From a virus, in the IMG/VR virus record IMGVR_UViG_3300028920_000002, positions 1-64,000 of that record: a stretch of DNA of 64,000 nt. One strand, given 5' to 3'. How positions within the stretch are numbered: position 1 is the first letter of the stretch; each line of letters starts with the position of its first letter. The notes beneath the pieces are model-generated. The model saw nothing but the letters and a program-made list of their open reading frames with translations, did not search any database and was not told the DNA's origin. Below, in pieces: positions 1 through 64,000 of this stretch. Made by a program: the position numbers and the translations under genes.

Positions 1-1274
1 TACTCGAAGTCCATCTCCATCATCTTCTTCATGTTGGCATAGTTTCTGGCTTGTAGGGCTGTGACTTCCGTGCCGTCAGGTCGGATGATGCACACCTTGT
101 TTTTGACTTGTTGGATGACGCCTCGCTTCTGCCCAGCGACAATGACTGTGTCTTGGAAGTCGACGTTGCCTGGTAGGTCGTAGCGGAACAGGACCTCGCC
201 TGTGATGTTGTCGTGAGTTCCAGCCTTGCCTTTTTCGGTGGCCCACTTCATGACCTTGCCGAAGGCGACCTTGCCCACTCCCTTCACATCCTTCTTCTTG
301 ACCTCTCCATCCCAGAGAATCAGGTCGATGAGCTTGTAGTGCTTCATGGCGTAGCCGCCACTGATGGCCCAATCCTTGAGGTATTGCTGGATGTGCGCTG
401 GGGCTGTGGCCTTCTGAGGGTTGGCTCGTACCTGCTGGGTCATAAGCAGCGTGGTGTTGTTCAACCCGTACAGTCCCCGCGTGTAGGGGATGTACATGCT
501 GAAGAAGCGCTGCATCATCATGGCGTGTGCGGCACGCTTGTCGTTGTCTTCGAGGGACTTGTCCAAGTTGGCCAGCGGATTGAGGCTGTTCAGTGAGTCG
601 ATGCCGATGATGCTCACCACGTTGGTGCTCACCAGTCGGATGACCATATCCAGCATCTCCTCGCCGTAGGCACCACGGATGATTTCCAGCCGTCCGATGC
701 CTTGTCGGTACGGCATGAGCTCATCTTCGGAGAAAAGGGGTAGTCCCCGCTCCATGCGCGCTTGCTGCCACTGCTGAATCATGACTTCGGGATAGGGCAC
801 TACGAGACCAGCCTTGATGGCTTGGTCGAAGGGGAACGTCCCCTCACCGATGACGTAGGCTCCGACGAAGTTCTGTCCGTACAGCTTCTGTTGCATCGCC
901 AGGTAACGCAGCAGCAGCCAGGTCTTGCCGGAGTTGTCCGGCCCGCTGATGAAGCAGGCTCCACCAGCTGGAGGCCCACCACCCAGGTCAATGTCCAGCT
1001 CCATGATGCCGCAGGGCCTACGGAGCATGTGTGGATTGGGCGCTTCATGCACCGGCACGGCTAGGCGACGCCCGTCCTCCGTCACGGTGTTGACGATGGC
1101 GTCTAGGGCTAGTCGGCCTTCTTCGGCGCTGGTGATGCCACCAAGGGGCGGGGCGCTGGTAGACGGCGCCTTGGGTTCCGGCGCTGCCTTCCTAGCCTTC
1201 GGCTTCTTGATGACCGAAGCCGCCTTGGCGGCCTTCTTCTTAGTACGGGTTGTCGTCTTTTTCTTGGCTGCCAT
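1..1274 (-). CDS. recA: RecA/UvsX-like recombinase, C-terminus truncated by window edge, Lys/Ala-rich N-terminal tail
   Basis: Not in ORF track; my translation from ATG 1274: MAAKKKTTTRTKKKAAK...GIMELDIDLGGGPPAGGACFISGPDNSGKTWLL (Walker A), IIGIDSLNSL (Walker B), LLMTQQVR, SGGYAMKHY; open to position 1. Confidence 0.9.
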   Translation of the reverse strand, partial: MAAKKKTTTRTKKKAAKAASVIKKPKARKAAPEPKAPSTSAPPLGGITSAEEGRLALDAIVNTVTEDGRRLAVPVHEAPNPHMLRRPCGIMELDIDLGGGPPAGGACFISGPDNSGKTWLLLRYLAMQQKLYGQNFVGAYVIGEGTFPFDQAIKAGLVVPYPEVMIQQWQQARMERGLPLFSEDELMPYRQGIGRLEIIRGAYGEEMLDMVIRLVSTNVVSIIGIDSLNSLNPLANLDKSLEDNDKRAAHAMMMQRFFSMYIPYTRGLYGLNNTTLLMTQQVRANPQKATAPAHIQQYLKDWAISGGYAMKHYKLIDLILWDGEVKKKDVKGVGKVAFGKVMKWATEKGKAGTHDNITGEVLFRYDLPGNVDFQDTVIVAGQKRGVIQQVKNKVCIIRPDGTEVTALQARNYANMKKMMEMDFE

Positions 1275-1740
1275 CCTGGTTCATCAGCCCCTCGAAGGGC
1301 TTGCTCCCACATTTGGCACAGAGGATGACGTTGCCATGCCGGGAGAGCTCGCTGCCACACTCGGGACATCCCTCGTTGGCTAGCTTCTCGAGCTTCTCCT
1401 GGTCCACGCCGGACGTCTCATCCACTGCGTATTTGTCCATCCCATCCTTCAAGTCGGTACTCATGGCCAGTTCCTTTCTGAGCGGTACGCTCTTCTTGAA
1501 GGTTACACGAAGCATCGGCACGCCTGCCACCCTGTCGGTCTTTTCACCGAAGGAGGCAGGCATGGTTCCCCGCTGTTCTTTTACCCGAAACTGGCCGAAT
1601 CCGTCGTACATGACCTCTCCATCCTCGCTGAGCGCTTCGATGAGCTGAGAGGCAAATTCTCGGGTGACCGTGCTGACCTGCGAAGGACTGAGCCCCAATG
1701 CGAAGGCGGTAGCCACATCCAGGTCCTTCTTCCTCTTCAC
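1240..1740 (-). CDS. HU/IHF-like DNA-binding protein fused to a C-terminal Zn ribbon
   Basis: LIEALSEDGEVMYDGFGQFRVKEQ...LRVTFKKSVPLRKEL is the HU/IHF signature; tail CPECG..CAKCG. GTG 1740 overlaps the polA stop (track start 1755). Confidence 0.8.
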   Translation of the reverse strand: MKRKKDLDVATAFALGLSPSQVSTVTREFASQLIEALSEDGEVMYDGFGQFRVKEQRGTMPASFGEKTDRVAGVPMLRVTFKKSVPLRKELAMSTDLKDGMDKYAVDETSGVDQEKLEKLANEGCPECGSELSRHGNVILCAKCGSKPFEGLMNQDGSQEKDDNPY

Positions 1741-3683
1741 TTGGCGGACCCCCAAGACGCACCTTTGCCGGCGTCCACTTCTAGGCGAACGTCGAGGTCT
1801 CGAGAGAAGGGATGCTCCATGAGGTCGCAGATTTCAGGAAGCACGCGCTCCACGTTCTCGTTAGGGCACTCGAAGACCAGCTCGTCATGGACCTGTAGCA
1901 GCATCTTGCAGCCGAAACGGTACTCGAGCCCCACCTTGTCGATGAGAATCTGTGCCATCTTCACCACGTCAGCGGCAGAGCCCTGAATCTGAGTGTTGAC
2001 CGCTACTCGTTCTCCACGACCACGCTCGTCACGCCGGCTGGAGCGAATCTCCGGTACGTTGCGCCTGCGCCCGAGAATGGTGAAGGCGTAGCCCGTCTGC
2101 TCGGTTTCGTCGATGGCTTCTTGGTAGAACTGGGTGACGGCCGGGTAGGTCTTCTTGTACTGCTCAATCTTCTGAACGGCCTCTTCGTCTGAGCATCCGA
2201 GGGAGGTGGCTAACTTGCCGGGGCCCATGCCGTAGTTCAGCCCGAAGCCGATGTTCTTGGCGGCGGACCGAGCATGGATGCACTGCAGCACGTAGTCAGT
2301 CATCGCCTGCTCGCTGAGCTCGCCCTGCTTGACGGCCTTGTCGGTCTTCTTTGCTGCCTTCAGGTCCTCGTAGGGGATTCCGAACATGAGGCTGGCGTTG
2401 CCCATGTGGATGTCCCATTGACGGCGGAAGATGTCTATCATGTCCGCCTCACGAGAAGCGCAGGCCAGTAGGCGCATCTCCAGCTGCTCGTAGTCAATCG
2501 CGATGATGCTGTTGCCCGGCTCGGCGATGAACGCGTCTCGCAGGTGCCACTTGTCGTTCTCCAGGCGCGGTATGTTCTGGAGGTTCGGGTCGCTGGAGCT
2601 CAGTCGGCCAGTGCGCGCGACGTCCTGGTTGAACCGCGAGTGGATGCGGTCAGCTGGGTCTAGCAGGTCATGGAGGCCGACGATGTAGGTGCCATGCAGC
2701 TTCGCGTACTCACGAAACTGTAGGATGAGGTCGACCATCTTGTGCCTGCCCTGGTAGTGCTCCAGGAAGTGCGAATCGATGCTCGGCTCGCGGGTGCCAC
2801 TCTTGCCTCCCTTGGTCCACCGCACGGGCTTCAAGCCCTCCTGCTCGATGAAGTAGCGACGCAGTTGTGGCGTGCTGTTGGGGTTGAGCGGGAAGCCGGC
2901 CAGACTGGTGATTTCACGCCTGATGCGGTCAATCTCCTTGCGCGCTTTGGGCTCCGCCAGCTCCAGTCGCTCACGGTCGACCTTGATGCCGTGCCTCTCC
3001 ATCCGCCAGAGCACCTTGGTGTAGGGAATCTCCGTCTTGTAGAACAGGTCCCAGAGCGTCTGGATGTAGGGAGACGTGTCTCGAAAGAGTGAGTGGGTTA
3101 CCGCATCCTCGAGTTGCTTACGCAGCTCATCGTAGAGGCGTAGCGTGCCCCAGGCGTCGTTGGCCGCATACTCGACGAGCAGCGCCATGTTTTCCCGCTC
3201 TGCCCGTCGGATGACTTCCTCGGCGCTCTGGCGCTTGCCAATCTTGCCGAAGGAGTCCTCGAAGTCGGCCCACGTCCAGCCCAAAATGTGCTGAGCCATG
3301 AACTTGAGCTTGTGCGGTTTGTCCTCGTAGAGCAGCGCGTGCATCACCTGGGTGTCAATGCACTTGCCCGCCAAGTGAGCGCCGACGTTGCCTAGGATGT
3401 GCATGTCGTACTTGGCGTTGGCGAACAGCCAGTGCTTCGCAGGGTCGTCGAAGACCTTTTGGAAGTAAGGAAGAACGTCCGCGCGCAGCGTTGCCCGCTT
3501 CCCCGGCCAGGCTAGTGACCAGTAGAGCGGGATGTCCTTCCAGACGCACAGGCCGGTAGTCTCGGTGTCGATAGCTAGCAAAGGTTGGTCGGAAACTTCC
3601 TTCACCAGCTCTGCGAATTTGGGGTCACTGACGTTGTCGCCGCTGAAGTAGAGAGTCGGCGGCAGGTCGATGTTCCATCCCAT
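1737..3683 (-). CDS. polA: Family A DNA polymerase (3'-5' exonuclease + polymerase, no 5' nuclease)
   Basis: AIDTETTG, ANAKYDMH, TGRLSSSDPNLQNIP, IDYEQLEMR, RSAAKNIGFGLNYG, NTQIQGSAAD, LQVHDELVFE. Confidence 0.97.
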   Translation of the reverse strand: MGWNIDLPPTLYFSGDNVSDPKFAELVKEVSDQPLLAIDTETTGLCVWKDIPLYWSLAWPGKRATLRADVLPYFQKVFDDPAKHWLFANAKYDMHILGNVGAHLAGKCIDTQVMHALLYEDKPHKLKFMAQHILGWTWADFEDSFGKIGKRQSAEEVIRRAERENMALLVEYAANDAWGTLRLYDELRKQLEDAVTHSLFRDTSPYIQTLWDLFYKTEIPYTKVLWRMERHGIKVDRERLELAEPKARKEIDRIRREITSLAGFPLNPNSTPQLRRYFIEQEGLKPVRWTKGGKSGTREPSIDSHFLEHYQGRHKMVDLILQFREYAKLHGTYIVGLHDLLDPADRIHSRFNQDVARTGRLSSSDPNLQNIPRLENDKWHLRDAFIAEPGNSIIAIDYEQLEMRLLACASREADMIDIFRRQWDIHMGNASLMFGIPYEDLKAAKKTDKAVKQGELSEQAMTDYVLQCIHARSAAKNIGFGLNYGMGPGKLATSLGCSDEEAVQKIEQYKKTYPAVTQFYQEAIDETEQTGYAFTILGRRRNVPEIRSSRRDERGRGERVAVNTQIQGSAADVVKMAQILIDKVGLEYRFGCKMLLQVHDELVFECPNENVERVLPEICDLMEHPFSRDLDVRLEVDAGKGASWGSAK

Positions 3684-3695
3684 ATGTCACCTGGT

Positions 3696-3719
3696 GGGCC
3701 CGCCCCGGAGGGCGGGCCC
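3696..3719. other. Perfect 10-bp GC hairpin between SSB-like gene and polA
   Basis: GGGCCCGCCC-cgga-GGGCGGGCCC, no U-tract, immediately before the polA RBS. Confidence 0.6.
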
Positions 3720-3727
3720 TGGTGGAG

Positions 3728-5164
3728 TTACTGTTTGTTCATCGTGCTGTTGAGATGCTGCAGCGCAGCATTGAGGTCCGCACCCGTCTGCACCTGAGGC
3801 GCTGCCGGCGGGGTGACTGCCGGCGGAGGGGGCGGCGGCGCCACTGGCTGCGGCGGAGTAGCCTGCACCTGTGGGACCGGAGGCATCGGCGGGGGCTGCG
3901 GCGGCATGGGTGCCGGAGCGCCCATCGGCGGGGGCTGTACGTAGACTGGCTGGCCCGCGGGCGAGACTGGCTGGCCCTGCATGTTCATCGGCACTCCAGG
4001 TGGAGGTTGCCATCCTGACTGAGGACCGGGTGCTCCTTGCGGGGCCGGCGGCTGCGCGGGTGCCTCGCCGCTCAGGTTCCACAGCTTGCGCTGAGTATCG
4101 ATGGGCGTGGCTGCGAACTTCTTGGAGAGGTCGATGGGCTTGATGTCCTTCAGCGCTTCTGCGTCCTGCACCTGGACGGGTCTGGGGTTGCTGAAGCTGA
4201 TGATGTTCAGGAAGGTCTGCTGACCCCGAGAGCCCTGCTTCATCACCTGCAAGTCCACGTCGAAGATGCTGGCGCGTTGTGGGGCCTGGCAGGCGCTGCA
4301 GGCAATCTCCTCGTGTGGGTAGAGCGTCTGACCACACTGCGCACAGTGATGCGGGAAGTTCGCCATCTGGTCCTGCTGCTCGGGCGTCATGGTCGTGTTG
4401 TTCGGGTCGAACAGGAAGGCTCGACACTGCGGATTGCCACAGAAGTAGCCTCGCGAGGTCACGCAGTTCTGATTGCCGCAGCTCACGCAGCTGTTGCGGA
4501 TGACCTTGGCGTACTTGACCAGGGTGTCCTTGTAGGTGGTGCCCATCGACCAGGGGCAAAGGTGACCCTGCTTCCACGGTTTGCCTTGGTAGCGAGGGTC
4601 GTTCGGGCTGGCCTTCACCCATTCGGTGTACGGCTGGCCTTCCTTGTTGGTGCGAACCTGGCCGTTGCCATCGACCTGCGGGACCTGGAAGTAGATGCCG
4701 TAGTCCCAAGTCGTGAAGACGAATTGGTCACGCGCACTCATGCGGTTGGGTCCACGCGTCTTGTCGCCGCGAGCCTTCTTGGCCCTGCGCTCATCGACGT
4801 CCTCCCAGAACATGTCGCAGCCCAGGCAGGGTTCACGCTTGTCCTTGAACAGGAATGCCGGCCCAGCGCTGCAGATGGCGCCACGGTGGGACGAGGCATG
4901 GTAGTGCTCTCGCACCTTCAGGTAGGGCAGCACCTCCTCGTAGATGTCGCCTTCCTCATTGCAGACGAGCTGCTTGTAGTCGCCTCGAATCAGGCGAACG
5001 GTGTCCGGCGTGTGCTCGCTGAGCTGGAAGCATCCCTTCCAGTAGGGTTCGCCCCCACCACCTCGTCGGGGTCGGCGCTCAGTGGTCGCCGACTTCTGAA
5101 TGAAGCTGCCCTGGCCGTAGCCCGGGATGCCCTGCAGATTGTTCTGGTCTTTACCGAATGACAT
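3728..5164 (-). CDS. Putative gp32-like ssDNA-binding protein with several CxxC modules and Pro/Gln-rich tail
   Basis: Between primase and polA; TVRLI..REHYH..AICSAGP..PCLGC resembles phage gp32-type SSBs; extra CVSCG, CGNPQC, CAQCG, CSACQ. Confidence 0.55.
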   Translation of the reverse strand: MSFGKDQNNLQGIPGYGQGSFIQKSATTERRPRRGGGGEPYWKGCFQLSEHTPDTVRLIRGDYKQLVCNEEGDIYEEVLPYLKVREHYHASSHRGAICSAGPAFLFKDKREPCLGCDMFWEDVDERRAKKARGDKTRGPNRMSARDQFVFTTWDYGIYFQVPQVDGNGQVRTNKEGQPYTEWVKASPNDPRYQGKPWKQGHLCPWSMGTTYKDTLVKYAKVIRNSCVSCGNQNCVTSRGYFCGNPQCRAFLFDPNNTTMTPEQQDQMANFPHHCAQCGQTLYPHEEIACSACQAPQRASIFDVDLQVMKQGSRGQQTFLNIISFSNPRPVQVQDAEALKDIKPIDLSKKFAATPIDTQRKLWNLSGEAPAQPPAPQGAPGPQSGWQPPPGVPMNMQGQPVSPAGQPVYVQPPPMGAPAPMPPQPPPMPPVPQVQATPPQPVAPPPPPPAVTPPAAPQVQTGADLNAALQHLNSTMNKQ

Positions 5165-6179
5165 TGTGTTTCTCCTGATTGCTCATCAACCACTGTTCGT
5201 AGATAGGCGCTCTCGCCAACTGTTCACTCGCCTCGCTGGGCGTTAAGTCATCTGGCTGCGCATCCTCATCGCCGAGCAGCCGAGTTGGGTACTCGATGAT
5301 GTGGGTGGACAGTACTTTGCTAAGTCTGTGTGCGGCATCCTCATTGCACTGCCGCCCCGGCCCGTCGTTGTCCGTGAAGATGTACACCCGGGCTCCCAGG
5401 CGTTCAAGAATCCACTGTTGCTCCCAGGACAAATAACTTCCGAGGAGAGCGACCACGTTCCTTATGCCGCATTGCCACAACCACATTGCGGCCTTGAACC
5501 CCTCGACTATCACGAGGTAGGCGTCCGCCGGGCTCTGCCCGAAGGCGTCGGGGTACAAGGAGTTCGCGTTCCAGAGCAGGGCTCGTTTGTCCCACCCGTG
5601 TCGCGGCGGGTAGTGCCACACCTGGTACTCGCTGTCGTACACCTTGTACTTTGGCCACTGCTCTCCGTAGACCGCCCTGCCACTGATGCCTACCAGCTTC
5701 CCCTTCAGGTCTCGCAGCGGGAAGGTGATGCGCTTGTGCCAACCATCCCAGCCAACGTCGAAATGCTGCAGAGTGGACTGGGCGAAGTTGGGGAGTAGGT
5801 TCTGCGTATCGTGGTCGAAGAGCCCGAGCATGGCTTCATCCATCGGCTGGAGCTCGAAGACCCCGGGACGCATTGGGTCGGGCGGCGCTGGGATGTTGTT
5901 CGACGCAGCCTCGATGAGGTCTCGGTACTTCAGCTCGATGACCTGGCGGGTGAGGCCGAGGTCACGGAGGAAGGTGTAGAGATTACCCTTCGCCTTGCAC
6001 GCGTGGCAGAAGAACAGCCCGTTCGTCAGCGACATGGCGAACGATGGGTTCTGCTCCTCCGTGCCATCCGACTTCAGGTGGAAGGGGCAGATGGCCATGA
6101 TGTTCTCGGACCCCGAGCGCCTGACCTTTCTCAGGTGCTGGTAGCTCAGCATGAAGACTTCTTCTGAGACGTCCATCAT
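5151..6179 (-). CDS. dnaG: DNA primase (Zn finger + TOPRIM)
   Basis: ICPFH..NPSF..FFCHAC, RITFPLRD..GISGR, VIVEGFKAA, FTDNDGPG. Confidence 0.92.
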   Translation of the reverse strand: MMDVSEEVFMLSYQHLRKVRRSGSENIMAICPFHLKSDGTEEQNPSFAMSLTNGLFFCHACKAKGNLYTFLRDLGLTRQVIELKYRDLIEAASNNIPAPPDPMRPGVFELQPMDEAMLGLFDHDTQNLLPNFAQSTLQHFDVGWDGWHKRITFPLRDLKGKLVGISGRAVYGEQWPKYKVYDSEYQVWHYPPRHGWDKRALLWNANSLYPDAFGQSPADAYLVIVEGFKAAMWLWQCGIRNVVALLGSYLSWEQQWILERLGARVYIFTDNDGPGRQCNEDAAHRLSKVLSTHIIEYPTRLLGDEDAQPDDLTPSEASEQLARAPIYEQWLMSNQEKHNVIR

Positions 6180-7570
6180 CTACTGAGGTAGTCCGCCACG
6201 CGGTTCTGCATCTGCATGACGTCCTCCTCCCCTCGAGCTTTCTTGGCCGCCTTCTTCTTACCAGGTACTTTCGGGTTGCCACCCTCTGATTCGGCGTCTT
6301 GCTCCTTGGCCTTCTCAGCCTCTTTCTCGGTGATGGGCCCGGCGTAGTCGAAGTTGGTTGCCGGTACACCGTAGATGCGGAAGCCGTTGAGCTCGAACTC
6401 ACGTGAGCCGGCAAGTAGGAGAGCGATGGTTGGCTGCTGTCGCTCGTTGATGACGCGAGCAATGATGGTGCCGTCTTGGCTGAGCGCGTCACTGAAGGCT
6501 ACCTCATCCAGGTTGGCCTCTTGGTGCTTCGCCGCATCTCGGTTCGCTTGGATTGTGGCGAACACAGGCACACCCAGGTCTAGCGGGATACGCCGTAGGT
6601 CTCGGGAGATGTCACGTACGCGCTCGTTGTCCTTCTGCCTCCGGCCGCCCCGGATGTTGCTCATCAGGTACATGCCGTCGATGAAGGCCAGGTCGGGCTT
6701 GTGCGTCTCAATCTTCGAGCGGAACCAGGGGACGGTGTCTCCACCTTCTGGTGCGTCTTGGCCCGACAAGCACACTGTGGTCTGCGCCGTGCGAAGCGCG
6801 TGAACCATTCGGCGAGTGATGTACAACGACTCTCGTTCCTGGGCTGACAGGTTAGCTTTGCGGTACTCCTGGTAGCGAATTCTGGCCAGGGCTGCTGACA
6901 CACGCATGAAGATGTTGTCGGGGGTCATCTCCTTCGTGTAGATGAGCAGCCGCTTACCGCACTCGTAGTAGTAGGCGATGAGTGCGGCCAGCACCCATGA
7001 CTTCATAGACTTCGGCCGACCGTAGAAGATGATGTAGTCCTCTTTCTCCACACCGCCGGTAGCATCCTGCAGTGGATACCAAGGCCAGCTGGCGACGGAG
7101 AGGTCTACGCCTCTTTCCTTGAGCTCGTACTTGCCGATGGAGCGGTCGAACGCGTCTGAGAAGTGAACGTCGGTGTTCTTCGACGTGCCCAGATTTTGGA
7201 TGTCTGAGGTCAGTAGATTCAGCCTGGATGCTGCTGCTAGTGGGTCGTAGTCCACCAACTCCAGAGCACCCTGTATGCCTTGCTTGAGGTCGATGCTGAG
7301 CCGGGCTTTGCGCACCTCACCGCACAATGCCTCGGTCGTCATGCTTTCGTCGTCACACAGCACGAAGTTCGGGTAGATGCTTCGCACCGCGTTGGGGCCG
7401 AGCACCGCGCCGGCAGTTTGGGGCATGGAGAAGTACGAGAGTAGGTGGCGGAAGAAGCCACGCCCCTCGTTGGTCAAGAAGTCTTCAGGAGTGATGCCCC
7501 ACTGCAGTACGGTGTTGATTTCCCCGGTTCTGACAATCCGGCTGACGAGCTGCAGCTCCCATGTTGCCAT
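6176..7570 (-). CDS. dnaB: DnaB-like replicative helicase
   Basis: IIFYGRPKSMKSW (variant Walker A), YTKEM, AFIDGMYLM, FATIQANR, FSDALSQD; coupled to primase. Confidence 0.85.
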   Translation of the reverse strand: MATWELQLVSRIVRTGEINTVLQWGITPEDFLTNEGRGFFRHLLSYFSMPQTAGAVLGPNAVRSIYPNFVLCDDESMTTEALCGEVRKARLSIDLKQGIQGALELVDYDPLAAASRLNLLTSDIQNLGTSKNTDVHFSDAFDRSIGKYELKERGVDLSVASWPWYPLQDATGGVEKEDYIIFYGRPKSMKSWVLAALIAYYYECGKRLLIYTKEMTPDNIFMRVSAALARIRYQEYRKANLSAQERESLYITRRMVHALRTAQTTVCLSGQDAPEGGDTVPWFRSKIETHKPDLAFIDGMYLMSNIRGGRRQKDNERVRDISRDLRRIPLDLGVPVFATIQANRDAAKHQEANLDEVAFSDALSQDGTIIARVINERQQPTIALLLAGSREFELNGFRIYGVPATNFDYAGPITEKEAEKAKEQDAESEGGNPKVPGKKKAAKKARGEEDVMQMQNRVADYLSR

Positions 7571-7597
7571 TCCGTCGGTTACTCCTTCCGCGCGACC

Positions 7598-7626
7598 CTT
7601 ATCCCGTAGGACCCCATGTGGGTTGC
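7598..7626 (-). promoter_or_regulatory. Class B promoter-like motif GCAA-N20-ATAAG upstream of helicase
   Basis: Minus strand cgcGCAA cccacatggggtcctacGGG ATAAG; same motif at 12475, 19332, 23747. Confidence 0.55.
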
Positions 7627-7638
7627 GCGGGGTCTTTC

Positions 7639-7675
7639 AGCGTAGGTGGGGGGCGTCGAACGTCAACGTTTTTTT
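7639..7675 (-). promoter_or_regulatory. Class A sigma70-like promoter TTGACG-N16-TACGCT with upstream A-tract
   Basis: Minus strand aaaaaaacgTTGACG ttcgacgccccccacc TACGCT; TACGCT recurs at 12522 and 23795. Confidence 0.55.
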
Positions 7676-7727
7676 GGGCGTACCCCAACCTGTTGGGGCT
7701 CGTCGCCGCGACGCCACAAGATGTCGG

Positions 7728-8075
7728 TTAGACCGACGGAGGCTCATCGTCGGAGGCGCGAAGATGCTCACCTAGGCCCGCCGGCGGACCTAGCTGAAGA
7801 CCTTTCGTTTCGGTGGCCACGCCGGGCTCTACGCCCTTCATGTGCACCTTGGCGATGTCGCGCTCCATCGATTCACGCAACTGCTGCAGCAGCTTGGCAG
7901 TTTCATCTGACCACCTGATGCCTTCACCCGATACGTAAGAGCGTGTCTCTCCACTCTTCGTGTCTACCAGCGCGCCAACGGCGCTGATGCTGGGGCCAGG
8001 TGGTCGCTTCATCCAGTCGGCGCTCAGTCTCCCAAGCACCAACTGGTCAGCGTTCAGGGTTCCCTTGATGCTCAT
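7728..8075 (-). CDS. Hypothetical protein
   Basis: 115-aa ORF coupled in the operon. Confidence 0.7.
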   Translation of the reverse strand: MSIKGTLNADQLVLGRLSADWMKRPPGPSISAVGALVDTKSGETRSYVSGEGIRWSDETAKLLQQLRESMERDIAKVHMKGVEPGVATETKGLQLGPPAGLGEHLRASDDEPPSV

Positions 8076-8371
8076 GTCTTCGGGATTCCCATGTCCTCGG
8101 AGCCATCGTCAAGCAGCTGCTTGGCGCGGCGGAAGGCTACTTCGCCAGCCATCATGATGTGAGCATCCGTCTGAGGGCACTCGATGGTGATGGAGAAGTT
8201 GCACTTCAGCTGGCCATAGTCGGCGCCGCTGGTGGGGCTGCAAGTCACTCGAGTGGTGGGCAACCCCTTCGTCTTGGCGTAGGCCGCTTCGTTGGCCAGG
8301 TAGGTGAACGGGTCCCCTCCGCCGCTGGTGGGGTCGAGACTATACTTCTGAAAGACTTCGGTCCAGCTCAT
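8072..8371 (-). CDS. Hypothetical protein
   Basis: 99-aa ORF, ATGA overlaps with neighbours. Confidence 0.7.
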   Translation of the reverse strand: MSWTEVFQKYSLDPTSGGGDPFTYLANEAAYAKTKGLPTTRVTCSPTSGADYGQLKCNFSITIECPQTDAHIMMAGEVAFRRAKQLLDDGSEDMGIPKT

Positions 8372-8799
8372 GGAACCTCCACCTTCTTCGGCGTGCTGAA
8401 GACTGGGCTGATGACCCGCACCAGGGAGGCCAGGGCCTCGTCAATCTGACCTGAGGCTATGGAAGCGTCTATCCGCTTCTTGTCACACTCGTATTGGGTC
8501 TTGGTGGAAATCTTGCCCCCGAGCTCGAGGAACTTCTCTCGACCCACTGCTTGGTACAGCTCCTCCGGCTTGTAGCGCCTTTGGAACTTGTCCAGCTTGA
8601 AGTCACCACAGCTGACCTGCTTGGCTCGGGCGGCCTTGTCTGCCGCCTCCAGTTTGGTGTTGTAGTCGTCGATGAGTTCTTCGAGGTACGTGAAGAACTC
8701 GGGGTTCTGTTTGCGGAATGCTTCGAGCCGCTCTTTGGCGGCGTGGAAGTCCGCTACTTCTGGGACCTGCTCCACAGGAACCTTGTTGTGCTCACCCAT
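8368..8799 (-). CDS. Hypothetical helical protein (possibly Gam/Gp157-like)
   Basis: ATG 8799 follows a GGAG RBS; coiled-coil then KFQRRYK..KISTK pattern. Confidence 0.55.
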   Translation of the reverse strand: MGEHNKVPVEQVPEVADFHAAKERLEAFRKQNPEFFTYLEELIDDYNTKLEAADKAARAKQVSCGDFKLDKFQRRYKPEELYQAVGREKFLELGGKISTKTQYECDKKRIDASIASGQIDEALASLVRVISPVFSTPKKVEVP

Positions 8800-9637
8800 C
8801 CTGTAGCTCCTCCTGAAGACGTTCGATGTCACTTGCTTCGATGCTGGGTTCTTCCAGCTGGTCGCCGTAGACCTCATGCACGAAGCGGATGTAGATTTGG
8901 CTGGCCTTCGCCATCGCTTTGACGAAGGACTCGACCGGATTCTTGAAGCGTTTGTCCTCCTTCATCCTCAGCACCCACGCTGGGTGGAAGATGGGGATGG
9001 TGAGGTACTCCACGCTGTTCTGCTCGACCGGCATGACGTACTGGCCGCGCAGTTTGCGGAGCCACTGCTTCCGCTTCTCGGTCAGCTGAGGGCTGTAGCC
9101 AGCGCCTGGGATTTTGGCTATGTGAGTAGTGCCATTCTCCGACATCATCGTGATGGACCGATTGAGCACAGCTTCGCTGGCAGCGACGCCAAGCGTCACG
9201 ATGATGACTGGGTCCACGAGGTAAATCTCCTCGTGTAGTCGAGGCAGACAGCTGTTCACCTCAAGTTTGGAGGGTGGCTTGTCGATGATGACTGGCTCAC
9301 GCCCGTGCTTGCCATTCCTCCATCGGAGGTTGCCCTCGAGGTCGGCGGCCTGCCCACAAGAGCGGCAGCACACCACGTTGCTGATGTAGGTGTTCTGCTC
9401 AACCTTGCACTCACGAAGTACCATGCGCAGGAATTGGCCAGACTTACCGACGAATGGACGCCCTTCAGCGTCCTCGTCTTTGCCCGGACCTTCGCCGATG
9501 ACCATCATTCCTCGGACCGGACCTTCGCCGAAGACGAATTGCCCTCCAGACGAAGCACGGTACTGGCCAAGGCCGCACGCTTGGCAGCCCTCCCACTCAC
9601 TGCGGAGGACTGCCAGCGACCTGGTGAAGTCAGGCAT
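8792..9637 (-). CDS. Uracil-DNA glycosylase, family 4 (Fe-S type)
   Basis: CQACGL, VFGEGP..MMVIGEGPGKDED.EGRPFVGKSG, YISNVVCCR, C...L..EI..VDP..IVTLG, IFHPAWVLR. Confidence 0.88.
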   Translation of the reverse strand: MPDFTRSLAVLRSEWEGCQACGLGQYRASSGGQFVFGEGPVRGMMVIGEGPGKDEDAEGRPFVGKSGQFLRMVLRECKVEQNTYISNVVCCRSCGQAADLEGNLRWRNGKHGREPVIIDKPPSKLEVNSCLPRLHEEIYLVDPVIIVTLGVAASEAVLNRSITMMSENGTTHIAKIPGAGYSPQLTEKRKQWLRKLRGQYVMPVEQNSVEYLTIPIFHPAWVLRMKEDKRFKNPVESFVKAMAKASQIYIRFVHEVYGDQLEEPSIEASDIERLQEELQDG

Positions 9638-10118
9638 CGTACGGCCCGCGGCCCCCCGTCGGCATCTTGTCGGTCACCTCTATGCCGGACCTCTTGGCCC
9701 GAACCTTTGCGAGGGAATCCTGCAACCTGCGGCGAACGTCTTCCACAAGTTCTTTGTACCCGAGCCGGTCATCTTCTTCCAACTCGTCGAGGAAGTGGGC
9801 GGTGTCGATTGCAGAACAGCGGAACCACTTCTGCACGTCGCACATGCAGTCGTTGATGGACATGCACTGAGTGACTTTGCCCAGGCCAGCCTGCGGGTGT
9901 TGGACCATCATGTCCTTGAAGATGTAGCAAGGCTTCAGTAGGACCGTGTAGCCCTCTCCACCTCTGAAGAGGAACGACCTGGCATCGACTCCTCCTACTC
10001 CGTCAAAGCGGTTGCCCTTCGAGTTCACGAAGTATTCAATCGCTCCGATGTAGGACTCTCCTCCACGGAGAGTCACAACTGTCCAAACGCGTCCTTCAAA
10101 GATGTCGCTTTTTGCCAT
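9630..10118 (-). CDS. Hypothetical protein
   Basis: 162-aa ORF overlapping both neighbours. Confidence 0.65.
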   Translation of the reverse strand: MAKSDIFEGRVWTVVTLRGGESYIGAIEYFVNSKGNRFDGVGGVDARSFLFRGGEGYTVLLKPCYIFKDMMVQHPQAGLGKVTQCMSINDCMCDVQKWFRCSAIDTAHFLDELEEDDRLGYKELVEDVRRRLQDSLAKVRAKRSGIEVTDKMPTGGRGPYDA

Positions 10119-11821
10119 CGCTTTGTCTGTGGGTTGTCAACGTACTCGAAGTCGAACGGCCCACCTTCTTCGTGCGGCCACGACCTCAAGTGAGATTCGA
10201 GTTTCTGGCACATGCCATGCATCACGCCGATGTTGTCTCGGTAGATGACGATGAGAGGCGGTTTCTTACCTGCTCGGATGCGGGTCGGTCGACCCTTCAG
10301 CTGCTGGAGGCCGTTCTTGCTAGAGAAGGGCGTGCTCACCAACACGGTATCGAGCTCGGGGCAGTCCAGCCCCTCCTTGCCATATTTGGTGATGGCGAAG
10401 ACCACGGGGCGTGAGTCCAGGAACTCCTGACGCCTTGCCGGCGGCACCCCGTAGGTCATCACTCCAGCGCTGCTGACCTCGTCAATCAGCGTTCTCAGGA
10501 ACGCCTTCTGCCTCTTCTCCAGCTCTCGCAGAATCTTGCGATGTACTTGGTAGCGCTCCCAGTCTTGCTCCATGGAGGCCAGCTGCCCCTCCAGCTCAGC
10601 CTGCTTCGTTGGGTTGTGCGGCTTCTCGACCAGCTTCTTCTGCTTGGCGATGTTCGCCTTGAGCCGCTTGCCCTCCTTGTCGTCGAGTGCCAGTGGGGTG
10701 AGAGTTGAGCCGACGTCGGTGTTCGTCGGGGTTGGTACGTCTGAGTACAACGGCGTGTGCGGGCCCCTGGTCCACAGCGTCATGAGGTTGACCACCTCGT
10801 CCACGCTGTTGGAGAGCAGGAGCACCTTGCGCCCAGTACTCACGGCGTCGATGCAATCCTGCACCAGTACCCACAGTCGGTGACGCCACTTTCCGAGGTA
10901 GGTGTACACCTTAGAGGTGTGAATCTCACCATTGACGTCCGTGACGTCGCAGGTTGGGTCGGTCAGGTCCAGTTCCAGTCCAGTCCACTTGAAGATGATG
11001 CGAGACGGCATCATTTCTCGTAGGTCCTTGAACAGCACGCGTCCAACGTGCATGTCGGCGATGATATGCATCCCGTCATCACGTTCTGGGGTTGCAGTCA
11101 GCAAGAAGCGGAAGCCGTAGAACAACGGCGCACTCTTGGAGAACACGGGCGCGCTGAGATGATGTCCTTCATCCCAGAAGGCGGAGCCGAACCATGACCG
11201 GACCTCCTCCGGCATGGTATCCGCCCAGTTGGCGACCGAGTGGTACGTTCCGAGCACAAGGCCCTTCTTCCAGTCCTTCTTGCCGCCGGCTATGACGCCT
11301 ACGCCACCGGGGACCACCAAGTGCTCTCGGATGTCGTCCATCCACTGGTGAAAGAGATTGGTGTTGTCCAGCATGATGATGGCTGGCATCTGACTGCGTG
11401 CGATGTATTCAAGAGCGATGATGGTCTTACCTTTGCCACACGCTAGTTGAAGTACGCCGCCCATCGCTTGCTGCAGCGCACCCATGGATTTCTGCTGTAC
11501 GTCATCCCCGGTGGGGATGAGCTTGCCCTCAACTTTCAGGTGGTCGAGCTTGATGCGGGTCTTGAAAGAGACCTGAGTGAACCGGCGTGGGCGGCAGTCC
11601 ACTACATCGAAGGGCAGAGAAGAGGGATTCCAGTACGCTCGTGGTACGAGCAGGTGGTGTGGTGCCTCCTTGTACAGGTACACGAGCTTCTCGTGGCCCG
11701 AGTAGTCCGCAATCTTGTGTGTCAGAGACTGCTTCACGCTGTTGACGTTCACAAATGACTGCGGAATCCAGAGCCAGTCGTCGATGTAGCCCTTGTTGGG
11801 GTCCCTTCGTACTACTCTCAT
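10073..11821 (-). CDS. Superfamily 2 helicase (UvsW/XPB-like)
   Basis: LACGKGKT, FWDEGHH, LLTATPERDDG, GKEGLDCPELD, QQLKGRPTR. Confidence 0.9.
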   Translation of the reverse strand: MRVVRRDPNKGYIDDWLWIPQSFVNVNSVKQSLTHKIADYSGHEKLVYLYKEAPHHLLVPRAYWNPSSLPFDVVDCRPRRFTQVSFKTRIKLDHLKVEGKLIPTGDDVQQKSMGALQQAMGGVLQLACGKGKTIIALEYIARSQMPAIIMLDNTNLFHQWMDDIREHLVVPGGVGVIAGGKKDWKKGLVLGTYHSVANWADTMPEEVRSWFGSAFWDEGHHLSAPVFSKSAPLFYGFRFLLTATPERDDGMHIIADMHVGRVLFKDLREMMPSRIIFKWTGLELDLTDPTCDVTDVNGEIHTSKVYTYLGKWRHRLWVLVQDCIDAVSTGRKVLLLSNSVDEVVNLMTLWTRGPHTPLYSDVPTPTNTDVGSTLTPLALDDKEGKRLKANIAKQKKLVEKPHNPTKQAELEGQLASMEQDWERYQVHRKILRELEKRQKAFLRTLIDEVSSAGVMTYGVPPARRQEFLDSRPVVFAITKYGKEGLDCPELDTVLVSTPFSSKNGLQQLKGRPTRIRAGKKPPLIVIYRDNIGVMHGMCQKLESHLRSWPHEEGGPFDFEYVDNPQTKRWQKATSLKDAFGQL

Positions 11822-11830
11822 CGTTGTTCC

Positions 11831-12439
11831 TCAGCCCGCCTTGGGCGCCTCGTAGGGCGTGACGGTTGAATGGTCGAAGAAGTTGGCTGCAGTGTGGCAG
11901 CCGGCCTTGCCCATGGCGCGCAGTAGGTTGTGCGCGAGCCTCCAGTACCAAGGCACGTCCACATTGTAGGGCTCCGGGACCGTCAGATAGCTAGGAATTT
12001 GCATTCCCAGCCCCGGAACGTTCATCGGTACGAAGGCGGGTAGTCCTGCCCACGACGGAGGCACCATCTGCGGGCCGGTCATGCCCTGCCAGGTTCCTTG
12101 TGGGCTCATGTTTGGGGGTAGAACAGGAGGCGCTGGGGGCCTTGGCGCACTGGTGTTCTGCCAGATTTGCTGTTGTGGTGGTGCGACCACCATCGGAGCA
12201 GTGGGTACACTCGGAACTTGGGGCAAAGATGGAATGAGATTCTGCTGTGGTGCGGCCGGGGCCGCCGCTGCAGCTTTGCGTCGGTTGGTCTCGGTGGCAC
12301 AAGTACTGAAGTACTTGCATCGCTCTCGGCGATTTGAGCCATTCTGTGGGTGAACATAGGCCGGGTCATTCCCGCCGGCACACAGGACGTTGGTGGCATC
12401 CCAGCTCACGCCGTAGCACGGTACAGTCGGATTGGTCAT
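11831..12439 (-). CDS. Hypothetical protein with Cys-rich N-terminus and Pro-rich linker
   Basis: GGAGG RBS; PCYG..LC..RC..C, then low-complexity region. Confidence 0.7.
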   Translation of the reverse strand: MTNPTVPCYGVSWDATNVLCAGGNDPAYVHPQNGSNRRERCKYFSTCATETNRRKAAAAAPAAPQQNLIPSLPQVPSVPTAPMVVAPPQQQIWQNTSAPRPPAPPVLPPNMSPQGTWQGMTGPQMVPPSWAGLPAFVPMNVPGLGMQIPSYLTVPEPYNVDVPWYWRLAHNLLRAMGKAGCHTAANFFDHSTVTPYEAPKAG

Positions 12440-12474
12440 CAAACCTCCTGGACGTTAGTCCTTCATCCGCTTCT

Positions 12475-12527
12475 CTTATCCCCGGACATCGAATACTCTT
12501 GCAGGAGCGGCGCCCCGCATTTACGCT
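12475..12527. promoter_or_regulatory. Back-to-back promoter pair sharing hexamer 12499-12504
   Basis: Plus: TTGCAG-N17-TACGCT (12499-12527); minus: CTGCAA-N15-GGGGATAAG (12504-12475). Confidence 0.6.
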
Positions 12528-12542
12528 GTTTTGGAGGTCTTC

Positions 12543-13049
12543 ATGGAGAAGCTCAGCGGCCTGGTTCTGGACCCGGCGGACGACCACGACGGAGCCATCC
12601 TCCGCTCCATCTTTCCCGCCGAGTCGGACGTGCCGGAGCTCATCAAGCAGGCGGAGTACTTGAGCCCTGAACGGCGCACGAAGCTGCCGGACGACTTGTT
12701 CGCGCTGATTCTTCAGAGCGATGATGTGTCTCTGCGCAAGTACGCCTGTGCGGACGCAGGGAACACGGCACTCAGCACCGAGTACTTCATGAAGACGGCG
12801 CACAAGTTGCCGGTAGAGGCGCAGAAGGTCGCCGCCTCAAACCTCGTGAAGGCGTGTGCCTGGTATGGCATCGAGCCTCCCGAGCAGCTCGAGAAGGTTG
12901 CTATTGGTCTGCTGACCATGGGTGTTGGTGCCCTGGCTGCCCCAGGTGCTATGCGTCAGGCGAAATCCAACCTGCAGATGGCCAAGCAGTCTCCCGGCAT
13001 CGTCAACCCAGAAGTGACCAAGGCCCCCGTGGTGCCGAAGATGAGGTGA
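12543..13049 (+). CDS. Putative head protein with DUF6582-like domain
   Basis: GGAGG RBS before ATG 12543; KLPDDLFAL..RKY..DA..A..NLVKAC.WYGI; K-x-A sites (MKTAH, EKVAI). Confidence 0.6.
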   Translation: MEKLSGLVLDPADDHDGAILRSIFPAESDVPELIKQAEYLSPERRTKLPDDLFALILQSDDVSLRKYACADAGNTALSTEYFMKTAHKLPVEAQKVAASNLVKACAWYGIEPPEQLEKVAIGLLTMGVGALAAPGAMRQAKSNLQMAKQSPGIVNPEVTKAPVVPKMR

Positions 13050-13052
13050 AGC

Positions 13053-13958
13053 ATGGTCGAGAAAGAAACTCGGCAGCAGTTGTGGCGAAGCATGGGACGC
13101 ATCCTGCACAAGGAGGCGGAACTCGCTGAGACCTACGATATGCCGCTGAGCCCTCCACCCAGCAAGAAGGACCGCGGCAAGGAGAAGACAGTCATCGACA
13201 AGGTCGGCTCTCTGCAACCTCATGTGGACGTGTCCGGGCTCGAGCCGCCGGGAGAGGTGAAGCAGGCGTCCGTCAGTCGCTTCGCCATGCCTTCTCAGCA
13301 GCGCTACCCGCTGGACAGCTACGCCCAGGTGAAGCAGGCAGAAGCCTACTTCATGGAGAACTTCGGCCTGCTACCTCCGAGAGACCGGCATGAATACTGC
13401 GAGAATCTCGTCGGGCGGGCGGGGGAGCTGGCCATCGGCGTGAGCCCGCTCATCGAGAAGTACGGCTCGAGCACCTACGCTACCGCGGAGCAGGTGGGCA
13501 TCGCCATCGACGGACGGCGCTCCATCCTGAAGGACCCGGAGCACGTGGAGCTTCTGGACAAGCTGGCACACATTCGGGTGCACACCCCACCTCAAGTCTT
13601 CGCTGATTCGCTGGCCGAGTTCGACAAGCTTGCCGGCATCGACGAGTACTACGGTCAGGACATCCCGGACCCGTACTACTCAACCTTCGGCAAGACCGCC
13701 GAGAAGCAGGAGAGCGAGACCAGCCCTGAGGGTGCCGTCGTCGTGGGCAATGAGTACGTCACTCAGAGAAAGCTGGTGGAATTCTCCAAGCGTGGGAGCG
13801 GCATCATCTCCAAACGATTCGGCGAAGACTTCCAGAAGGAGTTCACCCAGGACCCCGTGGGCATCCTCAAGTCCTTGCCGCGCGACCAGCAGCTCGTCAT
13901 CATGCGGCTGGCCAACACGGACGAGGTGGTCGGCGTCACTGCGCCGTACGGCGGGTAG
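13053..13958 (+). CDS. Putative head protein with DUF6582-like domain
   Basis: SRFAMPSQQRYPLDSYAQVKQAEAYF; HKEAE, VKQAS, DKLAH, GKTAE. Confidence 0.6.
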   Translation: MVEKETRQQLWRSMGRILHKEAELAETYDMPLSPPPSKKDRGKEKTVIDKVGSLQPHVDVSGLEPPGEVKQASVSRFAMPSQQRYPLDSYAQVKQAEAYFMENFGLLPPRDRHEYCENLVGRAGELAIGVSPLIEKYGSSTYATAEQVGIAIDGRRSILKDPEHVELLDKLAHIRVHTPPQVFADSLAEFDKLAGIDEYYGQDIPDPYYSTFGKTAEKQESETSPEGAVVVGNEYVTQRKLVEFSKRGSGIISKRFGEDFQKEFTQDPVGILKSLPRDQQLVIMRLANTDEVVGVTAPYGG

Positions 13959-13961
13959 TCC

Positions 13962-14798
13962 ATGGACGCTCCGCTCGATTTCGAGCAACGACTCAAGCGG
14001 GCGTTGGATAGCCTCGGCCTGCGCAAGACAGCTGCGCCCTACAAGGTGCCCGCGGGGGATGTCGGTCTACCCGAGGACGGTGATGTCGACAACACCGTGG
14101 AGGTGGAGACGACTCAGGGTGACCGCCAGGCCAGCGACGCAATCTCAGAGAAGCCGTTCCCGAATCCCGTAGGAATCAACCTGTTTCAGCACCCGAGCTC
14201 ACATCCCATCGTGCTGGACCTGGCTCTGCTCAAGAAGTACGGCCCGGAGTGGATGGACTGGGAGCCGGAGATTCTGGCGTGGCGCATTCCTCAGGACTTC
14301 AGGACCGCGTCGGTCAGCGACCTGAACATGAACAAGCTGCAGGCCACGAAGACTCTGCACTACGTGGACAGCTACTGGAGTGAGTGGGAGGTCTTCGTTC
14401 CCTGCACTATGTCGTTCAACGGTTTGCTCCCGGACTTCGAGGTCATGCAGGTGCCGACGGTGGCGCAGTGCATGGTCAGCGTGGACGTGGCCAACCGCAT
14501 TCGCCAGGATGTTTCATGGGGTGAAGAGCTGAAGGAGTACCTCTCCGTGGTGCACTTCCACGAGGGTATCTTCTGCCCCATCGAGCCACTCGAGTTCGTC
14601 AAGGTGGACGGTGAGGACTACCCTGTAGAGTGCGCAATAGTGCGTGAGTTGTGGCCACAGGTGCGCAAGACTGGGCGAGTCCCATCAACCAGTCCTGTTG
14701 AAGAAGAGCAGCTGCATCGACTGCTGCTCGTGCGAGAATATCTCGAGGAGAGCCGAGAGCTTCTTCGACAACAGCTGCCCCTCATCATCGATGCCTAG
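13962..14798 (+). CDS. Hypothetical virion-module protein
   Basis: 278 aa; N-terminal LGLRKTAA then acidic linker and globular region. Confidence 0.7.
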   Translation: MDAPLDFEQRLKRALDSLGLRKTAAPYKVPAGDVGLPEDGDVDNTVEVETTQGDRQASDAISEKPFPNPVGINLFQHPSSHPIVLDLALLKKYGPEWMDWEPEILAWRIPQDFRTASVSDLNMNKLQATKTLHYVDSYWSEWEVFVPCTMSFNGLLPDFEVMQVPTVAQCMVSVDVANRIRQDVSWGEELKEYLSVVHFHEGIFCPIEPLEFVKVDGEDYPVECAIVRELWPQVRKTGRVPSTSPVEEEQLHRLLLVREYLEESRELLRQQLPLIIDA

Positions 14799-16545
14799 AT
14801 TCAGCGAAGAGATAATGCTCGCCTTCGAGGACGAGCTGCAGAAAGAGGCGGCCGGCGCTGGTCAGCTCATGTCCTTTCTGCGCGCTGGAGGGCAGGCTGG
14901 GCTGCGCCGAGGCGCTGGCGTAGGCGCGGTGGGGGGCGGTCTAGCCGGCGGGCTGACCGGGCGTGAGGAGGGCGAGAGGTTCAACGTCGGCCGGGCGCTG
15001 GCGGGCGCCGCGGGCGGCGCGGCCCTCGGCGCTGGCGCCGGGCACTTCGGCTCGAGGGTGATGATGGGCCGGCGGGCCGGATTGGGGCTAGGGGAATCGG
15101 CTCGCATGGCGAAGCAGGACATCGCCGCCACCGTGCGGGGCCTGAGCCCCAAGAGGGTGACGGACGCCGAGAGGGCCAGTGAGGGGCTACGCAAAGCCAT
15201 GGAGCGGGCTCCCACACAGAAGGCGCCGGTGGGCGCGCCTACGAGCGACACCGGCTACCTGCGGGCCTACCGACACATGGACGAGCAGACACGCATCCGG
15301 CGCGGTCTGCCACCCCGCTCCGTCACTCAGCCCAGCCCGCGGGCGCCCGCAGTGAGCGGCGAGGCCACCATCGCCAACCCGGGTGTGGCCCGCCGTAGGG
15401 CGCCTCAGACCGGCGAGGCTACCATTGCCTCTCCAGCTCGCCAGCGGGCGGCACAGCGCGCTGCCGAGCAAGACCTGCCCACCATCATGACCGGCGGGCC
15501 CACGCTCCAGTCAGCTGGTAAGACCACTTTGGCCTCGGCCAAGTATGCTGCCCCCGCCTGGTACACGGCGGCGCGGGGCGCCATGCAGAAAGCGCTGCCG
15601 GGCGCCCAGTCGCGCTTGATGGGCGCTGGTGCTGGCGCGTCCCTGGGAGCCGTGGGCGGGGCCGGGCTCGGCGCCGGGGTTGGCGGCGTCCGCGGCTATC
15701 AGCAGGCCCGACAGCAGGGCGCCACTAAGGGGCAGGCACTGCTCTACGGACTGGGTGGTGGAATGAAGGGCATGGCCTTGGGCGGCGCGGCCGGGTTGAC
15801 CGCGGGCGGCGCGGCCGGCGGCCTGCTGCGCGGTGGAGCAGGGGTAGCGCGGCGTACGGCCGAGCTTGGGGGAGCTACCGGGGCCGTCAGTCGCTTTGGG
15901 CAGCGTCAGATGCATGCTCTCACTGGTGCTCTGCCCCAGGGCATGCCTCGACTTTCAGCTCAGCGGAGTATCGGTGTCGGCGGCGCAGACCTCGCCAGTC
16001 AGCTCAACAAGGCCAAGGCCGGTCTAGCGAAGGCTGCTCCAGGCTCAAGAGAGGCTGCCAGCGCACAGAAGCAGATAGGCTCTCTGTCGAAGGGCATGGA
16101 ACATGCGCGTGCGCTCGAGCAGATGGGGGCTACCAACCTACCTGGATACGTCAAGGCTCTGGCGTCCAGGGATGCAGGTAAGGTGCTCAAGCATACGGCT
16201 GGCTCTCAGTGGCATGGCACTCCCGGTGTAGGGGGCAAGCTCATGGCCTTTGGGATGCCAGCTGGCTTCGTCGGTATGGAGACACTCGGTAAGCCGCAGC
16301 CTGGGCAAGAGGGAGAGAGCAAGCTTCGACGAGGGGCCAAGTCTGTTGCTACGAACCTGCCGTTCCTGCTTCCTATGGGTATGGCTGGTCAACTGGTTGC
16401 TTCCGGCGCTGCAGGTAAGCTGATGGGGCGCCGTGGCGGACGCGTCCCAAACCCGGAGCCAGAGGAGGCGTCGGCATCTGGGGACGTGGAGCGCATCTAC
16501 TCACCGTCTGCGATGGGTAGGCCGCCGGAGGGTATGCTCACATGA
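14791..16545 (+). CDS. Gly/Ala-rich glycine-zipper protein, putative internal head/ejection protein
   Basis: Start at ATG 14791 (MPRFSEEIMLAFEDELQKEAA); several GxxxGxxxG segments among basic stretches. Confidence 0.6.
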   Translation: MPRFSEEIMLAFEDELQKEAAGAGQLMSFLRAGGQAGLRRGAGVGAVGGGLAGGLTGREEGERFNVGRALAGAAGGAALGAGAGHFGSRVMMGRRAGLGLGESARMAKQDIAATVRGLSPKRVTDAERASEGLRKAMERAPTQKAPVGAPTSDTGYLRAYRHMDEQTRIRRGLPPRSVTQPSPRAPAVSGEATIANPGVARRRAPQTGEATIASPARQRAAQRAAEQDLPTIMTGGPTLQSAGKTTLASAKYAAPAWYTAARGAMQKALPGAQSRLMGAGAGASLGAVGGAGLGAGVGGVRGYQQARQQGATKGQALLYGLGGGMKGMALGGAAGLTAGGAAGGLLRGGAGVARRTAELGGATGAVSRFGQRQMHALTGALPQGMPRLSAQRSIGVGGADLASQLNKAKAGLAKAAPGSREAASAQKQIGSLSKGMEHARALEQMGATNLPGYVKALASRDAGKVLKHTAGSQWHGTPGVGGKLMAFGMPAGFVGMETLGKPQPGQEGESKLRRGAKSVATNLPFLLPMGMAGQLVASGAAGKLMGRRGGRVPNPEPEEASASGDVERIYSPSAMGRPPEGMLT

Positions 16546-18599
16546 CCTTTCCCGGGATGTTCAACTTCAGCTGCGGAGCTGCTGGCCCGGGGCGTGGCGG
16601 CGGGTACACACCGGGGCGCATGCGCGGTGGGTTGCAGGGACAAGGTCTCGGTTACCCCAATCCCTTCTTCGACATCGCCCACACGTATCTACCGGCGACC
16701 GTCAAGGAGATGTTCAAGTACTGCCGGTACTACTTCCTGACCAACGCGCTCATCAACGCGACGGTCTTCAAGTTGAGCGAGTACCCCGTCACCGACATCA
16801 TCATCGACCACGAGAACTCTGAGACGAAGAAGCGGTGGGAGGAGTACTTCCACGACCACCTGCAGTACCGGCCGTTCCAGGTTGAGTGCGGGCTCGACTA
16901 CAACACGTACGGCAACTGTCTGGTCAGCCTGAGCTTCCCCTTCCAGAAGTACCTCAAGTGCCGCGGCTGCGGCTACACCGAGCGCGCGGACAAGATTCGC
17001 CCCTTCTGGAAGTTCACCAACTTCGGCTTCCGCATGACCTGTCCGCATTGTGGGACGACCGAGGAGGCCATTGCCAAGGACGTCTACCTGAAGAACGCCA
17101 GCGGCATCAAGCTGCTGCGGTGGAACGTCGAAGACATCGAGATTCAGTACAACGACATCAGCGGTGAGTGCACGTACTACTACACCATTCCCCAGCCGCT
17201 GCGCTCGGACATCGTCATCGGCAAGAAGGAAGTCGTTGAAGGCGTACCCCAAATCTTCATCCAGGCGCTGCGTCAACAGAAGGGCATCATCTTCAGCAAG
17301 GACAACCTCTTCCACCTCAAGCGCCCGACGCTGGCGTGGCAAGACCGCGGCTGGGGCATCCCGCTCATCCTGCCGGTGCTCAAGGATACGTTCTACCTGC
17401 AAATCATGAAGAAGGCGCAGGAGGCGGTGCTGCTCGAGCACGTCGTCCCACTACGCGTTCTTTTCCCACAGGCGGCCTCCGGTACCAGCGACCCGTTCAC
17501 CACCATCAACCTGACCCAGTGGAAGGAACAGGTCGCCAGCGAGATTGCGCGGTGGCGCTACGACCACAACTACATCCCCATCATGCCGCTGCCTCTGGGC
17601 AATCAGAGCATCGGCGGCGACGGCAAGGCTCTTCTGCTCATGCAGGAGATGCAGATGTGGTCAGAGCACATCATCATGGGGATGGGCGTGCCCCGCGAAT
17701 TCCTCATGGGAGGCTTGAGCTATGCCGGCACCAACGTGTCGATGCGGATGCTCGAGAACGCGTTCATCGGTTACATCCTGCGCCACAAGCTGATGGCCAA
17801 CTGGGTGATGAAGATGGTCGCCAACTACATGGAGTGGCCCGAGGCGAAGATTCGCTTCAAGCCCTTCAAGATGGCCGACGACATCCAGCGCAAGGCGTAC
17901 CTGTTCCAACTCAACCAGGCGCAGAAGATTTCGGACACCACGCTGCTCGCCGATGCCGACCTCAACATGGAGGAGGAGGACGAAATCATGGTCCACGAGA
18001 CGGATAAGCGTCTCGAGTCGACCAAGAAGCAGCAGCTCGCGATGGCCCAGATTCAGGGAGAGTCTCAGGTCATCATGATGAAGATGCAGGCCAAGGCACA
18101 GGAGGCCATGCAGGCTGCTCAGATGGGTCCTCAGGCTCCCGGAGAGCCAGGCGGCCCCGAGGGCCCGCTGCCGGGCATGCCGCCCGGTGCTGGCGCCCCT
18201 CCGCCCGGCGCCGCGGGCGTCCCCATGGGCGGCCCTCCAGCGCCCATGCCGGAGGCCGGGGGTGGCGGCCCGACTGGCGGCATGCCTGCTGAGGCACAGA
18301 GCCAACTCGGCGCTGGCCAGGACCTGGGCGCGCCTCCTGGGCAGGAGCAGATGGGTGTGGACCTGGTTCAACTGGCGGAGGGATACGCGGCTCAGGTCGC
18401 TCAGCTCCAGCCGGAGCAACAGGAGCTGGCGCTGCAGGCCATCGAGGCTCAGAGTCCCGAGCTTGCTCAGCTGGTGCAGCAGTTCATGTCCCTCATGATG
18501 CGCGGCCAAGCTGGGCAGCACTTGGGCGGGGAGCCCCAAGTAGACATGCGCCCACTGCCGGAGAAGCTGCCGCCGCGGCGTGAAGCGGCGATGGTCTGA
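16542..18599 (+). CDS. Portal protein with Zn-ribbon insertion and Pro/Gly-rich tail
   Basis: ECGLDYNTYGNCLV, FHLKRP..GWGIPLI, MGVPREFLMGG.SY; CRGCG..CPHCG insert; first large gene of the virion arm. Confidence 0.78.
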   Translation: MTFPGMFNFSCGAAGPGRGGGYTPGRMRGGLQGQGLGYPNPFFDIAHTYLPATVKEMFKYCRYYFLTNALINATVFKLSEYPVTDIIIDHENSETKKRWEEYFHDHLQYRPFQVECGLDYNTYGNCLVSLSFPFQKYLKCRGCGYTERADKIRPFWKFTNFGFRMTCPHCGTTEEAIAKDVYLKNASGIKLLRWNVEDIEIQYNDISGECTYYYTIPQPLRSDIVIGKKEVVEGVPQIFIQALRQQKGIIFSKDNLFHLKRPTLAWQDRGWGIPLILPVLKDTFYLQIMKKAQEAVLLEHVVPLRVLFPQAASGTSDPFTTINLTQWKEQVASEIARWRYDHNYIPIMPLPLGNQSIGGDGKALLLMQEMQMWSEHIIMGMGVPREFLMGGLSYAGTNVSMRMLENAFIGYILRHKLMANWVMKMVANYMEWPEAKIRFKPFKMADDIQRKAYLFQLNQAQKISDTTLLADADLNMEEEDEIMVHETDKRLESTKKQQLAMAQIQGESQVIMMKMQAKAQEAMQAAQMGPQAPGEPGGPEGPLPGMPPGAGAPPPGAAGVPMGGPPAPMPEAGGGGPTGGMPAEAQSQLGAGQDLGAPPGQEQMGVDLVQLAEGYAAQVAQLQPEQQELALQAIEAQSPELAQLVQQFMSLMMRGQAGQHLGGEPQVDMRPLPEKLPPRREAAMV

Positions 18600-18672
18600 A
18601 CTGAGGGCTAGAGAAGAGGACCCGCACGGATGGGTCCTTTCGGGAGCCCGCTGCTCCCTCTTCTCCTCGTCG

Positions 18673-19110
18673 CTACTTCTTGCTCATGGAGCCGGCGACG
18701 GCACCGGCGAGGAAGCCGATGGCGGCGGCAGCGGCTTCGGAGCTGGAGTCGCGACGGACGCGGTGCTCGACGACGGTGCGGGTGCGCACGACCGGCCGCT
18801 CGACGACGACGGTGCGGGTCACCGTGTGGCGGGGGCGGCGCCCGTTGTCGCGCGAGTGGTCCGGCGTGGCCTCCTTGAAGGTGTCGTCCCAGCGCACGCG
18901 CTTGCAGTGGTGGCGCCGCTGGCAGTCGAACACCTCTTCGGGGACGCGCACGACGGGCACGCGCTCGGTTTCGGCGAAGGGCCCATCCTTGCGGATGAGG
19001 TACCACTGCCGTTCACCGTGCAGGTACTCGAAGAGGGCATCGCTGATGCCGATGTCCCAGTTGCGCCAACGACGGACGGGATTGCCTGAGGGGGTTCGGA
19101 GATTCATCAT
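18673..19110 (-). CDS. Hypothetical protein with C-terminal glycine-zipper-like helix
   Basis: ATG 19110 after GGAG; ends AAAAAIGFLAGAVAGSMSKK. Confidence 0.6.
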   Translation of the reverse strand: MMNLRTPSGNPVRRWRNWDIGISDALFEYLHGERQWYLIRKDGPFAETERVPVVRVPEEVFDCQRRHHCKRVRWDDTFKEATPDHSRDNGRRPRHTVTRTVVVERPVVRTRTVVEHRVRRDSSSEAAAAAIGFLAGAVAGSMSKK

Positions 19111-19325
19111 TTGCTTCTTGCTCCTGGCTCTACGCCATACTGGCCGAGAGAACTCGGCTGTGAGGTTTCCCGGCTGCCTAAGCACTCGCGCCCGCCGGGA
19201 GGGCGCTTTGGTCGTCGGTGTTCTACACCTGCGGTGCTTGCTCCCGCAGAGTCTTTCCGGTCTAGCGGCGCGGGCGTCAGACTCGAACGCCGGAGAGCCT
19301 CATCTGGTCAATGTGGTTCCTCTCC
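19111..19325 (-). ncRNA. Candidate structured leader RNA/ncRNA (unclassified)
   Basis: About 215 nt without a good ORF downstream of a class B motif; at least five hairpins plus a long-range stem. Confidence 0.35.
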
Positions 19326-19331
19326 ATAATT

Positions 19332-19359
19332 CTTATCCCCGACTGAGCATCAATTTTGC
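19332..19359 (-). promoter_or_regulatory. Class B promoter-like motif
   Basis: Minus strand ctGCAA aattgatgctcagtc GGGGATAAG, just downstream of a terminator. Confidence 0.6.
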
Positions 19360-19363
19360 AGCT

Positions 19364-19391
19364 AGAAGAAAGGCCACGTTGTTGTGGCCTT
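19364..19391 (-). terminator. Intrinsic terminator after VWA gene
   Basis: Minus strand AGGCCAC-aacaac-GTGGCCT followed by ttcttct. Confidence 0.6.
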
Positions 19392-19395
19392 CCCT

Positions 19396-20766
19396 CTACT
19401 CGAACTCGTCAACCACTGATTGTTCTTCAGTGCAGATGACGATGTGCCCCCAGTCGGCCGGCTTGCTACGCCATCGGCTGGGTACGATGCACCAGATAAC
19501 CGGAATGCCTTTGGGTGGCTTGTCCGGCGCGGAGCCGTCACCGTCAGTCAAGTAGATGATGACGTCGGGGCGTGGCTTCAGTTTGGCGGCTCGCGCTAGC
19601 GGTTCGATGAAACTAGTGCCGCCGCGGCCTACTGGGTCGAGCCTGGGAATGTCCTTTAGCCTCACCAGCTTGAAGCCGTACTGCTGCGTGTCTGCATCAG
19701 CCCACCAGACCTGCTCCACACCGGTCTGCTCCATCAATGCGATGGCTTCGTTGTTCGCCTCGTGCAGCTGTTTGGTTCCCATGGAGCCAGAAGTGTCTCG
19801 GATGAGGCAGGGTACCCACTGCTGGTCAATCATGCCGGGTCGTAGAATGCCCCGCAGCAGTGAGCGTTTGGAGGGGCGCCGCAGGGAGAAGTCGCTGCCG
19901 CCTGAGATAGCGATACCGGAGGCGCGCCGAACGATGCGGCTGAGCGTACGCTTCCAGTCGTTCTTGGACTTCTTCTTGGGAACGCTGTCCAGCAGCTGTT
20001 TTAGGTGTCCAGGTACGGAGCCGCGACCCTGCTGCTCGACGTGCTCCCGCACGGCGTGAACTACTTCTTCTCGGGCGGATTGAACCTCGTCTTTGCTCCG
20101 GCCGAGACCACGTGACTTCAGCTCGTCTTCGACGGGGTCGTTGCTTGCACCACCGCCTGCGGAGCCGCTTACGCCGGAGCATATGTCCCAGCGCATTCCA
20201 TCCTTGCCACCCTGGCCCTTCTGCTTGGAGGAGCTCTTGCCACCCTGGCCCTGGTCGTCTCCGTCCCCACTGCCAGGCGGACTTCCCATCAGCCGGTAGA
20301 CCTTCTTGGCGTCTGCCTTCAGCCGCTCGAGATACTGTTCGAGCGTCTCGCCATCTGGATAGCCGTACGAACCCGGGAAAGCACCCCATGAAGGCAACTT
20401 CACTCCGGCCTGTTGAAGCGGACCGTTGATGGCCAGGTCTGCCGCGAGGGTGACCAAGTTCTCATCCTCGCCTTGTTGCAGCAGCACCTCGATGCGCTCC
20501 ATGTGTTCCTGCACATGCCAGCACTCGTGGAAGAGTACGCCGGCCAAGGTCTCTGGGTCACTCAGCTCGGGGTCGTCTACAACTCGTATTGGGTCGACGG
20601 AGAGGATGCAATCTTTGCTGACCCCGAGAGTGTTCAGCCCTACGACGAATACGGGGACCAGCTTGTACTGAATCGCCGACATGTACGGCGCGAGTTTCTC
20701 GAGCTCAAGGCGGGCGAGCTCCAGTAGGTCGCCCGCCTTGTCCTCATAGTCGATAGCTGCGCTCAT
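19396..20766 (-). CDS. HExxH metallopeptidase-like + VWA domain protein (DUF2201-like)
   Basis: GVLFHECWH, DLAIN, RRPSKR, IRDTSGSM (MIDAS), GRGGTSF, IYLTDGDG. Confidence 0.85.
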   Translation of the reverse strand: MSAAIDYEDKAGDLLELARLELEKLAPYMSAIQYKLVPVFVVGLNTLGVSKDCILSVDPIRVVDDPELSDPETLAGVLFHECWHVQEHMERIEVLLQQGEDENLVTLAADLAINGPLQQAGVKLPSWGAFPGSYGYPDGETLEQYLERLKADAKKVYRLMGSPPGSGDGDDQGQGGKSSSKQKGQGGKDGMRWDICSGVSGSAGGGASNDPVEDELKSRGLGRSKDEVQSAREEVVHAVREHVEQQGRGSVPGHLKQLLDSVPKKKSKNDWKRTLSRIVRRASGIAISGGSDFSLRRPSKRSLLRGILRPGMIDQQWVPCLIRDTSGSMGTKQLHEANNEAIALMEQTGVEQVWWADADTQQYGFKLVRLKDIPRLDPVGRGGTSFIEPLARAAKLKPRPDVIIYLTDGDGSAPDKPPKGIPVIWCIVPSRWRSKPADWGHIVICTEEQSVVDEFE

Positions 20767-22031
20767 AGACCCAGTGCGTTCGCGTACTTGGACAGGCCCT
20801 TCTGCCCGAGGCGGTAGACGACCTCTTCGGACACCTTCTTCAACTCAGGGGTTGCGTCTGTGGAGTCGAAGTAGACGTTGTGCTTGACCAGTGCGGCAGA
20901 AGATTTGACGGCCATGTCGCTGATTTTCTTGTCCATGCATCTGCCCAGGATGTCCCAGGCCGCAGGAGCGAGCTTGAGCTGCTCTTTGCGATTGGGTCGT
21001 CCGGTGAGGTACGTCACCATGCTGGTGAGCGCTGCAGCAGTGATGTCCAACCGTTGTGGGTTGGGCGTCCAGCCGTTGGTGAGCATCTCGAGGGGCTTGG
21101 GCAGGTCGCATTCGCGCAACCAGGTCAGCCACTCCTTCATGACACCTTGGCCCACACAGGCTTGCACGAGCTCACGCTCCAGTTCTCCTCGTAGCGCCTT
21201 GCGCGCCTCAGCGGCCTTCATCTGGTTTTCGTCGCTCGGGTCGGTGACGGGCAGGTCTGGGTACAGGCATGCGGCAGTAGCCTTGGCACGGCCGGCCCAG
21301 TTCCAGGTGCGGTGGCTAGGCCATGCACCGCCAGAGTCCGCATCATCCGGTTTGGGCTGCTGGTGAATCAGGGACGGCTTGCGCTTCATGAAGCCAACCA
21401 GTTGACCGCGTACTTCGGGCCATTCGTCGGGCCAGGAGTTAGTAACTCGCTGCTCTCCTTTTAGGACTGCCTCTACACGGAGCTGCGCATTGCCGAGCAG
21501 CCAGTCAATCCACTCGTCTGCGCTGGGCGCTCTGTAGGCCACATGCGCCAGTCGGTTGGCCAGAGGGGGCTCGAGGCCGAATCCGCCAGCGGCGTACTCC
21601 GGCGGGTTCATCGCAGTGACCACTCGCACTTTGGGTGGCAGGATGTGGTCTCCAACCCTGCGTTCATTGACCACGCTGAGCAGAGCAGCCTGGACCGCAG
21701 GGCGAGCGCATGAAATCTCGTCGATGAACAAGACACCGTAGCCGGTGTCTAGGAGCTTCCTCGCTTGAGGCAGAATGCACTCAATGACCACGCCGTTGGG
21801 CGTGGCGAAGGGGGCTCCCGTGAAGTCCTCCGGCTGCTTTGTAGCCGGGTAGACGGTTTGAACATTGAGACCTACTGCTGCACCGGCGGCCTGGATGCGC
21901 TCGGATTTGCCGATGCCGGAGAGCCCTTCGATGTTCACGGGCAATCCCCAGATGCAGGCGGGATTTGTCGGCTCGCCGTGGGGGACGAGAAACGCTGTCG
22001 CTAGGAACTGTTCTAGGCTAGCCATATTCAT
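20763..22031 (-). CDS. MoxR-type AAA+ ATPase
   Basis: EGLSGIGKS, LFIDEISCARPAVQAALL, AMNPP, LEPPLANRL, PSHRTW. Confidence 0.88.
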   Translation of the reverse strand: MNMASLEQFLATAFLVPHGEPTNPACIWGLPVNIEGLSGIGKSERIQAAGAAVGLNVQTVYPATKQPEDFTGAPFATPNGVVIECILPQARKLLDTGYGVLFIDEISCARPAVQAALLSVVNERRVGDHILPPKVRVVTAMNPPEYAAGGFGLEPPLANRLAHVAYRAPSADEWIDWLLGNAQLRVEAVLKGEQRVTNSWPDEWPEVRGQLVGFMKRKPSLIHQQPKPDDADSGGAWPSHRTWNWAGRAKATAACLYPDLPVTDPSDENQMKAAEARKALRGELERELVQACVGQGVMKEWLTWLRECDLPKPLEMLTNGWTPNPQRLDITAAALTSMVTYLTGRPNRKEQLKLAPAAWDILGRCMDKKISDMAVKSSAALVKHNVYFDSTDATPELKKVSEEVVYRLGQKGLSKYANALGL

Positions 22032-22302
22032 TCAGCTGTTCGTTGACTTCTTTACACCACGCGGCAGGCATGACGGTGACCACTTGCTGCTCACCGACAA
22101 TGACCGCGAACCCATCTTCTCCGTAGAAGCAGAACGGGAAGTACCGTCCGCTTGGGGTGTCTACCACACGACCGCTACGCCTGGCGTCATCAATACGCTC
22201 GGTGAGCGTCTGCATGAGCTGGGCGTCGGAGTAGCGGCGGGCGTCAGACCACCTATCTCGGAATTGCGTTAGAGCATGGTGTGTGAACACCAGTGGCTTC
22301 AT
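22018..22302 (-). CDS. Small hypothetical protein
   Basis: ATGA overlap with upstream gene; VFTHHALTQFRDRW. Confidence 0.6.
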   Translation of the reverse strand: MKPLVFTHHALTQFRDRWSDARRYSDAQLMQTLTERIDDARRSGRVVDTPSGRYFPFCFYGEDGFAVIVGEQQVVTVMPAAWCKEVNEQLNEYG

Positions 22303-22904
22303 CCGCCTCGTCGATATCTGCACCCGCCTTCGCATTCTCCTGTTCTCCAGCAGCGTCTCGAAGTCCCCTCCTCACATTCGCCGTGGTACGACAAGTTGCT
22401 CCAGAGCTCTAGTATGGACGAGGTGTACTCCCTCATGCATGAGATGCAGTAGAAGTCTGGAGCCTGCGTCCCTTGAAAGCAAATCGTCGATTCACCGTTC
22501 GGCGTCTGCTTTGGACGTTGGAGCCTGCCTAGTGTGGACATGCCACAAGGCTCCCAAGGTGGGATGTCACTGCTACAAATTGAGCACCTGCAGATGGAGT
22601 AGTCGCACAGCTCGGGGGCGAAGTTCCCGTAGGTCTCTTCCATGTGTTCGCGAAGCTTATCTATCGTCTCGTCCCAGCAGACCTCATCCAAGAACGACGG
22701 CTCGTAGCCATAGTCGCCCTCAGAGTTCAGCACTGGTCGGAATGTGAGTATGTTGCTCTCGTCGATGTGACCGTAGACGACCTGCACGAGCACTACATCG
22801 CTAGTCAAGTGCAGCGCCTCTCCGCATGAGTCACACTCGTGGCCTGACTGGAAGATGATGTTCTCCAGCTCAGCTTCATCCGGCGTTAGGGCAGCCGGGT
22901 CCAC
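22299..22904 (-). CDS. Cys-rich acidic hypothetical protein
   Basis: GGAGG before GTG 22904; CDSC, CRCSIC, CISC, C..RRCWRTGEC. Confidence 0.6.
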   Translation of the reverse strand: MDPAALTPDEAELENIIFQSGHECDSCGEALHLTSDVVLVQVVYGHIDESNILTFRPVLNSEGDYGYEPSFLDEVCWDETIDKLREHMEETYGNFAPELCDYSICRCSICSSDIPPWEPCGMSTLGRLQRPKQTPNGESTICFQGTQAPDFYCISCMREYTSSILELWSNLSYHGECEEGTSRRCWRTGECEGGCRYRRGG

Positions 22905-23422
22905 ATCAGTTTCCTCCGTTCTACTCGAGACCATCGCCTCGAGAGGGTGAGCAGCCGTGGGTCTGGGTACATCCCGGTTTCGGGGTCCATATCCCACAAC
23001 AACATCTGCATCTCCTCGACGTCGGATGTAGCGTCTAGGTGAATGCGTCGGTCCAGCTGCAGATTGCTGGGTAAGAAGTGATGCTGGCACTGCGCCCTGA
23101 GGTCGAGCTCCCGCTCGTACAGGTCGTCGTCCAGGTCGATGGAGTCAACACAGAGTCCGTAGAACTCCGGGTCGTTTATACCCGGATACTCCTGGTTCGC
23201 CCAGAAGCACCACTCACCTGGTCTAGCCAGTTCCACCAGCAGCTCGAAGTCTCGTTGGTTGCAGAACGTGACGAAGCCCTTCTGGTCCACCAGTTTGACC
23301 CGCACCCCTCCCAGCGCTCTTCCGGGTATAGGGGCGTAGAGTTTGGTGACTGTCCACCTTCTTCCGAAGATTTTGGGGTCGTCGACACTCAGGCCGACAA
23401 CCCCAAAACCCTCGCTCAGCAT
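22886..23422 (-). CDS. Hypothetical protein
   Basis: ORF from the track, start adjusted to ATG 23422. Confidence 0.6.
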   Translation of the reverse strand: MLSEGFGVVGLSVDDPKIFGRRWTVTKLYAPIPGRALGGVRVKLVDQKGFVTFCNQRDFELLVELARPGEWCFWANQEYPGINDPEFYGLCVDSIDLDDDLYERELDLRAQCQHHFLPSNLQLDRRIHLDATSDVEEMQMLLWDMDPETGMYPDPRLLTLSRRWSRVERRKLMWTRLP

Positions 23423-23441
23423 TCGGGTTCCTGGATAGACG

Positions 23442-23540
23442 TTAAGGCCGCAGTATGGGTCCAAGAGCACCGTTCAGTGTCTCCACTAGATAGAGGAGGA
23501 CCCCGTTCAACAGCCCGGCCACGAACATCGACCAGAACAT
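23442..23540 (-). CDS. Putative 32-aa membrane peptide
   Basis: MFWSMFVAGLLNGVLLYLVETLNGALGPILRP; ATG directly follows the upstream TAG. Confidence 0.4.
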   Translation of the reverse strand: MFWSMFVAGLLNGVLLYLVETLNGALGPILRP

Positions 23541-23699
23541 CTAGCTCTCCGAGTCGTCCTCGCCTTCGTCCTCGGCCCGGTCGTCCTCCTCGTCCTGGTC
23601 GCCTTGGTCATCCTCACAGCCCCCGTACAGCTCGTTGATGTCCTGCTCGAGTCCCGCCCCGACGTTCCTGTCTTCTTCTTCTCTGGGTCCGCCATACAT
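23541..23699 (-). CDS. 52-aa highly acidic protein
   Basis: AAAGGAG RBS; MYGGPREEEDRNVGAGLEQDINELYGGCEDDQGDQDEEDDRAEDEGEDDSES; not in ORF track. Confidence 0.7.
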   Translation of the reverse strand: MYGGPREEEDRNVGAGLEQDINELYGGCEDDQGDQDEEDDRAEDEGEDDSES

Positions 23700-23746
23700 A
23701 GCTGTCTCCTTTGCGGTGGAGGGAGTCAGTCTCCCTCTCCACTACT

Positions 23747-23800
23747 GTTATTCCGCATGCTGCGAATGCCTTGCGGGGTATTCAGGCAGTGGAGTACGCT
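23747..23800. promoter_or_regulatory. Back-to-back promoter pair sharing hexamer 23771-23776
   Basis: Plus: TTGCGG-N18-TACGCT toward RNAP gene; minus: CCGCAA-N16-GGAATAAC toward acidic-peptide operon. Confidence 0.55.
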
Positions 23801-23815
23801 ACAATCGACTGACGA

Positions 23816-26800
23816 ATGGCGCGCCTAGACCCTAGTGAATCGTTCGCCGACTTCCGAGACCGCACGCTCGAGGGCATCCGTTCTCATTTCCCTGTCAAGG
23901 GAAGAACGCAGACGCTGGAGCTGGATGACCTGGAAGTCGATAGCGCAGGTATGGAGTCCGACGACATCCGTGGGCAGCATAGGGCTAAGGTAGAAGGCGC
24001 TAGTTGGAGTGCGCCGGTCTACGCCACTATGTCGCTGCGCGACAACGAGACGGGCAAGGCCAAGAAGCAGCGCATCAAGTTGGCTGAACTGCCGATGATG
24101 ACCAGGCGCTACAGCTACATCGTCAATGGCCAGGAGTATCAGGTCGACAACCAGTGGCAGCTCAAGCCGGGCGTTTACACACGCCGGCGCCAGAATGGTG
24201 AGCTCGAGTCTCGTTTCAACATCGTCAACAAGCCTCACTTCGACTTGAAGTTCGAGCCGGACAAGAAGCGCTTCTTGATGGAGCGTGGGAAGTCCAGCGC
24301 CATTCCTCTCTACCCGCTGATGAAGTCTCTCGGTATCAGCGACGACGACCTGGAGAAGACGTGGGGCAAAGAGATTCTCGAGCAGAACAAGGCAGCACGC
24401 GGCGTATCAGGCGCCCTAGAGAAATTCTACAAGGCGGACCGAAAGAAGTCGGCGCCGTCCAAGGAGGAAGCAGAGCGCTACTTCTACGAGACGATGATGC
24501 AGTCAGAGCTCCGTCCAGAAGCGACCAAGCGAACGCTGGGTAAGGAGTACAGCACTGTAGAGGGCGATGCCGTCCTGCGCGCCACGAAGCGGATGTTGGA
24601 GGTACAGAGTGGTGCCCCAGAGGACGACCGAGACTCTCTCGTCTTCAAGGACCTGCGCGGAGCAGGCGACTACGCGTTCGACCGACTGACAGACTACAAG
24701 ACGCGCCGTAGTCTGCAGGGCAAGATGGGGCGCCAAATCAACAACGCCAGAAGCATCCGCGACGTGATTCGTCCTGGAACCTTCGACGACCAGATTCGTA
24801 GGACCTTCACCGAGAACAAGGGCGCGACCCGCGTGCCGGAGCAAATCAATCCGGTAGAGATGATTGCTGGGTCACAGCAGACGACCGTTATGGGTCCCGG
24901 TGGCATTCAAAGCGAGAACGCCATCATGGATGAGACGAAGTTCATCAACCCGACGCACTTCGGGTTCTTGGACCCCATCCATACCCCGGAGGGCAACAAG
25001 ACTGGTGTGACGCTGCATCTGCCCATGGGAGTGAGCAAGAAGGGGAAGTCTCCGGTCATCCCGGTCTACAACCTGAAAACCGGCAAGGGTGAGCGCATCA
25101 CTCCTGAGCAGTTCATGGACTCTACAGTGGCGCTGCCCGACCAGATGAAGTGGAAGGACAACAAGCCCACTCCTGTTGGCAAGAAGGTCAAGGTATCCAC
25201 ACCCGGCAACGAGCTCGATGAGGTGGACCCGAAGGACGCGAAGTACGCGATGTACCATCCATCGCAGGCGTTCAGTATCACGAGCAACCTGGTTCCCTTC
25301 ATGGGGAACACCTCTGGCAACCGTGCCAGCTATGCCACGCACCACATCGAGCAAGCCATCAGCCTCAAGGACCGGGATGTGCCTCTGGTCCAGTCTGGTA
25401 CTGGTGGTCAGCGGGAGGGCCTACGTACCTTCGAGGAGCTGTTGGGTCGGGGCTCGTCGCATCCCTCGCCGATGGATGGCGAAGTAGTCAAGGTGAAGAA
25501 GGATGGCGTCATCGTTAAGGGCAAGGATGGCAAGACCCGAGAGATTCAGCTCTACAACAACTTCCCGCTCAACGATGCCAAGGCCGTCATCGACTCTACT
25601 CCGACGGTGAAGGTCGGCGATAAGGTGAAGCAGGGCCAGCCTGTTGCTGACACCAACTTCACCAAAAACGGCACGCTGGCATTGGGTAAGAACCTGCGTA
25701 CTGCCTATCTGCCATTCAAGGGCTACAACTTCGAGGATGGCGTAGTCATCAGTGAGAGCGCCGCCAAGAAGCTTACTAGTGTCCACATGCACAAGCCGGA
25801 CACCAGGGTCGCCGACAGCGACGTGACCGACCCGAAGAAGTTCCGGGTCTTTCACCCTGAAGCGTTCACGAAGGACCAGTACAAGCTGGTCGGAGATGAC
25901 GGTATCGTGCGTGTTGGCACAAGGGTGCAGAAGGGAGACCCCCTCGTACTCAATACCAAGCCCTATCAACTGCGCGACAGGACTGGTATCGCCGCTGTGC
26001 GCAAGAACGCCTCAGGTGCGCAGACCGACGCCTCATTGAAATGGGACTCGGACTACGCAGGGGAGGTGGTGGGCGTACACCGCGGAAAGAAGGGCCAGAT
26101 TGGCGTCCACGTTCGCACTGAAGAGCCGATGCAGGTCGGCGACAAGCTGACTGGGCGGCACGGCAACAAGGGCATCGTCACCAAGGTCATCCCTGATAAG
26201 GAGATGCCTCATACCAGAGATGGCAAGCCGATTGAGGTAGCGCTCAACCCCGCTGGCGTGCCCGGTCGTATGAATGTGGGTCAGGTGCTCGAGACTGCGG
26301 CGGCCAAGGTAGCTGAGAAGACTGGTAAGCCCTACATCGTTGAAAACTTCGAGCATGGCGTCGACCAACTCAAGCGGGTGAAATCCGACTTGAAGAAGCA
26401 CGGCTTGTCGGACACTGAAGAGCTCATCGACCCGAATACTGGCAAGAGTCTAGGTAACGTCCTCGTCGGTCCGCAGCACATGCTCAAGCTGCAGCATCAG
26501 GTAGACAAGAAGGCGTCGGCCCGCTCCGGTATGAGCCTCAAGGGTGAAGAGGGAGAGGGGTATGACTACAACCTGCAGCCGGTGGGTGGCAGCAAGACCG
26601 GAGCGCAGAGCGTAGGCAACTTGGGTATCTACACACTGCTCGCTCACGGCGCCAAGGCCAACATCCGAGAGATGCAGACCTGGAAGAGCGAGGGCGAGGA
26701 TACCAGCCCGGAGGGGAAGCGTTGGGCGTCTCAGCACAATGAGGTCTGGCGCGCCATCCAGAGTGGAGACCCGCTGCCGCCACCCAAGCCAACGTTCGCC

Positions 26801-29800
26801 TTCCACAAATTCACCGAGATGTTGAAGGCGGCTGGCATCAACGTTGAGAAGCGTGGCAACACCATGCAGCTCAACCCGCTCACCAACCAGGACATCCTGA
26901 ACATGTCAGCGGGGGAGCTCTCGAAGCCAGCGGACCGGCTTCGCCAGGGCAAGCTCGATGAGAATGGCGACCCCATGCCCATGAAGGGAGGGCTGTTCGA
27001 CCCGAAGCTCACCGGTGGGCACGGTGGGAAGAAGTGGACGCACTTCAAACTGGCAGAGCCAGTTCCGAATCCGGTCTTCGAGGGAGCCATCCAGCGGCTG
27101 ACTGGGCTCACCGGTAAGCAGTACGAGTCAGTCGTCAACGGTGAGCAGTCCATCGACCTCAAGACGAGGAAGGTCGTACCTCTTGGCAAGGGCGCGACGG
27201 GAGGCCCCGCCATCAAGAGCATGCTCGATGGCATCGACGTGAACAAGGAGCTGGAGCAGTCCATGAAGGAGCTGGAGGCGGTGAAGCTGCCTTCTGGATT
27301 CGCTCACGGCGCCAGCACCACGAAGCTCGACAAGGCGATGAAGAAGGTGAGGCACCTTCAAGTCCTCAAGGACAAGAAGATGAGCCCCTCCGACGCCTAT
27401 ATGCTGGAGAACGTACCGGTCATCCCGCCGGCGATGCGCACGGTCAGCGTGCTGAAGGACGGCGGCGTTCGCTGGGGCGATTTGAACCAGCTCTACTCCG
27501 ACCTCGCCCAGACCAATGGCGAGATGGGCAAGATGAAGCAGCGCTCCTACTTCGGCGACAAGGACCTGAAGGACAGTCGAAAGGATGTCTACGATGGGCT
27601 TCGCGCTTTGGTAGGTATTGGTTCCTCGCCGGCTGAGAAGGAGGCCAAGAACAAGGGCGTGCTGCAACAGATTGCTGGCAGTCAGCCGAAGAAGGGCTAC
27701 TTCCAGAACACCCTGATGAACCGTCGTCAGGACATGAGCATGCGCTCGACCATCGTTCCTGAGCCGGCGATGGGGTTGGATGAGGTGGGCATTCCTCAGG
27801 AGCATGCACTCAAGCTGTTCCGTCCGTTCGTCGTCAAGAAGATGATGGACATCGGCGTGGCTCCAACTGAGTTGGATGCTCAGCACATGCTGGCCGAGAA
27901 GAAGAAGGATAAGGGGGTGTGGCGGGCGCTGGACTTGGCGATGGAGGACCGGCCGGTTCTGATGAAGCGTGACCCCGCACTGCACAAGCATTCGATGCAG
28001 GCGTTTCGCCCTTACCGTACGAGCGGGCACGCTATCAAGATTCATCCGCTGGTGACCAATGGCTACAACGCTGACTTCGATGGCGACACCATGAGCATGT
28101 TCGTCCCCATCTCCAAGGAGGCAGTGGACGAAGCCAAGCAGATGCAGCCGTCGAACAACCTGTTCAACGAGGCGCAGGGTAAGGTTACCTACACTCCGAC
28201 CTTGGAGAGTTCATTAGGCTTGTACAAGATGAGCCGCGTGCGTGGTGATGGTAAACAGCAGTACAAGAACCCCACCGACGTGCTCAAAGCCGTGGAGGCG
28301 GGCAAACTGCCGATGGACGAGCTCGTCACCGTCGGTAAGATGAAGACTACTGGTGGCCGCATCATGCTCTCCTCCGCGCTGCCTAAGCCGCTGCAGAACA
28401 AGATGCTGACTGACCACAAGTTCGTCCTGGACAAGAACGGCGTTCATCAGCTCTACACAGACTTGGCGAAGAACCATCGTGCGGACTTCGGAGAGGCGGC
28501 GAACAAGCTCAAGGACTTTGGTTTCGACGCTTCCTACGGCTCAGTACGCGTGGCACATCCACAGCACAAGGGACCCAACGCCATCGCGGCTATGGAGAAC
28601 CCGAAGCAGAACGTCAAGTTCCTGCCGATGGGAGCGCATACCTTGTCGCTCGACGACCTGGAACCCGACCGTGAGGTCCGAGACCGGGAAATCGCCAAGG
28701 CGCAGAAGCAGGTGGACAAGATTCGCTCCATGAAAGGACTGTCCAAGCTCGAGCGCGACCGGCGCAGCGTAGCCATCTGGGAGAAGGCGGATGCCGACAT
28801 CGCTCGGAAGCATGTAGGTCGCGCTGAGGCTAGAGATGACCGCCTGCACCAGATGTTGGCGGCCGGCACTAAGCCAAGTTGGTCTCAGTACAAGCAGCTC
28901 AAGCTCGCGCCGATGGTAATGCAGGATGCGGCTAACCGGGACATCCCGACGCCCATCAAGCACTCCTACTCAGAGGGCCTCGACATGGGCGAGTACTGGA
29001 CCGGGATGCATGGCGCTCGGCGAGGTACGGTCCTCAAGGTTCAGGAGGTGCAGGAGCCCGGCTACTTCTCCAAGCAGCTCATCAACACCACGATGAACAT
29101 GGTGGTGAACAAGGATGACTGCGGCACCAAGCGGGGCATAGCGGTTCCGGTCGGCTCGAAGGATATCTACGACCGTGAGTTGGCAGCGCCGGTAACAGTC
29201 AAGGGAAAGACCTTCAAGCCGGGCACGATTCTGGGACCGGACCTGGTCGCTCAGATTCGCTCCCACGACAAGAACGCGCAGCTCGTTGTACGGAGCGCGC
29301 TTCGCTGCGAGCACGGTGATGGCCTCTGCCAGCACTGCGCCGGCCTGTCCGCCGACGGCACCTACTACAAGAAGGGCTCGAATCTGGGTGTGCTCTCTGC
29401 CCAGTCATTGGGTGAGCGCGCCGTGCAGCTGCCGATGAAGATGTTCCACAGCGGCGGCGTCAAGCAGGGCGGACGGGGCGGAGTGGTCGGTATGTTCGAC
29501 CGCACCAAGCAGCTGACTGAGCTGCCCAAGAAGATTCCAGACGCCTCAACCCTGGCCATGCACTCGGGTACCGTCGACAAGGTAGAGCGGGACCCCACCG
29601 GCACGAACGTATGGATTGGTGGGCAACGACATCACGTGCCGAAGGACCGCTCTGGTATGCCTCTGCACATTCCCTTGCCAGGTGAGAAGGTCAAGGGTTG
29701 GCAGCCACCTAGAGTAGGGATGAAGGTGGAGGCCGGCCAGTCACTTAGCGACCCCACCCGCACCTTCGTGAATCCGCACGACCTGTACAAGGCCACGCGT

Positions 29801-30271
29801 AGTATGGAGAAGGTGCAGAACCATCTAGTCAACGAGCTTCACGGCATCTACTCTGAAGAGGGCGTGCGCCGACAGCACATCGAGACCGTCGTGAAGGCTA
29901 TGGGTAATCTCACCCGCGTAAGGAATCCAGGAGACGCGCAGGGTATTTTGAAAGGCGAGTACCAGCCGACGTCCAGGTTGCGGGAGCTCAATCGTCAGTT
30001 GTCCCGACAGGGCAAGAAGCCCGTGCAGCACTCACCCATCCTCAAGGGCATCGACGTGATGCCACTCACCGTCCAGGAAGATTGGATGGCGAAGCTGAAC
30101 TACGCTCAGCTCCAGAGAACGCTCACGGAAGGAGCTGCGATAGGAGCGAAGTCGCATCTGCACGGTACTCATCCCATCCCTGCGGCAGCCTACGGCGCCG
30201 AGTTCGGTTTGACTGAGAAGCACAAGAAGAAGTATCCGCACTTGGCCAAAGTCCCCTCCTGGTCCTACTGA
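23816..30271 (+). CDS. rpoBC: Single-chain fused beta-beta' DNA-directed RNA polymerase
   Basis: Beta motifs GYNFEDG, GDKLTGRHGNKG, LNPAGVPGRMNVGQ, LKLQHQVDKK; beta' motifs GLFDP, PVIPP, RPVLMKRDPALH, YNADFDGD, CEHGDGLCQHC, AQSLGE..QL.MKMFH; no internal stop. Confidence 0.95.
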   Translation: MARLDPSESFADFRDRTLEGIRSHFPVKGRTQTLELDDLEVDSAGMESDDIRGQHRAKVEGASWSAPVYATMSLRDNETGKAKKQRIKLAELPMMTRRYSYIVNGQEYQVDNQWQLKPGVYTRRRQNGELESRFNIVNKPHFDLKFEPDKKRFLMERGKSSAIPLYPLMKSLGISDDDLEKTWGKEILEQNKAARGVSGALEKFYKADRKKSAPSKEEAERYFYETMMQSELRPEATKRTLGKEYSTVEGDAVLRATKRMLEVQSGAPEDDRDSLVFKDLRGAGDYAFDRLTDYKTRRSLQGKMGRQINNARSIRDVIRPGTFDDQIRRTFTENKGATRVPEQINPVEMIAGSQQTTVMGPGGIQSENAIMDETKFINPTHFGFLDPIHTPEGNKTGVTLHLPMGVSKKGKSPVIPVYNLKTGKGERITPEQFMDSTVALPDQMKWKDNKPTPVGKKVKVSTPGNELDEVDPKDAKYAMYHPSQAFSITSNLVPFMGNTSGNRASYATHHIEQAISLKDRDVPLVQSGTGGQREGLRTFEELLGRGSSHPSPMDGEVVKVKKDGVIVKGKDGKTREIQLYNNFPLNDAKAVIDSTPTVKVGDKVKQGQPVADTNFTKNGTLALGKNLRTAYLPFKGYNFEDGVVISESAAKKLTSVHMHKPDTRVADSDVTDPKKFRVFHPEAFTKDQYKLVGDDGIVRVGTRVQKGDPLVLNTKPYQLRDRTGIAAVRKNASGAQTDASLKWDSDYAGEVVGVHRGKKGQIGVHVRTEEPMQVGDKLTGRHGNKGIVTKVIPDKEMPHTRDGKPIEVALNPAGVPGRMNVGQVLETAAAKVAEKTGKPYIVENFEHGVDQLKRVKSDLKKHGLSDTEELIDPNTGKSLGNVLVGPQHMLKLQHQVDKKASARSGMSLKGEEGEGYDYNLQPVGGSKTGAQSVGNLGIYTLLAHGAKANIREMQTWKSEGEDTSPEGKRWASQHNEVWRAIQSGDPLPPPKPTFAFHKFTEMLKAAGINVEKRGNTMQLNPLTNQDILNMSAGELSKPADRLRQGKLDENGDPMPMKGGLFDPKLTGGHGGKKWTHFKLAEPVPNPVFEGAIQRLTGLTGKQYESVVNGEQSIDLKTRKVVPLGKGATGGPAIKSMLDGIDVNKELEQSMKELEAVKLPSGFAHGASTTKLDKAMKKVRHLQVLKDKKMSPSDAYMLENVPVIPPAMRTVSVLKDGGVRWGDLNQLYSDLAQTNGEMGKMKQRSYFGDKDLKDSRKDVYDGLRALVGIGSSPAEKEAKNKGVLQQIAGSQPKKGYFQNTLMNRRQDMSMRSTIVPEPAMGLDEVGIPQEHALKLFRPFVVKKMMDIGVAPTELDAQHMLAEKKKDKGVWRALDLAMEDRPVLMKRDPALHKHSMQAFRPYRTSGHAIKIHPLVTNGYNADFDGDTMSMFVPISKEAVDEAKQMQPSNNLFNEAQGKVTYTPTLESSLGLYKMSRVRGDGKQQYKNPTDVLKAVEAGKLPMDELVTVGKMKTTGGRIMLSSALPKPLQNKMLTDHKFVLDKNGVHQLYTDLAKNHRADFGEAANKLKDFGFDASYGSVRVAHPQHKGPNAIAAMENPKQNVKFLPMGAHTLSLDDLEPDREVRDREIAKAQKQVDKIRSMKGLSKLERDRRSVAIWEKADADIARKHVGRAEARDDRLHQMLAAGTKPSWSQYKQLKLAPMVMQDAANRDIPTPIKHSYSEGLDMGEYWTGMHGARRGTVLKVQEVQEPGYFSKQLINTTMNMVVNKDDCGTKRGIAVPVGSKDIYDRELAAPVTVKGKTFKPGTILGPDLVAQIRSHDKNAQLVVRSALRCEHGDGLCQHCAGLSADGTYYKKGSNLGVLSAQSLGERAVQLPMKMFHSGGVKQGGRGGVVGMFDRTKQLTELPKKIPDASTLAMHSGTVDKVERDPTGTNVWIGGQRHHVPKDRSGMPLHIPLPGEKVKGWQPPRVGMKVEAGQSLSDPTRTFVNPHDLYKATRSMEKVQNHLVNELHGIYSEEGVRRQHIETVVKAMGNLTRVRNPGDAQGILKGEYQPTSRLRELNRQLSRQGKKPVQHSPILKGIDVMPLTVQEDWMAKLNYAQLQRTLTEGAAIGAKSHLHGTHPIPAAAYGAEFGLTEKHKKKYPHLAKVPSWSY

Positions 30272-31506
30272 TGGGTCTCAAAGAGAACAAATTCTTCGAC
30301 CCGCTATCCTGGCGAAGCTTCGCTCATGGGGGCTGGTCTCAACCCGAGGGGTCCATCCCAGCCTACATACACGAGGCCAGGGTCATCGATGTCAATCTGA
30401 CCAACTGGACCATCGATTGCCACACCATCTTCGACCAGAAGATGTTCTTGGACGTACAGGTCGCCTCCCCCTACATGCACCCAGCTCGCGGAGAGGGGAT
30501 GTATGTCATCCCGGAAGTTGGTGCGAAGTGCCTCATCTGTATTCCATCGGATGGGCCTCCGCCGTTCGTCTTGGCCTTCCTAATGCCGATGGAGACCAAG
30601 ACCAAGACCACTGCCGTCACCGACCCCATCGAGGCGAATGACTCGAACGCCAGCTTTGGCGGTGGGCGCAAACGCCCCAAGCCCGGAGACATCGTCGTTC
30701 AGGGTCGTGACGGGAACTTCATGCGGCTCCACCGTGGAGGGGTTGCGGAGTTTGGAGCCAGCCAGTTGGCCCAACGCATCTGCATTCCGCTCGGCAACCT
30801 CGTCACGGACATCAGTCAGAACTACAACCACTTCAACTCTGGCGGGGCCATCAACTGGGGCGTCCGAGATGGTGGTACGAGCAACCCGGAGTCGGAGTAC
30901 AGACACACCATTCGTGTGTTCGCGGATGACGAGTACGCGGACATGCGCTTCGCCATGGGCAAGTTGAAGCGCCCGGTGGCTGAGCCAGTAGGAGAAGACG
31001 GCGAGACCTCGAACTTGGAGCAGCTCGGTATCGGAACTACCGAGGACATCGTGTTCGAGATGGTACTTGCGCCCGGTGGGTTCGATGGTGGAAACGGCGA
31101 CCAGAAGGATGTGAAGGAAACTCGAGACCTGACCAAGCTGCGCATCTTCTTCGACCGCGGTGGCAACGCCATGGCTCGCTTCGAGGGAGCTGTGGATATG
31201 CGTGTGAAGAAGCGACTCAAGCTGACGGTGGACGAAGACATCGACATCATCGGCAAGAAGCGCATCTCCATCGAGGCCACGGAGATTCTGCGCCTGATTG
31301 GCCAGAATGGTCTCGAGCTTGGTACGGGTGGTGGAGTCACAGCCATCAACGGTGGTACGAAGGCTGTTGCCTACGTAGGCTCTCCAGTGACTGTTACCGT
31401 CCCCCCAGGGCTTCTGGTTACTACACCCGGAGGTGAAGGCTTCGTGAACCCAGGTCAGACCTTCACCGGATTCATCACGCTCGGCAACTCTACCATTCTC
31501 GTCTGA
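30271..31506 (+). CDS. Baseplate hub/spike protein (gp5/gpV-like OB fold)
   Basis: ARVIDVN..VASPY..GEGMYVIPEVGAKC, then beta-rich repeats. Confidence 0.7.
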   Translation: MGLKENKFFDPLSWRSFAHGGWSQPEGSIPAYIHEARVIDVNLTNWTIDCHTIFDQKMFLDVQVASPYMHPARGEGMYVIPEVGAKCLICIPSDGPPPFVLAFLMPMETKTKTTAVTDPIEANDSNASFGGGRKRPKPGDIVVQGRDGNFMRLHRGGVAEFGASQLAQRICIPLGNLVTDISQNYNHFNSGGAINWGVRDGGTSNPESEYRHTIRVFADDEYADMRFAMGKLKRPVAEPVGEDGETSNLEQLGIGTTEDIVFEMVLAPGGFDGGNGDQKDVKETRDLTKLRIFFDRGGNAMARFEGAVDMRVKKRLKLTVDEDIDIIGKKRISIEATEILRLIGQNGLELGTGGGVTAINGGTKAVAYVGSPVTVTVPPGLLVTTPGGEGFVNPGQTFTGFITLGNSTILV

Positions 31507-32153
31507 TGCCCATCAGCCCAGACCCTCCTCGCGGCTTCACCCTGCTTGAATTCAACAAGGGGGCTGCGGCTGCAGTGGGTGCCATCAACCCGTTGGGTGC
31601 GCAGATAGACGCTCTGCTGTCCGCGGGCATCACTCCATTTCAACTGGCACTGGCCGCGCAGCTCAACGCAGCTGTAGCAGCACAGGCCAACCTCACTCTT
31701 CAGGTCACCGACCCTCTGGCTGCTATCCGCGCACTCCTCGCGGCGATGGCTCAACTACAAGCGGCGCTCACCGCAGCATTGTCGCTACCTCCGCTGGACA
31801 TCAGTCTTGGCGCGGAGCTCACTGCCACGGCCCGCTTGGTAACTGACCTACAGGCGCAGCTTGGGCCTTTGCAGCTGGCGGTAGATGCTGCTCTACGCAT
31901 CAAGATTCCGGCTATTCGACTGGCTGCTGAGCTCGGTCTTGCTCTCAACGCCGGTCCGTTCTTCGCCTTCACCTATGACAACACGACCTTGTCTGGTGCA
32001 GGAGCCGAAATCAACAGCGTGTTCAGCGCCGGCTTGAATGACGGCACGAATACAATTGCGCCTACTGGCGAGCCAGTCTTCGGCTTAGTAGTCGTCTGCA
32101 AGGAGTTTGGCCTTTCAGGCTACTTCTCGGCCATAATCGACGTGCCCACCTGA
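31506..32153 (+). CDS. Hypothetical Ala/Leu-rich protein coupled to the spike gene
   Basis: TGATG overlap; helical composition. Confidence 0.6.
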   Translation: MPISPDPPRGFTLLEFNKGAAAAVGAINPLGAQIDALLSAGITPFQLALAAQLNAAVAAQANLTLQVTDPLAAIRALLAAMAQLQAALTAALSLPPLDISLGAELTATARLVTDLQAQLGPLQLAVDAALRIKIPAIRLAAELGLALNAGPFFAFTYDNTTLSGAGAEINSVFSAGLNDGTNTIAPTGEPVFGLVVVCKEFGLSGYFSAIIDVPT

Positions 32154-32164
32154 GGAGCCCACTG

Positions 32165-34357
32165 ATGGAACTGTTCATCCAGCCCGAGACCTACTTGGAG
32201 AAGACCGCCGGCGAAGTGGAGCTGCCGGAAGACCCCAACATGTGGCCCCAGGAGGTGCTGCAGGAGCTGTTCAAGCAGGTCCCGTACATCTCGGACTTCC
32301 AGCCCCACGTCGTCATGGACAAGGTGGACGCCGAGCAGGGCTATGGTCTCGGGCACGTCGAGATTGCCAACCAGAGCGAGGCGCAGGTCACCGCTGAGCC
32401 GGAGATGGCCGAGGCGGCGGGCATCCGCACGGTGCGCATCCCGGTGGTCATCCGAGAGGGCAAGCTCACACCTTTCGACCTGCTCATCAACGACAACGGC
32501 AAGATTCTCCCGCTCACCGAATCCCGCATCCGGCAGGCCCTCTTCCGCCCGCAGGCATTCGACGTCACCAGCAAGACGCCGGGCGACCAGAGCATGATTG
32601 GGCAGCTCTACCCTCCGTACCGTCAGAACTACGGTTTCGGGCGCACTGGTACTGGCGTAGTGACTGGAACCGGACTCGGGAAGATGGGGTCTGCGCTCGA
32701 CGCGTACTTGACTGCGGAGCTCGAGAAGACTGCGCAGAGAGCCCAAGTACCTGAACGACCCAAGTCGGACTTTCAGTTTCATCGGTTGGAGAAGAAAGCT
32801 TCCATCCTCGAGTCCATTCTCCCAACGCTCAACCGGACGGACTTCGACAGCTTCTGGGAGAAGGTCAGCAGTGACCACAGCCTTCAGGCGCAGTTCCGTC
32901 ACAACGCTGACGCTACGCAGGGGGCGCTCTGTCTGCTGGCCAACCACGAGCCCATCACGCTGGAGAAGACGGCCAGCGCGTTGGCTGAGGTGGTCAAACC
33001 TACTGTCGCTCAGGTCACGAAGACGGTCGATGGCTATCTGGTGAAGACCGCCAGCCACCTCTACTGGAAGCCGCAGACCAGGCTCCTGAACCGCGGGGAG
33101 GTGATTCAGGAGTTCGGTGAGAAGGTGGCTCTGGCGGCGGATGAATCCGGCGGCGTCACGCTGGCCGAGGGTGCCGACGCCGAGGACGCCGAAGGAGCTC
33201 TGGACCAGGAGGAGCCCATCAGCGTTTCGGACTCTGGCCTCTACAAGGTCTACGACGATACCGGCAAGGAGCTGGTGGGCTTCGTCATCCCCAACCTGCT
33301 CGACACCGACGGCACCCCGCTGCCGCTGAGCCTGTTCACCAACGGTTCTCAGACGGCGGTGCAGGACGATATCCAGGGGGTGCCCGCCGGCGACGGCGTG
33401 AATCTGCCCACCGCCCAGCCCGGCGGACGGGGAGCCTTCTTCTCCGTCACCGACGAGGGCAGCGTTCAGGCCACTGTCCCCCTCGTTTTGGGTGGGTCCT
33501 ACGCCACGGGTGACGGTCAGACCGTCCTGAACGGACAGACCTTTGACGGGCGCCCGGTGGAGGTCAGCGTCCAGTCGAACATCCAGACCGTCATGGGCAC
33601 GCCCGAGGGGCGGATGCTGGTGCCGGAGAGCTGGCAGTGGACTCCGATGTCTGATGAGCAGGTCTCCTTGTACGGAGGCGACGTCGGGGAGCAGCCTGAC
33701 GAAGGCGACGACGAGCAGCTGCAGCAGGCTTTCGGCGCCGAGAACGAGGGTGAGGCAGCTCCCCAGCAGGAGGAGCAGGCTGAAGAGAAGCAGAGCTCGG
33801 CCTTCATCTGGGTCCGCTCCGGCGGCCCGGACACCTTCTCCGTCAGCGGTCCGGCGCTCGAGAAGCTGGCCTACAGCGAACGGGAGTCGTTGAGTCTGGA
33901 TGACGCCATGTTCCTCCTGGCGGGCCTTGGTGTGTCACAGGCGTATGGCGTCAAGAAACTGGCGCACGCCTGTTCAGGGGCCAACCCGGAACGCGTGCGG
34001 ATTGGGCGCATCATCAAGACCGCGGCCGAGGTGGATGCCTGGTCCAGGGAGCGCGCACAAGCTCTGCACTCGGTGGTCCCACGGCTCAAGCAGGACCTGG
34101 TGAAGGAGGCCGCGCTCATCCCCAATCCGTCGGCCGTTGACACCGTACTCAGCCTGGGCTTCATCAACCCAGAGAACATCATGACGTTCGTAGGCTACCT
34201 GCCGGACATCGACGGCGCGCAGGGCAAGCTCTGCGAGTTGCTGCTCGCTTCCCGCCTCGGCATGGACGACATCCCAGCTTCGGCACTAGAGCGGGCAGTC
34301 CGCTCCGTCGAAGAGACCATCGAAGGTCTGAAGGTCCTCGCGTTCCAAGGAGGCTGA
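32165..34357 (+). CDS. Putative internal head protein with about 10 K-x-A sites
   Basis: EKTAG, EKTAQ, EKKAS, EKTAS, VKTAS, EKVAL, EKLAY, KKLAH, IKTAA, VKEAA. Confidence 0.65.
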   Translation: MELFIQPETYLEKTAGEVELPEDPNMWPQEVLQELFKQVPYISDFQPHVVMDKVDAEQGYGLGHVEIANQSEAQVTAEPEMAEAAGIRTVRIPVVIREGKLTPFDLLINDNGKILPLTESRIRQALFRPQAFDVTSKTPGDQSMIGQLYPPYRQNYGFGRTGTGVVTGTGLGKMGSALDAYLTAELEKTAQRAQVPERPKSDFQFHRLEKKASILESILPTLNRTDFDSFWEKVSSDHSLQAQFRHNADATQGALCLLANHEPITLEKTASALAEVVKPTVAQVTKTVDGYLVKTASHLYWKPQTRLLNRGEVIQEFGEKVALAADESGGVTLAEGADAEDAEGALDQEEPISVSDSGLYKVYDDTGKELVGFVIPNLLDTDGTPLPLSLFTNGSQTAVQDDIQGVPAGDGVNLPTAQPGGRGAFFSVTDEGSVQATVPLVLGGSYATGDGQTVLNGQTFDGRPVEVSVQSNIQTVMGTPEGRMLVPESWQWTPMSDEQVSLYGGDVGEQPDEGDDEQLQQAFGAENEGEAAPQQEEQAEEKQSSAFIWVRSGGPDTFSVSGPALEKLAYSERESLSLDDAMFLLAGLGVSQAYGVKKLAHACSGANPERVRIGRIIKTAAEVDAWSRERAQALHSVVPRLKQDLVKEAALIPNPSAVDTVLSLGFINPENIMTFVGYLPDIDGAQGKLCELLLASRLGMDDIPASALERAVRSVEETIEGLKVLAFQGG

Positions 34358-34358
34358 G

Positions 34359-35870
34359 GTGGCCGAAGGTTTCGGCCGACTCATTGGGGGCGTGAAGGCC
34401 GAGCTTGGCTACGGCCCGGCACTGCCTAAGCCCACGGAGGAGGAGAAGCGTGAGGCTCTGCAGCGCGCGGAGGAAATCAGGCGCACTGTCGGCAAGCGGT
34501 ACAACGTCTCCCCCTATCTGGCTGGGTCGCTAGCCACCGGCTTGAACATTCCTGGGCAGCACGACTTCGACTACGGGGTACGCGTTACCTCCAAGCCGAA
34601 GTTCGACAAGCTGGTCAATCGTTTGCAGCGGGCCGAGGGAGTGAAGACCTCTCCATACAATCAGACTGGTACGGACTACCACGTCTTCACCACCAGTGTT
34701 GGGGGCGAGCCCGTGGACTTGGCTGTCATGTATGGGGACAAGGGCAAGCTGCAGCGGCAGGCGATTCAGCGGGCTCAGAACCTCAGTCAGGACGAGAAGG
34801 ACAAAATCATTGCTGAGAAAGCGCGGCTCTCCAACGTCCTGTTCTTTCAGAAGCAGCGCAAGAAGCGCTTCAAGCGACAGGTAGACGCGCAGCTCGGTCT
34901 ACCGCGCTTCGGTAAAGAGAAGGTGGGACGTGTTGTGACCGACCAAGAATGGAGGCGACTCGCTACTCGCCCTACTGTGTTCGGCCATCGCACGAACAAC
35001 ATCGAGCCCATCATGCAGTCTCAACGACTGTTGAGCGCCGCTGATGCGGCGAAGAGGGGAGCGCTGAAGAGCTACGAGACGGGGACGGGTCGTGGGAGCC
35101 GCGAGCGCTCTGATTTGAGTGAGCGTAGAGGCGAGCGCAAGATGCTCCGCTCAGAGGTCTTCATGAACAAGGGCGGATTGATGCCCCCCAGCGAAGCGTA
35201 TGGACAATACGGCGTGCTCTTCGAGAAGCAGAAGGCCGCGCCCTCGAAGTACCTCAACGCCGTACCTCGAGAGCACACGGCAGAAACGGTGAAGAGCAAG
35301 CTCACTTACGTTGTGCCTGACAAGGAATTCGCGAAGTGGAATCGTAAGTTCCCTGACCGGAAAATCATGCGCGAGTCACACGTGCCGGAGCATATGAGGC
35401 TGCCAGGCAAAGACCGCGGAGAGCTCATCCAGAGAATCCTGACCGGACCCAAGCTCTACGAGAAGAAGGAAGAGGTCAAGATTGGTGGAGCACTGGCCAA
35501 GAAGAAGGGGCTGCGCCGGGTGGGGCAGCTCCTCAGTGGTTCCCGAATGAAGGCGTTGGAGGAGCGGGCTGCTGGTCTGGAGTCCCCATTTCGACGGCGC
35601 GCCCAGCGTGCGCTGGAGCCTGTCCGAAGTAGCGGGATGAAGAAGCGCCGTATAGAGGAGAGCCTCGGGCGCGTGAAGTCCAGAGGTAGGGTTGAATCCG
35701 CGCTGAAGGCCGAGCAGGAAGCAGTACAAAAGGCGAGAAAGACCACCAAGACTGTTGGGGGTGTGGCTGCTGGACTTGGGGCCGCGGCGCTTGGTGCTGG
35801 GGCGTTCAGCAAAGCCATGAAAGAGCCGGACTACGCGGCGATTGCGGCCGAGCAGCGCGCAAAGGCTTGA
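34359..35870 (+). CDS. Nucleotidyltransferase (Pol-beta superfamily) + ART-like domain + basic glycine-zipper tail
   Basis: AGSLATGLNIPGQHDFDY..EPVDL; FGHRTNNIEPIMQSQRLLS..VFM..YGQYGVLF..REH; tail VGGVAAGLGAAALGAG. Confidence 0.65.
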   Translation: MAEGFGRLIGGVKAELGYGPALPKPTEEEKREALQRAEEIRRTVGKRYNVSPYLAGSLATGLNIPGQHDFDYGVRVTSKPKFDKLVNRLQRAEGVKTSPYNQTGTDYHVFTTSVGGEPVDLAVMYGDKGKLQRQAIQRAQNLSQDEKDKIIAEKARLSNVLFFQKQRKKRFKRQVDAQLGLPRFGKEKVGRVVTDQEWRRLATRPTVFGHRTNNIEPIMQSQRLLSAADAAKRGALKSYETGTGRGSRERSDLSERRGERKMLRSEVFMNKGGLMPPSEAYGQYGVLFEKQKAAPSKYLNAVPREHTAETVKSKLTYVVPDKEFAKWNRKFPDRKIMRESHVPEHMRLPGKDRGELIQRILTGPKLYEKKEEVKIGGALAKKKGLRRVGQLLSGSRMKALEERAAGLESPFRRRAQRALEPVRSSGMKKRRIEESLGRVKSRGRVESALKAEQEAVQKARKTTKTVGGVAAGLGAAALGAGAFSKAMKEPDYAAIAAEQRAKA

Positions 35871-35903
35871 CCCACAAGAAGAAGTCGGCCACTTTCAACG
35901 GGG

Positions 35904-36872
35904 ATGATTCGCCGCAGCCCCTGCGAGTGCTACATCAAGTACCTGCTCGTGCACCCCGATGGGTACGCTGATACTGCAGTCATTGACCTGCTCCGGCTAC
36001 AACAGCTCGATGTAGTGAGCGCGGCGTACATCGACCGCTTGAGGCGGAGCATGCGTCTGCCCAAGCCGTTCTACCCCAGCAATAGGCTGCATAGGCCGTC
36101 GAGCCGGTTTCTCCGAGCGCAGCATATCTACCTGCTGTTCCACCCCGACCAGTCCATGCGGGAGGCCCAGCAGATTTTGCGCCATGCCCGAGGCAAGGAG
36201 CTCATGGAGACATTGGTGCTCGCCGGTGAGCCTCCAGCCTTCATCGCTCACAGACTTTCCGGGGCCGGCTTCAAGTGCACGACTGAAACAGTTGAGCGCT
36301 ACTGCCACCACTTCTGGAATCTCCGCCTACTCGACTCTACTGAGACTCGTGCACTACTCCGCTTGCGGTGGGAGTACGTCTCTGACGTTGAGGAGCCGGA
36401 AGATGCGCGCACGCGCACCGCGTTGAAGAAGGCGTACCACAACGACCCGCGGCGCATCGTGGCCGAGAACCCGGTCAGCCCGCTCGCCGGGGTGATGGGC
36501 CAGATGCAGCTTGGCTACATGCCCGGTCAGGTTGAGCTGTCTCGTCTAGCCGACGCAACTCGCACGGCGGCGCAGCTGCAGATGATGGCCTCATCGGTTG
36601 TAGGAGGTCCTGGCCGCGCTGCTGAGGCGAGGGATTGGTCCATGGTCGTGTCGGCCATGACTCAGCTCATTGCAGATATAGGCAGTCCGGAGGCAGAGTT
36701 GCAGAAGGAGCTGCAGCAGCTGGGGCTCAAGACCGAAGAGGCTATGGTCCCGCACATCAAAGAGCTCAGCGATGGGTCGCACACGGTGGATTTGCAGCCG
36801 ATAGGAGACAGCGATGTCAGTGAGGAGCCAAGAGCAGGAGCGTCAGGTGGTACTGGGGGAAGTGCCGGATGA
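35904..36872 (+). CDS. Hypothetical HTH-containing protein, possible terminase small subunit
   Basis: AFIAHRLSGAGFKCTTETVERY resembles an HTH; two genes upstream of TerL. Confidence 0.4.
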   Translation: MIRRSPCECYIKYLLVHPDGYADTAVIDLLRLQQLDVVSAAYIDRLRRSMRLPKPFYPSNRLHRPSSRFLRAQHIYLLFHPDQSMREAQQILRHARGKELMETLVLAGEPPAFIAHRLSGAGFKCTTETVERYCHHFWNLRLLDSTETRALLRLRWEYVSDVEEPEDARTRTALKKAYHNDPRRIVAENPVSPLAGVMGQMQLGYMPGQVELSRLADATRTAAQLQMMASSVVGGPGRAAEARDWSMVVSAMTQLIADIGSPEAELQKELQQLGLKTEEAMVPHIKELSDGSHTVDLQPIGDSDVSEEPRAGASGGTGGSAG

Positions 36873-37275
36873 GAAGGCACGCGAGTACATCAATCATGCG
36901 CAGGATGTGAGCATCGGCAAAGATGCCATCCCGCAGTTCATCAAGTACAAGTGCTACAGCTTTCGGGCTGAGTACACGTTCATCGATGAGGACCTCGTCA
37001 TCCATTTCTATCTGCCAGCTCACGCGAATCTGGAAACGCCGGAGGCGGAGCAACAGTGGATGCGATACTGGATTGGGCGCTTCGCCGAAGTGCTGGACCG
37101 GATAGCACGAGAACACTTCGAGGCGGAGCATCCGCGGCTGGTGGCGAAATACACTGAGGAAGTGGCCTCGTGGTGGTTCCGAGCGCAGGGTTTTGGGGGA
37201 GGTCTGTCTCCTGAGATGCTGGTCGTGCGCTTCTTCGAGAAGCTCGATGAAGCACTAAGGACTTCGAGCAACTGA
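36862..37275 (+). CDS. Hypothetical protein
   Basis: GTG 36862 in the track frame, overlaps the previous stop. Confidence 0.6.
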   Translation: MPDEKAREYINHAQDVSIGKDAIPQFIKYKCYSFRAEYTFIDEDLVIHFYLPAHANLETPEAEQQWMRYWIGRFAEVLDRIAREHFEAEHPRLVAKYTEEVASWWFRAQGFGGGLSPEMLVVRFFEKLDEALRTSSN

Positions 37276-37526
37276 ACTCCACGCGCTGGTTGTAGAAGCG
37301 CACGTTGCCGAACGTCCATCCGCACGCCGCTCCATACTGACGTATGTACTCACGAAGGCTCTCCCTCGCTTTGGGCAGAACACCACTCAGCTGAAATGCC
37401 ACCCGGTAGCCATCATCCTCTTCCCACGCCTGGACCAACCCTGTCAGGTTACCAGCGGCCCGATTCAGAGATTCCCACAGACCGCGCACTGCCTGTTCGG
37501 GGTCGCTCGTAGACTCAGGGGGGAAC

Positions 37527-39323
37527 ATGGCGGCTGAACAAGTCTACGTCGAACCAGAGGATGAGTGGGACGATAGTTGGTTCGACGACCGCATATGGAC
37601 ACCAGAGCCCGAGATTGTAGAGCAGCCGCTCGTCATACGTCAGAAGCGGAAGAAGCTGCCGAGAATACCGGAGGTTAGACCTTCGGACTTCACCGCCTTC
37701 GCCTTCCGCATGCCGAGGGAGGACGAAGAAGGGCGCATCGTCATCGACAACTTCTCGTTCGAGGGTCGCCGTCATCTGCGCCGTATATACGACACTCCCG
37801 CTAAGAAGCTGCTGCTCATCTGTGGTCGACAGGTCGAGAAGTCCACACTGCTGGGGAACATCGCTCTCTGCTACATGAGTCTAGTGCAGGGCTACCGCGT
37901 CTTGTACGTCAGCCCTTCTGCAACGCAGACGAAGACGTTCAGCAACGACCGAGTCAAGGAGCCGATTGAGACCAGTCCGATTCTCAAGAAGTTCACGACT
38001 CACATGCTGTCGCAGAACATCTTCGAGAAACAGTTCATCAACCGCAGCAAGATTACGATGCGGTACGCATTCCTCAATGCGGACCGAGCTCGAGGTATCC
38101 CCTCGTACATGCTGGACGTCGATGAGTTGCAAGACATCCTCGGAGACAACCTGCCGGTTCTCGAAGAGTGCCTCAGCCACGCTCCCGACCGTTGGAAGAG
38201 ACAGGTCTACTCAGGAACGCCCAAGAGTCTCGATAACACCATCGAGCAGTACCGCGTAAAGCGCTCAACGCAGAGTGAGTGGGTGGTGCCACACAACTGT
38301 AGAGGAGGAGAGGGAGGTCGCTTCTGGAACATCCTTGGTGAGAAGAACATCGGGCTGAAAGGTCTCATCTGTGAGAACTGCGGCACTCTCATCGACCCCA
38401 TGTGTGACGACGCGCAGTGGGCCTGCATGGTCTACCCCAGCGACAAGGTGGACTTCGAGAGCTACCGAATCTCTCAATTGATGGTGCCTTGGGTACCCTG
38501 GATTGACGTCCTCACGAAGTATCGGAACTACGGGCGCGACCGGTTCTACAACGAGGTGTTGGGGCTGAGCTATGACTCGGGGCTACGCCCGCTCACCATG
38601 CAGCAGGTGAAGGACCGATGCATGGACCACATCACCATGTCTGCAGTGGAGGCGTATCGGTCCAGAGCCTACACCACTCCGGTCTTCGCCGGCATCGACT
38701 GGGGTACTGGAGAGCACAGCTACACCGTCGTCTTCTTGGGCACCTACGTCGACATGCAGTTCCGCGTCTTCTTCGCTCACCGATTCACTGGTGAGGAGAC
38801 TGAACCCGAGCTGCAAATCAAGCGCATCATCGAACTCCTGCGGTACTTCAACGTCCGGCTCATCGGCTGCGACTATGGTGGCGGGTTCGCCATGAACCAC
38901 CGGCTCATTCGAGAGTTCGGAGCCGACAAGGTTCATCAGTTTCAGTATCTGGCACGAACCACCGGTAAGAAGGTGCAGTGGGACCCCAAGATGGGCCGCT
39001 GGAAGATTGCACGCACCGAAGTGATGAGCGACATCTTCAACGCCATCAAGCGCAACAAGTGCGAATTTCCTCGGTGGGAGGAGTTCGAGGAGCCTCACGG
39101 CAGTGACATGCTGAACATCTACTCGGAGTACAACGAGAAGCTCCGCATGATTCAGTACGACCACTCCCCCGACAACCCAGACGATTCCTTCCACGCGTTC
39201 TTGTACTGCTGGTTGGTGAGCATGCTCATCATCCCACGTCCTGACATCGTCGCGCCGACGAAGGAGGACCCACGTACTGGAATGCCCATGCAGAACTTCG
39301 CAGGTCCGGTAGACCAGAGCTAG
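37527..39323 (+). CDS. terL: Terminase large subunit (GpA-like)
   Basis: FSFEGRRHL..ICGRQVEKST, LDVDELQD, YSGTPK, FYNEVLG, AGIDWG, IGCDYG, PDDSFHA. Confidence 0.9.
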   Translation: MAAEQVYVEPEDEWDDSWFDDRIWTPEPEIVEQPLVIRQKRKKLPRIPEVRPSDFTAFAFRMPREDEEGRIVIDNFSFEGRRHLRRIYDTPAKKLLLICGRQVEKSTLLGNIALCYMSLVQGYRVLYVSPSATQTKTFSNDRVKEPIETSPILKKFTTHMLSQNIFEKQFINRSKITMRYAFLNADRARGIPSYMLDVDELQDILGDNLPVLEECLSHAPDRWKRQVYSGTPKSLDNTIEQYRVKRSTQSEWVVPHNCRGGEGGRFWNILGEKNIGLKGLICENCGTLIDPMCDDAQWACMVYPSDKVDFESYRISQLMVPWVPWIDVLTKYRNYGRDRFYNEVLGLSYDSGLRPLTMQQVKDRCMDHITMSAVEAYRSRAYTTPVFAGIDWGTGEHSYTVVFLGTYVDMQFRVFFAHRFTGEETEPELQIKRIIELLRYFNVRLIGCDYGGGFAMNHRLIREFGADKVHQFQYLARTTGKKVQWDPKMGRWKIARTEVMSDIFNAIKRNKCEFPRWEEFEEPHGSDMLNIYSEYNEKLRMIQYDHSPDNPDDSFHAFLYCWLVSMLIIPRPDIVAPTKEDPRTGMPMQNFAGPVDQS

Positions 39324-40045
39324 TCGTCGAAGTCGATGTGGCTCAGGATGCGGTCATGGATGTCGCATCCAGTTTCCGGGAAGCGTTTGGTGGCCTCCGG
39401 TAATCCGTGCTTGGTACGGATGTAGAAGTAGGCAGCGTGGCGTAGACTACGTCTTCCCGCATCTAACCACCCATAGGCGATGCGCGTCATAGGCTCAGCA
39501 TCGAGTAGTTCGATGGGGCAGTTGACCGTGAGCTTATTTGCTAGCTCCAAGAAAGGCTCCCACGGTTCATCCTTGCCCAGAACCTTCTCGATGAGCGCGA
39601 AGTACTCTTCGCCGATGGCCATGAACACCTTGGCCCAATTCAGAATCTCGTCGGCATCAGTGATACGTCGGTCTTTGTACTCGTGGACCTTGAGCCACAT
39701 CGAGACGACCGAATCCTCGTCGAGCTGAAGCGGAGGTACACCGGCTCCACACATCTGCTCTAGGATGTCCACGCGCCGTTCGAGTGCGCGGGCGGTGGCG
39801 AACGCCTGAGCGGCGGTGACTGACACTTCAGGTAGGGTCACTCCTCGCCGGCGCGCCTCGGCCAGGGCGGACACTTCCTCCGACCAATACATCCTGGGCG
39901 CATTCAGCCTCTGTCCTGTAGGATAGTGGGGTCGGAGCATTCCTTGGCGCGCGAGTTGCATCACCTGGTGGACACTGACCCCGAGGACCTCTGCGGCCTC
40001 CTCGGGAGGAATCAGGCGGTTGCTTCCCATGACCTTGACCGACAT
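39320..40045 (-). CDS. MerR/excisionase-type HTH protein with coiled coil
   Basis: LIPPEEAAEVLGVSVHQVMQLARQGMLRP; ARALERRVDILE. Confidence 0.75.
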   Translation of the reverse strand: MSVKVMGSNRLIPPEEAAEVLGVSVHQVMQLARQGMLRPHYPTGQRLNAPRMYWSEEVSALAEARRRGVTLPEVSVTAAQAFATARALERRVDILEQMCGAGVPPLQLDEDSVVSMWLKVHEYKDRRITDADEILNWAKVFMAIGEEYFALIEKVLGKDEPWEPFLELANKLTVNCPIELLDAEPMTRIAYGWLDAGRRSLRHAAYFYIRTKHGLPEATKRFPETGCDIHDRILSHIDFDD

Positions 40046-40080
40046 GGTACTTCTTTTGTGCACGGCTGAAAGAGGTTCTG

Positions 40081-41736
40081 ATGCACGACCTTCCATCCAT
40101 CACCCTTCTGCAGCAGGCTCACGCAGTCCCCAAGACCGGAGAAGAACTCGAAGTTCTCGGGAAGACCGCGGCTTGTAGGTATGAATCGGGTGAGTGCTCC
40201 AGTCTCAGCGATGCTGTGGTGGAGACCGTCAAACACGCCGGCCTCTCCCCGGAGCAGGTGAAACGGGTCACCGAGTTCACCAACCAGGCGGCGTACCTCA
40301 ACGAGTTCCGCAAGCTGGGGAGCAACCACAAGTACATCGAGTTCGACGGCGGCCCGGCCGACCCCGGCGCTGTGTTGAAGGACCTCAACGATGGGAGTGG
40401 CGGCACCGTCTTCGACCGTGGCGTCCTCGACTACGCCTCCCAGCCGTCGACTCCTGTGAAGACCGCATCCGTGAAGCGCAACATGGCTCGGCTGGAGAAG
40501 GTGGCTCAGCGCTTCATGAGCGATGCGGACTTGGCACAGTTCGCTGGCATGCAGCCGATGGGCATGGAGAATTGGCGGGACAACCCCATGTATCAGAACC
40601 AGCGGAAGCTGCAGCAGGTGGCGATGCTCAGTGCCATGACCGGCCGGCAGCCCATCAAGGTCGCTGCTGCTGAAGAGAAGCCGTTGCCCGGTAACGGGCT
40701 CGGTGAGCGAGGGAGGGGCGCTCCAGGACCGGGTTCTGGGTGTGACCAGCCGGGACGTCGGCTTGGGCAGAGGGGCGAGGTCCCCCGTAAGTTTAGGCAC
40801 CGCGCTGCGGATTTGTCGGCGGTGCAGCTCGCTGGTGAGCGGAAGCAGTCGTCGGCCGAGCTCGACTTCAACCCGGCCGAAGCCGCCTTCGAGGACATGT
40901 TCCGAGCCGACGGGCCGGAGACTGAGCCGTACCACGAGCCCATGCAGGACACGCTCGACATGAGGGAGAAGCTCGCCGGCGCGCGGGACCACCTGACGGG
41001 TGAGCTCGGAGGGCTCGAGCTCGCCTTCGGCGAGGTCCTCGAGGACATGTACCAGCAGGTCAAGCAGGCGGCGCTGCAGGGCGCGACGCTCGGCCAGGTA
41101 ATTCGTGCCTGGAACGACGTGGTCCCCGGGCCGGAGTACGTGAAGACCGCCTTCGCCCACATCGGCCCGCGCCTGCATGAGGAGGGAGTCTTCCCCTCCC
41201 TCGACTCCATCGGCGAGTCGCTCACCAAGACTGCGGCCACTGGGCTGGTAAACCACAGTCACCCTTTGGTCCAGTCCATGGCCGCGTATATCACCGTGCT
41301 CGATAAGCTGGCTCATGTGCGCGCAGCACGGGATGAGCTGGCTCAGGAGTTCGAGCGCATCGATTGGTTCGCCAAGCGTGCAGCTCCGACCGCTCAAGGG
41401 CTCAACATCATGAAGCGGATGGCCCAGAGTGGAGGGCTCATCCCAAAAGTGACGGGCGCTGCCAGGCGAGCGGGTGAAGCTGTAGCTCCTCGGGTGCAGC
41501 AGGTGGGGGAGGCCCTCCTAGGCGCCGGCTCTCCAGCCGCTGCGCAGATGGGGCAACTCGCTGGCGGCGCCGTCAAGTACACCCCGCATGCCGTTGCCGG
41601 ATTGGCCGGCCTCGAGGCGTACCAGCGCGCCAAGTACAACCCGGCCTTCCAGACGGCGAAGAACGCCCTGCTCGGCCGCATTCCCTACACCCACCCCTGG
41701 CAAGTTCGGCAGTACCAGCTGCAGATGGGAGCATGA
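40081..41736 (+). CDS. Putative head assembly/internal protein with about 10 K-x-A sites
   Basis: GKTAA, VKTAS, EKVAQ, IKVAA, EKLAG, VKQAA, VKTAF, TKTAA, DKLAH, AKRAA; glycine-zipper C-terminus. Confidence 0.65.
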   Translation: MHDLPSITLLQQAHAVPKTGEELEVLGKTAACRYESGECSSLSDAVVETVKHAGLSPEQVKRVTEFTNQAAYLNEFRKLGSNHKYIEFDGGPADPGAVLKDLNDGSGGTVFDRGVLDYASQPSTPVKTASVKRNMARLEKVAQRFMSDADLAQFAGMQPMGMENWRDNPMYQNQRKLQQVAMLSAMTGRQPIKVAAAEEKPLPGNGLGERGRGAPGPGSGCDQPGRRLGQRGEVPRKFRHRAADLSAVQLAGERKQSSAELDFNPAEAAFEDMFRADGPETEPYHEPMQDTLDMREKLAGARDHLTGELGGLELAFGEVLEDMYQQVKQAALQGATLGQVIRAWNDVVPGPEYVKTAFAHIGPRLHEEGVFPSLDSIGESLTKTAATGLVNHSHPLVQSMAAYITVLDKLAHVRAARDELAQEFERIDWFAKRAAPTAQGLNIMKRMAQSGGLIPKVTGAARRAGEAVAPRVQQVGEALLGAGSPAAAQMGQLAGGAVKYTPHAVAGLAGLEAYQRAKYNPAFQTAKNALLGRIPYTHPWQVRQYQLQMGA

Positions 41737-41737
41737 G

Positions 41738-42259
41738 ATGAGCCCGCTCGACGAGTACATGGAGCTACGCAAGGAGGCGGCCACCCAGATGCTTCTACCG
41801 GGCTTCAGGCGTGGGGCCGGTACGCTGATGAGGGAGTTCGGCCACTCTGCCGTCAGCCCCCAGGCTGTCGGTGAAATGGGCAGGGCCTTCGGCATCGGTG
41901 CGGTGGGTGCCGCCGGCGCGGCGATGTTCGGCGGAGCTGTGTCTGGTGTGCGCAAGCTCATGGGTGCAGCGAGCGCCAAGCGCGACTTCCGGGACATGAT
42001 GGACACCCACCCCGACCTGCACGACGTCCAGCAGGAGAACCCGCGCTTCTTCAACCAGGCGTACAAGTCGCTCAGGCGAATGAACCCGACCTACGCCAAG
42101 GACCCGATGATTGCCGGCAGCTACATGAAGAAGATGATGGCCTCCCCGGACACCGCGGGTTTGACGCTGGCACAGAGCTTCCGGCAGCCACAAGAGCACG
42201 GACAGCAGCCGCTCGGACTGCGCGTGGGCAAGGATTCGCCCGTCACCTTCAACGTCTGA
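41738..42259 (+). CDS. Small glycine-zipper protein with MELRKEAA leader
   Basis: ATG 41738; AFGIGAVGAAGAAMFGG. Confidence 0.65.
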   Translation: MSPLDEYMELRKEAATQMLLPGFRRGAGTLMREFGHSAVSPQAVGEMGRAFGIGAVGAAGAAMFGGAVSGVRKLMGAASAKRDFRDMMDTHPDLHDVQQENPRFFNQAYKSLRRMNPTYAKDPMIAGSYMKKMMASPDTAGLTLAQSFRQPQEHGQQPLGLRVGKDSPVTFNV

Positions 42260-42260
42260 G

Positions 42261-43961
42261 ATGCTCAAGGTCAGCACCTTCTTCGCCGAGAGTGACCACG
42301 GCCTCGCCGCGGTACCGCTCTTCGGCAAGGCTGACGCAGCCTTTGAGAAGACGGCAGCGGCGGGATTGCTGCCGGAGGTGATGGCCTACATCGAAGGACT
42401 GAGGCCCCGGCCAGGAGCTCAGTACGTTCTCGTCAACGCTATGGGCGCCGGCGAGTACTACGGCTCAAACATCAACGGCGACTACTTCGAGGAGAGCGGC
42501 CTCATCCACAAGCCCGATGGCTGGAGCGGCAACCCGCTGACCGACAAGCTGTTGGCGAAGAACTGGCACTACGGATTCCCCACCTTCTACAACGCTCATC
42601 CGTACGCCCATCACCGCAACAAGGACCCCAGCCGGGCCTACGGTGAGGTCGAACTCGCAGTGTGGAACGACCACATGAAGCGGGTTGAACTCGTAGTCCG
42701 TGTGGACCTGGACAAGTGCAACAAGTTCGGAGGGGTCAGCGTCTGGGACCGGCTCAAAGAAGGTCAGTTCCCTGACGTCAGCATGGGCTCTCGTGTGCCG
42801 TTCGACCTGAGCTCCGTCAATACAGACTGGGAGTTGTACCGTAAGGCACTGGCGGGCTTCCGCCCAGGTAAACATAAGCATCCTGGCTTGGCGGTGGTGG
42901 AATTCCACAAGAAGCTCAAGGCCGAAAACGGTGTGGGCATCAAGGGTGTCTCCATCACCCGCAATGACTACGACGAGTGGACGAAGAATCACATGAACCG
43001 CATCCTGCCCGATGGCAGGAAGGTCTTCGTCTACAACCCGTTCCCCCGCTTCTTCGACATCAGCTTCGTCTTCATCGGCGCGGACAAGACCGCCAAGGTG
43101 ATGGTGTTCATCATCCGCTGTGGAGGCCCGAAGTACGTCTCCTCTGCCGATGCTGCAGAGAAGCTTGGGTACGATGAAGTAGCTACAGAGCGGCTCGAGC
43201 GCGCTGCTTCGGAAGGCGTGAAGACCGCCAGCATTGCTGATGAACTTTTGAAGAGTGCGTTCCTCGGCAAGAAGAGTGAGATTGAGAAGGAGGTCGTGCC
43301 ATCGCAGTTCGCGAGCAAGGCCATTCCGGTCCTGACCAAGTGCGAGAAGGACCTACCGGAGGAGGCGGTCAAGGCGCTGGCCTCCGTGCCCGAGAAGAAT
43401 GCGCTCTCTACCCTCAGCGGAATGGGGATTGTGCTCCGGCCTCGGGAGTTTCAGCGCATCACCCTCATTCGTGAGGGCAAGGGACCGTTGGCGGACCAGC
43501 TCAGTGAGGCGGACCAGCTCTTTCCAAAGAGCAAGGACAGCTTGCCGATGGCCCTTTCTGCAGGCGATTTCATGCCTGCTCTGGCCCGGCTGCTGATGCC
43601 CTTGATGATGGAGCGTTCAGCGCTGGGCCCGTACGTCGAGAAGCGTGTTGTAGTCGTTGATTCTGACAAGAAACCCACCAAAGAAACGGCCACTTCCCAT
43701 CCAGACGAAAGTCTCCGTAAGATGAGTGCTGCGTACAACGGGTACCGGCAGAGTTTGATGGATACAGTGGCGCACACCCAAGAGCTCATCGAGTCAGCAG
43801 CGCTGCCTGAAGACGTCGAGTTGCGAAAGCTCGCTGCCGCACCCGCTGAAGAAGTCTTCACCCAGTTGGCGGTCAACTACTTGGAAGACGCTTTCATGGA
43901 TGAAGCACCGTTTGCCGTTACGGAAAACACGGTGGTACAACCCAAGGACCTCAGGCGATAG
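42261..43961 (+). CDS. Prohead maturation protease (HK97/assemblin clan SH-like)
   Basis: GSNINGDYF, AHHRNKD (candidate catalytic His), PDVSMG (candidate catalytic Ser), FDISFV; upstream of scaffold and MCP. Confidence 0.72.
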   Translation: MLKVSTFFAESDHGLAAVPLFGKADAAFEKTAAAGLLPEVMAYIEGLRPRPGAQYVLVNAMGAGEYYGSNINGDYFEESGLIHKPDGWSGNPLTDKLLAKNWHYGFPTFYNAHPYAHHRNKDPSRAYGEVELAVWNDHMKRVELVVRVDLDKCNKFGGVSVWDRLKEGQFPDVSMGSRVPFDLSSVNTDWELYRKALAGFRPGKHKHPGLAVVEFHKKLKAENGVGIKGVSITRNDYDEWTKNHMNRILPDGRKVFVYNPFPRFFDISFVFIGADKTAKVMVFIIRCGGPKYVSSADAAEKLGYDEVATERLERAASEGVKTASIADELLKSAFLGKKSEIEKEVVPSQFASKAIPVLTKCEKDLPEEAVKALASVPEKNALSTLSGMGIVLRPREFQRITLIREGKGPLADQLSEADQLFPKSKDSLPMALSAGDFMPALARLLMPLMMERSALGPYVEKRVVVVDSDKKPTKETATSHPDESLRKMSAAYNGYRQSLMDTVAHTQELIESAALPEDVELRKLAAAPAEEVFTQLAVNYLEDAFMDEAPFAVTENTVVQPKDLRR

Positions 43962-44034
43962 CCGGCGTGGAGAGGGGTCTCCCCCTCGAGGAACACGTGG
44001 AGTAACTCAGAGACCCAATCCCACGGAGAATCCC

Positions 44035-45027
44035 ATGAACGAGTGGCTCGCGCAGATGTACGGCACCAACACGGACCCCCAGGTCGTCGAAGAAGAGCAG
44101 GCCAAGCTGGCGCAGGTGGAACTGTTCGCCAAGCTCGCCTCCGATTCCGGCGTCGACCTCGACGAGTACACGGATGAGCAAATCCAGGAGCTCTTCAACG
44201 AGGTCATGCTCAAGGAAGCTCAGGAGAACGAGCCCGGCGAGGGCGCTGCTCACGAGAAGTCCGAGTCCAAGGCCAAGGAAGAGGGCGAGGACGAGGGCGA
44301 GGCCGCGACCAAAGAGAAGGCCAAGGAGGAGTTCGCCGAGAAGAAGGCGTTCTCCGAGAAGTTCGCCGAGGCCGACTTCATGGGACGCGTGATGGCCCAC
44401 GCCTTCACTCAGGAGAAGGACGCCATCGAGAAGACCGCCAAGGAGGACAAGAAGCCTCTGAGCGAGCGCGTTGGTGAGGCAGCTGGCCGCAACCTGGAGA
44501 AGGGCACGGCGGCCGTCGGTGGTGGCTACGGCGGCGCAGTGGGTGGTGTCGGTGGTGCGGTTGCGGCGCGCAAGGCCGGCGAGAAGATTGTCGGCAAGCA
44601 CTGGGTCCGCTCCCAGCAGGGAGGCAAGCTCGGCCGGCTCGGCAAGGCCATCGGCGGCAAGAAGGGCCAGATTGCCGGCGCCGCTCTCGGTGCGGCAGGC
44701 GGTGCGGCAGCCGGCGGGCTCGCCGGTCGCGGCTACGGTCGGTTCGCCAAGGGAATGACCCGAGGTGCGGCCGAGGAGAAGAAGGCGTCGGCCACTCCGA
44801 ACCTCGACCTCATCGCGGCAGAGCACGCCGTGAAGATTGCCGAAGCGGCGGAGTACGACACCGATGAGGCCATCGAGCGCCTCAACGCGGTGCTGACCCT
44901 CGGCGTCGAGGACAGTGAGAAGCTGGCCTACGCGCCCGACGAGGAGACGGCCGTTCACATCCGCGGGCTCGAGCTGCTCGAGTCTGCCGGCTACCCGGTC
45001 AACTGGGAGGAAGTCTTCGGCGAGTAG
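44035..45027 (+). CDS. Putative scaffold/core protein with central glycine zipper
   Basis: ATG 44035; acidic helices, zipper bounded by IEKTAK and EKKASA. Confidence 0.6.
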   Translation: MNEWLAQMYGTNTDPQVVEEEQAKLAQVELFAKLASDSGVDLDEYTDEQIQELFNEVMLKEAQENEPGEGAAHEKSESKAKEEGEDEGEAATKEKAKEEFAEKKAFSEKFAEADFMGRVMAHAFTQEKDAIEKTAKEDKKPLSERVGEAAGRNLEKGTAAVGGGYGGAVGGVGGAVAARKAGEKIVGKHWVRSQQGGKLGRLGKAIGGKKGQIAGAALGAAGGAAAGGLAGRGYGRFAKGMTRGAAEEKKASATPNLDLIAAEHAVKIAEAAEYDTDEAIERLNAVLTLGVEDSEKLAYAPDEETAVHIRGLELLESAGYPVNWEEVFGE

Positions 45028-45046
45028 AGCTCTGGTGAGGTGATGG

Positions 45047-46528
45047 GTGGTTCTCTGGCACAAACTGGCTGCTTCGTCCGGGTCGGGATTACCCGACCCG
45101 ACGCAGTCCGAGGCCAATCTGGGTCAGGTGCCACCCGTGGCCATCGCGAACAAGCCGCCCCCGGGCCGCACGGGACCGCGGGGCTTGCAGCCACGTCAAA
45201 CGTACTCCCGCGTGAACACGGGGAGTCCACCGGTGCCTGATGCAGGAGCTTCGTCCCAGAAAGCCTCACCCCCTCGAGGGATGGAGTTCCTCCCGCAGAA
45301 GGTGGCTCACTCAGAGGAAGGTTTCATGAACAGCATGATGCGCAAGCCGCTTCTTCAGGACCTCGTCAAGGAGGCGATGGAGGGGACGGTTCAGAAGGTG
45401 AATGTCACGGCGGAAGCTCTCCGTCAGTTCGGTGGCTACCCGAACGACGAGGAACAGACCAAGACCGCGTCTGTCGAAGAGCCGTCAGTCCTGAATGGCG
45501 AGTTCGTGGAGAAGCTCGCCTCGGCGCTCGAGTACATCTCCGACGCGCTCGAGAAGGACGCCGCCAACCCCAACTCTCCCGACAACGCCTCCCCCGGCGT
45601 CGGACCTGGTCAGGGTCAGAACACCCTGCAGGTCATGAAGGCCGAGTCCAGCGAAGAGAACATCGACGCTGGCGAGGGTGGCAAGGCGGTGCCCAAGGAG
45701 CAGCCGCCCATGAACCCGTCGCTTCAGAGCGTCCCGGGTCAGAGTTCTGACCCATCCAACGCTCTCGAGAGCAACGACTCCATGATGCACGGCGAGCAGC
45801 CCGTCGAGCCCATCAGCAACGAGAAGGCCAGCATCAAGGCGGCCCAGGCCCTGTTCGAGAAGAACTTGGAGCGGCTCGGCCTGCCCAAGGAGGCATCTCG
45901 TACGCTCCAGGCGCCACCGCAGGCCAAGCTCGGCGGGGCCAACCAGGAGCTGCTCGCCAAGAACCTGGCGCGCCTCGGCTTCCAGAAGCAGGCTGAGGAT
46001 GCCATCAACCCGGCGCAAATCTCCGCCGGGCCCGCACCCGCGCAGGGCGCCGCTGCTCCTCCTGGAGTGAGCGAGGCGGAGAAGGGGCCCATCCCGGCCG
46101 AGCCCAGCGACGTCAACAGCCAGAAGCGCCTCATCGCTTCCAACGACGCGGCTATCAACTACAGCAAGCGCGACGCGAAGGCCGACCCGAAGAAGGACAT
46201 GGGCAATCTGTTGGCCGAGCCGATGCAGAGCAAGGCCACCGACAAGACCCTGAGCCGGGTCTGGGACCACACCGACCAGGCCGGCGCGAAGATTGCCGGC
46301 GACATGACCCGCACCGCCGCGGCTCGGGCTCTGCTCGCGAAGCTGGCCTCGAAGCAGGAGACCAAGACCGCCGAGGGTGAGAGCTGTGCCTCCGGCGAGG
46401 ACAAGGTCCGCAGTGCGGTCGCCAAGGCAGTCAAGGGCAAGGAGAAGGACTCGCAGGGTATGGGCGGACCGACCCCGACTCCCGAGGGCCACTCCGGTTT
46501 CCGGTCCGCTGACGTCGGCGGCATGTAG
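45047..46528 (+). CDS. Putative scaffold/core protein, disordered, many K-x-A sites
   Basis: HKLAA, QKVAH, TKTAS, EKLAS, PKEAS, QKQAE, AKIAG, AKLAS, TKTAE; second strong start at ATG 45327. Confidence 0.6.
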   Translation: MVLWHKLAASSGSGLPDPTQSEANLGQVPPVAIANKPPPGRTGPRGLQPRQTYSRVNTGSPPVPDAGASSQKASPPRGMEFLPQKVAHSEEGFMNSMMRKPLLQDLVKEAMEGTVQKVNVTAEALRQFGGYPNDEEQTKTASVEEPSVLNGEFVEKLASALEYISDALEKDAANPNSPDNASPGVGPGQGQNTLQVMKAESSEENIDAGEGGKAVPKEQPPMNPSLQSVPGQSSDPSNALESNDSMMHGEQPVEPISNEKASIKAAQALFEKNLERLGLPKEASRTLQAPPQAKLGGANQELLAKNLARLGFQKQAEDAINPAQISAGPAPAQGAAAPPGVSEAEKGPIPAEPSDVNSQKRLIASNDAAINYSKRDAKADPKKDMGNLLAEPMQSKATDKTLSRVWDHTDQAGAKIAGDMTRTAAARALLAKLASKQETKTAEGESCASGEDKVRSAVAKAVKGKEKDSQGMGGPTPTPEGHSGFRSADVGGM

Positions 46529-46536
46529 GAGCCATC

Positions 46537-46923
46537 ATGAACGACCAGGAAAAGCAGAAGGTTGCGCAGGTCCTCAAGGACGCCGCCGCCGGCATGCGTC
46601 AGCTCCAGGCGGAGCGAGATGCGGCCATCACCATGGCGGCCAGCCACCAGGAGAAGCTGGCCACCATCGAACGTCGGCTCATGGCCGAGAAGGTCGCTGC
46701 GGAGATGCACCGTAAGGGTCTCCGCACCGACGAGAACTTCAGCGACCTCGCAGACGACCTAGAAAAGGCCGCTGCCGAGGGCAAGCTGGCGACGATTCAG
46801 GAAGCGGTGGACATGGTGGCACCAGACATGGGCATCAAGACCGCCTCCATCAACCACGACACGGCGCAGGCCGGCTCGGGCACCTCGGAGCTCGAAGCCT
46901 TCCTCGTCGGGCAAGTCGGCTAG
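46537..46923 (+). CDS. Putative scaffolding protein
   Basis: Coiled coil, C-terminal SELEAFLVG helix, between protease and MCP. Confidence 0.55.
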   Translation: MNDQEKQKVAQVLKDAAAGMRQLQAERDAAITMAASHQEKLATIERRLMAEKVAAEMHRKGLRTDENFSDLADDLEKAAAEGKLATIQEAVDMVAPDMGIKTASINHDTAQAGSGTSELEAFLVGQVG

Positions 46924-46974
46924 TCCGACGAGGACCATTCAAGGAGTCCTTCCCCAGGAAAGCAGGAGACAATC

Positions 46975-47520
46975 ATGAGCACCATCCAGAAGGTCAACTT
47001 CGAGAACGTCTCGAACATGATGCAGGTCCAGACGCGGGACTTCGAGCTGGCGGCTGCGCAGAAGGTCATCGTCAACCCGCTCAACGCCAACGCGCTCATC
47101 GACGGCGAGTGGATGAACTTCGACAGCACCGGCAAGCTCGTCCGCGCCGTGGACATCAGCGGAGCAGAGGGCACGGCAGCCACCGCCATCAGCTGGCCGG
47201 CATGGGGCGAGCGGGGGCGTACCGACTGGCAGGCTCTCGGCGGCCGGAAGATTCCGCTGCTGTGGCTCGGCCCGTGGGAGTTCGACACCCGCGTGTTCAA
47301 GGCCACCGGCGTCGGCGCGCTCACGGACATCACCGCCATCGGCCAGGCCGTTCAGGTCGCGGTCATCGACATCGGCGGTACGAAGTACGCCGGCCTCGCT
47401 GGACACGACGGTGGCCCGCAGGTGGGTGGCACCGACACAGGCATCATCGTGGCGCGCGTCGTGCGCCTCCCGGCCAACAACGGCGGCAAGCTGCGGATTC
47501 GCGGAGGCATGCTGTACTGA
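46975..47520 (+). CDS. Putative capsid decoration/cement protein
   Basis: 181 aa beta-rich ORF with AGGAG RBS directly before MCP. Confidence 0.55.
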   Translation: MSTIQKVNFENVSNMMQVQTRDFELAAAQKVIVNPLNANALIDGEWMNFDSTGKLVRAVDISGAEGTAATAISWPAWGERGRTDWQALGGRKIPLLWLGPWEFDTRVFKATGVGALTDITAIGQAVQVAVIDIGGTKYAGLAGHDGGPQVGGTDTGIIVARVVRLPANNGGKLRIRGGMLY

Positions 47521-47576
47521 GCAGCGCGCCTTCCTAACCTCTCTGGCCACCAAGGACTGAACCAAGGAGAACCATC

Positions 47577-48704
47577 ATGAGCAGCGTCGTTTCACCGCGA
47601 ATGCTGAACGACCTCTTCGCGCAGAAGCTGAACACGCAGGAGGGCAAGGAAAAGATTGCCCAGTACGGCGGCAGCTACATCCGCGACCGGCTACGCGAGG
47701 TCAGCTTCGCACGCAAGATTCTTCCGCCGGAGCAGGTCACGCGCAACGACTGCCAGCGGTCCACGAACCACGACACCCTCGTGAAAATCGTGGACATCGA
47801 GCCGCAGTCCCGCGCGATGGCCATCACGTTCCGGGGGCAGCCCTCCGCCCGCTTCATCCGCGCGCCCCGCGCGGAGTGCGCGTTCTTCACCATCAGCTCG
47901 GAAATCTTCCAGAAGACCGAGCAGGAACTGCTGGCCTACGAGATGCCCATCACCAAGGTCATCGAGGAGAACAGCGTGAAGGACATCCAGGAAATCGAGG
48001 ACCGCGAGTTCCTGCTGCACATCGAAGCGGCCGTGCAAGCCCTGCAGACCGAGGCCAATGGCGGGACGCCGACGGCGCTCAACAACACGGCCATCGGCAC
48101 GACGGTCGAGTTCAGCGTCCGCAAGGGCGAGCTGGCTCGGGCGTCCGGCGTGGGCGACGACGCCGTGGTGCGGCCCATCCAGCGGGTGGACATCGTCAAC
48201 CTGTTCAAGATGCTGGACGGGAATCGGCTGCGCGCCGAGCGCATGCTGATGACCGAGGTCGACTACGACGACATCCTTCAGTGGACCGTCGAGGACCAGG
48301 GCGACCGCATCCAGTCGGAGACCACGGTCGACGGCTACAAGTACAACACGCTGCTCGGGCGTGCGTACATCCGCACCATCAAGACGGACCTGCTTCGACC
48401 GGGCAACGTCTACATCTTCACCGCTCCGCAGTTCTTCGGCCGGTTCTTCATCCTGAACCAGACCAAGTTCTACATCGACAAGGTCGCCAACCTCATCTCC
48501 TGGCAAGCCTGGGAGGACATCGGCATGCTGGTGGCCAACATCGCGTCGGTGCGGAAGATGGAGCTGTACTCGGCGGACGCCAACCCGTCCACCGACGCCG
48601 ACAGCCTCCTCGCCAACTTCATTCCGAAGGAGGAGGAAGAACTGGGAGCGGTCAACAACCGCGTCGACTCGGGACTCAAGTTCCCGCAGGTCGTCCAGTT
48701 CTAG
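47577..48704 (+). CDS. Major capsid protein (HK97 fold)
   Basis: IRDRLREVSFARKILPP, strongly biased codons, AAGGAG RBS, followed by a terminator, follows protease/scaffold. Confidence 0.82.
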   Translation: MSSVVSPRMLNDLFAQKLNTQEGKEKIAQYGGSYIRDRLREVSFARKILPPEQVTRNDCQRSTNHDTLVKIVDIEPQSRAMAITFRGQPSARFIRAPRAECAFFTISSEIFQKTEQELLAYEMPITKVIEENSVKDIQEIEDREFLLHIEAAVQALQTEANGGTPTALNNTAIGTTVEFSVRKGELARASGVGDDAVVRPIQRVDIVNLFKMLDGNRLRAERMLMTEVDYDDILQWTVEDQGDRIQSETTVDGYKYNTLLGRAYIRTIKTDLLRPGNVYIFTAPQFFGRFFILNQTKFYIDKVANLISWQAWEDIGMLVANIASVRKMELYSADANPSTDADSLLANFIPKEEEELGAVNNRVDSGLKFPQVVQF

Positions 48705-48735
48705 TCGCAGTTCCGCCCTTGGTCGGCCCGGAGTT

Positions 48736-48772
48736 GGGCGCCGGCGCCTCCGGTGTGTCGGCGCCCTTCTTC
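48736..48772 (+). terminator. Intrinsic terminator after MCP
   Basis: GGGCGCCGGCGC-loop-GTGTCGGCGCCC then ttcttc. Confidence 0.65.
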
Positions 48773-48812
48773 GTATGGGCCGTAGGGGCCAACCTCAACA
48801 GGAGAACAGACC

Positions 48813-49325
48813 GTGGCCGCCAAGAAGAAGCCCGAGTTCTACCAGATTCGTTCGGCCGTTCGTACGCTCGACACGCGAGTGCAGCGCGTCACGTCACCGG
48901 CCCGGCACCGCTTCACCTACATGTTGGGTGGTGGGCTGGTCCGCCTGACCCGCAAGCGCCCGGCCACTGTGTCGGCGGACGTGCTTCAGAAGCTCCTGCC
49001 TGAGCTCAAGGACAAGGAGCAGCAGGGCATTCTCGTCGTCACCAACGCTGCGGGCGAGCGGCTCGACCTCAACAGCCTCAAGGTGGTGAGCAAGCCGGCT
49101 CCGGCTTCGCCGCTGCCCAACATCCAGCCCGACTCTATCGCCAACGACAAGAACGAGGGCATCGGCAAGCCGATGGCACCCGAGGAGGGCGCACTGCCTG
49201 AGGGAGCCGTCGTGCCCGCTCCGGTGGTCACCCGACCGGACCGCATTCCCGAGGGCATTGAAGAGCCTGACGGAGCCCCCGAAGTCGTCGAGAAGAAGAA
49301 GGGCGGTCGCCGGAAGAAGGGCTGA
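48813..49325 (+). CDS. Hypothetical protein after MCP
   Basis: AGGAG RBS; basic termini, Pro-rich C-terminal half. Confidence 0.7.
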   Translation: MAAKKKPEFYQIRSAVRTLDTRVQRVTSPARHRFTYMLGGGLVRLTRKRPATVSADVLQKLLPELKDKEQQGILVVTNAAGERLDLNSLKVVSKPAPASPLPNIQPDSIANDKNEGIGKPMAPEEGALPEGAVVPAPVVTRPDRIPEGIEEPDGAPEVVEKKKGGRRKKG

Positions 49326-49834
49326 TGTCAGAAGCGCTGCAAGGTGTGGAGAGCGCAACGCCCACTCTACGGGCGTTCGTACATACCGTGCGCCTCTACA
49401 TGAGGGATTTCCCTGAGCTCAACCGGCTCATCGCAGGCGAGGAGAGCACCGACCGGATGATTGGCTGGGCGGTGCTCGACGCGCTCAATGCGTTCAACGG
49501 CACTCCACACGTCACCAACCTGACCCTCGAAGAACTGTTCGCGCGCAACCAGCAGCATCTGATGTTGCGCATGACGGTGATATCGCTCGTCGAGTCGGTG
49601 GGCCTCCTGCAGACGCGCAACCACATCAACTACTCCACCGGTGGCATCAACGTCGGCGTGAACGACAAGACGCCGCTTCTCATGAACTGGCTACAGTACT
49701 TCAAGTCCTACACCGACCAGCTCAAGCAGCAGGTCAAAGTGAGCTTGAACATCGAGGGCATTCTGGGCTCGGACCAAGTGGGTGCCCATAGTGAGTACTG
49801 GGCCGCGAATCTCTCCTACCTCTCGTACTACTGA
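49325..49834 (+). CDS. Putative head-tail adaptor (neck)
   Basis: Helical protein, position after MCP, RNHINYSTGG motif typical of adaptors. Confidence 0.55.
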   Translation: MSEALQGVESATPTLRAFVHTVRLYMRDFPELNRLIAGEESTDRMIGWAVLDALNAFNGTPHVTNLTLEELFARNQQHLMLRMTVISLVESVGLLQTRNHINYSTGGINVGVNDKTPLLMNWLQYFKSYTDQLKQQVKVSLNIEGILGSDQVGAHSEYWAANLSYLSYY

Positions 49835-49840
49835 GGCGTC

Positions 49841-50302
49841 ATGGCGGCTCTCTACACGCGCAAGTTCGGCAAGCTCGAGGACATGCAGCTCTTTCTGCAG
49901 GGCGGCATTCGCGGCGGCAAGAAGGTCGTTCAGCTCGACGGTAAGGTCTTTGGTCTGCACGGCAAGACGCTCGTGTTCAACACCCCGACTGGCACGGTCA
50001 CGTTCGCTGATGCTACCAACGCCGGCCTTACCTACAAGCAAATCGTCGACGAGATTGCCGCTGACGTGACCACTGTCGTGGGTAGATTCGACGGTGATGG
50101 TCGCCTCACCATCTTGGACGCCGACCTCAGCGGCCCCATCGACCTCGACGTTACCGGCACGGCCAACAAAGCTCTAGGCTTCAGTACGGTCAATGACACA
50201 GTCGGAACGCTCTACGCCGCGCCGGATGGTTCGGCTCCACGACTCGTCACCATGGGAGGCAACTCTCAGGGTGATGGCTACCACGTTGTGACGGAGGAGT
50301 GA
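49841..50302 (+). CDS. Virion protein resembling the sheath insertion domains
   Basis: GLTYKQIVDEIAA..DGRLTIL..GTANKALGF. Confidence 0.55.
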   Translation: MAALYTRKFGKLEDMQLFLQGGIRGGKKVVQLDGKVFGLHGKTLVFNTPTGTVTFADATNAGLTYKQIVDEIAADVTTVVGRFDGDGRLTILDADLSGPIDLDVTGTANKALGFSTVNDTVGTLYAAPDGSAPRLVTMGGNSQGDGYHVVTEE

Positions 50303-52236
50303 TGTCACGCATCGAAGACGCATTGAGACGGGACATCCCTCTGCATGTGGCGGCAGAGTACTTCTCCATGGTGAAGCAGGCTCGTGAGCTCACGATGAAG
50401 GGACGCGAGCAAATCAAGGAGAAGAACTTCGCCATTCCGAAGGGTGATGGGCCAGGAGATACTGGCAAGTACCCCATCCACGATGAGCGCCATGCGAAGA
50501 CCGCGCTCACCTATGTGGAGCAGCACGGCACGCCGGCGGAGAAGGCCAAGGTCTACTCGGCAGTGGCGAAGAAGTACCCAGGTCTCAGCCGCGAATCGAG
50601 CGTTCCTGCACTGCGAGAGAAGGCTCAGGAGAAGAAGGCCGCGGAGGAGAAGAAGGCGCCTATCAAGACGATGCACCCCGGAATCTCGGCGGCCATCGGC
50701 GCGGGTGGTGGTCAGGGAGTTCCTGACCTTGCGGCTGCTGCCTATCAGAAGATGAAGGGCAAGTCGGTTCGTGGAGCCGGCGTCAAGTCCCGCCTCGTAG
50801 GTGGCGCCATCGGTGCAGCTACGTTGGGAGCTGCCGGGTTGGCTGCACGTCGGCAGGAGAAGAAGCATCAGAAGCAGGAGAAGACGGCGGCCGATGAGTC
50901 CGACTCCGAACTGCGAGAGAAGGGACGACAGCGCGCTGTCTCCAGCATGGCCGCCGAGTTCGAGCGGGAGAAGTCCCGTCGGGCAGAGCGCGCCGGCGGC
51001 GCCCTGGGCGCCCTGGGTGGAGCTGCAGCAGGGGCGTTGGCTGGTAAGAAGCTCGTGGGTGGCAAGCTCGGGACGCTTGGTGGGGCGGCTCTCGGTTTGA
51101 CCACCGGGCGGCAGGCCGGCAAGGAGGTCGGCACCGAGGTCGACATCAAGCGGCACGAGAAGACCGCGGCGCTCAGATTCGATGAGGCGGCAGAGGCGCA
51201 GCTGCGCCCCATCGAGGCCGACACGCGTAAGGGTATGGGCAAGCTCTTCCGAGATGCTGGCATCGTGCGTGGGGCCGTACCCTCCGCTCTGGTCAGCGGG
51301 CTGGGAAGCGCTGCCCTCACCGCCGGAATGGGTGGTGGACTACGCGGGGCAGGCCGCGCCGCCGGCGCTGGCGCCCTCGGCGGGCTCGTCTTGGGCGGTC
51401 TCGGCGGTGCTCTGGCCGGGCAGGCCAAGGGGCAGGAGGCAGCCGAGCGCCTCAACGAGATGCGCCGCAACGCCGTCCTGGGGCGGGCCATCCAACAGCA
51501 GGCAGCTGCGCCTCCGCCGGAGGCAGTTCAGGAGCCGGTGAAGGCCGCTGCTGCCCGCATGAAGTTCAAGCTGGCCGCCACCAAGCTGGCCGACGACGGT
51601 GCCATGGGCCAGGAGGCCCCCATGACCTCCCCGACCGCGCCTGAGCTGCAGCCCCAGAACTATCTGGCGGCCGAGCAGATTGGCCAGCAGGCCCAGGACG
51701 CGACCGAGATGGCCTACTACAAGGAGCAGGCCCGTCAGGCTCAGCAGCAGGCGGCCATGGCCTCTCAGCAGGCCGAGGCGACGGCCGCTGCCTCCGCCGA
51801 GGGCCAGGCGCAGGCCCAGCAGCTCCAGCAGCAGGCGATGATGGCTCAGGATGAGGCCACCAAGCAGACCCAGGTGGCCGCCCAGCTACGCATCGCCCTG
51901 CAGGCCCAGCGGGCCAAGCTCATGGACGTGGTGAGCCAAGACCCGACTGAGGCCCTGGCCGCCGAGATTGGGCAGGGGCCGGCGCCGGCGGTGCCGCCGG
52001 GGGCCGAGGAGGCGGGGGCCGCCGCGGGCGCTCCACCGCCGCCCGAGGCCGGTATGCCCCAGCCTCCGCCTTCGGCCGCCGCCGCCAAGGAGATGGAGGA
52101 GGCCGCCCGCGCCCAGAACGACGCCGCCGAGCAGACCGCTCAGGCCGAGGGAGCCGCCCAGGGTGGCCCCGCTGCCGCCCCACCGCCCGGAGGCCCCGCC
52201 GGGCCGCCCGGCGCCGCCCCACCTGCAGGACCGTAG
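50299..52236 (+). CDS. Modular K-x-A-punctuated protein: DUF6582-like domain, three glycine zippers, Gln coil, Pro tail
   Basis: KNFAIP..KYPIHDERHAKTAL; modules separated by EKKAA, EKTAA (twice), VKAAA, FKLAA, TKLAD. Confidence 0.7.
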   Translation: MMSRIEDALRRDIPLHVAAEYFSMVKQARELTMKGREQIKEKNFAIPKGDGPGDTGKYPIHDERHAKTALTYVEQHGTPAEKAKVYSAVAKKYPGLSRESSVPALREKAQEKKAAEEKKAPIKTMHPGISAAIGAGGGQGVPDLAAAAYQKMKGKSVRGAGVKSRLVGGAIGAATLGAAGLAARRQEKKHQKQEKTAADESDSELREKGRQRAVSSMAAEFEREKSRRAERAGGALGALGGAAAGALAGKKLVGGKLGTLGGAALGLTTGRQAGKEVGTEVDIKRHEKTAALRFDEAAEAQLRPIEADTRKGMGKLFRDAGIVRGAVPSALVSGLGSAALTAGMGGGLRGAGRAAGAGALGGLVLGGLGGALAGQAKGQEAAERLNEMRRNAVLGRAIQQQAAAPPPEAVQEPVKAAAARMKFKLAATKLADDGAMGQEAPMTSPTAPELQPQNYLAAEQIGQQAQDATEMAYYKEQARQAQQQAAMASQQAEATAAASAEGQAQAQQLQQQAMMAQDEATKQTQVAAQLRIALQAQRAKLMDVVSQDPTEALAAEIGQGPAPAVPPGAEEAGAAAGAPPPPEAGMPQPPPSAAAAKEMEEAARAQNDAAEQTAQAEGAAQGGPAAAPPPGGPAGPPGAAPPAGP

Positions 52237-52249
52237 CTAGGAGCCAGTC

Positions 52250-53956
52250 ATGTTGGACCAATTCCTCGAGGTCGCCTACGAGGCACAGCAGAAGAAGGAA
52301 GCTCAGGCCGAGATGGTCGAGGGCTTCAAGAACCTCCCCGAGCGGGAGCTGTTCAAGCTGGCCACCGGTCAGACCAAGCTCGCCATGTACGACGGGGACG
52401 ACTGGCTCGAGAAGTACAAGGACACGGAGCTCTACCCCGAGGCCCTACAGCTCGAGCAGCAGTGCCTGCAGGCCAAGATTCAGCAGGAGCAGAAGCGCTT
52501 GGCCGAGCAGGAGGAGCGGGACTCCAAGCGCGAGGAGCAAGATGAGGAGTGGCGCGCGATGGACGCCATCCGCCTGAAGAAGCGCATCCTCGACCTCAAG
52601 CTCAATCAGGCAGAGCTCGCAGCTCTCGGCTCAGAAGGCGGAGAGGCCGGCGAGGAAGAGGAGTCTGAGGAGGAAGAGGCCGAAGAGGAGGCCGAGGAGC
52701 CTGAGGCTGAAGAGGGCGAGGAAGAAGCCGAGGCCGACAACGCCGCAGTGGCAGCTGATGAGAAGGCTGCTTCAGACATGAAGACTGCAGTGTCTATTGA
52801 TTGGGTGCGTCGCGGCGCTAGGAGTGGTGCCAAGCAAAGGACTCTGAAGGGGGAGGGTGAGAAGCTAGTTCAGTCCATCCGCAAAGCTCGAGCGCCGTCG
52901 CCCAAGAGGCAGGCGGCTAGCAAGGGTCTAGCTGAAGGCATGGTAGAGGCTGCCCGAACCAAGAAGGCGTCAGCGGCTCTCACGAAGGTCGCTCAGCCTC
53001 CGGCGGCGCAATCCATGAACCCCATCAAGGCTCGGCGGGTTGTCCAGCCTCAGCTGGAGGACGTGGCTCTCGACATGGACCTGCCCGAAACCTACACGCC
53101 ACAGGACGTAGAGGCCGGCGGTGCGCTGCTCGGTGAGAACATCGCAGCTCAGCGGGGAAAGCTCCAAGAGCAGGCTCAGTACGCCCAAGAGCATCCGGTG
53201 ATGAACAAGCTGAAGGGCGCGGTGCCCGGCGCTGTGATTGGCGGGGTGGGCGGTGGCCTAATCGGTGCAAGTACGGGAGGTACGGGCAAGCAGATGTTGG
53301 CTCGGGGAGCCATCGGTGCTGGCCTCGGCGCGCTCGGCATGGGAGGAATCACCGCTGCCGCCACTCCCGGCGCCGCGAAGCGTCAGGAGACGGCGGGTGA
53401 GTACGAGGCTGCTGAGCAGGCGCTCACGCCAGAGCTGCGGCAGGCCCTGGTAGAGCGTGAGCTCAAGGATTGGGGAGCTGAGCAGGCGCACAACCGGGCT
53501 CTTGCTTTGGCAGAGGCTCGAGCACCTCGTACGAACATCTCGCAGACGACGCGCAACGTCATGCGTCCGCCGTACGCTGCGGAGGATGAGGACGAAGGGG
53601 ACTACCGGTATGCGTCCGCTCAGCTCAAGCTCGCGGCGGCGAAGATTCGCATGCGCCAAGAGATGGAGAAGGAGGCGTGGGGCCCGGTGCTGGCGGCGAT
53701 GGGCAAGGGCCTGCAGGGCATGGGGCAGTTCGCTGCCAAATCCGGCCGTCAACTCGGTGGTGCCATCAGCCGTGGCGCCAAGGCAGGTACGGTAGCGCCG
53801 GTAGGCCGCACCCTGGGTAGGCAGGCGCAGGCTGGAATGATGCGCGCAGGCCAGTGGGCGGCGAAGAATCCCAAGGCTGCCCTAGGTATTGCTGGCGCCG
53901 GCGCGCTGGGCGTTGGTGGTCTGGGGTACATGGCAGGCCGCGGCTCCAACCAGTAG
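52250..53956 (+). CDS. Modular K-x-A-punctuated protein: acidic coil, basic module, glycine zippers
   Basis: FKLAT, TKLAM, EKAAS, MKTAV, KKASA, TKVAQ, LKLAA, EKEAW. Confidence 0.7.
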   Translation: MLDQFLEVAYEAQQKKEAQAEMVEGFKNLPERELFKLATGQTKLAMYDGDDWLEKYKDTELYPEALQLEQQCLQAKIQQEQKRLAEQEERDSKREEQDEEWRAMDAIRLKKRILDLKLNQAELAALGSEGGEAGEEEESEEEEAEEEAEEPEAEEGEEEAEADNAAVAADEKAASDMKTAVSIDWVRRGARSGAKQRTLKGEGEKLVQSIRKARAPSPKRQAASKGLAEGMVEAARTKKASAALTKVAQPPAAQSMNPIKARRVVQPQLEDVALDMDLPETYTPQDVEAGGALLGENIAAQRGKLQEQAQYAQEHPVMNKLKGAVPGAVIGGVGGGLIGASTGGTGKQMLARGAIGAGLGALGMGGITAAATPGAAKRQETAGEYEAAEQALTPELRQALVERELKDWGAEQAHNRALALAEARAPRTNISQTTRNVMRPPYAAEDEDEGDYRYASAQLKLAAAKIRMRQEMEKEAWGPVLAAMGKGLQGMGQFAAKSGRQLGGAISRGAKAGTVAPVGRTLGRQAQAGMMRAGQWAAKNPKAALGIAGAGALGVGGLGYMAGRGSNQ

Positions 53957-53969
53957 GAGATGCATTTGA

Positions 53970-54860
53970 GTGCCCTGCCTGAAGGTCATCAACATCAAGG
54001 TTCGGTCTCTGTCGGTCGAGTACAACGAGGTCTCTTGGGAACTCGAGCCGACCAGCGAAGACGCCCTTGACTACACCTTCGAGGTGTTGAGGTCCGAAGG
54101 ACCTGAGGGACCTTTTGCGCCAGTTGCTCCTCCATTCGACGACCAGTACATCTTCGTCGACAACATCATCAAGAGCGCGAATCGACACCGTCAGTACTTC
54201 TACAAGGTGCGAATCACCAGCAAAATGTCTGGTGATTCCGAGGAGTTCGGACCTGCATCTCTCGGCGCAGATGCAGAGCTGGTGACGATTGAACTGCGCA
54301 CTCACATGAACCTCTTGTTCAAGGAGTACGCGGGTCGGTTGTGCTGGCTGCTGCCGGTGCGCACCTTCGGGCAGCGCTGCACGTGCTTCAACGAGACGCT
54401 GCAGCGTCGCACGCGTTCTGGCTGCCGTACCTGCTACGACACCGGCTTCGTCCGTGGGTACATGCACCCCATCGAGTTCTGGGCGCAGTTCGACCCCAGC
54501 CCCAAGGCAGAGCAGGAGACCAGCCTCGGTAAGCTCGAGCAGAGCAACACCACCCTACGCTTCGGCTATTGGCCACCGGCCAAGCCTGGCGACCTCATCA
54601 TCGAGAGCGAGAATCGACGGTGGAGAGTGGTGCAGGTCAGCTCGACGCAGCACAATCGAAGCGTGGTCCATCAGGAAGTCCAGGTCCACGAGGTTCCCAA
54701 GAGCGACATCGAGTACCTCATTGAGCTGCAGCTCGATAAGGCGCTGCGCGACATCACGAGCTCGCCCCCACGCAACTTCACCAACCCACACAACCTCGAA
54801 GCTTTCGAGGACGAGCACATCCCAGCCATCTACGACCTCTACTCCGGGTGCAGCCGATGA
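53970..54860 (+). CDS. Putative head-closure/neck protein
   Basis: N-terminal beta-sandwich, GQRCTC..CRTCYDTGF, GDLIIE..RWRV; position in the neck module. Confidence 0.6.
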   Translation: MPCLKVINIKVRSLSVEYNEVSWELEPTSEDALDYTFEVLRSEGPEGPFAPVAPPFDDQYIFVDNIIKSANRHRQYFYKVRITSKMSGDSEEFGPASLGADAELVTIELRTHMNLLFKEYAGRLCWLLPVRTFGQRCTCFNETLQRRTRSGCRTCYDTGFVRGYMHPIEFWAQFDPSPKAEQETSLGKLEQSNTTLRFGYWPPAKPGDLIIESENRRWRVVQVSSTQHNRSVVHQEVQVHEVPKSDIEYLIELQLDKALRDITSSPPRNFTNPHNLEAFEDEHIPAIYDLYSGCSR

Positions 54861-55228
54861 CTGCGTCAGTTCAGTACAGCGCTATGGCTGATGAGCTCAC
54901 CAAGATAGCTCAGCAGCCACAGGATGCAGCATCGAGTCCGCTTGAGGAGCAGAAACTTCCTCCGCACCCGGCACTCACCGCTGGTAAGGGAGCTCTGGGC
55001 TTCGGCGCCGGTCTGGGAGCTGGCTACCTGGGAGCGAAGGGGCTCGACCTGGCCATGGGTGGCCCAGGCAAACTGGCACCATGGGGGCTCAAGGCGGCGC
55101 CTGTACTCACCGGTCTTGGCGGACTGGCCTACATGCACTCTCAGGGCGTCACGCTCGACAAGATGCGCGAGGACGCTGCTGTGCGCCGGCGCATGAAGGA
55201 GGCTCAGCGTGGTCGCGTCAATTCCTGA
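54857..55228 (+). CDS. Small glycine-zipper protein with DELTKIA leader
   Basis: AMADELTKIAQ; GALGFGAGLGAGYLG. Confidence 0.65.
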   Translation: MTASVQYSAMADELTKIAQQPQDAASSPLEEQKLPPHPALTAGKGALGFGAGLGAGYLGAKGLDLAMGGPGKLAPWGLKAAPVLTGLGGLAYMHSQGVTLDKMREDAAVRRRMKEAQRGRVNS

Positions 55229-56141
55229 GACGCGGGCGCTGTCTGCCTTCCCGGGCAGCAGCTTCAAGTACGGACCGCTCATGCATGTCCGCTACTTGTT
55301 CATCAGGTTCTGTCAAGGCTTGTTCCACGCGGCGCCGGAGAACTGCTACCACTGGGTAGAAGACCAGCACACCACCGAAATCTTCATCGCTGACGAAGAG
55401 ACGCTCAACCCGGAAGTCATCGCCAAGCGGCCCGGCATCTCCTTCACTCGAGGCCCAGTGCAGTTCTACTCGCTCGGCATCGACGACATGCAGGAGTACG
55501 ACTTCAGCTTGGATAAGAAGACCAAGGGTGTCCTCATTCCGGGCACGATGACCATCAACTGCTGCTCCAGAGTGCCCATCGAAAGCGAGCACATCGCATG
55601 GGTTGTCGCCGAACATCTGTGGCTTCTTCGACACCTCATGATGAGAGCTGGATTCTTCGAGATTGCCCGAGGAATTCAAGTCGGTGCGCCTTCAGCGGCT
55701 GGCTCCATCATCGCGCAAGACCGCGGTGAGGAGTTCACTTGTACGCCGGTGAGCGTGCCCTTCCAGTTCGCACGTACTTCTTCCTACACCCCGCTGGGCA
55801 AGGAAATCGTCAACAACATCGACATGAACTTGAGAGTCCGTAGGGGTTTGCCCATACAGAGTCTCGGTCCCGCACAAGCTGGACACGAGTATCCCATGGG
55901 TGTCTATACCTGCCAGCCGGAGTCATTTGCGCCTAACGCCGCCGACCTCCAGCGGGATGAAGACCTGCCCAAGATTCCTCACCCGCTCAATCCGGCAAAG
56001 ACCGTGAGAGTCCGCGTTGTTCGGCCCCATCGGGCGGGTACCAGACTCATCCAACGCCAGGGCGCCACTATTCCCATAGTGCGGCCCTGCGTGGAACAAT
56101 CGAACTCGCAATCAGCCCCAGTGTTTACGCAGCAAGGCTAG
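55209..56141 (+). CDS. Putative tail terminator/completion protein
   Basis: KRPGISFTRG, INCCSR..ESEHIA; directly before sheath. Confidence 0.55.
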   Translation: MVASIPETRALSAFPGSSFKYGPLMHVRYLFIRFCQGLFHAAPENCYHWVEDQHTTEIFIADEETLNPEVIAKRPGISFTRGPVQFYSLGIDDMQEYDFSLDKKTKGVLIPGTMTINCCSRVPIESEHIAWVVAEHLWLLRHLMMRAGFFEIARGIQVGAPSAAGSIIAQDRGEEFTCTPVSVPFQFARTSSYTPLGKEIVNNIDMNLRVRRGLPIQSLGPAQAGHEYPMGVYTCQPESFAPNAADLQRDEDLPKIPHPLNPAKTVRVRVVRPHRAGTRLIQRQGATIPIVRPCVEQSNSQSAPVFTQQG

Positions 56142-56156
56142 AGAAAGGAGCCCGCA

Positions 56157-59100
56157 GTGGCCGCAGAACAGCTTGCACGCCCCGGCGTAGAGGTCATCCA
56201 GGAGTTCCGCACGGTCACTCCTTCTGTCATCACGCCTACGCTCAATCCCTGTGTGGTCGGTGTGGCGAAGCAGCTCGTGGAGGTGCTTCAGTCCGATGGG
56301 GCTGGTGGCTCCGAGCTCAACCCGGATGCGCTCATCACCCTACCCGGCTTCTTCATCGCGTCGGCCGGCAGCGGTAGCCCCGTGGTCTACGGTGGATTGG
56401 ACGGCCTGGCGCTGGCCCTGTCCATCAATGAAGGCCCGGTAGTGACCATCACCTTCGCCGACCCAACGGCGACCGGACTGACCCCAGCGACGGTGGTCAA
56501 CGCCATCAACCAGCAGTTCACTCAGGATGGCATCACTTCGGCCATCGCAGAGACGGTGGGCACTGACCGCTTCCAGGTGCGCACTACGGGGGTCGGCGAG
56601 TTCCAGAACATCTTCGTCGACTCGACTACCGCTCAGGCAGTGGCGGACGCGTTCGGTATCGGTCTGCAGAAGACCTATCAGGGGCTGACCAGCTACAACC
56701 AGTACATCGTCACCGTCCCGGAAATCGCCTTCCCGGACCCGCGTGACAACCTCGACGAGCTCGCCATCCAGAAGGACACCATCCGGGTCTTCCTGTACCA
56801 GGGTAGCGGCACTGGGCTACAGGAGGTCAAGCGGGACGAGAGCTTCCTACGTCGCGGTGAGGTGAACGACCAGGCCAGCTTCACCAGTACCATCGCTGGC
56901 CCGCCGACGTACCCGACGGACTTCTATGACAAGACCGTGCGCATCCTGGTGGATGGGGTGCTGCAGGTCTACACGTTCCCGGGTTCTGGTACGGCCCCGG
57001 CCGACGCCGACGCTGTGGCCACACTGCTCAGCGCTGGTTTCAGCGGTGTGACGGTGACCAACTTGGCCGGCGTTCTGACTTGGACGCGCGACGACGGTGG
57101 CTACGCCAACACCATCGCTGTGGATGGCACGGCCGGTACTGCCCACACCATCCTTGGTCTGACGACTCAGAGCTCCGCAGGCATCTCCATCCGAGCCATC
57201 GACGATGGCAACGGTGATGCCGTCACTCCGCTGCTGCAGTTCGACGGGGCATCTCCGCAGGACTTCACCGCCACTGGCGCACCCGCCACGGCGGCCGTCC
57301 TGGCCGGTACCGGTGTGGTGACCTACGGCAACATCAGTGCCGGTGACACCCTCGTCATCTCCGATGGCAACCAGGAGCAGACCATCACCTTCCTGGGCAC
57401 GGAGACGAGCATCGATGGTGGCTCCCCCGACATGAAGACCACCATCGAGGCGGTGGTGGGACCGGCTGCCGGAGGCAAGATTACCGTCGATGACGCTGGC
57501 ACCGACCAGCTACGGCTCACCCACTCAGACCTCGGCGAGGAGTCGTACATCAAGCTGGTGGGTGGCACGGTCAGCTTCGCTGACCTGGACGATGATGCCA
57601 CCCCGACGTTGTACGCCGGCGTCACGGCCAACGGCGACCCGTTCGCCCCGCAGCCGGGTGACCACCTGTACATCGACGGGTTGTTCTACGCCACCATCAC
57701 CAAGGTCGCCCCAGGCGGAGCTGGTAACGAGGACGTGCTGAAGATTGACCGTCAGGTCCCCATCAGCAACAACATCGGCCGCCGGTTCTACATCATCTCG
57801 CAGGACATCGTCCCCGGGGATGCCGCCATCGGCGTGACCATCCCGACACCGGACCTGACGGTGGATGCAGAAGGCAACGTCATCCTCAAGCACAACCTGC
57901 TGCGGGACACCACCGGCGCGCCCATCAGTGGCAAGGCGCCCATCTACCTGTCGTACACCGCCGTGCGTCAGGATGTGACGGCTCTGGCCAGCAACCCGGG
58001 CTTGCTGCGTTTCGACACCACGACTGAGCTCGACTCGGCTCTGGAGCCCATCAACACCGACAACCCGTTGGCGTTGGGGTTGTACTACGCGATGATTAAC
58101 GCCGCTGGCATCCAGGTGACCGGTCTGGGCGTGGACGAAATCAGCGCGGACAGCCCGTTCGGTACGGTGGAGGCATTCACCCGGGCGGCGGAGTACCTCG
58201 AGGGCTACGAAGTGTACGCCCTGGCTCCGCTCACCCACGACCGAACGGTCGCCGAGGTGTTCAACACCCACGTCAACTTCATGAGCGAGCCCGAGAGCAA
58301 GGGTGAGCGTATCGTCATCTGGAACCCGGAGGTTCCGACCAACCGCAACGACACGCTGGTCGCCTCGGGCACCGACGGCGACGGTCTGACCACCACCACC
58401 TTTGACACCAAGGTGGTCAACCTCAGCGCGCTGCTCCTGAACGCCGGCGTGGATGCCACCGGCACCATCCCGGTCAGTGATGGAGTCCTCCTCGACATCG
58501 CCAGCGATGCCAAGCGCTACAGCGTGGAGAGCGTCAGCGGCGGCGTGGTGACCATCCGTACGGTCTTCAACGCCGGCGAGAACGATGACGGCTACTACAG
58601 CACTACCGCCCTCACCCTGCCTCTCATCAGCGAAGCCTTCGCGATTCGTGTACGAGGCACCGCGCTGGTCACGGCAGCTGGTACGGCAGACAAGGATGCC
58701 ATCGCGGAGACCGTGGCCACGACCGGCCAGGCATTCCAGAACCGTCGGTTCTGGATGACCTTCCCGGACCAGGCGGCGGCCACCATCGAAGGGCTCGAGC
58801 AGCTCGTCAACGGCTTCTACATGAACGCGGCCATCGCGGGCATGATTGGCCAGCAGCCTCCGCAGCAGTCCTTCACCAACTTCCCGATGACCGGCTTCAC
58901 CCGGGTCATCGGGTCGCAGGACACCTTCAACGACCGGCAGCTCAACGTGATGGCCGGCGGCGGCGCCTACATCATCGTGCAGGACGCTGAGGGCGCCCCG
59001 CTCATCAGCCGGATGGCTCTGACCACCGACCTGACGAGCATCGAGACCCGGACTGACTCCATCACCAAGGTCGTGGACTTCACCGCGAAGTTCATGCGCC

Positions 59101-59330
59101 GGGGCCTGCGGAGTTTCATCGGCCGGTTCAACATCACGCAGGGCTTCCTGGACACTCTCGGCTCCGTCATCCAGGGCCTGCTCGGCTTCTTGGTGGAGAC
59201 GGGCGTGCTCATCGGTGGCAACCTGAACAACCTGGTGCAGGACGAAGATGCCCGGGACACCGTCCTCATCGACGTCTCGCTCGACCCACCCTACCCCTGC
59301 AACTACATCCGCCTGACGCTGGTGGTGTGA
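56157..59330 (+). CDS. Contractile tail sheath protein with large insertions
   Basis: ARPGVEVIQEF N-terminus, YALAPLTHD, C-terminal ISRMALTTD..SITKVVDF..NNLVQDED..IDVSLDPPYPCNYIRLTL. Confidence 0.9.
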   Translation: MAAEQLARPGVEVIQEFRTVTPSVITPTLNPCVVGVAKQLVEVLQSDGAGGSELNPDALITLPGFFIASAGSGSPVVYGGLDGLALALSINEGPVVTITFADPTATGLTPATVVNAINQQFTQDGITSAIAETVGTDRFQVRTTGVGEFQNIFVDSTTAQAVADAFGIGLQKTYQGLTSYNQYIVTVPEIAFPDPRDNLDELAIQKDTIRVFLYQGSGTGLQEVKRDESFLRRGEVNDQASFTSTIAGPPTYPTDFYDKTVRILVDGVLQVYTFPGSGTAPADADAVATLLSAGFSGVTVTNLAGVLTWTRDDGGYANTIAVDGTAGTAHTILGLTTQSSAGISIRAIDDGNGDAVTPLLQFDGASPQDFTATGAPATAAVLAGTGVVTYGNISAGDTLVISDGNQEQTITFLGTETSIDGGSPDMKTTIEAVVGPAAGGKITVDDAGTDQLRLTHSDLGEESYIKLVGGTVSFADLDDDATPTLYAGVTANGDPFAPQPGDHLYIDGLFYATITKVAPGGAGNEDVLKIDRQVPISNNIGRRFYIISQDIVPGDAAIGVTIPTPDLTVDAEGNVILKHNLLRDTTGAPISGKAPIYLSYTAVRQDVTALASNPGLLRFDTTTELDSALEPINTDNPLALGLYYAMINAAGIQVTGLGVDEISADSPFGTVEAFTRAAEYLEGYEVYALAPLTHDRTVAEVFNTHVNFMSEPESKGERIVIWNPEVPTNRNDTLVASGTDGDGLTTTTFDTKVVNLSALLLNAGVDATGTIPVSDGVLLDIASDAKRYSVESVSGGVVTIRTVFNAGENDDGYYSTTALTLPLISEAFAIRVRGTALVTAAGTADKDAIAETVATTGQAFQNRRFWMTFPDQAAATIEGLEQLVNGFYMNAAIAGMIGQQPPQQSFTNFPMTGFTRVIGSQDTFNDRQLNVMAGGGAYIIVQDAEGAPLISRMALTTDLTSIETRTDSITKVVDFTAKFMRRGLRSFIGRFNITQGFLDTLGSVIQGLLGFLVETGVLIGGNLNNLVQDEDARDTVLIDVSLDPPYPCNYIRLTLVV

Positions 59331-59339
59331 GGCCCCCCG

Positions 59340-59726
59340 ATGTTGGACCTCGTCACCACCCAGGCGCTCCGCGATGAGCTCGTGAAGATTGCCAACGTCA
59401 AGGCGTTGGCGATTGGCAAGCGACTCGCGAAGCGGCCTCTCCCGCCCAGCGTCCGAGGGCTGAAGCCAAAGGCCGAGGCCCTCAAGAAGGTGGACTTCAG
59501 CATCGACCCGAAGCAGATGGCGTCCTGGGCGGGGAAGACCTCCACGGCGTCGGTCAAGTTGTCGGCCAAGCTGCCTCCCCAAGCGAAGGCCAGCTTGGAA
59601 GCCCTCGCCACACGGCTGGCCAAGAGCGAGAAGAAGGTACCTCAGAAGCTCGTCATGAAGAGCCTCGGCGGAGGCGGTGGCCTCATCAGTGGCAGGGGCA
59701 AGGCTGCCGTCATGGGCCTGAAGTAG
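59340..59726 (+). CDS. Small basic protein with DELVKIA leader
   Basis: ALRDELVKIAN; Lys-rich; between sheath and tube. Confidence 0.65.
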   Translation: MLDLVTTQALRDELVKIANVKALAIGKRLAKRPLPPSVRGLKPKAEALKKVDFSIDPKQMASWAGKTSTASVKLSAKLPPQAKASLEALATRLAKSEKKVPQKLVMKSLGGGGGLISGRGKAAVMGLK

Positions 59727-59749
59727 AATACTCGTAGAAGGAGAAGGAC

Positions 59750-60511
59750 ATGGCAGGAAACTACAGCGACTGGTCGCCCTACACCAACTACGTCCAGGCC
59801 GGCCTGGTCGACGGGGCGTACGTCAACGCAGGGCACACGCTGCTAGCCGCCGGCCCTCCGCGCATCGCCAACATCGGCGGGGCTGCGAGCTTCGCTCAGG
59901 CGGTGAGCGGTGATGGGCAGTCAGCCAATCAGATTGTGCTGCCCATTGGCATCATCCAGAACTTCGCCCTGAGCCACAACCGGCAGTTCAGCCGCATCTT
60001 CGAGATTGGCTCCGAGCGGAGCTACTTCATCTCGGGTCGTACGGTCGGGCAGCTGCAGCTCGGGCGCATCTACTACCACGGTGCGTCCCTGCTTCGCATT
60101 CTGTACGCGTACTACCAGGACCTCATCCCGCCGACCTTCGTGCCGGCGATGTGGCCCAACGCTGGTACGGCGTCGATGAGCAACCCCCACGACGTCATCA
60201 TCCCGCCGGGGTACGAGAACATCTACCTCAACCTGGCGAGCGACCTGTTCGCGCAGCCCATCGGCATCCTGATGTACATCCGGGACGTCAACCAGGACGC
60301 GTTGGGCTCCGGCTACTTCGAGGCGTGCTACGTCCCGAACCACAACTGGCGGACCGATTCGCAGGGTGTGCTCGTACAGGAGGACGTCGGCGTGCAGTTC
60401 GAGCGCATGGTGCCCGTCGCCATCAGCGCCCTGACCCTCATCACCTCAGCCAGCCAGAACGCCGGAGGCGCCAGCGCCAACGAGACCTTCCTCGGCATCC
60501 CCGGTTCCTGA
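59750..60511 (+). CDS. Tail tube protein
   Basis: IGIIQNFALSHNRQFSRIFEIGS..YFISGR, follows sheath. Confidence 0.8.
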   Translation: MAGNYSDWSPYTNYVQAGLVDGAYVNAGHTLLAAGPPRIANIGGAASFAQAVSGDGQSANQIVLPIGIIQNFALSHNRQFSRIFEIGSERSYFISGRTVGQLQLGRIYYHGASLLRILYAYYQDLIPPTFVPAMWPNAGTASMSNPHDVIIPPGYENIYLNLASDLFAQPIGILMYIRDVNQDALGSGYFEACYVPNHNWRTDSQGVLVQEDVGVQFERMVPVAISALTLITSASQNAGGASANETFLGIPGS

Positions 60512-60523
60512 TAGGAGGTCCTC

Positions 60524-60931
60524 GTGGCAGCAACACCCTTCACCTTCTCTGGCACGCTCGTACGACCGCCCGTTCCGGGTCAGGCGAACAACAACATCCC
60601 GGTTCCGCTCACGACCTTCAGCTCGAGCTTCAAGCCGAAGAGCGAAGATGAGTACGACCTCTCGGGCGCGGGTACGAAGGCCGTGGACATGGCCGGTATC
60701 TCGAGCGCTGGCGCCAAGTTCTTCTCCATCGAGGTCAGCACCACCACGCCCGACGACCTGCCTGCATCCGCTCCGGTGAACCTGCGCGTCAACGGTGGCA
60801 CCGACGACATCGAGCTCAGCCCCGGCGGCTTCATCATCTTCGGCAGTCCGAATCCCACGGCCAGCGGCATCACCAGTCTCGACCTGGTACACACGCAGGA
60901 CGCGAAGGTCATCGTCAGGGTGTACGGCTGA
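60524..60931 (+). CDS. Small beta-rich virion protein
   Basis: AGGAGG RBS; 135 aa. Confidence 0.65.
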   Translation: MAATPFTFSGTLVRPPVPGQANNNIPVPLTTFSSSFKPKSEDEYDLSGAGTKAVDMAGISSAGAKFFSIEVSTTTPDDLPASAPVNLRVNGGTDDIELSPGGFIIFGSPNPTASGITSLDLVHTQDAKVIVRVYG

Positions 60932-60942
60932 CCGGAGGCTAC

Positions 60943-61317
60943 GTGCTATTGGCCTCCTTCATGAGCGGTCCGGGGGCGGAAGCCGCCGAACTTGCTGGGA
61001 GAAGTGGGCTCACCCTGCTCGAGTCCAGCCTGCTCGGGGCCATCGCGGTACTATCTTTGCTTGTCGCGATTTTTGCGGTCTGGAAACTCAACCGGGTGCA
61101 AAATGAGAGGGTAGAGGACCAGAAGCAGATGAGCGAGCGTATGGAGAAGTTGGCTGACAGGCTGGTCAGCACTTTCTCCGAGACGAACAGCGCTCTACAA
61201 AACCTGACGCAGGCCGAAGTGCAAGGTCAGGCGCTCATGCAGCAGCTCAAGTCTTCCATCGACGGGGTCATCATGGCCGCGGTCCGTCGTGGTTCCTCTC
61301 ATCCGCCCCGTCCATGA
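60943..61317 (+). CDS. Holin-like single-TM protein
   Basis: LLGAIAVLSLLVAIFAVW followed by coiled coil (BhlA-like layout). Confidence 0.5.
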   Translation: MLLASFMSGPGAEAAELAGRSGLTLLESSLLGAIAVLSLLVAIFAVWKLNRVQNERVEDQKQMSERMEKLADRLVSTFSETNSALQNLTQAEVQGQALMQQLKSSIDGVIMAAVRRGSSHPPRP

Positions 61318-61327
61318 GGGGGTTCTC

Positions 61328-61591
61328 ATGCTCATGTTTTTCAGACGACTGGTTGGTGTGGAGGACACACAGCGAGAGGAGCATGCGCGCTTCAAACGCA
61401 ACCTGAACGGCTTCGATAAGCGAGCCACTGAGCTCAACGACATCGAATCCCAGCTGGCCAAGGTGGTACACGCCATCGACGAGAAGAAGGATGCCGTACA
61501 AGCTAGTCGTTGCTCAGGAGCATCCGGCGAACATTCATTGAACCTGACCATAGACGGAGAGAGCTGTGTCACAGGAGAAGCAGCAGAATGA
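61328..61591 (+). CDS. Small coiled-coil protein
   Basis: GAGGGGG RBS, ATG 61328. Confidence 0.55.
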   Translation: MLMFFRRLVGVEDTQREEHARFKRNLNGFDKRATELNDIESQLAKVVHAIDEKKDAVQASRCSGASGEHSLNLTIDGESCVTGEAAE

Positions 61592-62153
61592 GGGGACCGT
61601 CAGCCAAGAGGCGCAGGTCATCCGCCGCAAAGACCTGACGGACCTCGCCGACACGTTCAAGCAGGCGTTGTGCCCGGTCCAGAACCTTGTGGGGTTGGTG
61701 GGCGACCAGAACGTTTTGGTCAAAGAGACCAACAGACAGGTCAAGGACACCAGCCACAAGCAGAAGTGGCAGAGTGTGTGGCTCATCGCGCTGACCATTG
61801 GCTTCATAGCTGTGGCGGTAGCGCAGACACGTACTAGCAGTGCCCAAGATGTTACTGCCAAGAGCCAGAAGCAGCTTGTCGAGAGCGGCGCTCAGGTTCA
61901 GAAGGACTTGTCTGATGTCACTGTCGAGCTGCGCGGTCTAGTCGCACTTGCGAAGAAGACCGGGCAGCAGGTGGAGGACATCAAGGAGAACAAGGAAACC
62001 GAGCCCGAAGTTCAGCTGGTGGCTGAGACCGACCCGGTGAAGGCCCGCCGAGCACCGGTGAAGGTGCGTATTCTTCCTCCGAAGAAGAAGGGGGCTGCGC
62101 CTCCGCCGCAGTCGGCGGTAGAATTACCCATTCCCAGCAAGCACGTGAAGTGA
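61566..62153 (+). CDS. Single-TM coiled-coil protein (spanin-like?)
   Basis: VWLIALTIGFIAVAVA, then coiled coil and Pro-rich end. Confidence 0.5.
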   Translation: MSQEKQQNEGTVSQEAQVIRRKDLTDLADTFKQALCPVQNLVGLVGDQNVLVKETNRQVKDTSHKQKWQSVWLIALTIGFIAVAVAQTRTSSAQDVTAKSQKQLVESGAQVQKDLSDVTVELRGLVALAKKTGQQVEDIKENKETEPEVQLVAETDPVKARRAPVKVRILPPKKKGAAPPPQSAVELPIPSKHVK

Positions 62154-62770
62154 TGGAAAGCCCCAGCCCCGAGCTGATGCACGCATACGGTACCGACGAA
62201 TTCTACGTCGACAACCTGGAGAAGCGTGCGGCTCTGCCGATACTCGCTCGAATGGCTGCGGGTGCCGGTTTCCTCGGCCTGGTGGCTCATCAGAGACGGC
62301 ACGAGGAGCGTCTGCGTACTCAGGCTGCCATCCTGAATGAGATGTTCCGCCAGGAGGAGGCGGAGCGCATGGCGGCCACCATCCAGTCGTTTCAGCATCC
62401 AGGAGACAGAATGATGGCTGGCATCTATCCGCTCGACCAGGGCATGGAGCGCTTGGCGTCGGTGGCCGCACACATCGGTCGAGGAATGGCACACCAAGAG
62501 CTAGAAAAAGAAGCCGGCATAGGTGGCGCGGCGCTGAGTGCCCTCGGCAAGGGGCTGAGCCGGGCCAAAGGAGCCGTAGGCAGCGCCACCAAGATTGGGT
62601 GGAAGGGCAAGCTTCTTGGACTGGGTGCCCTTGGCGGAGTTGGATACCTCGGGTACAAGGGCCTGCAGGCGGGCAAGGACTACATGATGCAGCCCACTTC
62701 CGGTGGCCGTTGGGGTACGGGGCAGCAGCTCAGGACGCGTGTCAATCAGTGGGGGCAGCCTACCTACTGA
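62150..62770 (+). CDS. Glycine-zipper protein with K-x-A sites
   Basis: NLEKRAA, ELEKEAG; GLGALGGVGYLG. Confidence 0.65.
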   Translation: MMESPSPELMHAYGTDEFYVDNLEKRAALPILARMAAGAGFLGLVAHQRRHEERLRTQAAILNEMFRQEEAERMAATIQSFQHPGDRMMAGIYPLDQGMERLASVAAHIGRGMAHQELEKEAGIGGAALSALGKGLSRAKGAVGSATKIGWKGKLLGLGALGGVGYLGYKGLQAGKDYMMQPTSGGRWGTGQQLRTRVNQWGQPTY

Positions 62771-63490
62771 CGCCACCAGTAGGTCGGTGGGGACTCGTCC
62801 GGCCCGTCCGTGATGGGCACCAGCGCACCCTCTCGGTACTCCAGTTCGATGGAGTCATCAGCGAGGGCGTCCTCGAGGCTGAGGACATGCTCCAGTGCGG
62901 CGGGCACCTGGGACTCCTCTGCCGCTTGTACCTGTGGCTTCGGTGTGCGTCTCGGCTCCGCGAAGTCAAGCACCGCGGCGTCGAGTTGACCCATCTCGCT
63001 TGGCCCGAGCTCGTCGAGCTTCTTCTGGCCCGCGATGAGCTGTTGTAACAAGTCCCCGAGTTCTGGGTTGAACTTCTCGGGTTCCTCCAGGTACTCCTGA
63101 TACAAAACTGCTGGGTCGCCGATAAGGGCCGTGAACAGCCCCTCTCTCCGCTTTGGCTCGGCGTTCGTCTCTGCGCTTTGGGTCAAGGCAAACGGCGTCG
63201 GGAATTTCGGAAGCGCTGGCCGACGCAATAGCCACAAGTTGTTCGGAACTGTAAAATCTGGGTAGCCCAGCCTTTGTAAGTTCCAGCTGAATCTGCGAGA
63301 ACTCTGCTTGGATTCCATTGCCGTGCTCCACTAGGAAGTCTTGCAGGATGGCGCTGACGAGCTTGGACAGATTGGCCATCGGTCGTCCGCTCGTCAGCAG
63401 CCTGTACTGCATCACCGCCACGTACATCCCCAGGACCTTCCAGCAGCCGCCGGTTATCCCGAAGGGCACCCTCGTGTAGACGCGCTTCAC
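62764..63490 (-). CDS. Two overlapping ORFs (ribbon-helix-helix-like N-part; acidic helical C-part), possibly one frameshifted gene
   Basis: 62966-63490 begins KRVYTRVP plus two helices; 62764-63318 looks protein-like only in its last two thirds. Confidence 0.4.
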
Positions 63491-64000
63491 CCTGGAAGAG
63501 TATCTCGCTCTTCTACGTCGGGCAACTGGTTGCTCAGTAGTACGCAGTAGAAGCGGTAGTACTGACTGTTCTCACCCTCTAGCTCGTCGGGCAGCTTCAC
63601 CAGCCGCCCTCCCTGCGACAGGTATTCTAGGCAGGCGTCCTCAACCCGTGCCTCCGACGGCGCTTCTTCGTCAACCAGGTCTGGGCAGAGAGGTAGGTTG
63701 TTTACGTCGTAGCAAAGGGAGATGCCACGACGATGAGACTCTCGCACCACCTCCTTGCTCGCACCGGTGTCGTGTGTGCTGAGCGTCCAGTGTTCACGAG
63801 CGAGGTTCTTGACCACGGCTGGACCTTGGATGAGCTTGAACGGCGTCGCAGAATTGAGCCTCTCTGACGTCCACCGAGGGGCCCACTCTTCTGGTAGGAA
63901 TCCACCCTTCTTCATCCACCCGTTGAGGGCTGCGACGTGGTCGACCAGGTCGTTCACGTTGGCGATGAGCTCGTCTACTTCCTCGGGCTTGGCTTCCTCG
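63487..64000 (-). CDS. Hypothetical protein, 5' end outside the window
   Basis: Frame stays open upstream of GTG 63957 (EEAKPEEVDELIAN) to the window edge. Confidence 0.65.
   Translation of the reverse strand, partial: EEAKPEEVDELIANVNDLVDHVAALNGWMKKGGFLPEEWAPRWTSERLNSATPFKLIQGPAVVKNLAREHWTLSTHDTGASKEVVRESHRRGISLCYDVNNLPLCPDLVDEEAPSEARVEDACLEYLSQGGRLVKLPDELEGENSQYYRFYCVLLSNQLPDVEERDTLPG

Follow-up and report, generated by a model that had tools for sequence, protein, structure and literature searches.

[quoted passage not shown] The ARTs that phages carry in their heads are regarded as first-line weapons and, to our knowledge, few of them have known targets. A position near portal and terminase genes is a recognized signature of head packaging (PMC9503650, PMC5512222). 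About 44% of phage ARTs are found in such contexts, and the classification of viral ARTs sets an H-Y-[EDQ] clade of macromolecule modifiers or NADases apart from an RNA-repair KptA clade with an H-H-h site (PMC9503650); DarT2 shares the ARTD-class pattern, H-Y-E (PMC11543638). ARTs are also the commonest modifying domain in the polyvalent proteins of large phages described by Iyer et al. (2017), strings of unrelated effector domains in which InPase, SNF2 and peptidase modules are typical partners and for which carriage in the virion and injection are predicted (PMC5512222).

The protein considered here is encoded by an open reading frame of a virus in the IMG/VR record IMGVR_UViG_3300028920_000002. 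The window analysed comprises positions 1 to 64,000 of this record, which is complete at 186,723 bp and has direct terminal repeats; within the window the ORF (34359-35870, + strand, GTG start) specifies 503 amino acids, in which a nucleotidyltransferase (NTase) domain is followed by an ART domain and a C-terminal tail. The ORF recalls T4 Alt in that an ART is made with the late or virion genes of a myovirus, and Alt is the model that we propose for delivery with the DNA; Alt, however, is an R-S-E ART that lacks an NTase partner, whereas the triad of the ORF is H-Y-E, not the R-S-E active site of the T4 Alt/VIP2 ARTs, and an NTase accompanies it. Like polyvalent proteins it joins unrelated effector domains, and the InPase, SNF2 and peptidase domains found in those proteins are also fused to its homologues, but the polyvalent ARTs covered by that study are of the H-Y-D (Tox-ART-HYD2/N4-like) family (PMC5512222), in contrast to the H-Y-E site and apparently obligate GrpB-like NTase partner seen here, and their zincin peptidase hub is absent. 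DarT forms a cellular toxin-antitoxin pair, whereas the ORF is found in a phage and fused to an NTase; the DarT model PF14487 matched one of 48 family members, at E 0.18, and did not match the ORF, and no Macro or NADAR match that could represent a DarG-type antitoxin partner was found in the complete 186.7-kb genome. Finally, the ORF occupies the same slot, after a putative portal gene, as MuF-toxin fusions and SPP1 gp7, and likewise carries effector domains (PMC9503650), though it gives no match to the MuF (Phage_Mu_F) domain at E <= 1. The theme of head-associated ARTs and polyvalent effectors is thus known; new here are an H-Y-E ART family not covered by existing models and its GrpB-like NTase companion.

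The two domains and their active sites

A sequence-only reading of this DNA had taken the protein for a fusion of a Pol-beta-type NTase with an ART-like domain, and the ORF and every motif that it quoted were recovered, each in its place. After an N-terminal segment (aa 1-24, 34359-34430, + strand), in which a leader sequence common among homologues is degenerate (GGVKAELG), comes the NTase domain (aa ~25-185, 34431-34913, + strand). Its catalytic motif, G56-S57-x11-D69-F-D71 (34524-34571, + strand), is kept across the family (G in 101/102 domains, S in 99/102, the two Asp in 107/109 and 108/109), as is the third catalytic carboxylate, D120 within EPVDL (34716-34718, + strand; 104/110); together with K154 and K172, each of these residues is at least 94% conserved in about 110 homologous NTase domains. 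The domain thus carries the hG[GS]-x9-13-D-h-[DE] signature and later-strand third carboxylate that define the Pol-beta superfamily, and its core follows the alpha-beta-alpha-beta-beta-beta order of solved NTases. Our first AF2 model, built from 10 sequences, was poor overall (pLDDT 54.7), its sole usable part being the NTase (pLDDT ~70); Foldseek with this part returned only Pol-beta NTases. This result and the presence of the triad in 104-108 of ~110 domains uphold the NTase assignment.

Sequence models locate the domain less readily. With Pfam NTP_transf_2 (PF01909) the ORF scores 14.7 bits (E 0.04), under the gathering cut-off of 21 bits; sub-threshold matches to the same model occur in 9 of 10 close homologues and 16 of 48 relatives, and one relative, P0020, reaches 23.2 bits. 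The GrpB model PF04229 found no match at E <= 1 in the ORF or the relatives searched, so that the resemblance to GrpB is one of fold: the ORF shares the fold of GrpB/UPF0157 (PDB 2nrk, 6n39), but the weak hints in its sequence point instead to NTP_transf_2, DUF4269 and CD-NTases. A profile search against PDB sequences gave nothing for query A1 and, for query A2, only weak CD-NTase matches at the GS/DxD region. PADLOC yielded weak CBASS-cyclase matches, to the NTase only, with no defence-system ART and no DarT, and Pfam, PHROGs and NCBIfam applied to the whole protein gave sub-threshold NTase matches only, leaving the ART part blank. On its model and conserved residues, the N-terminal domain is predicted to be an active-looking, GrpB-like Pol-beta nucleotidyltransferase. 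For GrpB itself we know of no established substrate.

The second domain (aa 190-375, 34926-35483, + strand) has no match in Pfam, PHROG, NCBIfam, PADLOC or PDB-sequence models, and the ESM Atlas was uninformative for it. Folded on its own from an alignment of 48 sequences, it gave a good model (pLDDT 92.4, pTM 0.86). Foldseek with this model returned no significant E-value, and our assignment of the fold is based instead on VIA-align searches: among 48,161 chains the top 50 were almost exclusively ADP-ribosyltransferases, the matches including TreX, Scabin, pertussis toxin, PARPs, Arr, LT, pierisin, diphtheria toxin and exotoxin A. The predicted model shows the split beta-sheet that characterizes the ART superfamily. 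Its sequence motifs are FGHRT...LLS (aa 208-226), VFM (aa 267-269), YGQYGVLF (aa 281-288) and E305-H306. The H-x-T motif, H210-R-T212 (34986-34994, + strand), lies on the first strand of the fold (18-23 in the domain model), with the His present in 68/68 and the Thr in 67/69 sequences; Y281-G282 (35199-35204, + strand), which supplies the Tyr of the triad, is conserved in 99/100 and 100/100; and the candidate catalytic glutamate, E305 (35271-35273, + strand), conserved in 101/101, opens strand 116-119 of the model. A His in the first core strand, a Tyr and a Glu opening a strand, all conserved, place the domain in the H-Y-[EDQ] clade, and we predict it to be a DarT-like H-Y-E (ARTD-class) ADP-ribosyltransferase. 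The ART-like label of the earlier reading is borne out by the VIA-align matches and by the invariance of H210, Y281 and E305 across the family; conservation of the catalytic residues holds family-wide for the NTase triad as well as the H/Y/E triad. The domain defines an unannotated H-Y-E ART family that has no Pfam model.

Pairing, permutation and module exchange

An exhaustive HMMER search for homologues yielded 125 cluster representatives, which with close homologues made up a set of 133 proteins for domain mapping. NTase precedes ART in 41 of these and follows it in 40; 17 have the ART only, 28 the NTase only, and 7 are partial. Linkage of domains in both orders is classic evidence of joint function, and the pairing found here accordingly argues for joint action of the two domains rather than for two separate effectors, as the sequence-only reading had supposed. 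From this distribution NTase and ART would appear to be an obligate functional pair, a two-enzyme module as yet without a name, and GrpB-type NTases gain a concrete functional partner.

Whether homologues exchange cargo at the same domain borders had been put forward as a check on the earlier reading, and they do so, at exactly these borders. The modules fused after the ART include an SNF2 helicase, an InPase (PF18823), Peptidase_C39 and Gly-zipper segments, and in two homologues, P0012 and P0019, inserts of 200-330 aa separate NTase from ART. One homologue, P0015, carries in a single chain an NTase-ART part 44% identical to the ORF, an SNF2 and an InPase. Orthologues of the latter two are present in our phage genome, in a frame of their own (1332 aa, 171.3-173.2 kb): the SNF2 of P0015 is 59% identical to 171.8-173.2 kb and its InPase 57% identical to 171.3-171.8 kb. 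Polyvalent proteins are recognized by the presence of two or more unrelated effector domains drawn from a pool that includes InPase, SNF2 and peptidase, and the combination of NTase, ART and tail has this character. Judged from these sequences, the NTase-ART pair belongs to the polyvalent-protein module pool of large phages (SNF2, InPase, peptidase, Gly-zipper).

A tblastn search of 50,697 GenBank phages found no match for the ORF, for the 730-aa gene upstream of it or for the homologue P0036, and a pattern scan of IMG/VR returned a single fragment. Only a permuted form, P0052, matched cultured Vibrio phages in the tblastn search. Vibrio phages D69, D181 and D148 are cultured carriers, with the gene at 18858-19850 of OZ195729. 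The presence of the module in cultured phages makes its activity, target, packaging and processing directly testable.

Genomic setting, and proposed delivery and action

The ORF begins 1 nt past the stop codon of the 730-aa gene (32165-34357, + strand), which is kept in syntenic position in relatives and is a putative portal gene; Pfam, PHROG, PDB, phage GenBank and the Atlas gave no match to it. On the other side lies the gene for the terminase large subunit (37527-39323, + strand; phrog_675, E 4e-55; PF05876). The other recognized genes are those for a fused beta-beta' RNA polymerase (23816-30271), a weakly gp5-like protein (30271-31506), the major head protein (47577-48704) and the tail sheath (56157-59330). 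No promoter-like or terminator-like site was matched on the + strand between 30000 and 40200. The earlier placement of the gene inside a virion operon therefore stands as regards the terminase, head-protein and tail-sheath genes and the lack of promoter or terminator matches on the + strand, but not as regards the portal, since the 730-aa gene is unconfirmed as such. No GenBank terminase is more than 29% identical to that of the phage, which is myovirus-like and distant from all cultured phages.

The position of the gene varies among relatives. Close homologues (42-54% identity) occupy the same place in L001-L003, between the 730-aa gene and the terminase gene, and in L006/L007 and the cultured Vibrio phage D69 the module closes the late block, after the endolysin gene; these positions speak for packaging. 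In L004 and L005 it is found among genes for the non-structural proteins SNF2, 2H, Nudix and PTH2, which counts against packaging.

The C-terminal tail (aa 376-503, 35484-35867, + strand) had been described as basic and glycine-zipper-like, correctly: it is helical, has 30 K+R against 12 D+E, and includes a hydrophobic Gly/Ala-zipper helix at aa 465-483 (35751-35807, + strand; Kyte-Doolittle mean 1.49). The nine closest homologues, of 359-393 aa, all lack it, their ends lying about 10 residues or fewer from the final E-x-V strand; their gene neighbours are unchanged, with the next gene about 45 nt downstream. The tail is thus a lineage-specific extension and not a general loading device, and the proposal that the effectors are loaded through the tail finds no support, given its absence from 9/9 closest homologues with the same gene order. 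Two possible origins of the tail were rejected: it is not a paralogue of another gene, whole-genome tblastn giving nothing below E 0.03, and it is not part of the next gene, which is a full-length orthologue (43% identity) of the corresponding gene of the relatives. Gly-zipper modules do recur in the family, fused to P0022, P0027 and P0012 and encoded adjacently in L012 and L004; one of the adjacent Gly-zipper genes weakly matches gp7, an ejection protein of P22.

We have demonstrated the folds, catalytic residues, pairing, module shuffling and motif enrichment; packaging, cleavage, injection, substrates and target we infer. As a whole explanation, that of a capsid-borne, bifunctional NTase-ART enzyme whose two activities jointly modify a host macromolecule seems to us evenly poised between right and wrong. 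The protein would be made together with packaging and virion genes, most likely ride in the capsid, and enter the cell with the DNA. The ART would then ADP-ribosylate a macromolecule of the host, with NAD+ as donor, early after DNA entry, and the NTase would act with an NTP on this substrate or on one linked to it. Because the ART fold resembles those of DarT and Tpt1 and SNF2 recurs as a partner, we favour as target a nucleic acid or a DNA- or RNA-bound protein.

Several other schemes deserve weighing, and the least improbable of them, although somewhat unlikely, dispenses with packaging altogether: the module would be a soluble enzyme, late or early, acting inside the infected cell in host shut-off, counter-defence or superinfection exclusion, and the K-x-A sequences found at its domain borders (see below) would be a linker or N-cap feature. 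The company of the module in L004 and L005, where SNF2, 2H, Nudix and PTH2 rather than virion genes surround it, suits such an enzyme, as does the failure of the Pfam models for five prohead-protease families (S78, S77, S49, ClpP and C39) to detect a member in the 186.7-kb genome, and the lack of a portal match for the 730-aa gene. It is less easily reconciled with the conserved place of the gene inside the packaging array of this clade, its closing of late blocks elsewhere (L006/L007 and D69), the recurrence of Gly-zipper, ejection-protein-like partners, and the fusion to InPase and SNF2 typical of predicted virion-borne polyvalent proteins (PMC5512222). A module for healing nucleic-acid ends appears decidedly unlikely. 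In it, a KptA/Tpt1-like ART would use NAD+ to remove 2'-phosphates or cap 5'-phosphates, and the NTase would re-extend the 3' end, so repairing tRNA or other RNA cut by host anticodon nucleases. The 2H and Nudix neighbours of some relatives speak for such a scheme, but 2H, Nudix, Macro and NADAR domains were not detected in the genome of our phage. The active site also argues against it, being H-Y-E, as opposed to the H-H-h that together with an N-terminal RNA-binding lobe characterizes Tpt1/KptA (clade definition, PMC9503650), and so does the structure: the family has no RNA-binding lobe, and alignment with yeast Tpt1 is confined to the NAD-binding lobe, residues 110-230.

MntA-type NTases neutralise a partner toxin by nucleotidylation. 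On this precedent the NTase might be a cis-regulator that silences a DarT-like, DNA-modifying ART until release; in a variant, the pair would modify the incoming phage DNA itself and so protect it, as proposed for DarB of P1. Strict coupling of the two domains in both orders, the DarT-like fold of the ART, the faint similarity of the NTase to minimal and CD-NTases, and the recurrence of SNF2 partners, as in DarB-like polyvalent proteins, could all be read in this sense. We nevertheless consider a self-restrained toxin or self-modifying pair very unlikely, because the NTase is a GrpB-like domain of 160 aa and not a minimal MNT, because no ADP-ribose eraser for reversing modification of self-DNA is detectable in the genome, and because the InPase partners point to nucleotidyl transfer at high flux and not to a regulatory switch. 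A specific order of reactions on one substrate can also be imagined for the two domains, although we regard it as unlikely: once the ART had attached ADP-ribose to a nucleic acid or protein of the host (or of the phage), the NTase would extend this ADP-ribose, or the end next to it, by a nucleotide, and fused InPase modules would drive the reaction forward by removing the pyrophosphate. OAS-type NTases can 2'-adenylate ADP-ribose. Such a sequence, if real, would leave a composite mark beyond removal by host macrodomain or NADAR erasers.

A recurrent motif at the domain borders

The sequence-only reading had drawn attention to a cleavage-like motif at both borders of the ART domain. At the NTase/ART border this is KEKVG (aa 186-190, 34914-34928, + strand), which contains K188-x-G190, with K188 invariant in close homologues; at the far border it is EVKIG (aa 372-376, 35472-35486, + strand), comprising the last ART strand and K374-x-G376, where close homologues end. 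Generalized as K-x-[AGS], the motif is present in 79 of the 87 30-aa windows that precede H-x-T, compared with a mean of 32 and a maximum of 45 in shuffled sequences and with 23 for the reversed motif. Of 24 extended proteins, 22 have it in the stretch of about 15 aa that follows the ART (shuffle mean 11.6, maximum 16). The motif at the borders is therefore real, and its enrichment over shuffles is a property of the whole family.

Conservation of K188 could be structural rather than that of a cleavage signal, since this residue occupies a homologous alignment column. Across the family the distance from K-x-[AGS] to H-x-T ranges from 4 to 26 aa, a spread more in keeping with a linear signal than with a fixed element of the core. 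We consider that the border motifs are probably processing or capsid-docking signals; they may represent a code for cargo processing or docking shared by a large set of uncultured phages.

Similar sequences are found at other places in the family. In P0012, KTA stands at three junctions in succession. Most colinear homologues start with a leader of the form (D/E)(L/F)xK(L/I)(A/S/G), the one whose degeneracy in the ORF weighs against the proposed scheme, and many permuted proteins start MITKTA. The major head protein of the phage itself has GKEKIA at aa 23-28.

The K-x-[AGS] motif and the head protein

The K-x-A form of the motif that is enriched at module borders across the NTase-ART family is found in a virion protein as well: the major head protein (window 47577-48704) carries GKEKIA at residues 23-28 (window 47643-47660), which could mark the removal of a short N-terminal propeptide. 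Within the family, the motif is repeated in a 721-aa homologue, P0012, whose modules are arranged in the order NTase, Gly-zipper, unknown module and ART, with KTA at each of the three successive junctions (residues 199-201, 373-375 and 535-537). Models of prohead proteases or related enzymes (Peptidase_S78, S77, S49, ClpP and C39) found no match in the whole genome, G000, which is rated complete; a maturation protease of this virus, if any exists, would be of a kind that these models do not recognise.

Module order, partners and neighbours in relatives

Three Vibrio phages in culture, each of 187 kb (D69, D181 and D148), encode the module in its permuted order, ART-NTase, at 34% identity to P0052, a permuted member of the family. 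The gene, annotated in D69 (locus L015) as a hypothetical protein (OZ195729.1 18858-19850), closes the late block, after the endolysin. Just 3' of the permuted gene in two other relatives lies a gene for a small Gly-zipper protein (L012 2459-2773; L004 9267-9776), and the L012 product also shows a weak similarity, short of the cut-off (E 0.006), to the C-terminal region of gp7, an ejection protein of P22. Genes of the 2H phosphoesterase / Acb1-like type are near or adjoin the ART-containing gene on two unrelated contigs (L004 9776-10462; L008 3521-3808), and Nudix genes are close to the module in L005 and L006.

A second polyprotein, outside the window, joins InPase (PF18823, E 3e-29) and SNF2 in one 1332-aa open frame (G000:C1:171268-173238). 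Counterparts of both, at 57-59% identity, lie in the C-terminal portions of the family proteins P0015 and P0101, in which the NTase-ART module forms the N-terminus and the SNF2/InPase order is reversed.

Several NTase domains of the family alignment match PADLOC models of CBASS oligonucleotide cyclases, albeit weakly (best E 9e-5), and PDB CD-NTase chains give a weak match over the GS/DxD region (E 0.02); these matches hint at a distant relationship to CD-NTases.

RNA polymerase and reverse-strand genes

RNA polymerase beta and beta' are fused in a single 2151-aa frame (window 23816-30271) that holds both motif sets and has PHROG RNA polymerase matches spread over its full length. The weakly gp5-like gene (30271-31506) is directly downstream. 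The counterpart in L003, a relative with the same gene order, is a 2214-aa frame at the same position with Pfam Rpb2/Rpb1 domains. Just 3' of the terminase large subunit gene (37527-39323), the plus-strand packaging and virion array is broken by a lone reverse-strand gene (39320-40096, minus strand) with a weak HTH_17/MerR-like helix-turn-helix match; relatives have a counterpart at the same place.
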